A stretch of 64,000 nt of DNA from Schmidtea polychroa (lineage: Eukaryota): NCBI GenBank assembly GCA_044892525.1, contig CM097885.1, forward strand, positions 22,074,001-22,138,000, in the 5' to 3' direction. The translations under genes were made by a program, and so were the position numbers. Below, piece after piece: positions 1-64,000 of the stretch. The notes beneath the pieces are model-generated. The model saw only the letters and a list, made by a program, of their open reading frames with translations, had not been told where the DNA came from and did no database searches. Every line of letters begins with the position of its first letter. Positions within the stretch are counted from its first letter, which is position 1.

Positions 1-129
1 CTTGGTCCTGAGAATTTCAATAGAAAAAGGTAGTCTTCAATAAAAAAGCATGGATTTTTCACACTATAGTGAGGGGATCTTCTTGGTCATGAGAATTTCA
101 ATAGAAAAGGTGGTTTACATTAAAAAACG

Positions 130-790
130 CATAGTAAATTTTTAAAATAAAGTAAATTATGGGTCTAAAATTTAAAAATAAAGTAAATGATGGGTCTAAA
201 AATTTAAGTAAATCAAGGTTCAGATTTATTTTTGAAATAAAGTAAATTATGGTCTAAATAAGTAAATTATGGGCTAAGATTTTTCAATTAAAGTAAATAA
301 TGGTTCTAAAAAATTAAATTACAGTAAATTATGGTCCAAATTTTTAAATTAAAGTAAATTATGGTTCTTAAAAATTAAATTAAAGTAAATTATGGTTCTT
401 AAAAATTAAATTAAAGTAAATTATGGTCAAAATTTTTGAATTACAGTCCAAAAATTTAAATTAAAGTAAATTATGATCCAAATTTTTAAATTAAAGTAAA
501 TAATGGTTCTAAAAAATTAAATTAAAGTAAATAATGGTCCAAATATTTTAAATTACAGTAAATAATGGTTCTAAAAATTAAATTACAGTAAATAATGGTC
601 AAAAATTTTAAAATTAAAGTAAATTATGGTTCTAAAAATTAAATTAAAGTTAATTAAGGTCCAAATTTTAAAATTAAATAATCAATGGTAAAAAAAAATT
701 TAAATTAAAGTTAAATAAGTAAATTAAAGTAATAATTTTTAAATAAGTAAATTAAAGTAATGTAATAAGTAAATTAAAGTAAGATTTTTA
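130..790. repeat. Subterminal tandem array of ~30 bp units (AAATTAAAGTAAATTATGGT(T/C)CT/CAAA)
   Basis: Directly visible. The same array occurs at 12030-12690 (inverted), 23685-24360, 30510-31220 (inverted) and as a trace near 35380. Confidence 0.9.
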
Positions 791-968
791 AATTTATTAA
801 CAAAAATAGAAGGTGTTTGAGAATTGAAATTTTTTAATGGAAATTTTAATGAATTATTTTTTAAGTAATTTTTAATAGAAATTTTTATGAATAATTTTCA
901 ATGGTAATTTTTAATGGAAATTTTAATAGAATAATTTTTAAGATAATTTTTAATGAAAATTTTTATGA

Positions 969-1027
<59 letters not shown>

Positions 1028-1214
1028 TAATATTAATAATATATCAACCAAATACTATACAACACATAAAAAATTAACTAAACACATAAAAATAACTAGA
1101 CACATAACAAAACATATAAACATTAACTAAACACATAAAAATGAACTAGACACATAACAAACATAAAAATTTACCAAATAACAAATGTAAAGATATAAAA
1201 TTTATTCAATAAAA

Positions 1215-4109
1215 TTAGTCCTCATCGGACAAAATAACGTCATCGATATCGATGTCATCTTCTCCAAAATCTTCATTTAATTCTTCCTCATCTTCTCCAT
1301 CATTTTCTCCAACATTTTCTGAAACATTTTCTGCAACAATTTCTCCAACATTTTCTCCAATATTTAATTCACTTAATCTTACATGCCCATATGCAAGACT
1401 AGTATTTTGCCCCACCCAAACCCTTTTGTCATCTTTGTTAGTTAGTGCTATTTTTGTGTTTTTAATTGTAAAAATTTGATGATTTTTGCTTGTTATTTTA
1501 GTCTGAGGAACCGAAAAAATCTGGTTAGTGTTATAACAATCCAGGTATGACTGATGTTTTATGTCACTACCTTTCAATGTTACACCTTTAGCCTTTTTTG
1601 TTTCCTCATCACCCAACAAGCTATAACATTTAGGTCTAAGAAAAACCCACTCCTTATATTTAAGACCTTTATTCTCGTCTTTGAACTTTCCAATGACTGA
1701 ATCAAGGTTCTTACTATATAAGGAATGACAACTATTGTAATTGGAAGTATCCAATAAATTATCTCGAACCATTGCAGGTAAAAGAACCTCAAGTTTGCAG
1801 TTAATGACTTCGAGGAAAAAAGAATCTGTATCACCTGCAACGATATTAATTTTACAATTAAACTCATTGCGAAATGATTCCAGATCCTTATATTGCAATT
1901 CATACATTCTAAGTTTAGATAGATCAAGTACAGATTGACCAATGTAACTCGGTCTATCTAAACATATAGAATCGGAATTCAATAGTGCTGCAATTAAATT
2001 ATCTGCTATTTTAATAGATTTTTTAAAAGTCGGTTTTGACGAATATTTAACTAATTTACCGGCAGTTGTACAAAGACGAAGATTCATTCTTCTCTTTAAA
2101 TTTTCAACTGTTTTGCCGTATAAACTATTATTTAGCAATTTATAATAATTTTTATCTAAGCTATTTACGCTTTTTGATCTTAATTCGGTATTTGTATCTA
2201 TATATTTTTTAAAAATTGGTGATTGCTTAAATCTTACACCCCTATTTACACGTGTTACTTTAACACCAAGTTCCAAATATAATTTTAATAATCTCCAATG
2301 AATAACATAATTAGATTTTGGAAGATGAGTTAATAATAATTTTTCAACCTTAGACCCAGCAGGTTTCATTTTTTCAGCAGCTACAGGGAAATCATCCAAC
2401 TTATCATGAAGCTCAGAAGGAATTACAAGATCAACTTCAAGTGTGTATCCATAAGACAAAGATTCAAGATTTAAATTCCTACATTCATCCATTATTTTAT
2501 CAAATCCATCAAGAACCCAACAAAATTCGCCACAAGGTAATGATTGACTTAAAGCCCAGCCATAAAGATTATTAATATCTATATATAGTAACTCAGTGTT
2601 CTCGTCGGTTTTTACGTAATGCTTATTCACAAAAGTAAGACCGCCTCTTATTCCACCCTCATAAAAGCTAAACATTTCGTTTTCAGTTATGAGTTCAATT
2701 GGTTCATTTAAAGACATTAATGCAGAAGACCAAGACATGCCTGGAATTCCGAAATAATTCAATGGTTCCAATCTATTGTGAGCAATGGATTTCAACCGAA
2801 ACTGATGAAAGAAATCAGCCAAAAGAAAACAATCAAGTTTTAGGTAGATCATCATATAATCTAATAAAGTTACGCAATTAGTTTCTACCCAAATCTCCTG
2901 AGCTTTTTCATACTCAAGCTCAGTGACACCCTCCCAGATTGGTGGTAATTCATAAGTAGTTTGGAGAATATCTAAAGAAGTGGCGAAATTATAAGGGAAG
3001 ATTCCTTTTTCACTTACTATGGTGCCAGAAAAAGCAGAATTAGTAAAAGGCAAAGAATTCAAAGTTTTGACTGCTTTAGCCAAAGAATCATTGACAAATT
3101 GATACGAATCAATGAATCTTAGGCTAATTTTACCTAAATGAGCAATCAAAGATATAAATTTTTCCGTAGTTATTGGGATGCACCCTAAATTCCAATTTTT
3201 AAATTTATTTAATCCATATTTAAGTATATGGTGCATATCGTATCCCTTCAAGTTGTGAAATACGATAGGCAAAATTTTATTTATTTTCCGATTTACGTTA
3301 CATGTGCTACAAGCTGCACCCAAGTATTTCCCCGTAAAATGATCGTGATCTCTAACAGGATCGACGATAGATTTCATACAAAGATAACAAACAGATGCAC
3401 TAACAAATTGACGTTGTTCAATTTTTGTTAATTTCATCATAGGTTTCCTACCCATTTTATAATAAAAAGGAAGAACCTTATTTAATGCTATATCCTCTAT
3501 AGCACTTAAAAAACTCTCGACGCAATCTAAACCTATGAACTGCTGATAAGATTTAGATCCGTCAAAGTTATTTACAAGTAAAAGACCAGCAGATATTGGC
3601 ATGTGTCGTTGGAAATGATCATTATCAGAAGGTAAAATAGCCTCAAAATCTGCATAAACTACAAAAGGAGGAGTTACTGTTTTCGACCAGTCAGTAAACT
3701 GTAATAATTTATTTTGAGGGAAGGTGTAAAGAGTTGTTCCTAATTGATTACGTTTACATAATATTTCATGTTTTTCTAGTGCGTGTTTATTATTAAACCC
3801 ATTCAAACACCGATGGCACCATAATGAACGTATGCGTGTAGGACAACTAGTGTTGATATGACAATTCATTAACTTATTTAAATTACTTATAGCAACGTAA
3901 TGGAAATTGTTTCCTTTATTTAATAATAGTAAATTAATTACAGTTCCATTTAAAACTTTGGAACGATGTATAATATCTAAATGTGGGTGTTTTAATACGT
4001 AATTATCTATTAATTGTTTGTTATTGTCATAAGAAAAAACGTTAATTATTAAGCCTGGATTTTTGGCCTCGAATTTTCTAATATCTTTTAATTTCATGGG
4101 TAAGTCCAA
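1215..4109 (-). CDS. Protein-primed family B DNA polymerase (Polinton/Maverick type), left-arm copy
   Basis: ExoI VYADFE, ExoII FHNLKGYD, ExoIII YLKLD; polymerase motifs YIDINNLYG, KLLNNSLYGK, GDTDS; inserted CxxC...VRDHDHFTGKYLGAACxxCN (endonuclease VII-like) segment typical of Polinton pPolB; acidic C-terminal tail. Confidence 0.93.
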   Translation of the reverse strand: MDLPMKLKDIRKFEAKNPGLIINVFSYDNNKQLIDNYVLKHPHLDIIHRSKVLNGTVINLLLLNKGNNFHYVAISNLNKLMNCHINTSCPTRIRSLWCHRCLNGFNNKHALEKHEILCKRNQLGTTLYTFPQNKLLQFTDWSKTVTPPFVVYADFEAILPSDNDHFQRHMPISAGLLLVNNFDGSKSYQQFIGLDCVESFLSAIEDIALNKVLPFYYKMGRKPMMKLTKIEQRQFVSASVCYLCMKSIVDPVRDHDHFTGKYLGAACSTCNVNRKINKILPIVFHNLKGYDMHHILKYGLNKFKNWNLGCIPITTEKFISLIAHLGKISLRFIDSYQFVNDSLAKAVKTLNSLPFTNSAFSGTIVSEKGIFPYNFATSLDILQTTYELPPIWEGVTELEYEKAQEIWVETNCVTLLDYMMIYLKLDCFLLADFFHQFRLKSIAHNRLEPLNYFGIPGMSWSSALMSLNEPIELITENEMFSFYEGGIRGGLTFVNKHYVKTDENTELLYIDINNLYGWALSQSLPCGEFCWVLDGFDKIMDECRNLNLESLSYGYTLEVDLVIPSELHDKLDDFPVAAEKMKPAGSKVEKLLLTHLPKSNYVIHWRLLKLYLELGVKVTRVNRGVRFKQSPIFKKYIDTNTELRSKSVNSLDKNYYKLLNNSLYGKTVENLKRRMNLRLCTTAGKLVKYSSKPTFKKSIKIADNLIAALLNSDSICLDRPSYIGQSVLDLSKLRMYELQYKDLESFRNEFNCKINIVAGDTDSFFLEVINCKLEVLLPAMVRDNLLDTSNYNSCHSLYSKNLDSVIGKFKDENKGLKYKEWVFLRPKCYSLLGDEETKKAKGVTLKGSDIKHQSYLDCYNTNQIFSVPQTKITSKNHQIFTIKNTKIALTNKDDKRVWVGQNTSLAYGHVRLSELNIGENVGEIVAENVSENVGENDGEDEEELNEDFGEDDIDIDDVILSDED

Positions 4110-4996
4110 TGGATTATATATTAATTCAGATAAATTATAACTGGATGTCCTATTTCTAGCATAACTACTAACCTCATCATATTTTAAAATAGCTAAAATG
4201 CTATATAAAAAACATGAATCATCGGTGTTTTTTATATTAATTAAACAATATTTATTTTTTAGATAAGTAGGTGTTTCAATGAAACTCCTACCACTTAATC
4301 TACTTAGCCTACTTATCTTTGTTATGGTGAAGTGAATTTCTGTTATTTTTTTTTTATGATCCAGCTACTTCCTAACTCTGTGATATTACTTATTTTCTCG
4401 TTTAGTTCCCTAATGCCTTCGTCAAAAAATGATGCAGTTAAAGGCTTTGCATAATTTGAGATATTATTAACCTTTATTTCCCCGTCTTTTTCAAATTCGA
4501 TTGTTATTCCGAATTGAATTTTGACGGAGCCTAATTCGTTAATAATATCTCGTAATTTTTTTATTAGTTGTTCAGGAAATATTATTTCTTTTATATTTAA
4601 GTCGCTTGTATTTAAGCTTAATATTTGATGGGTACCTCTTAGATCTTTTTGTATTATTGGAACATTTCCACCTATTTGTATTATATTTAATCCATCCCAA
4701 GAGTCAAGGGAAATATTATCTAATCCGACCTGGGATTCAACAACCAATCCATCATGGGATTCGACAACCAATCCATCATTGGATTCCACAAAAGGCAATC
4801 CGACCTGGGATTCAAAAGAAGAAGTATCTAATTTAATTTTTTAATTTTTATTATTTTTTTCTATAGTTGAGGGTCTTTTAAAAACACTATCTTTTTTAAA
4901 ATTAAACCTATCTAAATGATTTTTATGTTTATTATAAAAAACGCTATATGTTACGGGGTCACTAGTCTTACATACGGGACATATTTTAAAACACAT
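4110..4996 (-). pseudogene. Disrupted N-terminal extension of pPolB, left-arm copy
   Basis: Mirror of 7811-8696, with the frameshift at the T10 run near 4346-4355 and the same in-frame stop. Confidence 0.75.
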
Positions 4997-5966
4997 TTTG
5001 ACGCTAAAGTTGACTTATTTAACATTTTCATAATAATTTAATAAAAATAATGTGATGAACCCACAAAGTAATATCATTTTTCATCAAATTGCAAAACAGT
5101 AATAACGTTTTCATAAAATTGTAACAAAGTAATAACATATTTCAGATAAATTTTCAACAGTTGTAAAATATTTAAGCAAATTGTAACAAGATTAGAAAAT
5201 ATTACAACAAAGTAGTAACATATTTCAGAAAATTTCAACAAATTTGTAAAATATTTATCAAATTGTAACTAAAATAATAAAAATATTGCAACAAAGTAAT
5301 AAAATAATAATGGTAATTAAGACAAATCAATACATTATTTCGAAGACGGACAACAAATTAAAAAGAATATTGTAACTAAAATAATAAAAATATTGCAACA
5401 AAGTAATAAAATAATACAACATTTTAAACTCTAGATCAATCCATTTTATAGAAAATTAAATTTTATCTATATAATATATGAATAAATATCCAAGGAAATT
5501 ACGTTAACGTATAATAAATACAAATTTATCGTAAAAACATGTGTGTATTACACACAAAACAAGATACATAATTTCTAATCAATCCATTTTATAGAAAATT
5601 AAATTTTATCTATATATTATATGAATAAAATCCTAAGAAAATTACGTTAACTGTATGAAAAATACAAATTTATCATAAAAACATGTGTGTATTACACACA
5701 ACATACGAGACATAATTTTTAATCAAGCTATTTTATAGAAAATTAAATTTTATCTATATAATATATGAATAAAAATCCAAGAAAATTACGTTAACCGCGC
5801 GAAAAACTACAAATTTATTGTAAAAACATGTGTGCATTACACACAAAGCATCAAACTGAAATTGTAATTGCGCCATGTTGTAGAGAATTAAATTCTGCCT
5901 ATACATTGTTACACTTAAATCTCGATCAGACATGTGAAAAGAGACATAAAAGATAAAAAACAGTAG

Positions 5967-6840
5967 AGTAGTAGGATGTGGGCTCCCCAGACCATGTCCC
6001 CTCCAGATCACATATACCCCCTCCCCCCCCCCTCCCCCCCCGGTCTGAAAAATTTTATTTTTTTTTAGAACGATGCCTAATATTTTTAGAACTATTACGT
6101 AATCAATGCCAAATATTTTTAGAACGATGCCTAATATTTTTAGAACTATTACGTAATTTTTTTTAAATTAAGTGATCCAGCGGGGACCTACTTTTTTTCA
6201 TCCCAAAAATTATTGTTCCCGCCAACATATTATATTGATCGATAGCTTATTTTAAAGCTCTGTGCAAGAACTTTCTAATGAGATATAGATTTTTATCATA
6301 CGATGACTCATCACATTTTTAGAACAAAGACAATGACTCATCACATTTTTAGAATGATGTCTAATATTTTAGAATGATGCCAAATATTTTTAGAATGATG
6401 CCAAATATTTTTAGAACGATGCCTAATATTTTTAGAACTATTACGTAATCGATGTCTAATATTTTTAGAACGATGCCAAATATTTTTAGAATGGTGCCTA
6501 ATATTTTTAGAACGATTACGTCATACTTTTAGAACGATGCCTAATATTTTTAGAACTATTACGTAATCAATGCCTAATATTTTTAGAACGATGCCTAATA
6601 TTTTTAGAACTATTACGTAATTTTTTTAAATTAATTGGTCCAGCGGTGACCTACTTTTTTTCTTCCCAAAAGTAATGTTTCCATCATCCGAATTTATTAA
6701 TCACACACTTATTTTAAAGCCCAGTGCAAAATCTATATACTGATATATAAATATTATTATTAACATTATTTTACACACGGGGGGAGGGGGTATATGTGGC
6801 CGAGCGGGCTCCTGGCCGGGCGGGCCCACATCATACTACT
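5967..6840. mobile_element. 874 bp non-coding mini-element with Polinton-like AGTAGTA termini at the palindrome centre
   Basis: Starts AGTAGTAGGATGTGGGC...CACATATACCCCCTCCCC and ends GGGGAGGGGGTATATGTG...GCCCACATCATACTACT (imperfect TIR). Interior is ~20 bp repeats (TTTTTAGAACGATGCCTAATA, TTTTTAGAACTATTACGTAA). Confidence 0.65.
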
Positions 6841-6959
6841 CTACTGTTTTTTATCTTTTATGTCTCTTTTCACATGTCTGATCGAGATTTAAGTGTAACA
6901 ATGTATAGGCAGAATTTAATTCTCTACAACATGGCGCAATTACAATTTCAGTTTGATGC

Positions 6960-7375
6960 TTTGTGTGTAATGCACACATGTTTTTACAATAAATTTGTAG
7001 TTTTTCGCGCGGTTAACGTAATTTTCTTGGATTTTTATTCATATATTATATAGATAAAATTTAATTTTCTATAAAATAGCTTGATTAAAAATTATGTCTC
7101 GTATGTTGTGTGTAATACACACATGTTTTTATGATAAATTTGTATTTTTCATACAGTTAACGTAATTTTCTTAGGATTTTATTCATATAATATATAGATA
7201 AAATTTAATTTTCTATAAAATGGATTGATTAGAAATTATGTATCTTGTTTTGTGTGTAATACACACATGTTTTTACGATAAATTTGTATTTATTATACGT
7301 TAACGTAATTTCCTTGGATATTTATTCATATATTATATAGATAAAATTTAATTTTCTATAAAATGGATTGATCTA
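6960..7375. repeat. Three tandem ~140 bp units upstream of pPolB (mirrored at ~5430-5845)
   Basis: TGTGTGTAATACACACATGTTTT...GTTAACGTAATTT...TAGATAAAATTTAATTTTCTATAAAAT occurs three times. Confidence 0.85.
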
Positions 7376-7810
7376 GAGTTTAAAATGTTGTATTATTTTA
7401 TTACTTTGTTGCAATATTTTTATTATTTTAGTTACAATATTCTTTTTAATTTGTTGTCCGTCTTCGAAATAATGTATTGATTTGTCTTAATTACCATTAT
7501 TATTTTATTACTTTGTTGCAATATTTTTATTATTTTAGTTACAATTTGATAAATATTTTACAAATTTGTTGAAATTTTCTGAAATATGTTACTACTTTGT
7601 TGTAATATTTTCTAATCTTGTTACAATTTGCTTAAATATTTTACAACTGTTGAAAATTTATCTGAAATATGTTATTACTTTGTTACAATTTTATGAAAAC
7701 GTTATTACTGTTTTGCAATTTGATGAAAAATGATATTACTTTGTGGGTTCATCACATTATTTTTATTAAATTATTATGAAAATGTTAAATAAGTCAACTT
7801 TAGCGTCAAA

Positions 7811-8696
7811 ATGTGTTTTAAAATATGTCCCGTATGTAAGACTAGTGACCCCGTAACATATAGCGTTTTTTATAATAAACATAAAAATCATTTAGATAGG
7901 TTTAATTTTAAAAAAGATAGTGTTTTTAAAAGACCCTCAACTATAGAAAAAAATAATAAAAATTAAAAAATTAAATTAGATACTTCTTCTTTTGAATCCC
8001 AGGTCGGATTGCCTTTTGTGGAATCCAATGATGGATTGGTTGTCGAATCCCATGATGGATTGGTTGTTGAATCCCAGGTCGGATTAGATAATATTTCCCT
8101 TGACTCTTGGGATGGATTAAATATAATACAAATAGGTGGAAATGTTCCAATAATACAAAAAGATCTAAGAGGTACCCATCAAATATTAAGCTTAAATACA
8201 AGCGACTTAAATATAAAAGAAATAATATTTCCTGAACAACTAATAAAAAAATTACGAGATATTATTAACGAATTAGGCTCCGTCAAAATTCAATTCGGAA
8301 TAACAATCGAATTTGAAAAAGACGGGGAAATAAAGGTTAATAATATCTCAAATTATGCAAAGCCTTTAACTGCATCATTTTTTGACGAAGGCATTAGGGA
8401 ACTAAACGAGAAAATAAGTAATATCACAGAGTTAGGAAGTAGCTGGATCATAAAAAAAAATAACAGAAATTCACTTCACCATAACAAAGATAAGTAGGCT
8501 AAGTAGATTAAGTGGTAGGAGTTTCATTGAAACACCTACTTATCTAAAAAATAAATATTGTTTAATTAATATAAAAAACACCGATGATTCATGTTTTTTA
8601 TATAGCATTTTAGCTATTTTAAAATATGATGAGGTTAGTAGTTATGCTAGAAATAGGACATCCAGTTATAATTTATCTGAATTAATATATAATCCA
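7811..8696 (+). pseudogene. Disrupted N-terminal extension of pPolB, right-arm copy
   Basis: ATG 7811 reads MCFKICPVCK...HKNH (Zn-finger-like), hits an in-frame TAA near 7964, then continues in frame into the 8009 ORF (ESxxGL repeats, GSSWII). After a frameshift at the A9 run 8452-8460 it reads ITEIHFTITK...GRSFIETPTYLKNKYCLINIKNTDDSCFLYSILAIL, the conserved Polinton pPolB N-terminal block, in frame with 8697. Confidence 0.8.
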
Positions 8697-11591
8697 TTGG
8701 ACTTACCCATGAAATTAAAAGATATTAGAAAATTCGAGGCCAAAAATCCAGGCTTAATAATTAACGTTTTTTCTTATGACAATAACAAACAATTAATAGA
8801 TAATTACGTATTAAAACACCCACATTTAGATATTATACATCGTTCCAAAGTTTTAAATGGAACTGTAATTAATTTACTATTATTAAATAAAGGAAACAAT
8901 TTCCATTACGTTGCTATAAGTAATTTAAATAAGTTAATGAATTGTCATATCAACACTAGTTGTCCTACACGCATACGTTCATTATGGTGCCATCGGTGTT
9001 TGAATGGGTTTAATAATAAACACGCACTAGAAAAACATGAAATATTATGTAAACGTAATCAATTAGGAACAACTCTTTACACCTTCCCTCAAAATAAATT
9101 ATTACAGTTTACTGACTGGTCGAAAACAGTAACTCCTCCTTTTGTAGTTTATGCAGATTTTGAGGCTATTTTACCTTCTGATAATGATCATTTCCAACGA
9201 CACATGCCAATATCTGCTGGTCTTTTACTTGTAAATAACTTTGACGGATCTAAATCTTATCAGCAGTTCATAGGTTTAGATTGCGTCGAGAGTTTTTTAA
9301 GTGCTATAGAGGATATAGCATTAAATAAGGTTCTTCCTTTTTATTATAAAATGGGTAGGAAACCTATGATGAAATTAACAAAAATTGAACAACGTCAATT
9401 TGTTAGTGCATCTGTTTGTTATCTTTGTATGAAATCTATCGTCGATCCTGTTAGAGATCACGATCATTTTACGGGGAAATACTTGGGTGCAGCTTGTAGC
9501 ACATGTAACGTAAATCGGAAAATAAATAAAATTTTGCCTATCGTATTTCACAACTTGAAGGGATACGATATGCACCATATACTTAAATATGGATTAAATA
9601 AATTTAAAAATTGGAATTTAGGGTGCATCCCAATAACTACGGAAAAATTTATATCTTTGATTGCTCATTTAGGTAAAATTAGCCTAAGATTCATTGATTC
9701 GTATCAATTTGTCAATGATTCTTTGGCTAAAGCAGTCAAAACTTTGAATTCTTTGCCTTTTACTAATTCTGCTTTTTCTGGCACCATAGTAAGTGAAAAA
9801 GGAATCTTCCCTTATAATTTCGCCACTTCTTTAGATATTCTCCAAACTACTTATGAATTACCACCAATCTGGGAGGGTGTCACTGAGCTTGAGTATGAAA
9901 AAGCTCAGGAGATTTGGGTAGAAACTAATTGCGTAACTTTATTAGATTATATGATGATCTACCTAAAACTTGATTGTTTTCTTTTGGCTGATTTCTTTCA
10001 TCAGTTTCGGTTGAAATCCATTGCTCACAATAGATTGGAACCATTGAATTATTTCGGAATTCCAGGCATGTCTTGGTCTTCTGCATTAATGTCTTTAAAT
10101 GAACCAATTGAACTCATAACTGAAAACGAAATGTTTAGCTTTTATGAGGGTGGAATAAGAGGCGGTCTTACTTTTGTGAATAAGCATTACGTAAAAACCG
10201 ACGAGAACACTGAGTTACTATATATAGATATTAATAATCTTTATGGCTGGGCTTTAAGTCAATCATTACCTTGTGGCGAATTTTGTTGGGTTCTTGATGG
10301 ATTTGATAAAATAATGGATGAATGTAGGAATTTAAATCTTGAATCTTTGTCTTATGGATACACACTTGAAGTTGATCTTGTAATTCCTTCTGAGCTTCAT
10401 GATAAGTTGGATGATTTCCCTGTAGCTGCTGAAAAAATGAAACCTGCTGGGTCTAAGGTTGAAAAATTATTATTAACTCATCTTCCAAAATCTAATTATG
10501 TTATTCATTGGAGATTATTAAAATTATATTTGGAACTTGGTGTTAAAGTAACACGTGTAAATAGGGGTGTAAGATTTAAGCAATCACCAATTTTTAAAAA
10601 ATATATAGATACAAATACCGAATTAAGATCAAAAAGCGTAAATAGCTTAGATAAAAATTATTATAAATTGCTAAATAATAGTTTATACGGCAAAACAGTT
10701 GAAAATTTAAAGAGAAGAATGAATCTTCGTCTTTGTACAACTGCCGGTAAATTAGTTAAATATTCGTCAAAACCGACTTTTAAAAAATCTATTAAAATAG
10801 CAGATAATTTAATTGCAGCACTATTGAATTCCGATTCTATATGTTTAGATAGACCGAGTTACATTGGTCAATCTGTACTTGATCTATCTAAACTTAGAAT
10901 GTATGAATTGCAATATAAGGATCTGGAATCATTTCGCAATGAGTTTAATTGTAAAATTAATATCGTTGCAGGTGATACAGATTCTTTTTTCCTCGAAGTC
11001 ATTAACTGCAAACTTGAGGTTCTTTTACCTGCAATGGTTCGAGATAATTTATTGGATACTTCCAATTACAATAGTTGTCATTCCTTATATAGTAAGAACC
11101 TTGATTCAGTCATTGGAAAGTTCAAAGACGAGAATAAAGGTCTTAAATATAAGGAGTGGGTTTTTCTTAGACCTAAATGTTATAGCTTGTTGGGTGATGA
11201 GGAAACAAAAAAGGCTAAAGGTGTAACATTGAAAGGTAGTGACATAAAACATCAGTCATACCTGGATTGTTATAACACTAACCAGATTTTTTCGGTTCCT
11301 CAGACTAAAATAACAAGCAAAAATCATCAAATTTTTACAATTAAAAACACAAAAATAGCACTAACTAACAAAGATGACAAAAGGGTTTGGGTGGGGCAAA
11401 ATACTAGTCTTGCATATGGGCATGTAAGATTAAGTGAATTAAATATTGGAGAAAATGTTGGAGAAATTGTTGCAGAAAATGTTTCAGAAAATGTTGGAGA
11501 AAATGATGGAGAAGATGAGGAAGAATTAAATGAAGATTTTGGAGAAGATGACATCGATATCGATGACGTTATTTTGTCCGATGAGGACTAA
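8697..11591 (+). CDS. Protein-primed family B DNA polymerase (Polinton/Maverick type), right-arm copy
   Basis: Same 964 aa translation and motifs as 1215-4109. Confidence 0.93.
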   Translation: MDLPMKLKDIRKFEAKNPGLIINVFSYDNNKQLIDNYVLKHPHLDIIHRSKVLNGTVINLLLLNKGNNFHYVAISNLNKLMNCHINTSCPTRIRSLWCHRCLNGFNNKHALEKHEILCKRNQLGTTLYTFPQNKLLQFTDWSKTVTPPFVVYADFEAILPSDNDHFQRHMPISAGLLLVNNFDGSKSYQQFIGLDCVESFLSAIEDIALNKVLPFYYKMGRKPMMKLTKIEQRQFVSASVCYLCMKSIVDPVRDHDHFTGKYLGAACSTCNVNRKINKILPIVFHNLKGYDMHHILKYGLNKFKNWNLGCIPITTEKFISLIAHLGKISLRFIDSYQFVNDSLAKAVKTLNSLPFTNSAFSGTIVSEKGIFPYNFATSLDILQTTYELPPIWEGVTELEYEKAQEIWVETNCVTLLDYMMIYLKLDCFLLADFFHQFRLKSIAHNRLEPLNYFGIPGMSWSSALMSLNEPIELITENEMFSFYEGGIRGGLTFVNKHYVKTDENTELLYIDINNLYGWALSQSLPCGEFCWVLDGFDKIMDECRNLNLESLSYGYTLEVDLVIPSELHDKLDDFPVAAEKMKPAGSKVEKLLLTHLPKSNYVIHWRLLKLYLELGVKVTRVNRGVRFKQSPIFKKYIDTNTELRSKSVNSLDKNYYKLLNNSLYGKTVENLKRRMNLRLCTTAGKLVKYSSKPTFKKSIKIADNLIAALLNSDSICLDRPSYIGQSVLDLSKLRMYELQYKDLESFRNEFNCKINIVAGDTDSFFLEVINCKLEVLLPAMVRDNLLDTSNYNSCHSLYSKNLDSVIGKFKDENKGLKYKEWVFLRPKCYSLLGDEETKKAKGVTLKGSDIKHQSYLDCYNTNQIFSVPQTKITSKNHQIFTIKNTKIALTNKDDKRVWVGQNTSLAYGHVRLSELNIGENVGEIVAENVSENVGENDGEDEEELNEDFGEDDIDIDDVILSDED

Positions 11592-11778
11592 TTTTATTGA
11601 ATAAATTTTATATCTTTACATTTGTTATTTGGTAAATTTTTATGTTTGTTATGTGTCTAGTTCATTTTTATGTGTTTAGTTAATGTTTATATGTTTTGTT
11701 ATGTGTCTAGTTATTTTTATGTGTTTAGTTAATTTTTTATGTGTTGTATAGTATTTGGTTGATATATTATTAATATTA

Positions 11779-11849
<71 letters not shown>

Positions 11850-12817
11850 TCATAAAAATTTTCATTAAAAATTATCTTAAAAATTATTCTATTAAAATTT
11901 CCATTAAAAATTACCATTGAAAATTATTCATAAAAATTTCTATTAAAAATTACTTAAAAAATAATTCATTAAAATTTCCATTAAAAAATTTCAATTCTCA
12001 AACACCTTCTATTTTTGTTAATAAATTTAAAAATCTTACTTTAATTTACTTATTACATTACTTTAATTTACTTATTTAAAAATTATTACTTTAATTTACT
12101 TATTTAACTTTAATTTAAATTTTTTTTTACCATTGATTATTTAATTTTAAAATTTGGACCTTAATTAACTTTAATTTAATTTTTAGAACCATAATTTACT
12201 TTAATTTTAAAATTTTTGACCATTATTTACTGTAATTTAATTTTTAGAACCATTATTTACTGTAATTTAAAATATTTGGACCATTATTTACTTTAATTTA
12301 ATTTTTTAGAACCATTATTTACTTTAATTTAAAAATTTGGATCATAATTTACTTTAATTTAAATTTTTGGACTGTAATTCAAAAATTTTGACCATAATTT
12401 ACTTTAATTTAATTTTTAAGAACCATAATTTACTTTAATTTAATTTTTAAGAACCATAATTTACTTTAATTTAAAAATTTGGACCATAATTTACTGTAAT
12501 TTAATTTTTTAGAACCATTATTTACTTTAATTGAAAAATCTTAGCCCATAATTTACTTATTTAGACCATAATTTACTTTATTTCAAAAATAAATCTGAAC
12601 CTTGATTTACTTAAATTTTTAGACCCATCATTTACTTTATTTTTAAATTTTAGACCCATAATTTACTTTATTTTAAAAATTTACTATGCGTTTTTTAATG
12701 TAAACCACCTTTTCTATTGAAATTCTCATGACCAAGAAGATCCCCTCACTATAGTGTGAAAAATCCATGCTTTTTTATTGAAGACTACCTTTTTCTATTG
12801 AAATTCTCAGGACCAAG

Positions 12818-12858
12818 GAGACCCACCCAAATAATATTTATCCTTGGCTTGTTTATTG

Positions 12859-12892
<34 letters not shown>

Positions 12893-13037
12893 TATTTAAA
12901 ATCCCAGAAAACATTGGGTATTACGGCAACAATTATGTAATCAAAAAATGTCTACGGAAAAAGTTATGCAATCAAAAGTTTGCAACATTTTTTACCCCCC
13001 CCCCCCTATTGCTGCCGCGGGCCACTAACTCCCTACT
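12818..13037. mobile_element. Outer terminus of the pPolB palindromic element (...GCGGGCCACTAACTCCCTACT)
   Basis: Homologous to 32040-32122 and 32329-32360 (GCGGGCCACTATCTACCTACT[ACT]). Similarity stops sharply at CTACT, i.e. a 5'-AGTAG terminus, and unrelated coding sequence follows. Confidence 0.75.
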
Positions 13038-13383
13038 TATACCTCAAGAATTAGATGTAGACGGATATTTATGTTCAGATACAGGATATTCAATAAATTA
13101 TGTAATAGTAATCAAAAATCAGATATCAAATAAAGTATATGAGTCCGACAGGTCAAATAATGAGATAGAAAGGGGTGATGAAAATGAAAGAAGAGTTGAA
13201 AATGAAGGTGTACTAGATAACAAGGACATAGGAACTAATGATAAAGATACAAGTATAATAACAGAAGTATTAAAGGAAGGGCAAGTAACCAAAAATGAAA
13301 TGAATAGTGAAATAAAGACAAAAAAGCTTAGAACTTTGTATGAAATAAAAAAGAGCCTGGTGAAGTCAGAATTAGAAGTGGAT

Positions 13384-13752
13384 GAGACAAAAGAGTTATT
13401 AAAGAATTTAGTTAAAATTGTATATCCAATGTTCGAAATAAAAGTGGATACAAAGTGCAAATTGGGAGACACAGTGAAAGGAATGGAAAAGAAACTTCCT
13501 AGTGTTATGCAGAGATTTGGTGAAAATGATGACTTTTGTAATAGAGAGGTCATGAAAACTTTGACGGAAAATGGAATTGATAAAGAAGTAGTACTAACAA
13601 GCTTAACATATGCAGTTTTAGAGATAGAAGCTCATAAGATAATGGAATCAGATGAATTAGAGAATTTGATAGATGCAGCTGCTCGAGTTTTAAATGAATA
13701 TTTAATGAAATGGATAAAAAGGAATGGAGGTTGGACCAAACTGGTAAAAGTG
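13384..13752 (+). pseudogene. Bcl-2-like domain within the retroelement polyprotein
   Basis: BH2-like LMKWIKRNGGWTKL, degenerate BH1-like VMKTLTENGIDKEVVLTSLTYA and BH3-like LGDTVKGME, in Bcl-2-like order and spacing across a helical ~120 aa segment. Confidence 0.65.
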
Positions 13753-13833
13753 CTTACGATAAATGAAAATAACGAAATTAATATACCTCATAAATCGCTA
13801 AATGGGAGAGTTAGCCCAATATTGAGAAAAACG

Positions 13834-15700
13834 ATGGTATTTCCATGGGTAATGTTTATGATAATTGTTTTGTGCGCGATAATTACTCAGACAACCTGTA
13901 TGACTGCATATGATTGTTCACAAACGGAAATGGGAAAGGTTTATTCGGTAGTAGATGTGTCAGAATGTTCGGATGCATACCCGAGAAAACTAAAGATTGA
14001 AAAAGATGTAAAATATCATGTTTATCAAGAATCTGATTTAAGACGAACGAAGGTTCGAGAATGTATAGTTAAACACACTACATTTATATTTTATTGTGGG
14101 AAGTGAAGTCATACTTCATTGATAAAGATGTATACAATCCCAAGGCCAGTGGAAGTTATGCCAGAAAATTGTTTAGCAGCATTTCAAACAGAAGAATTGA
14201 AAATAAGTTCGGAAATTAAACTGAAGGCAAAAATAAATCATAGGACGAGAGAAACGGTGGTTACGAAAGGATTAATGAAGCAAGACGGAGATTGTGAAGG
14301 GGAACCGTACAAAGTCAGTGGTAAAATTATTCAAAAAGCAGTGGTGATAGAAGAATATCTAACGGAGTTGAGAGAATTTGAAGGAGCTTTTGATGATGAT
14401 ACGGGGAAGTTACAGACCCACCCATTTTGTAATATGAAACAAAATAACTGTCAAACGGGGGAATCAATTCTTGTTTATGAAGTAAAAACTAATGTATGTA
14501 ACTTAGCGCATTTAAAAACGATGAATTTCAAAGAAATTAGTGGAGAGCAGTTTAGGGAGAGGCCTGACAATATTAATGTAAATTATGGAGTGAATATGAC
14601 AATCAGAACAACGCCCGTTTGGACAAGAAAAACAGCGACTGTATTAATGTCAATAATTCCGATGGACGCCATGCGTTTTATATTAAAGGAAGTTACCAAT
14701 AAATGTGGTCAGACGGTATACTCCACAAATTACAAAGGAGTTTACGTATCAACAGTAATAGTACAGGAAGCTAAAACTAGAATTCATACGGGTGATATTA
14801 AATTAACCCACTACTTTAACAATAAAATTGATTACTTATTTCATTATAGTCAGAACACCATGGAGAATATCTATCGAGAAATAATCTTAAATGATTGTAA
14901 ATTAAATAAAGAAATACTTCGAAATCGAATGGCAATGGCCATCACAAACCCAAATTTGGTTGCACCCATGTTAATATCAGAAAATGGAGTATTTGCGAGA
15001 ATCTTCGGAGAAGCTTTATACAGTTATAAATGTAAGGAAGTGTCAGTAAAAATAATGAAATACGAAAAAAGTACTAATGAATTGCCAGTTAGCGTCGATG
15101 GGAAGATACGATTTATGGAACCAATAACACGGATATTACTTGAAGAAAACACAAAACCAAAATTACTCCAGTGCAATAGATTGCTAGCACCTTTATACCG
15201 TTTGGCACCAGATTCTTGGGTAGCATTACCCGATTACCGAGGAGTTAGAACTCCAGATAAACTGGAATTAATCAATTTAGAGTATTTGGTGAACTTTACA
15301 TCCCTAAAAAAAATGGCACAACTATGTCTCTACGCAAGCGAGGATATAGAAGAAGCTCAAAGAAATTTATTATTTCCATCAAAGAAAGAACGGGTGATAT
15401 CAGAAATGATTGATACAATATTACCAAACGGAGAGAGTTAGGTTAATTATGAATATCTCCTAATGCCAGATCATTTCAAAAAAGCAACGTACAAAACGAT
15501 GGAAAAAAATTGGGGAAAATTTAGGTTCTTAGGACAAGCGTGTGCTGGTTTGATTGGCATCTATGTGATCGTAGTAACAATAAAGGTGATACTATCTCAA
15601 ATTTTATCTACTCATAGAATATTTAAAATATCCGGATGGTCATGGAAAATAATTATTGGTTGTATCCCGTTTATAGCAAGATTTTTTATTACTCATCATC
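13834..15700 (+). pseudogene. Envelope glycoprotein, class III fusion type (chuvirus G / herpes gB-like), two in-frame stops
   Basis: Hydrophobic signal WVMFMIIVLCAII, then TAYDC...YSVVDVSEC, a Cys-rich ectodomain, YFNNKIDYL...C, GEALYSYKC.EVSV...NELPV...FMEPITRIL, and a C-terminal TM segment (GLIGIYVIVVTIKVIL). Confidence 0.8.
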
Positions 15701-16099
15701 AATATAAAGATATGGCGAATGTGAGAGCACAGTTAAAAACTGATCAAAAGAGTGAAGAATCTTTGTGTGAATCGAGGGATAGAAATAGTGGCAATAACAA
15801 TAACAATGACAATGGCAGGAACGAGCAAATGTATTTTAGAAAAGAAATAATAAAAAGCGAGGTAAAACCAGAGTCACGGTGCCTAATAGAACAGATGCCA
15901 AATCTTACAGGAATCGACTCTCTCTCAAAATGGTATACACCGGTATTCCTTCCAACAGCACCAACATATCCAAGTGAAAGGCTAAAAGAAATGAAACCAG
16001 TAGAACATATTAAACTAGAAGCTGAAAGGATTGAACCAACAAGTGCCGAAATAGAACGGAAAAACATGCTCGAATTACCATGTAGTTATGCGTTGATGA

Positions 16100-16930
16100 C
16101 AATAGGAAATAGAGGCAAACAACCTCGAACAAATATACTATTTAACGAAAGAAAGGTCAAAGCCTTGTTAGATTCCGGTTCCAGTCATACTATAGTGTCA
16201 GATAAACTGTTGACAAGGGAAGAGAGAGCAAACCGACGAATAAAATTATTAAATCAATGTCTCATAATGTACTGAATATAATCGGGAAGCTAGAAGTCAA
16301 ATTAATTATTGGTAATCAAGAAATAACACATTATGTGTCAGTAATGAGTAAAAGCCCTGTTGAATGTCTAATTGGTATGGATGTTATGGAGCAACTGCGA
16401 GGAACTGCGCTGGATCTGACAACAGGAAAATTAATAAAGGGACAATTAGATACAGTTGCAAATAAACCAAGAGAAGTTGTTTTAAATCAAACGTTGGAAT
16501 TACCGGCAAGAAGCGAAATAATATGTTATGCTAGTGTAGCAAACACGTCAGATGACGAATGTGTTTTCGAACCCAGTCGAAAACTAGTAGAGAAATACGA
16601 ATTGCCAATGTGCGACGAGATAGTACAAGTAAAAGATCAGGCAGTGCCAGTGAGAATGGCTAATATTAGCACAAAATCTATCCAAATGAAACCTAACACG
16701 AAGTTAGGAAAGTTAATGAAATTTAAAACAGAAGAAGCCCAAAAATTACCGAGAAACATTAAAATTTATAGAAAACCACAAGTGACGAGCAACGATTTGA
16801 CAGAAGCACAAAAACAACAGTTTATGGCATTATTAAAAAAGTACAAAAGAGTGTTTGCAAAGCACGAGTATGATTTGGGACTCACCCAGGTGATCGAACA
16901 TGAGATACCACTACTCGATGAAACTCCTAT
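16100..16930 (+). pseudogene. Retropepsin aspartic protease plus post-protease region
   Basis: ALLDSGSSHTIV at ~16160 and CLIGMDVM after a frameshift near 16255. Confidence 0.88.
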
Positions 16931-17970
16931 TAAATTATCTGAATAAGGGATATAATCAATTTAAAGTAAAAGAAGAAGAAAGAAGGAAAACGGCATTTTC
17001 AGACGGTAAAGGTTTGTACGAATTCAATGTGTTACCATTTGGCCTAACGGGAGCGCCAGCCACGTTCCAGCGAGGTATGAATTTTGTGTTAAGAGACATC
17101 CCACACGCATTAGTTTATATTGATGATATAATAATATTTTCGAATAATTTTCAGGAACATTTGGAAGATGTAGAAACAGTATTCCAAAGATTGTTAAAGG
17201 CGAATTTAAAAATAAAACTCTCAAAATGTGAATGGGGGAAATCAGAAGTAGTCTATGTTGGTCATATTATATCCCGAAATGGATTACAGCCAAACCCCGA
17301 AAATGTAGAAAAAATTAAAAATTATCCAATTCCAAAAAATGTAGATCATGTTAGACAATTTCTCGGATTAGCCAGTTATTATAGAAAATTCATTAAAAAT
17401 TTTGCGCATGTAGCACAACCCCTGAACATATTATTAAAAAAGCAGGCTCAATTTAAATGGACAAAAACACAACAGGAAGCGTTCGAATCGCTGAAAGAAA
17501 GTTTGATTAAAAAACCAATATTAAGATATCCAAATTTTAAAATACCATTTATCCTAATGACAGATGCGAGCAATTTTGCGTTGGGCGCAGTGCTAGGACA
17601 ACAGGTTGAAGGAGAAAGAGATCACGTCATCGCATATGCGAGTAGAACTTTGAAACCACATGAAAAGAATTATTCTACGATTAAAAAAGAAACATTGGCA
17701 TTAGTTTATGGAATAACTACGTTTCGACAGTATTTAGTTGGGAGAAGATTTGTTGTCTTTACGGACCATAACCCTTTACAATGGCTCATGAAGCATAGAG
17801 ATTCAACAAGTAAGTTGATTGGATGGTCAATCGCACTACAGGAATATGATTTTGAAATTAAATACGGTACGGGTAAATCAAATGCAAATGCAGACACACT
17901 GTCGAGAATCCCTAAAGAAAATAATAATAATAATGAAAAAACGAACTATAATGATACAATATTTAATTAA
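16931..17970 (+). pseudogene. Gypsy-type reverse transcriptase (N-terminal part deleted) and RNase H
   Basis: KGYNQ, KTAF, LPFGLTGAPATFQR, YIDD (17116), TDASNFALGAVL, TDHNPL, NANADTLSR. The expected SP-V...CVDYRxLN...PLP block between ETPIK and KGYNQ is missing. Confidence 0.93.
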
Positions 17971-18189
17971 ATCAGCAAATAATATAAAGGAATTACAATA
18001 TGATCAAGAAAATGATGAGGAACTAAATCAATTACGAAAAAATGCAGTAACAATTAAAAAGGAGAGTGATTGGAAACATATTGTTGAGGAAAAACATAAA
18101 TATATTATCCACGAGGGTTTATTAAAATGTGTAAAAAATGAAAATTTACTAATTATAGTTCCAGCAAAACATCGAGAAGCATTATTGTT

Positions 18190-19900
18190 GATTTACCACG
18201 ATGGAGCACTAGGAGGGCATTTATCAGCTCGAAAAACATTATCAAGATTGAAATTGAAGTATTATTGGGAGACAATGGAACAAGATGTCAAACAATGGTG
18301 CCATACTTGTAGAGTATGCTTGACAAGACGAAATACGGAAGGAAAATAAAAGTTCCACTAAGACCTATGCCGGTGCTAGCAGCGCCAATGGAAATGACAG
18401 CAATGGACATTGTCGGTCCATTGCCGGAAACAATAAATGGCAATAAATATATCGTTGTATTTTGCGACTATCTAACTAAATGGCCAGAAGCATATGCCAT
18501 GCAAAATCAAAAGGCAGAAACGGTTGCAAAAATATTAGTAGAAAACATTATTTTCCGATATGGAGCACCAAAGAAATTACTTACAGATCAAGGAACGAAT
18601 TTTCAAAGTGAATTATTTAGTTCGATATCGGAGCTATTTGGTATATTAAAACTTAGTACATCACCATATCATCCACAAACAGATGGCCTAGTAGAAAGGT
18701 TTAACGGAACATTAATTAACATGATATCATCTTATGTGAATCGAAAACAAAGAGATTGGGATTTATTTATCAAACCATGTTTATTCGCATATCGAAATGC
18801 AGTTAATGAAAGCGCTGGTGAAACACCCTTTTATCTTATGTATCTACGGCGAAATAATATGCCAATTGATTTGAAATTTCAAACACCTATATCACAGTAT
18901 ATGGATATATCCGATTATAAAGTATAAAGACAATGGAACAAGATGTCAAACAATGGTGCCATACTTGTAGAGTATGCTTGACAAGACGAAATACGGAAGG
19001 AAAATAAAAGTTCCACTAAGACCTATGCCGGTGCTAGCAGCGCCAGTGGAAATGACAGCAATGGACATTGTCGGTCCATTGCCGGAAACAATAAATGGCA
19101 ATAAATATATCGTTGTATTTTGCGACTATCTAACTAAATGGCCAGAAGCATATGCCATGCAAAATCAAAAGACAGAAACGGTTGCAAAAATATTAGTAGA
19201 AAACATTATTTTCCGATATGGAGCACCAAAGAAATTACTTACAGATCAAGGAACGAATTTTCAAAGTGAATTATTTAGTTCGATATCGGAGCTATTTGGT
19301 ATATTAAAACTTAGTACATCACCATATCATCCACAAACAGATGGCCTAGTAGAAAGGTTTAACGGAACATTAATTAACATGATATCATCTTATGTGAATC
19401 GAAAACAAAGAGATTGGGATTTATTTATCAAACCATGTTTATTCGCATATCGAAATGCAGTTAATGAAAGCACTGGTGAAACACCCTTTTATCTTATGTA
19501 TCTACGGCGAAATAATATGCCAATTGATTTGAAATTTCAAACACCTATATCACAGTATATGGATATATCCGATTATAAAGTAATTATGCATGAGAGATTA
19601 CAGTCAGTGTGGGCTCAAGCTGGTTTAAAAATAAGACATAGCCAGGAAACGTATAAAGAATCCTACGACAGAAAAGCACATGCTCATAATATTAAAATAG
19701 GAGATTTAGTCTATGTGAATAAACCAGAACCAGAAAAGGGCTTGTCACCAAAGTTACAACTACTGTTTAAAGGACCGTATATTGTATGTGATACAACAGA
19801 AACCAACCTGAAATTACGTCCACAAAATAATAAAAAGGCTGGGACAATAATAGTTCATGCTAATCGTTGTAAGAAAGTGCCGGCAATGGAGAGTGATAGA
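18190..19900 (+). pseudogene. Integrase (HHCC, DDE, GPY/F) with 658 bp tandem duplication
   Basis: H...GGH...CHTC, MDIVGPL, TDQGTNF, YHPQTDGLVERFN, FKGPY. 18270-18924 is repeated at 18928-19582 with at least 3 substitutions. Confidence 0.95.
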
Positions 19901-19989
19901 TATCCGTTAAGATCGAAAAAGAACAAATCAGTAGAAGAAAAAGTGGTCAAGCAAAAAGTTATTAAAAACCCAGTACCCTTAGGATATAC

Positions 19990-21208
19990 CACTAAAGTCT
20001 TATTAATAACAACAATAATGCTACTAAATGTTTTGGAAACAAATGCAGGTCGATCTTTTCCAAAGTATGCAATAAAAAGGGTCCCATTATTGGAGAAAAT
20101 TCATATATATTCAACATGTACCCAAATAGTATGGTTTTATCTGTGTGGGTTAACGGAAGAAATAGAAATAAGTAATTTATTAAATCACTTTGACCCACCT
20201 GTAAAGTTGAATTTCAATAAAAATATTTTCGTGGCTCGTCAATTAACAGTCAATTATGAATACCCTTGGCAAATAACAGAGTTACTATTTCAAAATAATA
20301 ATACAAAAATACGTAATATAATCCAAATTGAAATATTAACAAAAAATTTAAACAGTCTGGTTTCAATAGAACCAGTAGTGAATGGAATCGACGTATATTG
20401 GGAACCCCACGAATCCCAAAAAGTGAAATTAATCTTCCAAAATAATATTATCGATACATTAAACATCAGAAAACCCTTTGTCCATTACAACAATTTAAAA
20501 TTAAATCAAACGTATGATATCGTTGTGCAATATTATGAAAAGCTTTTGCGTGAAAATGGTACCGAAATCGATAACCAGTGGGTAAAAATTGAGTCTATTC
20601 GACAATCCATAAAATTGGAAAATGAACCAAATCGTATTATTTTACGATATGATGATCAAAAATGGATAGCCACATGACAAGCGATAACCAATAAAAAAGT
20701 GGAAATTTATTATTGCGGAAAACTGCAAGCTATATTGCAAGGTAATATTACATCCAAAATATTAACATTTCAGCAAATACGTTCAAAGTCAACTTCAAAA
20801 ATTGTGATTGTAAAAATAAAATATTATCAACGTGCTTTTCATCCCGATCATTGGAAAATCGTTCTAGTGGAAAGTAAATCTATTCGAGTACAATTTGATA
20901 CAGCTGAGGCAGAAAGCTCAAAATATAGGCACAATTCATCAACCAATGTGATTCATCAACTCATAAATGACATTAATTCTTCTCTTATTAATGGAACACG
21001 AATTCCAAGAAACAAAACTACATTCTCATTATCAAATGATTTTGAAAATACTTATGTTATTTTGTCATCTATCATCATCAGTGTGACACTATTTTTCATT
21101 ATCATTCTTCTCACTCTACTGATTTACTTTCAAAGACTTAACAGACAATATGAATGTCAATCCAAGACCTCAAAACCTTGGATTGTCTATGAGGAAACAT
21201 GGGTCTAG
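19990..21208 (+). pseudogene. Type I membrane protein-like extension (signal-like segment, FN3-like ectodomain, TM, short tail) fused after integrase
   Basis: VLLITTIMLLNVLETNA; IDVYWEP...NNLKLNQTYDIVVQ (FN3-like); in-frame TGA at 20675; TM YVILSSIIISVTLFFIIILLTLLIYF; ends ETWV. Confidence 0.65.
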
Positions 21209-21716
21209 TGAGATACATTTATTTTGCATGCAATTATGATATTATAATAGTACTGTATTAGTAGTAACTTTTATTTTATGATAGTTGTAAAATTTGCACC
21301 TTTCAATCAAAGAGAAATATGATTGGCAAAAAAAGATGAACAAAAAATTTAAATTTAACAACTGTACATAAGGGGTAGTAAAAATAATTAAAATCAGTTT
21401 AATTAGTTAAATCAAAGAAAATAAAATCTGTCAAAATTAAATAAGTAAATTTTTATTAATATTTATTATTTATACAATGATCACCAAGGCAGTGCCCCTG
21501 GGGTACTCTACCGTGTTGATCACTTCAATCTTAAAATCTAACAATTGATTGATTATTGTTATATATATTATGATTAATAAAAACTTTCCCTCGTCTTATA
21601 TATATATATATTTTGGCGTCCCATCCCATAATGGAATATTAAATTAAATAAATAAAATAATCAAAGCGAATAAATGAACACATAAATAAAGTAATCAAAT
21701 AAAATAATCCAAACAA

Positions 21717-21917
<201 letters not shown>

Positions 21918-22158
21918 GACAGTCAAAAAGATCCCAATACCTACAAGTCTCATTATATAATTTATTAATTATCATAATAAAACTTTAAATATCAAATATA
22001 AAATAAATATAAAACTATTCGTATTATTTTATTTACGAACAAGAAGTTTTTTATAAGACATTTGTTAATAAAAAAAAGTCTCTAAATATTTAATAATTTA
22101 AGACAATGAGCCAGAATGACTTTCACTGGGTTTCACTAAAAACAGTTGTGTAAAGAAT

Positions 22159-22430
<272 letters not shown>

Positions 22431-22577
22431 GTTGTTGTTTTAGTTATTGTTATTATTAGATCTATAAGAAATTATCTACATAGTTATTAAGAAATAATAG
22501 AATGAACTTAAAATAAATGAAAACTCAGAGTATCCCAACTAATTTGTATTACGAACTTAAAATAAATGAAAACTCAC

Positions 22578-23282
22578 AGTATCCCATCTAATTTGTATTA
22601 TTGGTCTGTTACATGAAATACATCTCCGACATAATCCCCAATGATGTCTGGTATCAAATTTCTCATCCCCCTGCCGCAATTAACAACTCTCAACCCTCTG
22701 TTAAAAACAATGTTAAACGGGAAAACTTCAAAAAATAGTTCTGAAGGAATTGACATGTTGTCACCTTCACTTTTAAAGTTTTGATTGTCAAATTTTAATC
22801 TTAGAATGCAATTAAACACTTTATTCGCCATTTTATTTTTCCAATAATTTCTATTTCAATTGTTGTGTTGTAAAAGGTTTTGCGATTTCAAAAATCTGTC
22901 CTCGAACATAATGCACAAATCCCGCTCTTTGTGTTCGATATTGCAAAGTTATTCCGGTTCGACTTTCGTTAACGCAGAAAAATGATGGCGGTTTCAGTTT
23001 TGGATAACTAAATCTGAGATATTCATGCAAATTATCTAGGCCGTTGAGAAAATCTCTAAGATCTCTTCCAAGCATCCGAAGAATCGAGTCGTATCTGTAA
23101 TGAGACAAAAATGAAATGAAATATTTTCCATTTTGAAACATCACCACGTCTTTCGTAATTCGACAATAATCGGCTGCTGTGTACACGATTTTTTTTTCAA
23201 CAGTTTTTCATCATAGACTTCATGAATGGCAAACACGTTGACGTCGAGTTTGGATTTTTCAAGAATTTGAGTCCAGGCCTGT
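22578..23282 (-). pseudogene. Soluble guanylate cyclase exon (H-NOX plus start of HNOBA/PAS), frameshifted and 5'-truncated
   Basis: WTQILEKS...HEVYDE; LRMLGRDLRDFLNGLDNLHEYLRFSYPKLKPPSFFC...YRTQRAG; FFEVFPFNIVFN; RPIIQIRWDT followed by a GTGAGT donor near 22577. Several 1-nt indels; the start is replaced by the foldback arm at 23283. Confidence 0.9.
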
Positions 23283-25902
23283 AATACAAAAAGCTGGTCT
23301 ACACTAAAAAAAAAGCATGGAATTTTCACACTATAGTGAGGGGGTCTCGATGGTCCTGGGATTTTCAATACAAAAAAAATTTTTCAATACAAAAATCCGA
23401 CTACCACTAAAAAAGCCAAGGATTTTTCAGACTATAGTGAGGTGGGTCTCCTTGGTCCTGAGAAATAGGTGGTCTACACTAAAAAAACGTGGTAATTTAA
23501 GGTCTCAGGATATTTTCAATACAAAAAGCTGGTCTACACTAAAAAAGCATGGTAATTTAAGGTCTCAGGATATTTTCAATACAAAAAGGCTGGTCTACAC
23601 TAAAAAAGCCAAGGATTTTTCAGACTATAGTGAGGTGAGTCTCCTTGGTCCTGAGAAATAGGTGGTCTACACTAAAAACGTGGTAAATTTTTCAATTAAA
23701 GTAAATAATGGTCCAAATTTTAAAATTAAAGTAAATTATGGTTCTAAAAATTAAATTATAGTAAATTATGGCTCAAATTTTTAAATTACAGTAAATTATG
23801 GTCCTAAAAAATTAAATTACAGTAAATTATGGCTCAAATTTTTAAATTACAGTAAATTATGGTCCAAATTTTTAAATTAAAGTAAATTATGGTTCTAAAA
23901 ATTAAATTAAAGTAAATTATGGCTCAAATTTTTCAATTACAGTAAATAATGGTTCTAAAAATTGAAATTACAGTAAATTATGGTCAAACATTTTAAATTA
24001 AAGTAAATAATGGTCCAAATTTTTCAAATACAGTAAATTATGGGTCTAAAAATTAAATTACAGTAAATAATGGTTCTAAAAATTAAATTAAAGTAAATTA
24101 TGGTTCTAAAATATTAAATTACAGTAAATTATGGTCCAGATTTTTCAATTAAAGTAAATAATGGTCCAAATTTTTAAATTAAAGTAAATTTAAGTTCTTA
24201 AAAATTAAATTACAGTAAATAATGGTCCAAATTTTTAAATTAAGTAATCAATGGTAAAAAATTTTAAATAAGTAAATTAAAGTAATAATTTTTAAATTAA
24301 GTAATCAATGGTAAAAAATTTTAAATAAGTAAATTAAAGTAAATTAAAGTAAGATTTTAAAATTTAATTACAAAATAATAGAAGGTGTTTGAGAATTGAA
24401 ATTTTTTAATGAAAATTTTTATGAAATAATTTTTAAGTAATTTTTAATAGAAATTTTAATGAAATATTTTTCAATGGTAATTTTTAATGGAAATTTTTAT
24501 GGAATAATTTTTTAAGTAATTTTTAATGGAAATTTTTATGAAATATTTTTCAAAGACAAATTTTAATAATAATTCAACAACAAACCAACAACTTAGTACC
24601 AACAACCAGTAACTTACGAACATGTATTAACAACCAGATACCTACAACTAGTTACATGATACTAAGTAAATACAACCACCTAACAAGTACTAACAACCAA
24701 AAACAAGCAACCAACCAGGTACCAGTTAACAACTACTAAGTACCTACAACCAACTAGTTACCTGATACCAAGTACTTACAACTAAATACTAACAACCAGT
24801 TACCTGATACCTAGTACTTACAACTAGTTATTAACAACCAAAAACAAGCAACCAACTAGGTACCAAGTACTAACAACCAAAAACAACTAGCTAACAACTA
24901 GATACCAAGTACCTAAAACCACCTACTTATTAACTAGCTACCAAGTACTTACAACTAGCTACGACCTACCAAGTACTAACAACTAACAACAACCAGGTAA
25001 TAGATACCAAGTACTAACAACCAACATCAACCAGGTACTAAGCATTATCAACCAAGTACCTAAAACCACCTAACAAGTACTAACAACCAACATCAACCAG
25101 GTACTAAGCATTATCAACCAAGTACCTAAAACCACCTAACAAGTACATACAACCAACATCAACCAAGTACCTACAACTAGATACTAACAAACAGTTACCA
25201 AGTACCTACAACCACCTACCCATTAACTAGCTACAACCAGCTAACAACTAGCTACCAAGTACTAACAACCAACAACCAGCTAACAACTAACTACCAGATA
25301 CCTACTACTTACTACCAACAACTAAGTACTAACAACCAGCTAACAACTAGATACCAGGTACTAAGCATTATCAACCAAGTACCTACAACTAGATACCAAG
25401 TACCTACAACCACCTACCTATTAACTAGCTACTAGTTACTAACAACTAGATACCAAGTACATACAACCAACATCAACCAGGTACTAAGCATTATCAACCA
25501 AGTACTAACAACCAAGTACAAGATACCTAGTACTGTCAACTAGATACCAAACACTTACAACCAGATGACCACATGAAATTATTGGTTAAATATGAAAATA
25601 AGGGTTATAATTAGTTGTTTAGTAAATTATGGTGTAAAATTAAGTAATAAAGCATAAATAGGTAAATTAAGGATAAGTAAATTAAAGTTAAAAAATTAAA
25701 TTAAAGTTAAATAAGTAAATTAAAGTAATAATTTTTAAAGAATTTAATTAAAGTAATAATTTTTAAATAAATAATGTAATAAGTAAATTAAAGTAAGATT
25801 TTTAAATTTATTATCAAAAGATTGAATAACCACCAACTTTTTTGAGAAATGTAATTTTTAATGAAAATTTAAATGGAAATTTTAATGGAATAATAATAAT
25901 AA

Positions 25903-25948
<46 letters not shown>

Positions 25949-26359
25949 TCAACAGTTACCAACAATCGGTTACTAAATATTTTTAACTAGGTGCTACCAA
26001 GTACTTACATCTAGATACCACGTACTAAATAACTCTCAAACAACCAGATACTTACAACTAACTACTAAATATTCTTCACTGTATTTTATGAAATGTATTT
26101 TTTAAATTAATTTTTTATCTATCTACAAAAATATATTTAATTACAATCATTAGAAAAACCTTTTCAAATTTAACAAAAATGTTGATTTTCATCAAAAAAC
26201 CACAACTCAATCACTTTAAAACACTACGTGAAATTCAAAATAATTTAAATTACAATGAAAGACTAATGAATTCTAATTTACAAAACATTCTTCTTTTAAA
26301 TGATAACTACTGACTTATTATTGCAAAGTAAAAATCACATTCAATAAATACTTATTATT
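23283..26359. repeat. Left arm of second, gene-less foldback
   Basis: Reverse complement of 28508-31822, apart from scattered SNPs, one extra ~30 bp unit and an extra ~200 bp block in the right arm. Lacks the outermost ~300 bp. Confidence 0.95.
24575..25565. repeat. Strand-skewed variant minisatellite (CAACCAAGTACTAA / CAACTAGATAC), mirrored at ~29305-30297
   Basis: C/A-rich, G-poor shuffled short units; traces also near 26490-26790 and 35835-36460. Confidence 0.9.
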
Positions 26360-28507
26360 GATCAGTTTTATTATATATACTCTGAGTTTATCCGACAGGA
26401 TGTTTTGACCCCCTAAGGGTACTGGTCGCAAGGGTACTGGTCGTAAAGGTACTAGTCGTAGGGGTATTGGTAACACTCAACCACAACCTACCCATTAAGT
26501 AGTTACTATCAATCAGCTAACAACTAGATACCAACTACTAACAACCACCATCAAAACCCATCGAGAAATTAACAAATATCAACCTACAACTAGATACTTA
26601 CAACCAGATACCTGCTACCAAGTACTTACAACAAGATACCAAGTACCAACAATCAACTAACCACACATAAAAATAATAGCAATTAAATACAAAATATTCT
26701 TCATCACATACAATATCTTCTTATCAAAATCTAAAAAGTCAATCAGATATCAACTATCAACTACTAACAACCAACAACTATGTACTAACACAAATTGATC
26801 TTTAAAAGTAAATACTCATCACTTGAAAAATTGGATGAAAAATTAATTGAACTCAAGGCATCAATAACTAGGTAAAAATTGATTAAATTATTGTAAAAAT
26901 TTAAATTATTCAAAATAAATATCATAAAAATTTAATTAATGGACAAGAAAGAATTCTAATCATTAATCATCCAGTAAATAAAAAAATATGATCATTCAAG
27001 TTGAATCAACTAAGATAATAAATTAATAAGATAAGATTTAGTAGATAATTGATTTAGATTGAATAAATTAATTGAAATAAAATTAATTTTAATTATTTCT
27101 TTTTTAAAAGTAATACATGTACTCAAATTGATTGACTGATTGCTCAATATATTCAAAAATTCAGTATAAATTCATTACAATTATCAATGTCATCAATCTA
27201 CAATAAAAATAATTATCATTAAATTCCAAAAGAGACTGATAGCTAATGATAAAATCTAACAAACCAGTAAATTCATTTAAATGACAATAATTGGTATATC
27301 CAAGTGAGTTCTCCAATAAAATCATCTAAAAAGAATCATTTTCCCCTAAATATATCAATATTTAAAGATTGGTATTTTAATTATAAGTACTTGTTAAAAT
27401 CCCCTTAAATGACTATATTTCTATCCTTAATTCATATTATTACAAATATCATCTAAAAAGCATCAAATTTCATTGAAATAACACTATCTTTAAAGATTGA
27501 TATTTTAATGATAAGTACCCTTAAAACACTATATATTCACCTCAAACTAACAAGATTCCTTAAAATCTCTTAAATGACTATATTTCTACCCTTAATCCAT
27601 ATTATTACAAATATTTCACTAAAATCACCTAAAAAGCATCAAATTTCCCTGAAATACCAATCTTTAAAGATTAGTATTTTATCGATAAATATCCTTAAAA
27701 GGTTATATATTTACCTCAGACTAATAAGATTGCTTAAAATCCCCTTTAAATGACTTTAATTCCTATTATCACGAATATTATAAAACATGTAAAATAATTT
27801 GGTCATTAACCCTAAATAATTGATAAAATCTAATGATAAAACCGGTTATAATTAACTTTTTGTTAATCACTGTACTCGAAATTTAAAATAAATATAACTG
27901 ACTAGGTCCCATTATAAGATACAATTTATCCATTCAATAAAATATATTTCTTCAAATGATCATTTTACCGATATTCAACCGATTTAATTACTAATTAAAA
28001 TCAATCGATAGATTTCTTTCAATAAAGATCAATTTTATTTAGTCGATGTTTTAAGTCCATATTTCTAAACTTTTGTCATTCTCCATCTAAATAAAGATAA
28101 AAACAATTTAAAGTTGATATCAATCCCAATTATCTGTAAAGTTTTCATTGTCAAAACCAAGTAAATCGATCATTATCCTCTCCACTTATATTCCACCAAT
28201 TTTTCACCCATTTGAATTTATCATCGAGTAATTTCCTCACTTTAATGAAGATTCTTACCACCTTCATTGTTAATTTTATCAAAGTTTAAAGAATATTTCT
28301 CTTTACATTGCTTACCACATAAGATTTTTTATCGAAATTTATGATAATTTTACTGATTCAATGAAGAATGAGTTAATTAATATATACTCTGAGTTTATCC
28401 GACAAAATATTCTGTCCCCCTATGGGTATTGCTCACAAGGGTACTACTCACATTCAACATGTCGCAAGGGTACTTTTAATACTTTTATTTGAATGGTTAT
28501 TTAGGCA

Positions 28508-28918
28508 AATAATAAGTATTTATTGAATGTGATTTTTACTTTGCAATAATAAGTCAGTAGTTATCATTTAAAAGAAGAATGTTTTGTAAATTAGAATTCA
28601 TTAGTCTTTCATTGTAATTTAAATTATTTTGAATTTCACGTAGTGTTTTAAAGTGATTGAGTTGTGGTTTTTTGATGAAAATCAACATTTTTGTTAAATT
28701 TGAAAAGGTTTTTCTAATGATTGTAATTAAATATATTTTTGTAGATAGATAAAAAATTAATTTAAAAAATACATTTCATAAAATACAGTGAAGAATATTT
28801 AGTAGTTAGTTGTAAGTATCTGGTTGTTTGAGAGTTATTTAGTACGTGGTATCTAGATGTAAGTACTTGGTAGCACCTAGTTAAAAATATTTAGTAACCG
28901 ATTGTTGGTAACTGTTGA

Positions 28919-28970
<52 letters not shown>

Positions 28971-31900
28971 TTATTATTATTATTCCATTAAAATTTCCAT
29001 TTAAATTTTCATTAAAAATTACATTTCTCAAAAAAGTTGGTGGTTATTCAATCTTTTGATAATAAATTTAAAAATCTTACTTTAATTTACTTATTACATT
29101 ATTTATTTAAAAATTATTACTTTAATTAAATTCTTTAAAAATTATTACTTTAATTTACTTATTTAACTTTAATTTAATTTTTTAACTTTAATTTACTTAT
29201 CCTTAATTTACCTATTTATGCTTTATTACTTAATTTTACACCATAATTTACTAAACAACTAATTATAACCCTTATTTTCATATTTAACCAATAATTTCAT
29301 GTGGTCATCTGGTTGTAAGTGTTTGGTATCTAGTTGACAGTACTAGGTATCTTGTACTTGGTTGTTAGTACTTGGTTGATAATGCTTAGTACCTGGTTGA
29401 TGTTGGTTGTATGTACTTGGTATCTAGTTGTTAGTAACTAGTAGCTAGTTAATAGGTAGGTGGTTGTAGGTACTTGGTATCTAGTTGTAGGTACTTGGTT
29501 GATAATGCTTAGTACCTGGTATCTAGTTGTTAGCTGGTTGTTAGTACTTAGTTGTTGGTTGTAAGTAGTAGGTATCTGGTAGTTAGTTGTTAGCTGGTTG
29601 TTGGTTGTTAGTACTTGGTAGCTAGTTGTTAGCTGGTTGTAGCTAGTTAATGGGTAGGTGGTTGTAGGTACTTGGTAACTGTTTGTTAGTATCTAGTTGT
29701 AGGTACTTGGTTGATGTTGGTTGTATGTACTTGTTAGGTGGTTTTAGGTACTTGGTTGATAATGCTTAGTACCTGGTTGATGTTGGTTGTTAGTACTTGT
29801 TAGGTGGTTTTAGGTACTTGGTTGATAATGCTTAGTACCTGGTTGATGTTGGTTGTTAGTACTTGGTATCTATTACCTGGTTGTTGTTAGTTGTTAGTAC
29901 TTGGTAGGTCGTAGCTAGTTGTAAGTACTTGGTAGCTAGTTAATAAGTAGGTGGTTTTAGGTACTTGGTATCTAGTTGTTAGCTAGTTGTTTTTGGTTGT
30001 TAGTACTTGGTACCTAGTTGGTTGCTTGTTTTTGGTTGTTAATAACTAGTTGTAAGTACTAGGTATCAGGTAACTGGTTGTTAGTATTTAGTTGTAAGTA
30101 CTTGGTATCAGGTAACTAGTTGGTTGTAGGTACTTAGTAGTTGTTAACTGGTACCTAGTTGGTTGCTTGTTTTTGGTTGTTAGTACTTGTTAGGTGGTTG
30201 TATTTACTTAGTATCATGTAACTAGTTGTAGGTATCTGGTTGTTAATACATGTTCGTAAGTTACTGGTTGTTGGTACTAAGTTGTTGGTTTGTTGTTGAA
30301 TTATTAATAAAATTTGTCTTTGAAAAATATTTCATAAAAATTTCCATTAAAAATTACTTAAAAAATTATTCCATAAAAATTTCCATTAAAAATTACCATT
30401 GAAAAATATTTCATTAAAATTTCTATTAAAAATTACTTAAAAATTATTTCATAAAAATTTTCATTAAAAAATTTCAATTCTCAAACACCTTCTATTATTT
30501 TGTAATTAAATTTTAAAATCTTACTTTAATTTACTTTAATTTACTTATTTAAAATTTTTTACCATTGATTACTTAATTTAAAAATTATTACTTTAATTTA
30601 CTTATTTAAAATTTTTTACCATTGATTACTTAATTTAAAAATTTGGACCATTATTTACTGTAATTTAATTTTTAAGAACTTAAATTTACTTTAATTTAAA
30701 AATTTGGACCATTATTTACTTTAATTGAAAAATCTGGACCATAATTTACTGTAATTTAATATTTTAGAACCATAATTTACTTTAATTTAATTTTTAGAAC
30801 CATTATTTACTGTAATTTAATTTTTAGACCCATAATTTACTGTATTTGAAAAATTTGGACCATTATTTACTTTAATTTAAAATGTTTGACCATAATTTAC
30901 TGTAATTTCAATTTTTAGAACCATTATTTACTGTAATTGAAAAATTTGAGCCATAATTTACTTTAATTTAATTTTTAGAACCATAATTTACTTAAATTAA
31001 AAATTTGGACCATAATTTACTGTAATTTAAAAATTTGAGCCATAATTTACTGTAATTTAATTTTTTAGAACCATAATTTACTGTAATTTAATTTTTTAGG
31101 ACCATAATTTACTGTAATTTAAAAATTTGAGCCATAATTTACTATAATTTATTTTTTAGAACCATAATTTACTTTAATTTTAAAATTTGGACCATTATTT
31201 ACTTTAATTGAAAAATTTACCACGTTTTTAGTGTAGACCACCTATTTCTCAGGACCAAGGAGACTCACCTCACTATAGTCTGAAAAATCCTTGGCTTTTT
31301 TAGTGTAGACCAGCCTTTTTGTATTGAAAATATCCTGAGACCTTAAATTACCATGCTTTTTTAGTGTAGACCAGCTTTTTGTATTGAAAATATCCTGAGA
31401 CCTTAAATTGCCACGTTTTTTTAGTGTAGACCACCTATTTCTCAGGACCAAGGAGACCCACCTCACTATAGTCTGAAAAATCCTTGGCTTTTTTAGTGAT
31501 AGTCGGATTTTTGTATTGAAAAATTTTTTTTGTATTGAAAATCCCAGGACCATCGAGACCCCCTCACTATAGTGTGAATAATCCTTGGCTTTTTTAGTGA
31601 TAGTCGGATTTTTGTATTGAAAAATTTTTTTTTTGTATTGAAAATCCCAGGACCATCGAGACCCCCTCACTATAGTCTGAAAATTCCATGCTTTTTTAGT
31701 GAGACCGCCTTTTTGTATAGAAAAAAATTTTTTGTATTGAAAATCCCAGGACCATCGAGACCCACCTCACTATAGTGTGAAAATTCCATGCTTTTTTTTA
31801 GTGTAGACCAGCTTTTTGTATTGAAAATATTCTGAGACCTTAAATTACCATGCTTTTTTATTGGTAGACGGATTTTTGTATAGAAAAAAAATTTTTTGTA

Positions 31901-32122
31901 TTGAAAATCCCAGGACCATCGTTTTTGTATTGAAAAAAATTTTTTGTATTGAAAATCCCAGGACCATCGTTTTTGTATTGAAAAAATTTTTTTTGTATTG
32001 AAAATCCCAGGACCATCGAGACCCCCTCACTATAGTGTGGAACAATTGCGTAATAAAAAGTTGCAACAAAAAAAAATCGTGCAATAAAAAAAATTGTTGC
32101 AGCGGGCCACTATCTACCTACT
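28508..32122. repeat. Right arm of second foldback, ending in the AGTAG-type terminus
   Basis: Mirror of 23283-26359 plus terminal ...GCAGCGGGCCACTATCTACCTACT. Confidence 0.93.
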
Positions 32123-32495
32123 TTCAGTATTTAGCTACGAGTCAATAATAGTTCCTGTGAAATTATATCGTTTTAGGATTATTAGGTTGTAATGAATGTA
32201 ATTGTACAGTAATTTAGATTTATGTTTTACTTTAGAACCAGTTTTTATTAATTATCCACGGTTTTATTAAGTCGTTTAGGGTTAATGATCAATTAGGTGT
32301 TTATTTACTTGGTTTTGACAATGAAATATTGTTGCAGCGGGCCACTATCTACCTACTACTGAATATTTCCCTTATTAAAATTATCTTTCGATTTTACGCT
32401 GCTTACCATTTTAGAATAAGATTTTTTATCAAAATTTGTGATAATTTACTGATTCAATTTGATGGAGTTATTGTTAATTCGTTTTATTATATATA

Positions 32496-34565
32496 CTCTG
32501 AGTTTATCCGACAAGATATTTTGACCCCCCATGGGTATTGGTCGTAAGGTACTGGTCGTAAGGGTACTGGTATGTTTTAATGATTTTATTTAATTGGTTA
32601 TTATTTGGCACTAAATTAATTGGTAATTTTTTAGAGTTGATGTTAGTGGGATTTAGTGAATATTCAAGTGAATTACTATAATTTTTGTGAATTTCATGTT
32701 AATTGAAAGAATATTTAAGAATTTAAGGTTTTATTGTTAATTCTAAGACAAATTTAATTAATTTCTTGATAATTTGCTATATTTTATTGACTTATTTTTA
32801 AATAAAAATTATTTTTTATGACAGTTAGGTTAATAATTAGAGTTTTTACAATAATCAAGTGATAGGATAAATTATTCAATTTTTATGATGACTTTGTAAT
32901 GATAATTTGATTAAATAATTTTTTCATATATTTTCTAAGAATATTTCCATTTACGCATTGATGAACTTTTAAATATTGAAAATCTAAGTTGAAACCAGCT
33001 AATTTTATCAATAATTTTATTTGAAATCTACTTGAAAATTATTGTAAATTGTACTGAAATTTGTGATTTAGTTTGGAAGATAATAATTGGCTGAATCGAT
33101 GAAGAATTATGATCAATCAATGAGAAATTATCATCCCTAGTTAGATATTTGATGATAAATGTGGTGAAATATTTGTAGAAAATATTGATTTTAGTGAATG
33201 TTGATCTTTTAGTGGGCTCTTACTACATGAATTTAGCTACTAAATTATTTCAATGGAAAAATGTTTGGTATCTGTAACAATTAAATAAAATTCATATTTT
33301 GAAGAATTTTCTATGGATTTTAAAAGAATTGATATATTAAAGCAGTGTTTCTCAAACTATGGGTCGCGACCCATTTTTGGGTCGCGAAAGAATTTTTGGT
33401 GGGTCGCGATGACTTATGGAAAGATCTACAAATATAAATTTTGGAAGTTTAAGCCTTTTAAATTTATTTAATCTTTGTCATGTGGGTCGCAATAAAATTT
33501 TTGGCATGAAATGTCAAAAATTTGGGTCGTGATCAAAAAAGTTTGAGAACCACTGTATTAAAGGGCTCAAGTGGGTGAACTTAATGGATATAGTCGGTTG
33601 GATTTAGTGAGGGTTTGGTTAAGATGTGAATATATGATTTTTAAGGAATATATTCGGTTGGATGTTTAAAGGGGTAGAAATATTTGGTGAGGGATCGGTT
33701 AAGGTGGAAATGTTTTGAATATCTCTATTTAATTCGATAATTTTCTTATTGGTAAAATATCAATGTTTCAAGGCAAATATTCAGTATTTAGCTATGAGTC
33801 AATAATAGTTCCTGTGAAATTATATCGTTTTAGGATTATTAGGTTGTAATGAATGTAATTGTACAGTAATTTAGATTTATGTTTTACTTTAGAACCAGTT
33901 TTTATTAATTATCCACGGTTTTATTAAGTCGTTTAGGGTTAATGATCAATTAGGTGTTTATTTACTTGGTTTTGACAATGAAATATCTGAAATATTTAGA
34001 ATTAATTGGGAATGATATCAAAGGTTATTGCTTTAAATTATTTACCTTTATTTAACATGTTATAGACGGATATTCATTGTGTGGATATCGATGACAAAAC
34101 TTGAGAAATATTGATTTAAAAGAGTTGGACATCGACAACAACTAAAGAAAATTGAACTTTATTGAAGGAAATTTATGATTTTAATTAGAAATTAAATCGG
34201 CTGAATATCAGTTAAGGGTAAAATATGATCATTTGAAGGAATATTGTTATCGGGTGGATAAACCTTTCAATGATATTTTGCTAAATTACCTTTTGCCAAA
34301 TATTATTTTAAATGACAAAGTTAACCAATAAATTAGTCGATCGAAATAAGAATTCGGTAAAAGTTACATTTAAAATATTCCAATTATTCACGAATTTCTG
34401 ATAAAGATATATATGAGCATCTATTTCTCACTAAATTACCTAGGAATTTCTAAATGATATACATGTACCTTAATTAATATACCCTCGCGACATGTTGAAT
34501 GTGAGTAGTACCCTTACGACAAATACACATAGGGGGACAGAATATTTTGTCGGATAAATTCAGAC
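32496..34565. mobile_element. Non-autonomous TIR element (CTCTGAGTTTATCCGACA...TGTCGGATAAATTCAGAC), TA-flanked
   Basis: Inverted pair of the motif with TA on both sides. Other copies of the end lie near 26380, 28386, 36274 and 36731; the interior resembles 27300-28150 inverted. Confidence 0.55.
33343..33555. mobile_element. hAT (Charlie-like) MITE
   Basis: TIR CAGTGTTTCTCAAAC / GTTTGAGAACCACTG, 8 bp TSD TATTAAAG, internal GGGTCGCG repeats. Confidence 0.92.
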
Positions 34566-35002
34566 TATATATATATATATATATATAAACTCAATATGCT
34601 ATGGTTTTTATTGATTAATTTGTTGTATATTGCATTAATACATCAAAATGTCAGATAATATTTATAAATTAACTAAAAAATACACAAAAATACTATATTA
34701 CCTAAGAATTCTGTTATGTTTCTAGTTAAATAATTGAAATAATTGGTATATGTATCAACTATATAAAAATTGTTATGAATCCAAGAATATTTTAATTAAA
34801 TGGTATAACCAAAAACATGGATTTCTAACTAAATTGGTAAATTTATCATATCATCACCATTTGGTAGTTGCGCCCAATATATTTTATTACCAAGATTATT
34901 TCATATTATTCAATGTTTGAAAATTTTCTATATTATAGTACCGTCATTATGTATGGTAATAATTCATTTGACTTTGATATTGTATTGATTTGTATTGAGA
35001 AC

Positions 35003-35235
35003 TTACATGTATATAGTATGATATTCATTAATCAGTGTTGAACAGGCTTGACAATTGTGAACATTCTTCTCGTGACACTTAGAAAAAACAATAAGTGACC
35101 ACACGGTAAATACAAAACCGAAACTTGATTTTCTTTACAAATTGAACAAGTTAAATACCTTTTCTTAACATCGTTCAGTTTTTCCGTTAGCTTATTTTCA
35201 ATCAGTGTAAAGTTTTTATGAAATAATTTTCCAAG
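35003..35235 (-). pseudogene. IAP-type C-terminal RING finger relic
   Basis: ENKLTEKLNDVKKRYLTCSICKENQVSVLYLPCGHLLF, a 1-nt deletion, then SKCHEKNVHNCQACSTLINEYHTIYM-stop. Confidence 0.75.
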
Positions 35236-36273
35236 TCAAAATTAAATACAAATTTTTATTAAATTAATTTTAAAGACAGATTTCAATTAACCACTACTAA
35301 TAAAAATAATAGTAAATGAAAAGGGTAAATTTTAAAACTAACTAATAAATTTAGAAAGAGAATGAGAATTGATAGTAATAATTAAATTAAAGTAAATTAT
35401 GGACATAAATTTTTAATTAAAGTAATAATTTTTAATCTATTATAAAAAAGTTTGAATGATAGACAGGTTTTGAGAAATGAAAATTTTAATGAAATAGTTT
35501 TTAAAGAAAATTTAGATGCAAATTTTACAAATAATAATAATGATAATAATGATAATAAAATTATATTAATAAAAATAATAATAAAAATAATAATAATAAT
35601 AAAAATAATACTTTATATTGTGAAGCATTAATAATGTAATTATATTTGAATATTTTTTATACATGTATAACAATTAATTAAAACAAATTTAAATAATATT
35701 AATAGATTAAATTAATTAAAATGGAATTGAGAAATGATGCAGTATATCAAATTATTGGTCCAAGGGCTGTAGGAAAACATTATTTGTTTGTAAATTATTA
35801 CAATCAAATATGTTTAAGTCAAAATTTAAAAGGTCAACCAGATACTTACAATCAAATACTTACAACAATGTATTTCTAACAAACAGCTAGATACCAAATA
35901 CTTTCAACATGATACCACGTACTAACTAACTCTCAAACAACCAGATACTTACAACTAACTACTTACAATCAACTAAATATTCTTCATTGTATTTTATGAA
36001 ATGCTTTTTAAATTTTTTTATCTGTCTTCAAAATATGTTTAATTACAATCAGTAGAAAAACCTTTTCAAAATGTCTAAATTTAACAAAAATGATGATATT
36101 CATCAAAAAATGAATAATAACGTGGGATTGATGATAATTTAAATTAAAATGAAAGACTATAGAATTCTAATTTACAAAACATTCTTCTTTTAATTGATTA
36201 CTACTGACTTATTATTGCAATGTAAAAATCGCATTCAATAAATACTTATTGTTGATCAGTTTTATTATATATA

Positions 36274-36731
36274 CTCTGAGTTTATCCGACAGGATGTTTT
36301 GACCCCCTAAGGGTACTGGTCGTAAGGGTATTGCTAACACTCAACCCCCACCTACCCATTTACTAGATACTAGATACCAACAACTAGCTAACAACTAGAT
36401 ACTAAGTACTTACAACCGACAACAACCAGATACTAAGCATTATCAACCTACAACTATATAACAACAATCAGTAAACATTGTATAGATCATGTGGTTGAAA
36501 ATGTTATGAACTGTGGAGATGATGAATGTGAAAGTGGTAATAAATTTTAGTGTATATTTAAAGTATAATATTTAGAATTTCTTTGTTAAAGTTTTGTCTT
36601 GAATATTTTTACCAGTAACTTTGTGAACAATACCCATGTGACTTGTCGAGTGTGAGCAGTACCCTAGTGATCAGTACCTTTGTGAGCATTACCCATAGGG
36701 GGACAGAATATTTTGTCGGATAGACTAGGAG
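36274..36731. mobile_element. Short element with the same CTCTGAGTTTATCCGACA TIR family
   Basis: Forward end at 36274 and reverse end TGTCGGATAGACTAGGAG at 36731, TA-flanked. Confidence 0.55.
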
Positions 36732-36786
<55 letters not shown>

Positions 36787-36829
36787 TATAATAATAATAA
36801 TAATAATAATAATAAAACTTAGAAAATAA

Positions 36830-37383
36830 TATTTTTAAAAAAAAAATAAATGACCTTGAAAAAAAATAAATGACCTTGAAAAAATAATATTTTGAATAAT
36901 AATAATAATAGTCAAATGACCTTGAAAATGGTCTCGGGAAAACGTTAATAATTTTGCCAATAATAATGATGATAATAATATTTATATATTAGTAGATAGA
37001 TCTTGCACTGGGCTTTAAAATGAGCTATCGATCGATGAAGTAGAATGATGGGAACGATAACTTTTGGGCAAACAAAAACCAGGAGCTCCCCCAGCCACTA
37101 ATAATATTTTTGAAAAATAATAATAAAGATAATAATATTTTAAAAAATAATAATATGACCTTGATGATTCATCCTAATGAGTCATATGACCTTGGGAATG
37201 ACGTTGGAGAGGCACGCGACCTTGAAATGACCTTGAAACGATCTGGATGAGTCATGGTCTTTGTTTAAAATTTGACCTTGAAAAAAATGACCTTGACCGT
37301 TTTTTTTTAAAAAAATTCCCCGGGGGGAGGGGGTATATGTGGCCGGGGGAGCTCCTGGCCGGGGGAGCTCCAATCATACTACT
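36830..37383. mobile_element. Terminal fragment related to the central mini-element
   Basis: Ends GGGGGGAGGGGGTATATGTGGCCG...GCTCC...ATCATACTACT like 6779-6840; 36995-37080 matches 6195-6275 and 6655-6740 inverted; many TGACCTTGA motifs. Confidence 0.7.
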
Positions 37384-38183
37384 AATAATAATATTGATAA
37401 TAAATGTTAAACTCTATAAGTATCTAATAATGGTAGGAGTAATATGGTTTAAAACTTTTTATAGTTCAATGTGTGTCTTCACATTATTTTTTGAAAATAT
37501 ATGTTGCAGTCAGCATGCAAATACATATGTGGAAGATTTATCCTAGAAATCTAAAGTAAATAGCAAAAATTAAAGGGTTTAATAAAAATTAAAATGATAA
37601 CTGGACAAGAGAAAATGGGGCTCAATATATTCTATGGTAGCCCATGAATCTAGAGGCTCGTCGGATCATTAGAAGTTCTTAATATAGAGCTCACCACCCC
37701 CTAAATCACAGTACTAACGTCGTTTGTGAAGGATGTTTAGTGACTGATTAAAATAATTATGCGCAGTTGCAAGGTGAATATATAGAAAGTGTCGAATAGG
37801 TAAGTACTTAGAAAGTGAAAGATTTTCTCCATTTGTAACCCACCACAACCGTATGCTTAAAATCTTTACCATATATAATATTTCTTTTGGAAAAAACAGA
37901 AATTTTATTAAATGTATTTATTTATATATAATTATATTCTCTCGCTGGTTTTGATTTTTTTTATTATGTAATTACATGTCAAATGCAATTTAAAATTTTA
38001 TTAATAAATCCTAAAATGTCGCACCAAATTTATTTTAAACTTTATAAATAATAAACATATTATTATATTAAGTTACAAATCAATTTTTATAAAATTTAAT
38101 AAATATCAAAATTTGTGCTGTATATTAAAATTTAAATTACGTTATTGTTTTAATATATACATTTATAAACGAAATTCATCAAC

Positions 38184-38610
38184 ATGTCTGGTCGTAAGTT
38201 GCTTCTTTTTTCAAAGCGACTCTTTTCTATTTCCGAAAATCCAGCATTGATAAATTCAGTAATATTTATTTAATATTTTTTTTTTTTTTATTTTTCTAAG
38301 GTAGAATTATCTGGATTAGTAACAAGAGTTTATAAAAATACTTCTGTTCAAAATCAAGACTTTTATGCTGTACATTTTAAAACAATTTGTGAAAGCAGGC
38401 CGGTCTATTTATCGTAGGTTTTATTAATAATTTATTCTATATTGACATAATTTTAGATGCCTTGTTTTCAATTCAGATCAACACAGTAAATGTGAAGATT
38501 TACGAATTAATGACTTTATTCGCATTAAAGGTGATTTAAAATCAAATTTCAGAAGAGCCCCCTCAGCTGTTTCTGTCGTAGCTAACTCGATAATAGTAGA
38601 GACACGATAA
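38184..38610 (+). CDS. Three-exon gene, 113 aa SSB-like OB-fold protein with mitochondrial-presequence-like N-terminus
   Basis: Exons 38184-38258, 38301-38413 and 38457-38610 with GT-AG introns of 42 and 43 nt. Product: MSGRKLLLFSKRLFSISENPALINSVELSGLVTRVYKNTSVQNQDFYAVHFKTICESRPVYLSCLVFNSDQHSKCEDLRINDFIRIKGDLKSNFRRAPSAVSVVANSIIVETR. Supported by a paralog with the same intron phases. Confidence 0.8.
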
Positions 38611-38989
38611 ATTATGTAATAGGATATAATAAAAGTTCAAATTCTTATTTTATATTTCAAATGATAAGTGGTCATGGGTGTGTGTGTGTGTAGATTTATA
38701 TATAACTGATAAGAATTCCACGAATAGGAAGAAATTTATATCTAATGAAATCTATTTATTTAAACTTATATAAATATTAATTATTTAAATTCTTCGCGAT
38801 GAGTTTGTTTGAATAATCGGATATTTCCAAATTTTAAATAAATGTTAAGTGGTTATAAAATTACTTTTTTCACTATATCGATTTTATTGCCATTCATTAT
38901 CTACACCAAATATAGTTTTATTGTATTCACTGGCAATAAATGATCTTTGATCTTGAATTATTTTTATTAATATCAAATTTACAGTTCAA

Positions 38990-39895
38990 ATCCATTTTCA
39001 TTTGAAGCTAAAGTAACAGACGAAAACTCCATCCTTACTAATAGCAGATTTACGATATCCTCTATTTCAGCGTTTCCCAAACGAGATCTGAAAAGTTTCT
39101 TGAGATCGGAGACGGATCGCGACCCACATCTTTAGAAAATCCTGTGCTATATGAAAGAGTACAAATACACACTGCGACACTATTCCTAGTGACTGACCAA
39201 TGTAATAATATGTAAAAAAAAATTTTGTGTTTTTACAATTTTTGCCGCGACCCAAACTTTCGGACACGCTGTTCTATTTGGTTTATACAACACTATTTAA
39301 TATTATTCCTTGGAATATGATTTTCTCGAATAGTTCTTGTTCTACTATATCCTTCATGTCTAAGAAAATTGAAAAGATTAAATCATGTGAATAAATTGTC
39401 AAGCGTAATGTGAAATGGCATTTTTTCACATTATTGTCAAATTCATCAATCATTTTTATAAGCCAAGTTACTGATTTTTCAAATGGGTCTTTGCCTTGAT
39501 ATATATTGAAATTTGTAAGATGACCACTAATAGTACACCATGCTGTATAGCCGAATGTTATTGGTTTGCCTCTGATTAATTGTTTACATGAATGTTTTCC
39601 GTAATATTTCACCATTGATTCGTCAAATGATAGTTTTTGTTCGGATACAAAGTATTTTAATAGATTTTTCTGCAAAAAATCCATCAATGGCCTTATTTTT
39701 CACATCTTATCCTTTGCATTAATGTTTTTATTGTCCAAGCAGTGTACAAAACGAAATATTTCTTCAAAACGGTGTCGTTTCATTGATTGACAAACAAGTT
39801 CATATCTAACATTCAAGTTTGAACTCTAATTTCATCTTTTACTAGGAACTATATTATATCCAGACAAGGTTAAAATTCCAATAAAACATTTTCAA
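38990..39895 (-). pseudogene. piggyBac (PGBD-like) transposase remnant
   Basis: LSFDESMVKYYGKHSCKQLIRGKPITFGY...NFNIYQGK; upstream fragments for FIGILTLSGY and RFEEIFRFVHCLDN; frameshifted. Confidence 0.85.
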
Positions 39896-40369
39896 TTAAG
39901 TCCACATTCGAGGAACCGGTTGTTAAACCATTTTTAGATAGAAGCAATCCGGTCAAAAATCAATTAATCAAAGTGATTATTTTAGTATAAAAGCAAAGTC
40001 AAAATTAAAAATAATCGGCATTCTGCGTCAGCTAGGGACACGAAGAAACCGAGCTTAGGGTAATCAGGAAGTTAGGGAAACGAACGGATAGAGTTAGGAA
40101 ATATTCGAGACATGAGAATAAAATTGAATTGGAAGCGAACCAGATCAAATAGTAATTTCGATTAAAAGGTGGATATTGATAAAGATTACAAATCATCAAC
40201 GCCGAGCGGAGAACCGATTACACTTGTAAATTCTGTCGTTTATTGTATCTTTGGATTTTGATAGATTTGTGTGATTCAAAAATACGTTGGGTAGCTTATT
40301 GTTTTGTTATTCAAAGGGACATGTGGAGTCAGAGTTTACCGATTTGAATTAATAAAACATAACAATTCC

Positions 40370-40625
40370 ATTACATGGTGGATAATATGGTGATGAAAAA
40401 ACTTTGTTTGGTACCGATTATTACGTTGAATACTCTAATCAGCTTGCTTCTAAAATTTGATCCATTGTCTGAATGCACATATTCTGGACAACCAAATTTA
40501 GTAATTCACTGTTCCCAAATCGATCTTGCGACCGTTTCAGCAGTAATGTCTCTAATTGGAATAAGGCATGTATATTTCGAGAAGTAGTCAATAATTCACA
40601 AAATATACTTGTTGCCATGAGCTGT
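40370..40625 (-). pseudogene. LTR-retrotransposon integrase core fragment
   Basis: Minus strand reads FSKYTCLIPIRDITAETVARSIWEQ*ITKFGCPEYVHSDNGSNFRS. Confidence 0.85.
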
Positions 40626-41339
40626 GATCATCAGTGATCAGTAGATAAATCCTATAGGAATCCTCGACTCTCACATAAATATTTTTTTGTGTGTAAATAA
40701 GGGGTACCTATATGGGGTACCCCTACTTATTTTTTACAGGATCCCCCAATATAATTTTTTTAATTTTATTTTTAATTATAAATTGCATAATAATAAATAT
40801 TTTGTTTAAATCGTAGATTGCGTCATCAATTTTTATTTTTTATAAAAACTTTTTACATCAATATGCTTGAAATCAAATTCTCTATTAAAGGACACTTTGA
40901 CGTAATCAAAATTTTTAGTGCACCACTTTTGAATTTACACGTCTTTTTAAACAACTTTCAGATATATATAGAATTTAAATCTCTAGAAAATGACATCATT
41001 ATTTATTTCAAATTCAAACTCATAACACCTTAAACAATGCCTTTATCAGCAAACATTTACATACACACACATTTTCAACTTTAAAAAAATACAATTTACT
41101 CATCTATACTTAAGAAAATCCATTCTGGTGTTAAAAAATTATATTTGAGCACTAGCTACTCTCTAAATTGGTGATATGAAATCTTTCTCATCCATTTTAT
41201 ATTCCTGTATTGAAATATTTACAAACCAGCTTTCCCCATCTTTATATTCAAAGGTATCATGAAAACGGGAATTTCGATTGTTGATGAATATATTTTCATT
41301 CCTAGGTCTACGGTTTCTTTGAAAGATATTACAAGACGA

Positions 41340-41480
41340 GTTTACCAACAGATTACCGGAACCAGAATTGCGACCTTTACAACCCGGTCAATGTTGCTGT
41401 TGTGATGAATCAGGTCATATTCGAAGCAATTGTCCTTTAAACAAGTGCTTTTAATATGCGGTAAAAATGATCATTTTTTA
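41340..41480 (+). pseudogene. gag zinc-knuckle relic
   Basis: QCCCCDESGHIRSNCPLNKC, similar to the knuckle of the gag at 62184. Confidence 0.55.
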
Positions 41481-43779
41481 ATAACTGCCCTTTATTAAGA
41501 AGTAATAATACATGAAGTATTCACTGTATTCAATGTTGGATTGCTTAGGGGTGTGTCATTTTAAATGTGTTAGGGATATTTATGGATTTTTCTGCGACTC
41601 CTTCCTAAATGCCTTCAGGATTATTGTTTTTATGCCATTTATGTACCCATGGTGATGTTGGGCTAGAACTGATTTCTAGACCCAAACTTCTAATTATGAT
41701 TGAAATGTGTGGGTACACAACATGCAAAAAGCAAAAAGTATAGCTAAATATTAAAAACTACACCAAATAAACAATGGTAATTAAAGGAGAAAACAACAAA
41801 AATAAACACAGAAATTAAATAAAATTATACAAAAGCAAGAAGTTATGCAAAATTAAACTCAAAAATATCCAAATAAACATAGAATTACAAAAAGAGACTC
41901 GAATAACTTAAAAGACGGTAAAAACAGTAAAAAATTCCAGAAAAACCCAGAACATTCCATAAAAATGGCGATGACCATCACAAAAGCCATCTAGAATAAT
42001 AAAAGTTAGGAAAATAAATAAATTAGTATTAAAAATAAAAAATCTTAAAAAGAAATTCATAAAACATCAGTTAAAATTAAAATAAAATTAAAATTAACAT
42101 GGAATGTTCTGGAACCGTTCCAAATCCATCATGGACGTCAAATTAATGAAAAATAATTAAAAAATAAAAATTTAAAAATAAAAACAAAAATTATGGCACA
42201 AAAATTGCCATTAAAAATATCAAAATCGCAAAATAGAAAATTCTGGAATAAAAAGAATTCGAGTTTGTTTTAATGCATCAATACATACACGTGTACAAAT
42301 TAGGTATATATACCGACACGTTTCGGTCATAAAAAAATCATTTTTATGCCAAATTTTTGTGAAGAAATTTTTAACACTGATAGTGAGTATTGATTTTGTT
42401 TTTGATTTTATTATTTGACTAATTATATTACTAATGTTTTAAACCATTTTTTCCTTTTTTATTTTTTTTTTGTTAATTTGTTAAGGGATGCACGAAGGTT
42501 CAACGGCGTACTGGTATTCCTACGTCGTTGTTCAGTCCTGCATCCAATTTATCAAAGTTTTTAGGACATGCATTATGAATATTATATCGATCTATTATTA
42601 TATCGTCCTCTTTTTGTTCGGGTCCTGCCATGGAGTTAGGTCGAGGAAACCCTCCGCCTGACTCTTTGTATTTATTAAAGGTCAGCCGTGAAGGGTTGAC
42701 TTAGCACATAACATTAAGGTTTGTGGAAGTGGTTACAGTGGGGCCATGGAAGCAATATTCTTCCCGACCTTTGCTTAATACACAATTAATTTCAACATTT
42801 AAAATCATGGACAACATCTCTACACTAAGGTATTAATCTGAGTAGAACTCATACCTAAACTTACACAATTCTGCACTCACACTCATGTAGTTGGTTGACC
42901 CATAAAAGTAATTTCAAGTATAATTTAACAGGCTAATTCAAATATAAATGTAGATATGATAAACTTAACTCTTCAAATTTCAGTACAAAATTTAGGGTTT
43001 CTACATCGAAAATAGTAATTATCCCAACTTAAAAACCTCAGCTATGAACAATGTGAATAAATCTTAACTATGAAATAAACCCAAATTTAGGTGTATATGG
43101 ATCAGGGAATATGAATCTAGTTATGTATAGATGGTATATGTAGTTAACGTTGAAAAGGTAAACCAGTAATAATGGTAGATAGGCGTTGAAGATGTATCTT
43201 ATAAAATTTCGGTATGAATGTTGGGGACTAAAAATCTAAATCATAATTAGTTACGAACGAATCTTTTTTAATCTTAAAACCATAAATTATAAAGATCATA
43301 AACATTGTACATAAATTGTATCGATCCTAAAGTTATAAATTCTCAAAACATAAATTATCAAACTTATAAATGTTATATATAAAGTATAGTGATAGTTATA
43401 GTTAAATCTTACTTTATAGAATATAAATTAGAAAGAGTAGTATATGAATCTTGATCACAAATATAACTCATAATTATTAACTATATATGTATATTAAGTC
43501 TGAAAATTATAAACTATAATTAGTTGTATATATAAGGTTTATGGATGTAAACTATAAGTGATTACAAGTTCTAACTATAACGTAGGGAATATAAATAATG
43601 CCAGGTAAATCGGCATTATAAATATAATCTATAAAGAGGTATCAATACCAGTTACCAATGATTATACTTAATATTTAACTATAAATATATAAAGTATAAA
43701 TAGCTAGAATAGCTTGCCTTTAAGTACACGACGTTAAAAAATTTTAGAAATAAAATATATATTTTGTTGAAATTATAAA

Positions 43780-44000
43780 TTATAAATTGAAAATAATTAT
43801 ATTTCTTATTACTATTATAATCGTTATCATTATTATTATTATTATCATCATTATTATTAATATTATTATTAGTAGGGTTGTCATTACTAATATTATTATC
43901 ATTATTATTATTATCATCATTAATATTAGCATTGTTACTAGTAACATTATCATTCTTACTATTATTATTATTATTACCATTATTATTATTATTATTATAA
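43780..44000. repeat. Degenerate (ATT)n microsatellite
   Basis: Direct. Confidence 0.9.
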
Positions 44001-44183
44001 TTTTAAATAATTATTTCATAAAAATAAAATTATAAAACAAATTATCGATTTTGGGATTCCCCTATCTCTAAATTTAGTTCAGTGGCCCTATCTTCCAATA
44101 AAAGTGCGGAAATTCACTAAATTCTATTTTAAGTAACCCCCCCCCCCCGGAAAACGATATTACTAATGTGGGAATATATACAT

Positions 44184-46312
44184 TAGGGTGGGTCGAATGT
44201 TAATAAATTTTGAGTTCAAGAAAGGAAATATGGTTAAAAAGTTGTATTTTGGTATAGAAAAATCGAATCAAACCATTTTACTTAGATTTATGGACATTTA
44301 CTGCTCCCAACTTTTCTCCGAAAATGCAGTTCAACATAAGTGTGAAAACAATGTAATTTGGCTAGTGTCGGAATGTGTTTTGCGCCTTTGTCCATATTTA
44401 GATGTAGCTTTCTTAAGAGCTTATAAGTATATTATTTACCCTCTTGGGCTAAGATAGTATATTCTGTGTCCTCATCCCGCATTGAAATATATCCTGACAA
44501 CGTCAGTGATTAGGAAGGGCTAAATTTGAATTATCCTTTTCAAAGACAAAAATCAACTTTCGAAATTATTTTTTATTAAAAACATCCAGCCAAAAGTTTA
44601 GAAATGTATTAGCGAGGGCATAAAAAGAAGTCACATGAAATCAGCTTTGCTTTGCACCTTGGGCAATTCCTTCCTTGATTTTTTACACAGTAGTACCATA
44701 CCATGTCTGGACTTGTGACCAAACACTTTGCAACTGGCAGAAGAAACATCTTTGATGGCTCTTTCAACGGCTTGAGAATGACAGGGAAATTGTTCTAATG
44801 TAATTTTCTTATTCATCTTCAATTCATGATCCAATATATGAGATAAAAGAGGGGGAGGCGTCAAATTACATTTTGTCCAGTCAATCATGTCAACATATGA
44901 TGTAGCAGACGACTGAAGAAAGACAGTATTCTTGTCCATAGTGCGAATCACTTCGGAAGGGAGAAAATTTTGTCTTGCAGTTATGATTTTTTCTGTTGCA
45001 AACTTTCTGATTTCTTCATCATCATCACCAACAGTAGCTAGGAGTATATTTTCTGGATATGAGAAGTAATTGTTGTTCTGAATGACAGGAAAGATGATTT
45101 CTTGGTCTGATGGACCCAAATCCTGCAGAAGTTGGAGCATATAAAAAATATTTCTTGCACCATCTTGACATGACGAGTGAGTCTTTATATAAAACCATGA
45201 CGGTCCATAGAAATTGACAATAAATTTCACTATTCGCATGAGAGGTTCAGATGGAGCAGTTTCGGACAAATATAGTCGCAGAATTCTATTAGCTTTCGTT
45301 AGCCAGCGACTGTGATTCAAATTTCCTGGTTGTGCCATTTGTAGAAAAGGGACATCCTTGTTGTTGTGGTACCCTTTCTGGACTGCCAAGCATACTCTGA
45401 GGAAATACAATTGATCAGTGTTCAATTCTTTCTTGGCATTTTCACTAATATCTACGACCTTTCCAGGAAGGGACATAAAGGCTACTACGGGCTTGTCTTT
45501 TGGATCAAAATCAAGAACGCTTCCTATTTCACCACATGACGTTTTTGGACCTTTTGTTTCTCCACCATCGACGACTGAAAAATACTTCCTGAATGGCAAT
45601 TCTTTTGCATGCAACAAGCATATCAGCCATTGTAGAGGTCGCCCTAGGCTTTTTTCGAGTCTTCTGATTATTCCATTATTTTTTCCGGTGTTTGTATTGG
45701 TTCCATCGCACACAATTGCTTGAAGGGTCAGTGAGGACTGCGTGCTAACGATGATTGACATGATTTCTTTGCCAATATCCACAGCTTTACTACTTTGAGG
45801 TACAACATGATCGATATATGTATCCCCTGGAAAGGCGACAATCACATAATGCTCCTCTTTTAGGATCCTTCTATGAAGTAAGGTGGAATCTTGTTTCCCG
45901 TCGAAACCGAGGCAAATCAAGTTTTTCGCTTCTGCTGAATGCTGTTCAATTGTGGGTTATGTGTTGACTGTAGTGTGTGTGTTAGTATTGTTCAGAAGAA
46001 ATTGTCTTTGTGAGTGCTTGTGTGAAGGTGCTTCCGTGAATTAACCTCTCTATACATGCACGCGTTAGCTTGGACTTGTGAATAGAGCATGTCAAAAATT
46101 GTCTTTCTGCAAGCGTGTGACTGCTTGCAGGATGAATTTACAATGGCACGTGTGCGAGCATTTTTACTGGGATAGTACTAATACATACAAACAAAAGTTG
46201 GGACCTGTAAACCCTTTTAAACAGCAGTCTTTTGCAGGGATATTTCATTTTCTAGCATAAGCACAACTTTTTAGGCATGTTTGGAGAAAAAAAAAATTTT
46301 CGACCCACCCTA
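44184..46312 (-). mobile_element. hAT-superfamily DNA transposon (hATm-like), internally deleted
   Basis: TIR TAGGGTGGGTCGAA / TTCGACCCACCCTA; 8 bp TSD ATATACAT, with the right copy split by a MITE. Confidence 0.85.
44631..45920 (-). CDS. DDE transposase catalytic region (N-terminus missing)
   Basis: GFDG, CDGTNTNTG, CLLH (CxxH), SRWLT, PCHSQAVER; starts at TTG with no upstream DNA-binding region. Confidence 0.85.
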   Translation of the reverse strand: MICLGFDGKQDSTLLHRRILKEEHYVIVAFPGDTYIDHVVPQSSKAVDIGKEIMSIIVSTQSSLTLQAIVCDGTNTNTGKNNGIIRRLEKSLGRPLQWLICLLHAKELPFRKYFSVVDGGETKGPKTSCGEIGSVLDFDPKDKPVVAFMSLPGKVVDISENAKKELNTDQLYFLRVCLAVQKGYHNNKDVPFLQMAQPGNLNHSRWLTKANRILRLYLSETAPSEPLMRIVKFIVNFYGPSWFYIKTHSSCQDGARNIFYMLQLLQDLGPSDQEIIFPVIQNNNYFSYPENILLATVGDDDEEIRKFATEKIITARQNFLPSEVIRTMDKNTVFLQSSATSYVDMIDWTKCNLTPPPLLSHILDHELKMNKKITLEQFPCHSQAVERAIKDVSSASCKVFGHKSRHGMVLLCKKSRKELPKVQSKADFM

Positions 46313-46317
46313 ATATA

Positions 46318-46533
46318 CCGTATTTTAGCGCATATAACGCGCGCGTTATACGCATTTTTACAAACCGTGCACCCCCCATGCGCGGTATCTGTGGGTGCGC
46401 GCTTTATGATTTATATTTTACACGTGGCGGCATTGCCAGTGGAAATATTTTTATGATGTGACAGTAACCCTAACATCGGTATTATTGTTTATTGTAATCA
46501 GATACCGTGCGCGTTATATGCGCTAAAATGCGG
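46318..46533. mobile_element. Tc1/mariner (pogo-like) MITE
   Basis: TIR CCGTATTTTAGCGCATATAACGCGC / GCGCGTTATATGCGCTAAAATGCGG, TA TSD. Confidence 0.9.
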
Positions 46534-47715
46534 TACATATATATGGATAATATAAGTATGTGTGTGAAGCTACAAGTATACATGCGTGGTTCGAGATATA
46601 TCCCCATAAATCTAACAAATAGCTGTCCGGATCTCAATGCGGTATCATGACCACAACCCTTTAGGGTAATAGTATGAGGAGAAATAATTTACTGAAACAA
46701 TTTATTAAAATAATTTATTAAAATAATTTACTAATTTATTAAAGTTATTAAATTTATTTCAAACCCAAATCAAAGGAAGTCTAAATTTATTAATCACTAA
46801 AATTCTGACAAAATTATCAAATCGAAGGACGAAGAACTTAATAGTGAACTACATTTATTAATCCAATCACCCCTATATTTGCATCATGGTTTCTTCGAAT
46901 CATATTCATGCCAAAGTCCTGTGGGCACAGGTGAGGAAATGTATCCCTCTGGGGTGGGAAAGCCTCGGGATGATTCCTTCAGTTTTTGTTTGGTTCGACG
47001 ACTTGCATATTGTTTTGATGTGATAATGTTGGATAGCCGACTATACTTCTTGTGTCTCTTCTACGTAATCATTGTCAGGTAATTCCACCAGGACGATTTG
47101 TGGGTGGAACCAACCTTGGGACGACCAAGCCATCACACCTCATTGAATTGTAATAAACTTGATTGCTAAGCAAATCTTCGAATTTTCTCATTGGTGCTGT
47201 CAAGCAATCCTTGCTCAGACTAGATGTCATGGTAGGTTGTTGGTCAATGGTGATTGTTGTGGGAGTGTGGCCGACTACTGATATTACTGAAATGTAATTA
47301 AAAAATTTACGATATCAATATTTAATATAATCAATTGTCTACCTTATCATAGTAAAATTAACCAAAAGTACAAATTGATTTGAAATTCATTATTTATCAT
47401 TAATTATAATTATATCAACAAAACAACGAAAAAATTTAGATACTGTTAAATGACTATAACAAAACAAAAAGTACTAAAAATCAAGGTTCCATGGCTTTAT
47501 TCAAATTATTAGTTACCAAATTTTTTCTATTAGATGAAAATTTTTTTTTCTTCTTAATTTAATTGATTAAAAATTATCGCTAAGTTAAATTCAATCTTCG
47601 TGTTAAAAGCACTCAACTTACTTACAGTAACTTATTATTTAGTTGAGATATTTTATCATAACTTCAATTTGTAAGTTATTGGTTGGGAACAGGTTGTAAC
47701 ATTTGTACTGCAGAC

Positions 47716-48078
47716 ATGTCACAATCAAGCGACCACAGTGAAGAAGAGGTCCAACAAATGATCACTCGACTCCGTACCCGGTACATTTGGTATCACATCC
47801 ATCGGTGGAGCCAGGGACGGGACCTGGATAGCACTAATCGAGTTATCCGAAGTGGCCCCGAACCAGATGCCCCGGCGTGGGTGAAGATAGAACCGGCAAA
47901 CAATGTACTCCAGGAGGCCCGTGATCAAGCGGCTGGTGCCGTAGAGGCCGCCCAGGTGCGACTCAAGAAGATCGAGTTGCAAATCAGAGCAGAAAGGGAG
48001 GGAGTGCCCCTGGAGGAGCTAGAGGAGGCCGAAGCACCCCCACGAAAGAGAGGGAGGCCCCGCAAATGCCGATGGTGA
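47716..48078 (+). CDS. GC-rich orphan ORF, coiled-coil with C-terminal AT-hook
   Basis: Sharp GC rise coincides with the ORF; ends PRKRGRPRK. Confidence 0.55.
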   Translation: MSQSSDHSEEEVQQMITRLRTRYIWYHIHRWSQGRDLDSTNRVIRSGPEPDAPAWVKIEPANNVLQEARDQAAGAVEAAQVRLKKIELQIRAEREGVPLEELEEAEAPPRKRGRPRKCRW

Positions 48079-48261
48079 TCAAGGACCGACTCTTGACTTA
48101 CTATAATCAACTCTTTTTCATTGTTTATATTGTGATGAATAATCAAAAATTGGTTGAGGATCATATTTTACTCCTTTTAATAAATTATCTTCTGAATAAA
48201 TTGCCTATTTAATATCTAAAAGTATTGTTATGCATGATATTGACCTTATTATATTGAATGA

Positions 48262-48777
48262 GTGGAAGGCTGCAAGAAGGTAATCATTGTATTTTGTCTA
48301 GTGTTCAAACTATGCGAAAATCTACGAAGGGACAGAGAAGAAGCCCAAAAACAGGCCGAGGAGCTCCGCGTACGAGTGGACCAGCTCAAAGGGAGGTGCC
48401 GGGAACTCGAGGGCACCTGGTTTAGCCCAGAGACAATGAAGAAGAAAACAGCCCAGATCCTCCAGCTGCAAACACAGGCCGCCCAGGATCAAATGGAAAT
48501 TCGTGCCCTAAAACTGCAGGTACGCGCGCTCGAAACCGAACGGAATGAACAGTTGCTGCAGGAGGCCGTGGCAAGACAAATACGGCCACTGGCCGTTGAA
48601 CTCGCAACAATATATCCCCCGGCTGCTGGAAATAAGCCCAAAAGAAAACGGCTCGGACGGAATATTCGTGAAAAATTGAAGAAGGCCAATCAAATTTATT
48701 GCAAGCGCCTACGACGGAGTTGGCCGGCTCTACCAACAAGTCGATTTGAACTTCTTTCTGTCTTGTATATTTTGTAG
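48262..48777 (+). CDS. GC-rich orphan coiled-coil ORF with basic NLS-like segment (start uncertain)
   Basis: Heptad-rich E/Q/L/R/A sequence, KPKRKR, GC island. Confidence 0.5.
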   Translation: MEGCKKVIIVFCLVFKLCENLRRDREEAQKQAEELRVRVDQLKGRCRELEGTWFSPETMKKKTAQILQLQTQAAQDQMEIRALKLQVRALETERNEQLLQEAVARQIRPLAVELATIYPPAAGNKPKRKRLGRNIREKLKKANQIYCKRLRRSWPALPTSRFELLSVLYIL

Positions 48778-49157
48778 TGTGTGTCGTATATTTTTGTAGC
48801 ATCAAAATAATTTTTGTTAAAATAATACATATGTTGTAGTAGTAAAATAATTTCAACTATCTTTTATGATGGCCTGAGAAATGAGAGTTTGTGCGTAAGG
48901 TTGGGAAAACAATTTTAATGAGGGACCTGAGAAATCGGACACACACCTTCTATCGGTAGTCCGTGAACCCATGGAGTACTCGACAATTATAGTGCCTTGA
49001 TGCGCTCACTTTTTGCGAGTACTCAACCCCTTGGTACAGTACCAACGTTGATTACTCAACGGGTACCAAGTGGAAACTAATGTTGTATCTTGAGTTACGC
49101 TGGTAACAGCACTAACTACGAAACCTTCAACCATCAGTAACCCACCAGTGATAACCA

Positions 49158-50999
49158 TGTTGGTGCTGTACACAATGGTTGAAAATCAATGAGCAGGTGA
49201 GCTCTATTGCTAAAACTACTCCTCGTGATATTTTTATTTTCGGGTTCTGGACTGCCAATAGAAGGTCTTACGTTATCTATTCTATTGTTAGATTATTGTC
49301 ATGTATTCATTTCATTGTGGTCCTCATTACTAGATGTTTTCTAATGTTATCTTACAAAATTTTACGCTGGGATCCGCTCTTATTTCCCAGTTAATAAATA
49401 TCATTTTATTATTCTATGCAATACCTGCAAATATTCAACCTATCTTTCAAATATTTAAGCAGGGATCTGACTATATTTCCAATGCTGGCCTATTTGACAC
49501 TCTAACCACTCGTAAGATCTATAATATTGCCCAAACTGAACCTTATCTACTTCTAACTCTATCACTACTCCTAGCTCAATAATATTCATAAAAATAACAG
49601 TGACGGACCCGTCTTAATCTACCTCTATTTAAACCAATGCTCCAAATCATCTCATTCTCTCGCAATAACCTCAAATTCACCATTCTTCCTTAAACCCAAT
49701 GTGCCAAACTGTCGAAACATCCGCTGTCGCGTATGCACGAGTGCCAACAGTTCACAAACATTCGTTCAATCTGGTCCCATAAAAAAATTTAAAATATAAA
49801 AAATCATAAAAATCAAATCAAATAACATTCATGTAAACTTTTTATATTACTCAAATTTTAAAAATGAAATACACAATAAAAAAGAACAAAACAACAAATT
49901 AACTAAACATAATTGAATTTAAAGTTTTATTAAATCATAACATTACAAAATTATACCTTACATAAAATTACACTTTACATTAAATTTCTAAAATCCAATT
50001 CAATTCACCAAGATGGCATAAAACGAGAAACTGAGAGCTGCATAAACAAGAACCAAATTTGTTTAATCAAAATAACACGTTGACAAGTTAAAAACCAGTT
50101 CTTGAACTGAATTTTTAATAAGTATTTAAACTGATTTTGATTGTACATCCATGTATTCTCTGCCACTAGATCCAATCAGAATACAGTAAAATTTGAATTA
50201 CTTTTGTACACATGCATGAGTGTGTAATTATTTATTTTTAATTTAATTGATTTAATTAATTAATTAATTTCAACAATTTAATTTTGTATATTTTATAATT
50301 TAAATAATTTTTGCTAATTTTATTTTAATTTTCCTTAATCTTAACCATTTAATTCTATAAACTTTATAATTTACATAATGTTAACTAATTTAATTTTAAT
50401 TTTTATTATTTTAACGATTTAATTTTATAAATTTTATAATTTTCATAATTTCCACTAATTTTATTTTTTAATTTTTATTATTTTATCAGTTCTACTGGAA
50501 TTTCTTTAGTTTCAATTTGTAAATGTATTTATTTCTTTATTTTATTTTCTTTAATTGTTATATAAATTTTTCCTGTTCCTTTTCTCTAAGTATGCACTCA
50601 TTGTCATCGCTCCTTCGTATGTAAATGCGAGCTATAACATCCCTAATTAATTCGATTATGGTCTTTCGTATGTAAATATGACCAATAATCCTTCTTAAAA
50701 TTTCTTTTTATATTATTAATTAATTTACATCAATTATTATTTTATTTATTATTCTTTTATTTTTCTAGTGGGCAGATTTCCAGCATGCGTTATTTTTCTC
50801 TTAACTGTGTTGGGGATTGCAACTTCTTGCGTTCCCTCACACCATCACACGTGCTCCACTCATCCTCGATGTGTTATGTACCTCATTATGTACCTTATTT
50901 GGTGTATGATCATGGATTTAAATTAAACTTGGTGCGGTTTTTATGTTATGTATTTCCGATTAATAAAACAAACTCTCAATTCTCGGTTCTAGCCCAACA
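49158..50999. mobile_element. LTR-like sequence (composite) related to 57029-58749
   Basis: TGTTGG...CCCAACA; shares GAGCAGGTGAGCTCTATTGCTAAAACTACTCC, TGGCATAAAA...AACTGAGAGCT and TAAAACAAACTCTCA...AGCCCAACA with the solo LTR; no TSD. Confidence 0.65.
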
Positions 51000-53955
51000 T
51001 CAAGAAGAAAATAATTTAGGAAATCTGACTTATTCGTATGAAGACCTTGAGAATGATATCACGTCGGAATCTAAAGTAAATGAAATAGGATCGATTACAG
51101 GTCATAAGGAAAATGACGAAGACCGTCCTTTAAATAAGATACTCTCCATGGAAAACATTTCGTCTGTTGAGTTGTTGAATTAAATGTGAAGAACACAGAA
51201 AACCGAAATGTTATGATGTTCAAGAAGACGGATGGAAGGTGGTGGAGTTTTGTTCAATACTGTGTAATAGTGATTGAGATGTTGTGGGATACGGGTGCGT
51301 CAGTTACGGTAATGTCAGAGGCCATGTGGAGAAAGTGTGGCAGTCCAGTTTTAAAACCGTTAGATATGGCGCTAAGAGGGGCGTTTGGAAATAAGCCGAT
51401 ATATTGCTTGTGTTAATCTGAACAGAGAAAATTGGGAACTGAATGGAGGAGGGAAAACCCACAAAGGAAAATAAATATAAATGAGCTGTACCGAATCTTA
51501 GAGTTTATGAAGTAGTTACAAATTATGGATGATTCCAGATTTATGAGATATGAAGAAGTGACATGCATTCTAAGATCAGAATTTTCATGATAAAAGATCG
51601 AGAAATCACCTTTAGTATGGTTGATAAAGGAAACCACATTTATGATGTCATACTCGGATTTCAAAGGGCATGGTCGCTGGGTAAATTCATTTATTTTTGT
51701 ATTATTAAAATTATTCATGCAAGAACGATTTGAACATTTTTAATTTTACACAATTATTTTATTACATTATCATATATTTGGGTAGCTCTGTCTATCATGA
51801 CGGTCTAGACGCGGTGGGTAGCAATACCGGTGGCGTCTAGGTGGTCGTGGTAAGTGAAAAAACCTCTACCATACCATTGACTGAGCAAATTGAAATTGTC
51901 AAAAATCGAGTGTTCCATCGAGTATTGAGAGAAAAGAGTTTCATGAAAAGTCAACACCTAAGAGAGATTATAGCTCGCGTAGTAATTCCAACTTCTTTTG
52001 TTAATTTAACTCTATGGGGAGAGATAAGAAATATCCATCGAGAAAATGTCATCGAAACGACCAATTAGATTTGATTCACTCATACTTGATTTTGAGGACT
52101 TTTCTTATAAAGATTCGTTAGTCCAACTATCCACTATAACTCAGGATTGAGACAAAATCCATGTTAACAGCTTTTTCTTCTAAAAATTCCAAAAATAGGC
52201 TTTGGATATTCCGCGTAAAAACAGCGAATTCAATTCAATCCGAAGCCTTGCACAAGCATCTGATTCATTCAGAGGCGGAAATTCAAAGATGGGTGTGGGT
52301 ATTCCCGATAAAGGACGGAACAAACGTGTTTCCGTTACATCGCCTGGAAAACGAATCACCTTCATCAACAACCAGCTGCGTTGGGCACGGTTATCATTTC
52401 CCACCTCTGGCCGAACCCGTTCTCTCCGGATCATCTGAACCCTCTCGAGCATCTACGGGAAATGCAGCGATCCCTGCTACAACGATATTACTTTGTTATG
52501 ATAAATGTCTCACTCCAGCTGCCAAGAAAAGAAAGCACCCGTCAAGGGCAGAAAAGAATCAAAAGCGACGGGATACCATTGCAGCTCTAGAAACATCTCT
52601 GTTCGCTGCGAAATCGTCCCGAATGCCAGTTCCAAAGATCGATGAACCAGTTCCAAAAGAGGACTTCCGGATGATTTCGACTGAATTATTTCATATCCGA
52701 AATGATTCCGGGCTACAGGTGGATATCGACGCCCTGTTAGCTGAGTGTGAAATGTAATGACGGGATCGACGATTCGCGTCCCTGCAGGAAGTATACCAAT
52801 TGGCCTCGTCTATTGACTTTTGATTGATTTGTTAGTCGTGATTCTCGTATAGTTCTGTATCACTTAAATAAATGTTTTGGCAATGAGATTGTTGTGTTAG
52901 GATTTAGTTTATATGAGTTTTTTGTTTGAAGTTAGGAGAAATAGTATACCTGAGAAGGTTCAGTCTTGGGAAGACATACCTTGGACCAGGACGCCGTGTT
53001 TGTGTAAATTAATCGAGGTAAGACCTTCTACGGCACTTTAGAATCCGAACCGCGAATTCTACGGGGAGTAGTTCTACCATAGGAGCTCACCTGCTGATAG
53101 ATTCCGACCTGTGTATACACTACCAACGTGTCACATCACCACGGGTATACATAAGGGGATATAATTGCTAAGTCATGAAGGTTATTGGGGTCAGCCTATT
53201 TGTGTGTCCAAATAAATTTCCCTTTCCCTCGGATAACCAACACTTGGGTAATTGAATTTTGTTACAAAGTGAAGGTATTTGTGGTTAGGGATATAAGTCT
53301 AAGTTTAGCTGGTGGCATGAATTTGAATTTAGCCTTTAAAATAAAACTTGTGCCAGATACATCAATTGTATTAATAGATTCAGATACGGTTGGTGTCAGC
53401 TACAGTGATACCGAATGATGTCAAAAAGCGCTGGATGTGTTTGGACCAAAATCAGACCAAAATTGGTGGAGTTGGTAACCATGTATGGTACAATCTTCAT
53501 GGCACTATATTTTGATCTAAGTTGTACTAGTTTAGTTACGCTTACTATAAAAACGTCTGGAAATCCAATAGTTCAAAATCATAGGCGCATGGCAATGCCG
53601 ATGGAATCAAAAGTGGACAATATGATTATGAAATTATTAAAAATGGACATTATCAATAAATGCCAAAGCCCATGGAACTCACCTACAGTCGTGGTAGGTA
53701 AGTAAGACGTATCAATCATAATGTGTCAAGATTTTAAGAAGGTTAAAGAAGTTACTGAAAAATTCAGTTTTCCAATGGCAGATCCTCAAACAATATTTGA
53801 TTCTTTGTCCAGATCTTCAGTTTTTTCGTCTCTAGAATTGGGGTACGCATATTATTAGGTATATGTTGTTGAATCGTCTCAGTTAAAAACAGCATTTTCT
53901 ACAAAGAAAGGACAGTTTTGCTACAATAGAATGCCGCTTGGATTATCCACAGCTA
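51000..53955 (+). pseudogene. Gypsy gag-tail/PR/RT relic interrupted by a ~1.8 kb insert (~51400-53176)
   Basis: MLWDTGASVTVMS at ~51280; protease resumes near 53185; then SPWNSPTVVV, KTAFST and RMPLGL with stops. Confidence 0.8.
52161..52757 (+). CDS. Orphan 198 aa ORF inside the insert
   Basis: Elevated GC, ATG start, basic KKRKH...KRR segment; no recognised domain. Confidence 0.4.
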   Translation: MLTAFSSKNSKNRLWIFRVKTANSIQSEALHKHLIHSEAEIQRWVWVFPIKDGTNVFPLHRLENESPSSTTSCVGHGYHFPPLAEPVLSGSSEPSRASTGNAAIPATTILLCYDKCLTPAAKKRKHPSRAEKNQKRRDTIAALETSLFAAKSSRMPVPKIDEPVPKEDFRMISTELFHIRNDSGLQVDIDALLAECEM

Positions 53956-55335
53956 AATAAATTGAAATTTTCATAAAAAGCAGTTAATGACTTTTACATA
54001 AAGGTTCATGGTATTTTTTCAACTACTGATATAAAATACAGTAAACAAGCATTAAATAATAATTGATATTACTACTCAGACCATTTCGGGGTTTATTTTA
54101 TTGTATTTTATGATTTTATTAATTATTTCTTGTACTATTCAATTAACAACAGAAAAATTTCATCTATTGGCCATTTTTAATATAAGGTATGCAAACGATA
54201 TGAAAATTATAAAACAAAGGAAATGTTCCATTTATAATACATAGAAATCATATTATTAGTAGTAGCTGTCGTAGACTTTCGTATTGTATTTTGGTCTTGA
54301 CTGTGGTGGATCGTCACATTAGGTGAGTTGTTCTGTATTAGTAGTCAGTGGGTTGAAATGTGTGTAGTTATTATAACCATAACGTGGGGTCAGTTAGTAA
54401 CTAGTGTATTTGTCGACACGTACTATGAAGTAATGTGAACACATTTGGTCAATTATTATGTAACAAAGTACTCCTCTTTGTATCTGACGGCCTAGTTTCG
54501 TAGTTTTGAAGTTTTTTTGGTGTGGTAGTAGTCTACACTACCTGCGTTTAATGTGGTTTTCTCTTGGGTGCTCACTCTCTCGATCCGAGCACCCGATCAT
54601 CCATTGTAAATCGAGTTCAAGTAGGTGCTGTTAATACACCACTACATTTTATTAATGACAAAAAATAATGACTTTATCAAAGGTCACATAAAATATAAAT
54701 TTTTAGGGTTTTTTTGTAACCTTTTCTTATCCCCTTTGGAATAAATCGTCCTATCTTTTTGTCACTTTATCTCCACCTCTTTCCACCCCCAGCATTTTCT
54801 GTTACATTTTGAATTTTTATTTTTCCTCTGAAATGTTGATTTTCATTGTCTCTTCACTCTTACTTTATTTTATTTAGTTCTTGTAATTTCCTAATTTACT
54901 TCCATTTTACCCAACAGAAGTTTCGATGTTATACTAACTGTACTCGCTTCGCAACCTTATGTTGAGCGACCTAAGCTCACATTGAATCCCCTTGTGACGT
55001 GTTTATTCTAAAGATTTTTTCCTCAATAAATGATTATGCATCTTTACGCCTTATTTGAATAACCCAAGTCAACTTTGTCGTATTTGTTAAGAAAAAATTT
55101 CACAATTAGTTCTATTATCCAAAGTTAATTTTCATTGGACTATATCTAAGTCCAATTAAATTACGTTATTAATGAATTGAAATTTCATCTTGATTACCAA
55201 AATTCCTAAATTAAAATGGCAAACAGTTTACAAATTATTCTCAAAGAATGGACTGACAAAAATAATATTTAATAAAAGATAAACTATATTATTTGAAACA
55301 TTTATTCTTCACTAAATGTCAAAATTAAATCTAAA

Positions 55336-55776
55336 CTAATCATTTTTTATTATCTTAATTTCGTTAACAAAAAGTTTCACTGAGCTTTCAGAAATCCTTG
55401 AATCAGGTCTCAATTTAGCAGTTACATGTATACAATCATCGAGTTTTAAGTCATCACAAATTGGGATTAAATTGGGATTAAAAACCAGAACACTAAACAA
55501 TTAATAAAATTTGAAGTATAAATAAACATGCCCAAATCGTTTAAAAACATTTTCCAATTTTGTTGATAAAGTCAATACATAGTAATCAGACCCACGTACT
55601 CCAGAACGCCTAGAACATTTTTTGAGAAAAACTAATTTCCCTGATAATTGAACCTTAAATAATGATTATGAATTGAAATTATTCTAAATTTACTATAAAA
55701 CTTGATTAAAGTAATTTAATTTTGGTTGATCAGAGTACAATCTTTTAATAAATAATAAAATTTTATTCGCCGTCAT
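55336..55776 (-). CDS. Three-exon gene, 117 aa SSB-like OB-fold paralog
   Basis: Exons 55776-55702, 55653-55532 and 55492-55336; introns 48 nt (GT-AG) and 39 nt (GC-AG). Product: MTANKILLFIKRLYSDQPKLNYFNQVQLSGKLVFLKKCSRRSGVRGSDYYVLTLSTKLENVFKRFGVLVFNPNLIPICDDLKLDDCIHVTAKLRPDSRISESSVKLFVNEIKIIKND. Confidence 0.75.
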
Positions 55777-56079
55777 TTTTTTAAATTTGCAATAATTAAA
55801 CAAATATTAACATTTTAAATTAAAACATAAAATCTAAAAACAATTATTTGTAAATAAGTTTTTAATTTCGAAGAAAATTTCAAGTATTATTTTTTCAACA
55901 GTTAAATTTTAAGAGAAAAAAATAATTTTAAACCACTAGAATTAGCATAGAAAAATACAAAATAATCTATGTATAGGTCTAATTTTTGTATAAAGATTCC
56001 CAGGTATTTATAAACAAATCACTTGAAAAAGGCTGTGCGAAAATTCGTGAATATCAAAAAACAAAAAGAACTTATTTAC

Positions 56080-56158
56080 AAAAGAGAGTTTGAAGACTAT
56101 AAATCAGTAATAAATCGATGTTTGTTGATACTGATTTATAGTCTTCAAACTCTCTTTT
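56080..56158. repeat. Perfect 30 bp inverted repeat with 19 nt loop
   Basis: AAAAGAGAGTTTGAAGACTATAAATCAGTA / TACTGATTTATAGTCTTCAAACTCTCTTTT. Confidence 0.9.
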
Positions 56159-56214
56159 CAATTCAATGGATAAAATAATCAGTGGTGAAATTGGAAGAAA
56201 TAAAAGTTCTTGTA

Positions 56215-56258
56215 ATAATATATATTTCGACCGTTTAACATTCTTCTTCAGGCTAAGA
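56215..56258 (-). ncRNA. Minimal hammerhead-ribozyme-like motif in Penelope pLTR
   Basis: Minus strand CTGAAGA-A-GAATGTT-A-AACGGTC-GAAA-TATA-TA; stem II imperfect here, and an inverted copy at 60345-60382 has an intact stem. Confidence 0.5.
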
Positions 56259-56275
56259 ATCGTATTAATTACAAC

Positions 56276-56673
56276 CAGTGCTCGAAGTGAGGCGGGATAG
56301 CCGGGATATTATCCCGGCATTGATTATGTAGGCGGAATTGCATCCCGGCACTTCATTTCATATAATCTATAAGTTTATCCCGGTACTTATTTCATTTTAT
56401 AGGCACACAAATACTGCAATTAAGGTCACACATAGTACATCCATATATGTATGTATATATATATTCTTTATTCTCTATTCTCTATTCAATTAAGAATTTC
56501 CCAAGCAGCAGTAATGGATAGGTAGGTATATTCTGAAACTTATGATTAAATGGGTGGACACCCCCCCAAAGTTTTGCAACACCCCCAACTGAAAATTTCT
56601 GCATAAAAGCCTGGAATCCCGGGTGCCACAGCATGCCTATCCCGGCACATATTTTGTTCCACTTCGAGCACTG
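56276..56673. mobile_element. hAT MITE
   Basis: TIR CAGTGCTCGAAGTG / CACTTCGAGCACTG, 8 bp TSD ATTACAAC. Confidence 0.92.
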
Positions 56674-56949
56674 ATTACAACTAAATGAAAATAATAATAT
56701 TCAAACAATTTAATAACCAATCATCGTAATTAAGCTGTACCAAAAAGATATTTTAATAAAATTTTGAAAGCATTTTTTAATTATATAAACATTATTTTAA
56801 AGTTAAAAATGCACAAAATTGTTAAGATTCTCGTACAAAAACCTTTTTTAATATTAATATAAAAAATAAATTTAAAAATTAAAAATTGTTTTTATACAAA
56901 AAATTTACAAACAACAACATCATCAAAATATTAAATATACAAGTTTAAT

Positions 56950-59430
56950 TATTTAAATACATTTAAAATCCCATTAGACTTGGCACTTTGAATATTAATT
57001 ATAGGATTTAAAGATCTAATTAACAAAGTGTTGGGTACTTAGGGGTGTGTCACTTTTAAATTTTTTAAATACATTAGGGGTAATCGTATATATTCACTCG
57101 ACTCTTTCCTGAGCACCTCCATGACTATTGTACCTTAACCATTTGTGTACCCATGGCGACGAACATGTTGGTAATGTACACAAAGGCGAAAAAACAATGA
57201 GCAGGTGAGCTCTATTGCTAAAACTACTCCCCATTGTATTTTCTATTCGGGTTCTAGACTGCCGATGGAAGGTCTTACGTCATCGATCATTTTCTATTTC
57301 TACTTATCTATCTCATGCGGCTATGGTCCTTATTTCTAGATGTTTTCTATTGTTCCCTTTCGAAATTTTGTGCGAGGATGCGCCCCTTATTTTTCTATTA
57401 ATAAAGGTCGCTAGGTAATTTTCTTGATATTTATGAATATTTAACCTATCTCGCAAAAAATTTGAGCAGGGATCGGCCCTTATTTTCAAGTTAATCCACA
57501 CTTGCCATAATATTTAAATTGTTCTTCAAAAATTTTGAGCAGGGATCTGCCTGTGTTTCTAATCCTGAGCTGTCGGAAAAATTACATAAATCTAACTTTA
57601 TCTATCTACAACTGGTCTCAACTATTCCATCTTTGCCCCTAACTCACTTATGTCTATAAAACATAAAGGTGACTAAGCCACCTACATTATCTAAATCTAA
57701 ACAAGACCCTAAACTACCTAGAATGACATTACCCTCCCCAATCATTCCTATCACTATCTATATCCTCTAACCCGATGGACTCAACCGGCGAAATATCTGC
57801 CGACCAACAGCACGTAGTGCCGCCCTTCCACAAACTTTTCCCCAGCCCAGACCATCGACACAATCAACAAATAATATAATTGAACTCAATAAAAACTATT
57901 ATTTAAAACTTGATACTAAATGAAGTTAAACCATTAAAAATGACAGCAAAAGAAGATTTAACTGAGACATTAATTGCATATAAAATTTATTAATTAAAAC
58001 ACTTCGTAAAAATTACAAAAACAATAACAAATAAATTACCACATCCACGTTGGCATAAAATCGAAACTGAGAGCTTTACTGTCTGCAAAGTAAGTGGCTA
58101 TGTTGAAACAAGTTCTTCAAATGAATTTGTGATCAGTATTTATACTGATTTTGAATGCGCATTCATGCATGCGCTGTCACTCTATCCAATCAGAGTGCGA
58201 GAAATTTTGAATTGATTTTGCACACATGCATGAATGTGTGTAATTATTTATTTAATTTTAATTTCATTAATTTAATTAATTAATTATTTAATTTTTTATT
58301 AATTTTAATAATTTAATTTTATAAATTTTATAATTTAAATAATTTGAGTTATTTTAATTTTTATTAATTTAAACACTTTTATTCTTTAAATTTAATAAGT
58401 TATATAATTCTAACCATTTAATTCTATAAAATTTACAATTTACATACTGTTAACTAATTTTATTATTTTGACGATTTAATTTTTATATCGTTTAAATAAT
58501 TTTCAAATAATTCTATTTTACATTTTATTATTTTCCTATCGGAATTTTTAAGTGTTGAATTTTTTTGTTAAATTTATTTATCTCTTTATTCTATTATACG
58601 GGGTTTATTGATTCTTAATGTGTGATGTAACTTATTTTATTTATTTTATATTAAATCTTGATCATAGATTATTTTCAAATTTGCGGTTTTTGTGTTAGGT
58701 ATTTTCGATCGATTAAAACAAACTCTCAGTTCTCGTTTTCAGCCCAACAAAAGCCTCGCATGTTACTCGTTCCCAGTAATTACTCAAACTCTTCGACAAG
58801 ATCTTAAAATCAGCAATACTTATTTTTTGCTGGTACACATCCTAAAATGATCACTAATGTGGGTCAATCCATTCCGTCAGCAATGCTCAAGAACTCGAGT
58901 GCATAGATGACGGGCAGTCTCTGCAATGTATATGGCATTATGCCCATTACATGAAAATTAATATACGAGTTCTGAACACAGACCAACTGAAGTTGGGGAC
59001 ATTTTAGTGAACAGGCTACCAACCATGCAAGACGTCGAAACAATCCTAAATATAGTCTTATCTACATGTTTCAGGATCTTATGCTTCAATTCTCTGAAAC
59101 CTTCAGAATAAGATAATACCAACACATATTTTTGATCAGCCTGCTTAAATCGAAATTTTTCACCTTCCGAACTTGACAACATATTAACTTCAACATCAAA
59201 AATAGGATCATTACTTTTAGATAAACTTGTGCAAGGATCATGAGTATTCAACATCCATTTATCAAACATCTCTTTTGTCATGCGTTCAAGAAAGAATTTA
59301 GAATATCCATTTTTAAGAAAAAACATAACCAGAGAATCAATACTTTCACTGAATTGATAAAAGTAGATGAAAAAGACGAGGCACGAAAAGCTAATCTTAT
59401 CACCATATTTGTATGAGAATGTTAACAATT
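56950..59430 (-). pseudogene. Penelope-like element, RT thumb/linker and GIY-YIG endonuclease, split by a solo LTR
   Basis: FLKNGYS...LVY*FSCNGHNAIYIAETARHLCTRVLEH; removing the LTR rejoins TCEALLIRSLNPIINIQ. Confidence 0.85.
57029..58749. mobile_element. Solo LTR (~1.7 kb)
   Basis: TGTTGGG...CCCAACA with 4 bp TSD AAAG; its removal restores the Penelope reading frame. Confidence 0.88.
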
Positions 59431-59462
59431 TTTATGTGTTTTTAAAATTAAAATAATTCTTA

Positions 59463-60215
59463 TGTTGGAGTTGGTAGGAAAACCAAAAATTTATATATAA
59501 AAGGAAGCCATAACTAATATTGGTAAAATCAATAAAAGTGTAAAATTAATTAAAACTAACTAAAAACCAAAAATCAATATTAAACGAGGCTAACGGGTAT
59601 TGTTGAACGCCACATTGATAAACAAGTTCAGAAAATATAATGAAAATTTAATTAGGGTGTCACGGTGAAAGTTAATTCGAGAAAAAAATTAATTAAAACG
59701 AATTAATCTGTAATGGAAAGCTCGAGCCCATGGGAAACCCAAGTGCTAAAGGAAACCCGAAGCACAGTGAGACTCGATCGACCAGATAAGAGAGGGAATA
59801 TTTCGACAGCCAATCTAGAACAAACAAATTAAAATAATTTGGTAACCCTCAAGTGTCTACCTAGGATTCCCGAGAGATTTTAATTGCAATTCTGTAGATA
59901 ATTACCCTCTCAGAAACAGTATAAAAAGAGAGCTCAGAAACAGACAGGTCAACAATTGATCGAATAAACAAAGAGAAACTCAGAGAATCAGAGATCTGTG
60001 ATCAGAGAACGAAATATCGTGATTGGAAAAAAGTTTAATCCTCGTACCAGCTTCTCGGGTTATCTACCTTAACGAGTAATATTTGTATTGAGCAAAAGGT
60101 GCAAATATAATGACAAATTGCAATTTGATTGAAATTGAATAAAGTTATTCTGTGTTGGGTTTCGATTAATTTGTTTAAATAATAAGACGAGGAGTCAAAG
60201 GGAAAAAACCCAACA
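59463..60215 (+). mobile_element. Solo LTR (753 bp)
   Basis: TGTTGG...CCAACA, near-TSD CTTA/TTTA, TATAAAA near 59920, AATAAA; the flanks rejoin as an inverted copy of 56220-56830. Confidence 0.8.
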
Positions 60216-60344
60216 TTTATATGATTAAAAAATGTTTTCAAAGTTTTATTAAAATATCTTTGTGAATCAGTTTAATTACGATTATTGGTTGTTAAATTGT
60301 TTGAATATTATTATTTTCATTTAATTGTGATTAATACGATTCTT

Positions 60345-60382
60345 CTTAGCGTGAAGAAGACTGTTAAACGGTCGAAATATAG
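60345..60382 (+). ncRNA. Hammerhead-like motif, second (inverted) pLTR copy
   Basis: GTGAAGA-A-GACTGTT-A-AACGGTC-GAAA-TATA; the first core base is C>G, so probably inactive. Confidence 0.4.
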
Positions 60383-60462
60383 AAATATTATATTTTAATA
60401 TACTTATTTGGGGATAATCTATTATAAAAACTGCCTTCGGTTTTTTGATTGTTTAAATATAT

Positions 60463-61474
60463 TGTTGGACTAGAAAGGTTTAAAAATTAAAAATCTTCTA
60501 AATAGGTCTTTATTTTTTTTGTTTTAAATGATAGAAAAACAAAGGTTAAGCGTCGATTGAGACACCGATATAGCCAAGAAAAAGCACCAAGTTTATTTAA
60601 AATAAATTAAAAACACCAAATAAACAGAAATAAAAAATGTAACACAAGGAAATAAAAGTAAAAACCTAATTAATAAAATCATAAAAATGCAATAAGTTAC
60701 ACACGTAACATACTTTAGAATCAATAAAAACAAAGAAAGTCAGCGCAAAAGAGACACAAAAATGCAGAAAACACCCGCGAGTCTATGCAAAAAGATGATG
60801 TATAGAAAGCGCTGTATGAACCAAGCAGAATCAAAGGAAAAGAACATGATTATAAAAAAATCACTAATTCAAAACAAAACATTATAAAAAGCCACTTAGA
60901 ATGCTTGTAATTTATAAATAAAATAACAGAATTTCGATCAAAAAACATACACCAAAACTTGATCCTGATTGGTCAAGCGAACAACAAATAATCTATATAA
61001 GGAGTCACCTCTGGTGGGTTACTGATGGTCAATTATTTTGCTCTTTAGTGCTGTTTCCAGCGTGACCCAGAATACAACGATGGTCCTGCCAATTGATACC
61101 AGTTGAGCGATCAACGTTGGTAGTGTATCAACTGGGTGAGTGCTCGCAAAAAGTAAGCGCACTAATTGCACTGTAATTGTCGGGCACTCTTTGGGTCCAC
61201 GGACTATCGTTAGAAGATATATGTCCGATTTACGCAGGTTCCTTACTATAATTACTTTCCCAAGTATGCCTATACAAACTTTCCATCCTCAAACGATCAT
61301 AAGTCATCAGGAAGTATACATTAATTTATTAAAACATGTTCATACAATACCACATCTAAGATGTTTGAGTATAAATTAGGTAAAACATATCCATAGTTAA
61401 TTATACTTACATTAAGAAATTCTTCAGAATAATGAATTTAATTAGAAAATAATTAAGAAAAAAACAACTCAACA
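60463..61474 (+). mobile_element. Probable 5' LTR of the downstream gag-pol element
   Basis: TGTTG...CAACA, ATTGG and TATATAA near 60970-61000; 61005-61300 is homologous to 48860-49157 inverted. No PBS identified. Confidence 0.45.
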
Positions 61475-62183
61475 AAACTGAAATAATAGAAATAATGAAG
61501 ATAACCGTATTCCGAAGTTATAGAAGTTAATTTATTACTGTATATATTGTTCTCGACTAATGTATAGTTTGAGGGGTACTTATGAAAAAATGTAAGTTAT
61601 ACTTTTATAAGTTTCAAATATACATATATAAGTTAGATTATGAATCTGAACATTTGTTTCGACGATTACGTAACTTGGTGGGTATTTATAAAATATTTAT
61701 AACTTATTAGGAGATTATAGATTATATTTTTATCGCTAACGTAGTTTATATTTTATACTTTTATGACCAAATTAAGATTATAATTTATACTCTTACAGCT
61801 AATATAATTTTATAATTTATACTTTTAAGTTTATAATTTATATTTTTTTTGAAGTTAAGTTAAATTTATAGTTTATATTTTAAAACTAATATAACTTTAT
61901 AATTTATATTTTTATGAAGTTAAATTTATAGTTTATATTTCTAAAGCTAATATAATTTTATAATTTATACTTTTAAGTTTATAATTTATATTTTTAGGAA
62001 GTTAAGTTAAATTTATAGTTTATATTTTAAAGCTAATATAATTTTATAATTTATAGTTAGATATATTGTTGTTTTAATAATTAGGAATTTGCGGTTTTTG
62101 TGAATTTATTAAAACTTGTTATTTATAAATTCTTTGATTAAATATATATTGTTAGTTTCAAGATTTTTGCTGCAAATTTAAAG

Positions 62184-63476
62184 ATGGATCTAAAAATGGA
62201 TTTAACTGGCGACCACGCCGAAAATCAAAATATCAACGCCATTTCGAAATCGACAAAATCGCTAATGGAATGCCTACCGAAATCATGCCAAGACATGCTC
62301 ACACTGAACATCAGACGATATGATGGACGAGGTTTAAAAGAAGCCGAAGAATGGATCAGAGATATAGAAGAATGGTTGCTGAGAAATGGACAGCGATTGA
62401 CAAGCACTTTCGATGTGTTATTAGTGGCAAAAGCAAAGACATTGTGGGAAAACGTCAGAGAAACAGAAACAACAGATGTAAAAGCCAAAGCGTGGTTCTT
62501 AAATACGTTCACAATTACAAAATCTATAACTGACAAAATCAGAGAATTGGCAGCTATGGAACAGGAAAATGATGAAAGGTTTGCAGCTTTTGAGATACGG
62601 CTAAGAAAAGCTTTAGCTGAAGCTGTAAATTCAGGACGATCAGAAGAAGATATTGTTCAAGACCTCATCGCAAATAAAGCACGCGATGCGAGACTGAGGG
62701 AGATACTATTGACAAAACCAGAAACAAAAATTGAAGAAACGAGATCATTGGCGAAAATTTTTGAAAGTAACAAAATTGGAAACCATAAAACAGAATTTGT
62801 TAAAGCAATCGGTCAAAGAACATACGCTAGCGTGACTGAGGGAGTGCAGATGAGAATTCGACAGAATACCCAAAATCCCATGCCTACATCACCACAAAGA
62901 AGGCAATCAGAAGATCGATTTAGTCACCACAGATCAAGAAGAGACGAATATCCTATACGCGGACCAATACAATATGAAGGAAATAACCATGGTCGTCGAG
63001 AACAATCTCCAAGAGAACAATTCTTGAGAAATGCGAGAATCCCGAATAGCTCAGAAAGGAAGCTGCCGACAATATCCATGAAGAATATAGCAAGGAGGCT
63101 GTACAACGAAAGTATAGTAGTACCACAAGCATCGGTAGGTGATTGTTTTTGCTGTGGCAAAAGGGGAATTAGAAGGTATGAGTGTCCACTGGGAAATAAA
63201 TGCCTGATATGTGGCAAGGAAGGTCACGGTTTCCGAGATTGTTTTTCGTTACGGAAAGAGGTTCCACACCGATATCAAAGGATAGCGTGCATAGAAGAAG
63301 AAGATTCAAAATCTGAAAGAAGAGATTACACCGAGAACAGCCAGGATTTCAGAACTGCTCACAGCGACATGGAAGATAGATACAATGTCCCTGAAAAATA
63401 TACTATATTGAGAGAAGACCAAAAAAACAACAGCGACTCCATGGGTTTCATTTCGTCGGTGGAGTCAAGACAATAA
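62184..63476 (+). CDS. gag: Gypsy-type Gag
   Basis: Capsid-like YDG...WI...E, QENDERFAAFEIRLR; knuckles CFCCGKRGIRRYEC and CLICGKEGHGFRDC. Confidence 0.88.
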   Translation: MDLKMDLTGDHAENQNINAISKSTKSLMECLPKSCQDMLTLNIRRYDGRGLKEAEEWIRDIEEWLLRNGQRLTSTFDVLLVAKAKTLWENVRETETTDVKAKAWFLNTFTITKSITDKIRELAAMEQENDERFAAFEIRLRKALAEAVNSGRSEEDIVQDLIANKARDARLREILLTKPETKIEETRSLAKIFESNKIGNHKTEFVKAIGQRTYASVTEGVQMRIRQNTQNPMPTSPQRRQSEDRFSHHRSRRDEYPIRGPIQYEGNNHGRREQSPREQFLRNARIPNSSERKLPTISMKNIARRLYNESIVVPQASVGDCFCCGKRGIRRYECPLGNKCLICGKEGHGFRDCFSLRKEVPHRYQRIACIEEEDSKSERRDYTENSQDFRTAHSDMEDRYNVPEKYTILREDQKNNSDSMGFISSVESRQ

Positions 63477-63503
63477 ATTGTGAAATAAGAAATGAACGAC
63501 GAA
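63422..63503 (+). promoter_or_regulatory. -1 programmed ribosomal frameshift signal
   Basis: A AAA AAC in the gag frame, 6 nt spacer, stem GACTCCA/TGGAGTC, and loop TTCGTCG complementary to CGACGAA at 63497. Confidence 0.8.
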
Positions 63504-64000
63504 GAGGCGAGGCAGAAGAAGAGATGTACCAGACGAAAGATGGAAGAAATTGGAGTAAAATAATGTTGAATAATGCCGAAACAGAGATGTTATGGGATTC
63601 TGGAGCATCAGTAACAGTCATGAGCAAGAGTTTGTGGGAGAAAATCGGCAAACCAGAACTTAAACGTAGTATGATATTATTGTGCGGAGTTTTTTCAACT
63701 GGAGGTGAAGAAGCAATGGGATACATGACTATACCGGCCACATGGAATCAGAAGACCAAAATAATCACAGTAGTAGTGGTAAAAGAGATCAAACCAGAAT
63801 TCATAGGGGGCATTGATACAATGAAAGAGTTTGGAGTAAAGTTAGTGAAAATCAGTAATATAGAAACGTCATTGATAAACAAAATTTACACTGATGAAGA
63901 AAGAATAAATAAAGCACTAGTGGCGATGGCAGGTGACAATAATAAAGATATTGAAGGAATGATCAGGGAATACGGCGGAATTTTTATGGCATCGAAATTC
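63422..64000 (+). CDS. pol: Pol N-terminus (protease), -1 frame relative to gag, runs off the window
   Basis: Open frame with MLWDSGASVTVMS and FIGGIDTM. Confidence 0.88.

Follow-up and report, generated by a model that had tools for sequence, protein, structure and literature searches.

The first 13 kb of the window (the whole 64-kb stretch of DNA analyzed here) belong to a palindromic mobile element of 13,258 bp. From sequence comparison we infer that it probably arose as a copy-back of one end of a Maverick resident in the same genome, the end that bears the gene for a protein-primed DNA polymerase (pPolB). The element is predicted to replicate with the polymerase of its own family from two identical ends, with integrase supplied in trans by Mavericks, which may perhaps provide capsids as well.

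The element runs from window position -220 to 13037; its leftmost 220 bp lie outside the window, and we fetched the DNA to the left to recover them. Two arms of 6.2 kb each, 99-100% complementary, make up 94% of its length. They are separated by a non-palindromic centre of 750 bp (6029-6778), which contains direct 21-bp repeats and has a C-run and a G-run at its borders. Inverted-block comparison resolves the arms into three collinear pairs: 1-1041/11777-12817 (100%), 969-4354/8452-11837 (100%) and 4347-6028/6779-8460 (99%). The two near-perfect reverse-complement arms of about 6 kb described in the initial annotation are thereby borne out. The extent given there (1-13037) covers only the part inside the window, whose edge cuts the left arm, and has to be lengthened from 13,037 to 13,258 bp.

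Repeat analysis confirmed the tandem arrays noticed earlier in both arms. The left subterminal region (1-1214) contains arrays with units of about 31, 61, 39 and 49 bp together with an (AAT)n run, and mirrors 11592-12817. On the right, the subterminal arrays (11592-12683) are 70-79% similar to those of a canonical Maverick relative, and are followed by a terminal unique region (12684-13037) that closes with the 18-nt terminus ...GGCCACTAACTCCCTACT (13020-13037). Inward of the polymerase gene, on its upstream side, the left inner arm (4997-6028) again contains many tandem repeats, with unit lengths of 30, 83 and 144 bp, and is mirrored in the right inner arm (6779-7810).

The ends of the element read AGTAGGGAGTTAGTGGCC.../...GGCCACTAACTCCCTACT and are of the AG...CT type, starting with AGTAG. 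Kapitonov and Jurka reportedly described in 2006 Polinton TIRs with such 5'-AG...CT-3' ends and a 6-bp target-site duplication. The initial annotation had suggested looking left of the window for the mirror terminus and searching for a duplication of about 6 bp, and both are present. Arm symmetry ends precisely at -220 and 13037, and TATACC occurs in direct orientation at both ends (-226 to -221 and 13038-13043) as a perfect 6-bp target-site duplication (TSD). Because TATACC flanks both ends directly, host DNA is not part of the symmetry; the annotation had named an extension into host DNA as evidence against its reading. The palindrome sits inside a multi-copy retroelement (13038-21208, plus strand), whose ORF fragments encode a Monjiviricetes-type fusion glycoprotein-like protein, then protease, RT, RNase H and integrase. 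Five of five paralogous copies of this retroelement are uninterrupted at the site and carry a single TATACC.

The only gene type of the element is pPolB, present once per arm. The same ORF is found at 1215-4109 (minus strand) and 8697-11591 (plus strand), matches Pfam DNA_pol_B_2 (E 4e-31), and reads in both cases from the centre outward, as the initial annotation had it. The true gene starts near 4996 on the left and near 7811 on the right. In the left gene (1215-4996, minus strand), the long ORF encodes 964 aa from a TTG, and the N-terminal part is broken by a poly-A run (4347-4356) and an in-frame stop at about 4841-4843. In the right gene (7811-11591, plus strand), the reading frame breaks at the poly-A run 8452-8460, and an in-frame stop that is common to a whole near-identical subfamily lies at 7964-7966. 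In its long ORF we read by eye YADFEA, NLKGYD, YLKLD, DINNLYG, KLLNNSLYG and GDTDS, which we take to be the exonuclease and polymerase motifs. The ORF also contains an Endonuclease VII-like Cys/His insert, and many of the 875 relatives found combine PF03175 with PF02945. Of note, hmmscan reported DNA_pol_B_2 for the 964-aa part and not for the full-length proteins of 1301 and 1436 aa, which we take to be a filter effect. The N-terminal 438 residues matched only unnamed, mostly arthropod sequence clusters, and a search of the PDB by sequence returned no match.

No further ORF of at least 140 aa occurs anywhere in the element. The canonical relative has 22 ORFs of 100 aa or longer; tblastn of the full set against the element gave matches only to pPolB, to ORFs antisense to pPolB and to one terminal-repeat ORF. 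The relative's integrase ORFs thus detected no rve integrase. Its ORFs likewise gave no match to a virion module (major and minor capsid proteins, A32-type packaging ATPase, adenain-like protease), a negative limited by the relative itself, in which Pfam identified no capsid or protease ORF. ORF scan and tblastn together agree with the earlier statement that no integrase, ATPase, adenain protease or capsid gene is visible. The strict hallmarks of Polintons are therefore divided: the element has the DNA polymerase and the TIR ends with a 6-bp TSD, and lacks the rve integrase and the virion module. A passage of PMC5499653 defines Polintons as all encoding pDNAP and rve integrase.

The canonical family used in these comparisons resides in the same genome (termini AGTAGGTAGATAGTGGCC; for example, G000:C1:33944388-33962320). 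Its elements, 16.7 and 17.9 kb long and flanked by the duplications CACCCA and GAAGCG, encode a TBP-like gene, an A32-type ATPase, an integrase with rve and chromo domains, a RING protein and a terminal pPolB. The arm of the palindrome aligns with the pPolB end of this family at 90.7% nucleotide identity; the alignment spans 4.5 kb, beginning where the pPolB gene starts and reaching the subterminal arrays. The pPolB cores share 96% protein identity. Both types of element have a 6-bp duplication, subterminal tandem arrays, 18-nt termini that match at 16-17 positions, and a pPolB gene that adjoins one end and reads towards it. However, the palindrome lacks the integrase, ATPase, capsid-region ORFs, TBP-like and RING genes, carries two pPolB genes, and has arms of 6.2 kb where the canonical inverted repeats measure about 1.3 kb. 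With termini and internal sequence in common and transposition functions missing, it has the features of a non-autonomous Maverick derivative. Furthermore, the arm homology and the 99-100% complementarity of the arms are what is expected of a copy-back, in which one parental end is joined to its own reverse complement. The initial annotation had proposed exactly such a copied-back Polinton end and a search for its full-length parent; the finding of a parent-type Maverick with a homologous pPolB end supports the proposal. No homology to this relative could be detected in the inner arm (4997-6028), nor were the inner arms and centre of the window's clade found in it. A second, abundant TBP-carrying Maverick (C1:22789124-22806578) was rejected as parent: its pPolB shows only 63% protein identity, and its termini read AGTAGTAAGATG.

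Whole palindromes recur at many loci, as a search recommended in the initial annotation has now revealed. All 40 scored genomic matches to pPolB are about 100% identical and occur mostly as -/+ pairs. Our family sample comprises 20 loci including the window copy, 15 of them two-armed and 5 fragments or rearranged. The two-armed loci include 12 complete palindromes, 1 with both termini and a truncated arm, and 2 cut by the end of the extracted DNA; a canonical single-polymerase Maverick layout was seen at none of the 20. Perfect and mutually different 6-bp TSDs flank 12 of the 13 elements having both termini (8/8 and 4/5 in two sets), and the median length of the palindromes is 13.7 kb. We then counted exact words across the genome, with reversed-word controls giving 0. 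The terminal 18-mer has 1291 matches, 372 of them of the window's type, and a 22-mer diagnostic of the young pPolB clade has 223. On contig C1, 39 of the 43 minus-strand matches to this 22-mer are paired with a plus-strand match no more than 25 kb away (38 pairs spaced at 2.6-7.5 kb, one at 19.9 kb), and 23 of 45 paired window-type termini enclose such a -/+ pair. These counts suggest about 110 young palindromic copies. Candidate parents among 'solo' pPolB matches (5 of 5 fetched) and 'unpaired' termini (9 of 9) proved to be palindromes or fragments.

Within an element the two arms are nearly identical, while elements diverge from each other. In 13 of 14 elements the arms differ at 0-3 of about 3130 sites, compared with up to 102 differing sites between elements. 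Five frameshifts are common to both arms and three changes are restricted to one arm. The identity of the arms could result from gene conversion in place, or in part from assembly polishing. As judged from substitution ratios, pPolB is under purifying selection among the palindromic subfamilies: pairs within an all-palindromic clade yield pN/pS values of 0.13-0.20 (binomial P 1.5e-7 to 1.5e-10), and ORFs covering at least 1183 codons are found in 16 of the 27 sampled arms. Together with the catalytic motifs read by eye, this selection argues for a functional polymerase; against it stand the interrupted genes of the window copy and of a whole subfamily. Members of this clade share one inner-arm and centre sequence type across up to 2.7% pPolB divergence. 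Recombination with autonomous elements could bring in sequence that had been under selection in another element and thereby make selection look stronger: in the pPolB tree two palindromic elements cluster with the canonical family (support 0.97), and one element carries arms from two pPolB subclades. The initial annotation had likened the palindrome to a snap-back defective genome. The copy-back build stands, but the notion of a sporadic defective genome does not, as we are dealing with a long-lived, many-copy palindromic lineage with a selected pPolB.

How might such a lineage arise and persist? To our knowledge, the replication mode of Mavericks/Polintons has never been shown, and protein-primed, panhandle-type replication is a model only. 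Following this model, strand-displacement synthesis would start at the polymerase-proximal end and turn back 1-1.8 kb upstream of pPolB, giving a molecule with two identical origins that may since have propagated as a palindrome. Intact copies would provide the polymerase and interrupted copies, such as that of the window, would be served in trans. Polymerase in cis is indeed not required for spread, because the interrupted window copy and a whole subfamily carry a stop. Displaced single strands could snap back into hairpins, in which one arm corrects or templates the other; concerted evolution of the arms would follow from this. Integration would be performed by the rve integrase of Mavericks that generate the same 6-bp duplication and have 18-nt termini differing at 1-2 positions. 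The termini of the palindromes and of this presumed helper are similar, not identical, and we regard use of the helper as putative. The length of the palindromes (median 13.7 kb versus 16.7-17.9 kb for canonical elements) would fit packaging in a canonical capsid.

Alternatively, the palindromes may be recurrent dead-end snap-back by-products of autonomous Mavericks, each made anew and integrated once, with selection acting only in the parents. Formation does appear to be recurrent, as words specific to the canonical pPolB form -/+ pairs, with spacings of 4.5-9.4 kb, in about 14 places among the 100 matches listed. The two palindromic elements that cluster with the canonical family in the pPolB tree, moreover, have a different centre. 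We nevertheless consider this explanation unlikely. It does not account for the inner arms and centre that window-clade members share across their pPolB divergence and that are absent from the canonical relative, for the abundance of young copies of one architecture, or for the lack, among the 20 sampled loci, of any autonomous element with a window-clade polymerase. In addition, the spacing of the two pPolB genes falls into discrete classes and is therefore inherited.

Somewhat less probable still is a conventional non-autonomous DNA transposon that has very long TIRs, is moved by Maverick integrase and is copied by the host, with pPolB as a passenger and the arms kept identical by chromosomal gene conversion. 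Gene conversion keeps arms alike in large genomic palindromes, and this scheme would accommodate the frameshifts common to both arms, the spread of interrupted copies and that of gene-less palindromes with the same 18-nt termini. However, a passenger gene should drift, yet pPolB retains both its low pN/pS and its long ORFs, and the many near-identical copies imply copying; furthermore, we know of no evidence that Mavericks excise. Finally, some library and assembly methods are known to create palindromes artificially, but a fold-back from assembly or amplification, or an isolated inverted duplication of the chromosome, is so improbable that we reject it: symmetry stops exactly at termini bearing a direct 6-bp duplication, the five paralogous sites lack the insertion, 12 more complete copies were found at other loci (11 with their own duplication), and the runs of a second study contain 56% of the sampled words. 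The short contigs of the available sequencing runs include none that bridges the whole element. In two runs guessed to be RNA, contig depth, a quantity that cannot rank regions, was higher over pPolB than over the inner arms.

The preferred reading, a probable copy-back with predicted replication by its family's polymerase, can be extended, tentatively, to a third tier of parasitism. The polymerase-only palindrome might be a Maverick satellite that takes integrase and capsids, uses its own pPolB for its own ends, keeps its arms identical through hairpin half-genome copying, and in turn serves gene-less palindromes with the same termini. The latter are giant palindromes of the same genome which share the 18-nt termini, the 6-bp duplications and the palindromic build (8.7-17.5 kb in 9 elements checked). 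No ORF of at least 150 aa was found in six of six sampled elements with GGTAGTT ends and in three of five with GGTAGAT ends, whereas the polymerase family keeps a selected pPolB in each arm. The pPolB palindromes may replicate the gene-less ones.

Several systems resemble this family in part. Snap-back genomes were reportedly described in adenovirus by Daniell and Mullenbach in 1978, and Kikuchi et al. are said to have obtained in 1985 a 'hairpin plasmid' derived from pGKL1, in which a protein-primed linear replicon gave rise to hairpin or palindromic forms from one end. Unlike our elements, the pGKL1 derivatives are non-integrating cytoplasmic yeast plasmids, observed in the laboratory as deletion derivatives, with no transposon family. 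In Drosophila Foldback elements, too, the long inverted repeats consist of tandem arrays, but these elements belong to another transposase superfamily and generate a 9-bp duplication. Snap-back or copy-back defective viral genomes, in the terms of a definition in part of PMC13506859, share with the palindromes an inverted-duplicated end, a near-perfect palindromic build, the loss of most genes and the need that would exist for a helper. By contrast, the palindrome family is germline-integrated with TSDs, comprises more than 100 copies and several subfamilies, and has a gene under selection. As a stable lineage it differs from a transient by-product. In butterfly polintons, TIRs of about 2 kb contain core genes, giving two copies per insertion (bioRxiv 10.1101/2025.02.07.637071); as far as that source's account of them goes, these TIRs bear the genes for hexon and adenain and the elements are complete in other respects, while here the repeats form 94% of the element and bear the polymerase only. 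A section of PMC5499653 describes transpovirons as small linear elements that have inverted ends, lack a capsid and rely on a larger virus system. Unlike the palindromes, transpovirons encode an inactivated polymerase in fusion with a helicase, along with several further genes.

In the literature on palindromic, fold-back, non-autonomous or defective Polintons/Mavericks, we found no description of such an element. The family is young, abundant and still under selection, with arms that evolve in concert, and its combination of two origins and a polymerase makes it natural material for testing the protein-primed replication model. It suggests that stable satellite lineages, comparable to defective-interfering genomes fixed in the germline, can emerge from virus-like transposons. 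Through such lineages a genome gains megabases of long perfect palindromes, and long palindromes are fragile and difficult to assemble. Metagenome and viral contigs scanned with a single sequence yielded no relative, and a profile scan of such contigs retrieved 77 loci, mostly on contigs of 2-6 kb, none with two inverted polymerase genes; since short-read assemblies collapse palindromes, these scans say nothing on other species. Two of the loci from the profile scan end in short local fold-backs.

The initial annotation described two near-perfect reverse-complement arms between window positions 1 and 13037. Self-comparison bears out the arms: three collinear inverted blocks delimit them at 1-6028 and 6779-12817 (99-100% complementary), around a 750-bp centre made of direct 21-bp repeats. 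The right end at 13037 stands, but the left arm is cut by the window edge; with adjoining DNA added, symmetry stops exactly at -220 and 13037, giving a total of 13,258 bp. The mirror terminus expected left of the window is therefore at -220, and the element ends in AGTAGGGAGTTAGTGGCC... and its complement. The sequence TATACC abuts both ends in direct orientation, as had been anticipated for a target duplication of about 6 bp. The insertion host is a multi-copy retroelement, of which five of five paralogous copies retain an unbroken site containing a single TATACC; the empty junction is also seen in contigs from public runs (loose ends at 13037). Together, the symmetry limits, the flanking TATACC, the empty paralogous sites and the empty junction establish that a 13,258-bp element inserted cleanly into this AT-rich genome (781 Mb, ~30% GC) and duplicated 6 bp of target. 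In DNA runs, contig depth over the central 21-bp repeat (6108-6661) is 4-5 times that of the arms, and it is maximal in a run tentatively taken as RNA; further copies of the repeat probably exist elsewhere.

As first annotated, each arm carries a single gene, encoding a protein-primed family B polymerase (pPolB) directed outward from the centre. Resident Mavericks, used for comparison, show that it is longer than the 964-aa ORF and starts at about 7811 (right arm) and 4996 (left arm). The window copy has two interruptions: an in-frame stop at 7964-7966 and a break in the reading frame at a poly-A run; the number of A residues in this run is not the same in the two arms and also departs from that of other copies. 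The stop recurs in another seven of the sampled arms, from four other loci, and its letters are present in a ninth arm behind an extra base. In other copies the ORF is open throughout, at 1255-1322 codons, and some elements have such an ORF in each arm. The reported lack of integrase and capsid-type genes also stood: no ORF of 140 aa or more besides the polymerase was found in the element, and tblastn with the 22 ORFs of a canonical relative (all of at least 100 aa, integrase included) gave matches solely to the polymerase, to ORFs on its opposite strand and to one ORF of the terminal repeat.

The search for a full-length parent led to canonical Mavericks of 16,678 and 17,933 bp among elements with AGTAGGTAGATAGTGGCC termini (duplications CACCCA and GAAGCG). 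Their inverted repeats are ~1.3 kb long and the polymerase adjoins one end; Pfam matches on these elements comprise a TBP-like protein, an A32-type ATPase, an rve integrase with chromodomain and a RING protein. Both canonical copies have an integrase divided between two same-frame ORFs ~24 nt apart (L064 3976-5136 and the corresponding segment of L062), a gap more likely to reflect a short intron than damage. The arm of the window element matches the canonical polymerase end at 90.7% nucleotide identity over 4.5 kb, from 7823, just past the start codon, to the subterminal arrays; no canonical counterpart is detectable for the 1.8 kb upstream of pPolB (6029-7811). Protein identity is 96-97% for the pPolB core and 85% for the N-terminal 300 residues. 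This homology supports the original suggestion of a Polinton end copied back on itself, the copy-back step being what we infer from it. A second Maverick family, far commoner (~3000 TBP candidates; termini AGTAGTAAGATG, duplication TTAATA), is more distant from the element, with a polymerase 63% identical in protein.

According to PMC5499653, a Polinton by definition encodes pDNAP and an rve integrase. Since the element has neither an rve integrase nor a capsid module, it is filed as a non-autonomous derivative, working like a snap-back defective genome as defined in PMC13506859. Literature searches for a palindromic, fold-back or defective Polinton returned no description. The nearest published case found is that of the butterfly polintons, whose ~2-kb repeats, as reported in a 2026 preprint (bioRxiv 10.1101/2025.02.07.637071), contain hexon and adenain genes, whereas the arms here hold the polymerase. 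Two environmental contigs, whose polymerases are distant relatives of ours (~30-33% identity), terminate in short local fold-backs immediately 3' of the gene (L113 4790-4996 and L127 4776-4941).

All 40 scored polymerase matches in the genome are ~100% identical, mostly arranged as -/+ pairs. We sampled 20 loci: the window and 19 fetched loci (five apparently solo genes, five terminus pairs and nine apparently unpaired termini). Twelve, the window included, are complete two-armed palindromes of 11.9-16.3 kb; one has both termini and a truncated arm (9.4 kb), two are two-armed and cut by the limits of the fetched DNA, and five are fragments or rearranged copies (one with 500 N). None of the 20 has the canonical Maverick layout. 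A perfect 6-bp duplication, different at each, flanks 12 of the 13 elements with both termini (the exception is at 55.94 Mb on C1, the window's contig). Symmetry stops at the termini and recurs at many loci, contrary to the one-off duplication extending into host DNA that had been envisaged as the alternative. One complete element (G000:C3:53322535-53338534, at 2380-14317; 11,938 bp, duplication ATAAAG) has no central spacer: its arms join directly within a 144-bp tandem array, offset by ~84 bp, as though the turn-around had formed a second time.

Exact-word counts, for which reversed-word controls gave 0, extend this census. The terminal 18-mer has 1291 matches over its three variants: 372 of the window's GGGAGTT type, 638 of GGTAGAT and, by subtraction, 281 of GGTAGTT. 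A 22-mer common to every sampled polymerase of the group has 1182 matches and one diagnostic for the window's young clade 223, suggesting ~110 young-clade elements. On C1, 39 of 43 young-clade minus-strand matches are paired with a plus-strand match no more than 25 kb away, 38 of them at 2.6-7.5 kb and one at 19.9 kb. Paired termini of the window's type number 45 on this contig (median length 13.66 kb): 23 enclose a -/+ young-clade pair, two a single match and 20 none, two of these 20 containing polymerases of another subclade. At the start of C1 (318000-1365000), 48 exact polymerase 22-mer matches are packed in ~1 Mb, with many same-strand pairs 2.4-6 kb apart in place of the -/+ pairs seen elsewhere; this region may be Maverick-rich or tandemly arranged.

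In the polymerase tree, the window's clade (support 0.99) contains palindromic elements only, and its members have inner arms and centre in common, so it is the palindrome as such that is inherited. Another clade (0.97) brings together the canonical family and two palindromes whose centre is different, and -/+ pairs also turn up, among the matches listed, for words specific to the canonical family's polymerase; palindromes have thus probably formed more than once. In the all-palindromic clade pN/pS is 0.13-0.20 (binomial P 1.5e-7 to 1.5e-10 against neutrality), a signal that recombination with autonomous elements could have inflated. The element provides an example of a stable satellite lineage derived from a virus-like transposon.

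In 13 of 14 elements the two arms show 0-3 differences over ~3130 sites, and elements differ from one another at up to 102. In the exception, a complete element at G000:C1:45036301-45056300 (duplication GTCATG), the arms come from two subclades and differ at 17 of 3132 sites, which points to recombination between family members. Five frameshifts each occur in both arms of the element that carries them, and two frameshifts and one in-frame stop are each confined to one arm; one both-arm frameshift is missing from a sister element only two sites different. Harmful changes shared by both arms imply that the arm-equalising process copies them too. Gene conversion within the chromosome could produce such identity, and assembly polishing could contribute part of it. 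The mechanism we propose is that displaced strands snap back into hairpins, where one arm would correct or template the other. The element would have originated by copy-back in protein-primed replication begun at the polymerase end, and would replicate from two identical ends with polymerase supplied by intact family members. Near-identical termini and the same 6-bp duplication suggest integration by the Maverick integrase, and a length ~75-90% of the canonical element may permit packaging. The element offers a natural minimal system for the replication proposed, at model stage, for Polintons/Mavericks.

Nine gene-less palindromes with the 18-nt termini were confirmed in the genome. A second palindrome in the window (23308-32357; arms 23308-26359 and 28508-31595, 97-100% complementary) has exact GGTAGAT-type right termini at 32105-32122 and 32340-32357 and lacks a left terminus; it resembles a gene-less palindromic Maverick satellite that has been truncated. 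The host retroelement (12844-21208) has three ORF pieces upstream of its protease, RT, RNase H and integrase. They match a Monjiviricetes-type (class III) viral fusion glycoprotein, at E 4.6e-50 for the best, and a Bcl-2 family match in the first of them falls below threshold (E 2e-5; 25.4 bits, cut-off 31.4). The genome contains at least 40 copies of this retroelement, 96-100% alike.

Follow-up and report, generated by a model that had tools for sequence, protein, structure and literature searches.

Results

A gene-less palindromic element of 8.8 kb

In the assembled sequence, positions 23283-32122 of the 64-kb window (the whole stretch of DNA that was analysed) hold 8.8 kb of mirror-image mobile DNA that lacks genes (Table 1). 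With blastn, the arms align as an inverted repeat (23283-26359 / 28508-31618) over 3,115 columns at 98.2% identity; their inner ends are exact at 26359 and 28508, which sets the spacer at the length given in the table. The two arms, 3,077 bp on the left and 3,615 bp on the right, make up about three quarters of the element. An earlier note on this DNA had described arms of >3 kb, a 2.1-kb spacer and no gene, and all of this is borne out. Family sequence of high copy number fills the spacer as well, and a TATATA-CTCTGAGTTTATCCGACA module stands at each of its ends, both copies pointing the same way.

The arms are alike but not identical: over the inner 2.9 kb they differ by 6 substitutions and 3 indels (a 31-bp array unit, 1 bp, and 6 bp of AAT). 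By exact extension, the first position of the left arm has its partner at 31822, which leaves the arm 300 bp from the terminus. Two ~100-bp units of the right arm are missing from it in the unit map, and the CTATAGTGAGG/GGTCCTG anchors number six on the right arm and three on the left. The order of modules reported for the first, pPolB-bearing palindrome of the window (terminus, CTATAGTGAGG/GGTCCTG, 30-bp array, GAAGGTGTTTGAGAATTG) holds on the right arm. Further in, the second copy of the array tail and block is 85.6% identical to the first block, and the inner part of 28508-29300 is 91.2% identical to 35951-36266. Long modular arms with tandem repeats flank a variable non-coding middle, which is a foldback architecture.

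Table 1 Features of the palindromic element and its surroundings.
Feature	Position	Strand	Evidence or mate
Right arm of the first (pPolB) palindrome, terminus at 13037	6779..13037	-	pPolB frame 8454-11591
Host soluble guanylate cyclase (HNOB) exon	22578..23284	-	Pfam PF07700, E 2.7e-31
Left arm, without the outer ~300 bp including the terminus	23283..26359	+	blastn, exact extension, unit map
Spacer, 2,148 bp, gene-less, high-copy	26360..28507	.	
Right arm, 3,615 bp, reaching the terminus	28508..32122	-	blastn, arm alignment, unit map
Diverged second array tail, block and (AAT)n, then unique inner arm	28508..29300	-	left mate 25570-26359
CCAAGTAC-type minisatellite, ~1 kb	29300..30290	-	left mate 24580-25570
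GAAGGTGTTTGAGAATTG block and AT-rich 13-mer array	30300..30520	-	left mate 24360-24574
30-bp array, 22.8 copies	30537..31218	-	left mate 23685-24336, 21.8 copies
Subterminal 48-, 60- and ~101-bp CTATAGTGAGG/GGTCCTG units	31240..32040	-	
Terminus, AGTAGGTAG...GTGGCCCGC	32093..32122	-	27/31 identical to pPolB-palindrome terminus 13008-13037
Target duplication copy 1, TTCAGT	32123..32128	+	
207-bp flank	32123..32329	+	206/207 identical to 33780-33986
Stranded second terminus	32328..32357	-	30/30 identical to 32093-32122
Target duplication copy 2, ACTGAA	32358..32363	+	reverse complement of copy 1
Remains of an older relative (probable insertion target), same modules	32358..37383	-	AGTAGTATGAT-type Polinton terminus at 37383
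Other insertion flank	32364..32610	+	homologous to spacer 28286-28507
Second copy of the 207-bp flank, then a block homologous to spacer 27925-28188	33780..34262	-	

The longest stop-free frame within the element encodes 174 amino acids and is built of repeat units, and none in the spacer exceeds 72. Pfam found no family at its cut-off in the 13 frames scanned from inside the element, and tblastn with 410 frames from 80 related loci found no match there. With no gene, the element carries neither the protein-primed PolB nor the retroviral-like integrase that together define a Polinton/Maverick. A Polinton integrase is absent from the window as well, Pfam detected no Mutator or P transposase among 22 of its longer frames, and Rfam returned 0 matches over its whole length.

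Relation to the pPolB palindrome

The block common to the two palindromes is 79.8% identical over 1,029 columns (blastn), and it includes the final portion of the GAAGGTGTTTGAGAATTG block and 13-mer array. Past this block the two elements cannot be aligned (local scores 28-42). The earlier claim of a common terminal block is thus upheld in sequence, with the qualification that the right arm alone has the terminus; the claim that a minisatellite replaces pPolB is descriptive only. Judged by sequence, the gene-less element and the pPolB palindrome represent sister families, which share about 80% of positions over 1 kb and are unrelated further in, rather than two versions of one element with pPolB exchanged for a minisatellite.

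The pPolB of the first element matches PF03175 in Pfam, and its relatives at the longer loci L005 and L006 (48-50% identity) carry an rve integrase, an A32 ATPase and TBP. Those two loci have other genes 3' of pPolB, where the first element has its terminus; it is therefore not a simple copy-back of their layout. It nevertheless folds in the same pattern as the gene-less element: its arms are identical save for two indels over ~5.9 kb, and its 874-bp centre has inverted, not direct, flanks.

No autonomous Polinton with this terminus turned up in the window or in viral and metagenome contigs. The terminus pattern had 0 matches in metagenome contigs and 0 in viral contigs, none of 7 candidate pPolB relatives in viral contigs was confirmed, and the 11 non-coding modules gave no blastn match and no matching terminal inverted repeat in the 80 related metagenome loci.

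Abundance in sequencing runs

Three runs from two studies contain arm and spacer sequence in great abundance. The spacer reaches 646-853 times the depth of the adjacent exon in X1, X2 and X5, expressed as summed contig depth, which is not a copy number. All modules of the element are very abundant, in contigs so short that they are blind to the pairing of ends. Most family contigs matching the window are 90-99% alike, and the two arms of this copy resemble one another more than they resemble most of the family. A/T swaps account for four of the six arm substitutions, and they are also the most frequent type of variant in the family (50 of 145 places in X1).

Among the 32 records listed, none spans the left junction or one of the two inner junctions; of the 15 joints listed, out of a set with 1,549 more, none shows a change of strand. 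The join of arm to spacer at 26359 recurs in a diverged paralog at 35892-36471 (77.7%), and family contigs depart from the window at 28472 and 28510 as loose ends. Left arm and spacer are probably old, continuous family sequence, with the turn at 28507/28508 a derived join. In X7, a run guessed to be RNA, spacer depth is about 2 times that of the exon, and bins over the outer units reach 4,482-6,430 compared with 68-133; we take no evidence of transcription from this pattern.

Two termini and an inverted target duplication

The motif GTGGCCCGC occurs three times in the window (13017, 32102 and 32337), always on the minus strand, where 0.01 occurrences are expected; a window-wide search never places it at the left end of the 23283-32122 element. 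The last of these occurrences belongs to a second terminus, absent from the earlier note, that sits 235 bp beyond the first and has its opening 2 bp in common with the 207-bp flank.

The 6-mers outside these two termini are exact reverse complements of each other, the one such case among 21 end pairs tested. By composition, chance would produce this match with a probability of ~3e-4 per pair, or ~0.007 after 21 pairs, for what is a post-hoc comparison at one site. TTCAGT/ACTGAA is a target duplication of Polinton size, probably flipped by a later rearrangement; Polintons are reported to duplicate 6 bp (PMC8097293, PMC3014272). From position 7 outwards the sequence is that of the flanks, so there is no duplication of the 7-10 bp Mutator or P type. 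The element ends in AGTAGG, in common with the pPolB element, which is five of the six bases of (AGT)2; other ends in the window read AGTAGT, and the usual Polinton end motif is given as (AGT)2 or (AG)3 (PMC8097293).

Another reading, in which the stranded end is AGTAGTAGG and its flank differs, was ruled out, as ACTGAA also stands at 33780-33785, where the site is uninterrupted. When four termini and two TATATA modules were folded as single strands, z ranged from -1.4 to +0.4; with no special hairpin in them, a hairpin-end reading of the parvovirus or Helitron type was therefore rejected.

Flanks and the cut exon

A single C/T change separates the two copies of the 207-bp flank. Against the spacer, 32364-32610 scores 210 (maximum 54 in 100 shuffles) and 33780-34262 scores 250 (maximum 93 in 100 shuffles). 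The two flanks follow the block order of the element's own spacer and amount to one interrupted unit of a sister repeat. Because there is a second 207-bp copy, the target itself needs to have been a foldback. Here 32358-32373 matches 33770-33785 at 15 of 16 positions, and the extended scores of 30 and 37 do not beat shuffle maxima of 37 and 42.

On the other side, the left arm cuts the HNOB exon on its 5' side. The exon has three frame changes, and its end, placed by eye, has 2 bp in common with the arm. A search of the window for the missing 5' part, allowing up to 3 mismatches, gave 0 matches, and the left junction is therefore not a clean insertion. In runs X2, X5 and X7 the exon continues past 23284 into non-arm sequence.

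Discussion

These features are best explained by a non-autonomous, gene-less palindromic derivative of a Polinton/Maverick that inserted into an older relative and was then inverted and truncated, a history that we consider probable. Both arms would have ended in the same origin and attachment sequence, and a helper Polinton would have provided the protein-primed polymerase that copies the element and the integrase that inserts it. Insertion would have occurred at an ACTGAA site within the older relative. Most of the element together with 207 bp of flank would then have been inverted, with 30 bp of one end staying behind, and a deletion would have removed the rest of that end and the neighbouring DNA as far as the guanylate cyclase exon. 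After such an inversion and deletion this copy would therefore no longer be mobile as a unit. The non-autonomous partner that had been proposed is retained in being non-autonomous and Polinton-ended, but not as an intact two-ended element: the left end is lost and the target duplication displaced.

Two competing accounts concern whether the palindrome ever moved, or exists, as a unit. A one-ended, Polinton-derived repeat could have turned palindromic in situ through chromosomal fold-back or template switching. One complete terminus is in place, microhomology at the inner turn is at most ~3 bp (by eye), and the locus is rearranged, with its 207-bp duplication, stranded end and cut exon; Polinton ends in C. 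elegans have been linked to inversions and other rearrangements (10.1101/2024.01.15.575659). We nevertheless find this history unlikely, as chromosomal fold-back copies a terminus with its own flank and would leave the same 6-mer twice, not its reverse complement, whereas two identical termini with complementary target-site halves argue for insertion of an element with two identical ends. Less likely still is an artefact, whether from amplification, from fold-back of long reads or from assembling a region rich in repeats. Multiple displacement amplification is described as yielding palindromic, multi-inversion reads in small animals (PMC13265396), and such an origin would fit both the lack of a junction-bridging contig among those listed and the continuation of the exon into non-arm sequence. 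Against it, the arms differ by substitutions, by the number of array units and by two entire ~100-bp units, as the earlier note had argued in part; the A/T swaps follow the commonest class of family variant and the 207-bp copies carry their own C/T difference; the outer flanks are not mirror images; and a matched target duplication is not expected from a chimera.

The architecture also recalls classical foldbacks. Like Drosophila FB, Tetris and Galileo, the element has long modular inverted repeats, internal tandem arrays, a variable middle domain, no coding capacity, rearranged copies and a link to inversion, and one could suppose a Mutator- or P-superfamily foldback that captured Polinton subterminal DNA. 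Most known foldbacks are assigned to the Mutator superfamily, with duplications of 8-10 bp, or to the P superfamily, with 7 bp (PMC4079207, PMC3573991). This origin is very improbable, however: the duplication is 6 bp, against 7 for Galileo and 8-10 for Tetris, the very end is that of the pPolB element, and Pfam detected no such transposase in the 22 longer frames of the window that it covered. FB, Tetris and Galileo arms reach 1.2-1.7 kb. Of the FB-like family derived from Polinton ends that had been suggested, a large, Polinton-ended repeat family remains; it is FB-like in shape only, because the 6-bp duplication and the AGTAG end point to a Polinton integrase.

The Polinton (polintovirus) derivation that we favour accounts for an AGT-type end, the 6-bp duplication, terminal inverted repeats, and an end in common with a neighbour that bears pPolB and has relatives with integrase and packaging ATPase. 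The element differs from Polintons in having no genes, in ending with AGTAGG, and in arms of 3.1-3.6 kb that fill three quarters of it. Polinton terminal inverted repeats are given as 100-1,500 bp in elements of 13-25 kb (PMC10748475), which these arms exceed; one butterfly Polinton family is described with gene-bearing arms of ~2 kb (10.1101/2025.02.07.637071). Tetrahymena Tlr1 elements, sometimes regarded as non-autonomous Polintons (PMC5499653), are comparable, but they have genes and are now classed with Polinton-like viruses.

The long arms may have arisen by copy-back, in which a displaced single strand would fold back and one arm would be copied from the other, a process that would both create long arms and keep them alike. 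This is the weakest step of the account, and we regard it as close to evenly balanced, leaning slightly against. Copy-back or snap-back defective viral genomes are similar in having one terminus at both ends, long self-complementary arms and dependence on a helper (PMC13506859). Here, too, both ends derive from one terminus (30/30), which is equally true of ordinary terminal inverted repeats. Copy-back genomes are mainly those of negative-strand RNA viruses, whereas this is a chromosomal DNA element with a presumed template-switch origin.

A more tentative proposal is that this Polinton lineage sheds copy-back satellite genomes, giant palindromes that keep the origin and integrase ends. The protein-primed polymerase would fold back on the displaced strand, and each round of replication would re-homogenise the arms. 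Such palindromes might compete for helper proteins like defective interfering particles, with the integrase archiving them in the chromosome, and the pPolB and gene-less palindromes might be two products of one process with different turn points. For Polintons, replication via a racket-shaped, single-stranded intermediate is presented as a model without a direct test (PMC4196379), and direct evidence for the panhandles of PRD1 and adenovirus is said to be missing (PMC11886824). The racket model predicts multi-kb palindromic, gene-less derivatives as by-products; genomes alone are enough to test it, through the turn points of such derivatives and the identity of their arms.

If derived from a Polinton, the element would add a third enzyme system to the two, Mutator and P, in which the foldback architecture is known. 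Intact copies would serve better than this damaged specimen for describing the family; the 23283-32122 copy is a worked case of the probable decay of such an element, with nested insertion into a relative, an inversion by which the target duplication is hidden, and a deletion reaching into a host exon.

Arms and gene content of the foldback element

Self-comparison of the window (29.5% G+C) gave two large inverted repeats, 1-6028 with 6779-12817 (99.6% identity), in the pPolB palindrome or first element, and 23283-26359 with 28508-31618 (98.2% over 3,115 columns), in the foldback element (23283-32122). The inner ends of the foldback arms lie at exactly 26359 and 28508, giving a spacer of 2,148 bp, in agreement with the 2.1 kb of an earlier note on this DNA. 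When 23464-26400 is aligned globally against the reverse-complemented 28470-31439, the arms differ up to the inner end by six substitutions and three indels (a 31-bp array unit, a single base, and two AAT units), bearing out the claim that they differ by SNPs and repeat-unit number.

Read inward from 32122, the right arm starts with the terminus, followed by six units anchored on CTATAGTGAGG, an array of ~22 30-bp copies, and a GAAGGTGTTTGAGAATTG block. Next come a minisatellite of ~1 kb, a further, diverged copy of the array tail and block, (AAT)n, and finally a unique inner part. The outer module order is common to both elements (79.8% over 1,029 columns; 27/31 at the very end), as the note had described for arms of >3 kb, but the terminus it gave them is absent from the left arm. 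Further in, nothing in the two elements can be aligned, and the idea that the minisatellite replaces pPolB is not sustained.

The foldback element has no gene. Its longest stop-free frame is 174 aa (repeat units), with 72 aa in the spacer; none of 13 frames scanned inside it reached the Pfam cut-off (20 frames scanned of 34 listed), and tblastn with 410 frames from 80 related loci found no match inside it.

Polinton genes in relatives of the first element

The pPolB frame of the first element (8454-11591) matches PF03175 (E 5.3e-31) and has 184 homologues at E <= 1e-20, the best at 61%. From 311 confirmed metagenome loci with pPolB relatives 80 were kept, and three of the longer close ones (L004, L005, L006; 23 frames) were scanned. 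L005 and L006 encode an rve integrase, an A32 packaging ATPase, and TBP; no match came from L004, of which three frames were scanned. The terminus pattern had no match in metagenome or viral contigs. Integrase matches in the window at 18313-20674 are part of a Gypsy element; its integrase region carries a 655-bp tandem duplication (18270-19582), and the first-element terminus adjoins this decayed element.

The first-element arms are identical except for two indels over ~5.9 kb. At their centre (5967-6840, 874 bp) are inward-facing AGTAGTA-type Polinton ends, ~80% alike. Because the 6 bp outside the ends of this centre are inverted copies and not a direct duplication, it looks like a fold point more than a plain insertion.

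Features in the window and in two related metagenome loci
Feature	Location	Strand	Remarks
Decayed Gypsy element	13038-21400		Monjiviricetes-type fusion glycoprotein (PF24664)
Soluble guanylate cyclase exon	22578-23284	-	Long; three frame changes; 49-bp tandem duplication at 3' end
Miniature element, 213 bp	33343-33555		CAGTG ends; 8-bp TATTAAAG duplication; presumably hAT-type by general criteria
RING-finger remnant	35035-35235	-	PF13920, E 4.5e-6, 26.8 bits vs cut-off 27; inside older relative
piggyBac-type transposase fragment	39286-39699	-	PF13843
441-aa frame	44634-45956	-	No Pfam match; transposase-like by eye
Start of another LTR element	62142-64000	+
TBP gene beside packaging ATPase	L005 11333-11806	-	PF00352
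TBP gene beside packaging ATPase	L006 10321-10779	-	PF00352
Ubiquitin-conjugating-like frame	L005 13477-13974

The left junction

The terminal motif occurs at three sites in the window (13017, 32102, and 32337, each on the minus strand; 0.01 expected). The left arm starts opposite 31822, 300 bp short of the terminus, and lacks two ~100-bp units of the right arm. It adjoins a host soluble guanylate cyclase exon (HNOB, PF07700, E 2.7e-31), with which it overlaps by 2 bp. In sequencing runs X2 and X5, a contig over 23012-23284 carries 53 and 55 extra letters, respectively, that do not match the window and, by eye, prolong the HNOB frame without a stop; X7 has a loose contig end at 23284. Since the frame runs on past 23284 in other contigs, the exon is cut at this junction; its missing part was not found within the window. 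The prolonging contigs may represent an empty allele of the locus or another gene copy. Other runs contain small indel variants of the exon, which may be a pseudogene copy.

An older relative as probable insertion target

The adjacent older relative (32358-37383) is built of the foldback's modules, including a third block copy (81-84%), the inner unique part (91%), and four more TATATA-CTCTGAG modules. It ends at 37383 in a second terminus type, AGTAGTATGAT, also found facing inward at the first-element centre (5967, 6840), so that two end types and shuffled modules occur in one window. The TATATA-CTCTGAGTTTATCCGACA module (~70-130 bp) has six copies (26373, 28380, 32488, 34573, 36266, and 36738), four of them in two inward-facing pairs (32488/34573 and 36266/36738); it could be a promoter or the ends of a separate TA-targeting element. 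The RING-finger remnant is the sole gene trace in these repeats.

Outward of the right terminus come 207 bp and then an exact 30-bp terminus copy (32328-32357). The hexamer just outside the first terminus is TTCAGT and the one outside the second is ACTGAA. Of 21 pairs formed from seven sites in the window (ends and junctions), only this one is a 6/6 reverse-complement match (by composition ~3e-4 per pair, ~0.007 after 21 tries). Excerpts of two papers give 6 bp as the Polinton target duplication (PMC8097293, PMC3014272). The 207-bp flank is repeated at 33780-33986 (206/207 identical), where it continues into a block aligning with spacer 27925-28188 (score 250 vs a shuffle maximum of 93); the sequence past ACTGAA aligns with spacer 28286-28507 (210 vs 54). 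These blocks are 97 bp apart in the spacer and 156 bp apart across the insertion site. Because their order is matched across the site, the flanks are two halves of one sister-repeat unit split at ACTGAA, an alignment that is an independent check of the target duplication.

The simplest history would be that the element inserted into the older relative, that it then inverted together with the 207-bp flank while 30 bp of one end stayed in place, and that the rest of the stranded end and adjacent DNA were deleted as far as the exon. The second 207-bp copy would then be the older relative's mirror arm. This step depends on an inverted match of 15/16, which scores no better than shuffled sequence once extended. 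The same parts could also arise by templated insertion of the left junction into the right flank.

An amplification artefact or local mis-assembly is improbable. Amplified small-animal libraries do give many palindromic reads, according to part of one report (PMC13265396), and the source library may have been one of these; however, the foldback arms differ from each other, the outer flanks are unlike, a single change separates the two 207-bp copies, and the target halves match. Among 32 records listed (169,800 others), none bridges 23283, 26359, or 28508 with 31 letters on either side, and among 15 joints listed (1,549 others) every one is a skip, so the palindrome is not confirmed by raw data. 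We consider it probable that the foldback is a real, gene-less, Polinton-ended element, present as a damaged copy nested in the older relative.

Origin of the arms

The arm-spacer join at 26359 is present again in a diverged paralog (35892-36471), which argues that left arm and spacer are old continuous sequence. Family contigs depart from the window at 28472 and 28510, and the paralog at 32610 continues differently from the foldback, which suggests that the turn at 28507/28508, with at most ~3 bp of microhomology, is derived. The arms may have been made by fold-back of a displaced single strand and its extension on the opposite arm (copy-back), which both elements would fit. Partial texts present a racket-shaped single-stranded intermediate as the standing Polinton model (PMC4196379), propose panhandles, without direct evidence, as a homology-restoring device in PRD1 and adenovirus (PMC11886824), and define copy-back genomes (PMC13506859). 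We hold the reading as a copy-back satellite only tentatively. For the first element, the orientation of pPolB speaks against simple copy-back: it points to the terminus, and in L005 and L006 more genes come after pPolB.

Comparison with known elements

The foldback element works like a non-autonomous Polinton and is shaped like a foldback. It differs from Polintons in having no genes and in arm length; published repeats are 100-1,500 bp (PMC10748475), 744 bp in C. elegans, at the borders of inversions (10.1101/2024.01.15.575659), and ~2 kb and gene-bearing in butterflies (10.1101/2025.02.07.637071), each from excerpts. Mutator or P foldbacks differ in duplication size, as parts of two papers indicate (PMC4079207, PMC3573991). 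Multi-kb gene-less palindromic Polintons appeared in none of the titles and abstract openings searched, a set with most subscription papers, Repbase, and supplements outside it. Repbase reportedly lists some non-autonomous Polinton families. The available part of PMC6431247 does not mention multi-kb gene-less palindromic Polintons, and a phrase search on the subject led to a single paper, on Tlr1 (PMC5499653).

Abundance in sequencing runs

The window or part of it is contained in 20 of 24 listed runs, six of which have at least half its words. On 22620-28640 we aligned 253,799 records from X1 (possibly the source sample), 39,840 from X2, of the same study, and 44,079 from X5, of another, mostly at 90-99% identity. 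Median summed depth of the spacer versus the exon is 853x (X1), 708x (X2), and 646x (X5), which is not copy number. The foldback arms and spacer clearly form a large and varied family. In X7, guessed to be an RNA run, the spacer/exon depth ratio is 2, and the run was not used for abundance. In this run, the outer subterminal units (23223-23624) are far deeper than spacer or exon, which could hint at transcription from the element ends.
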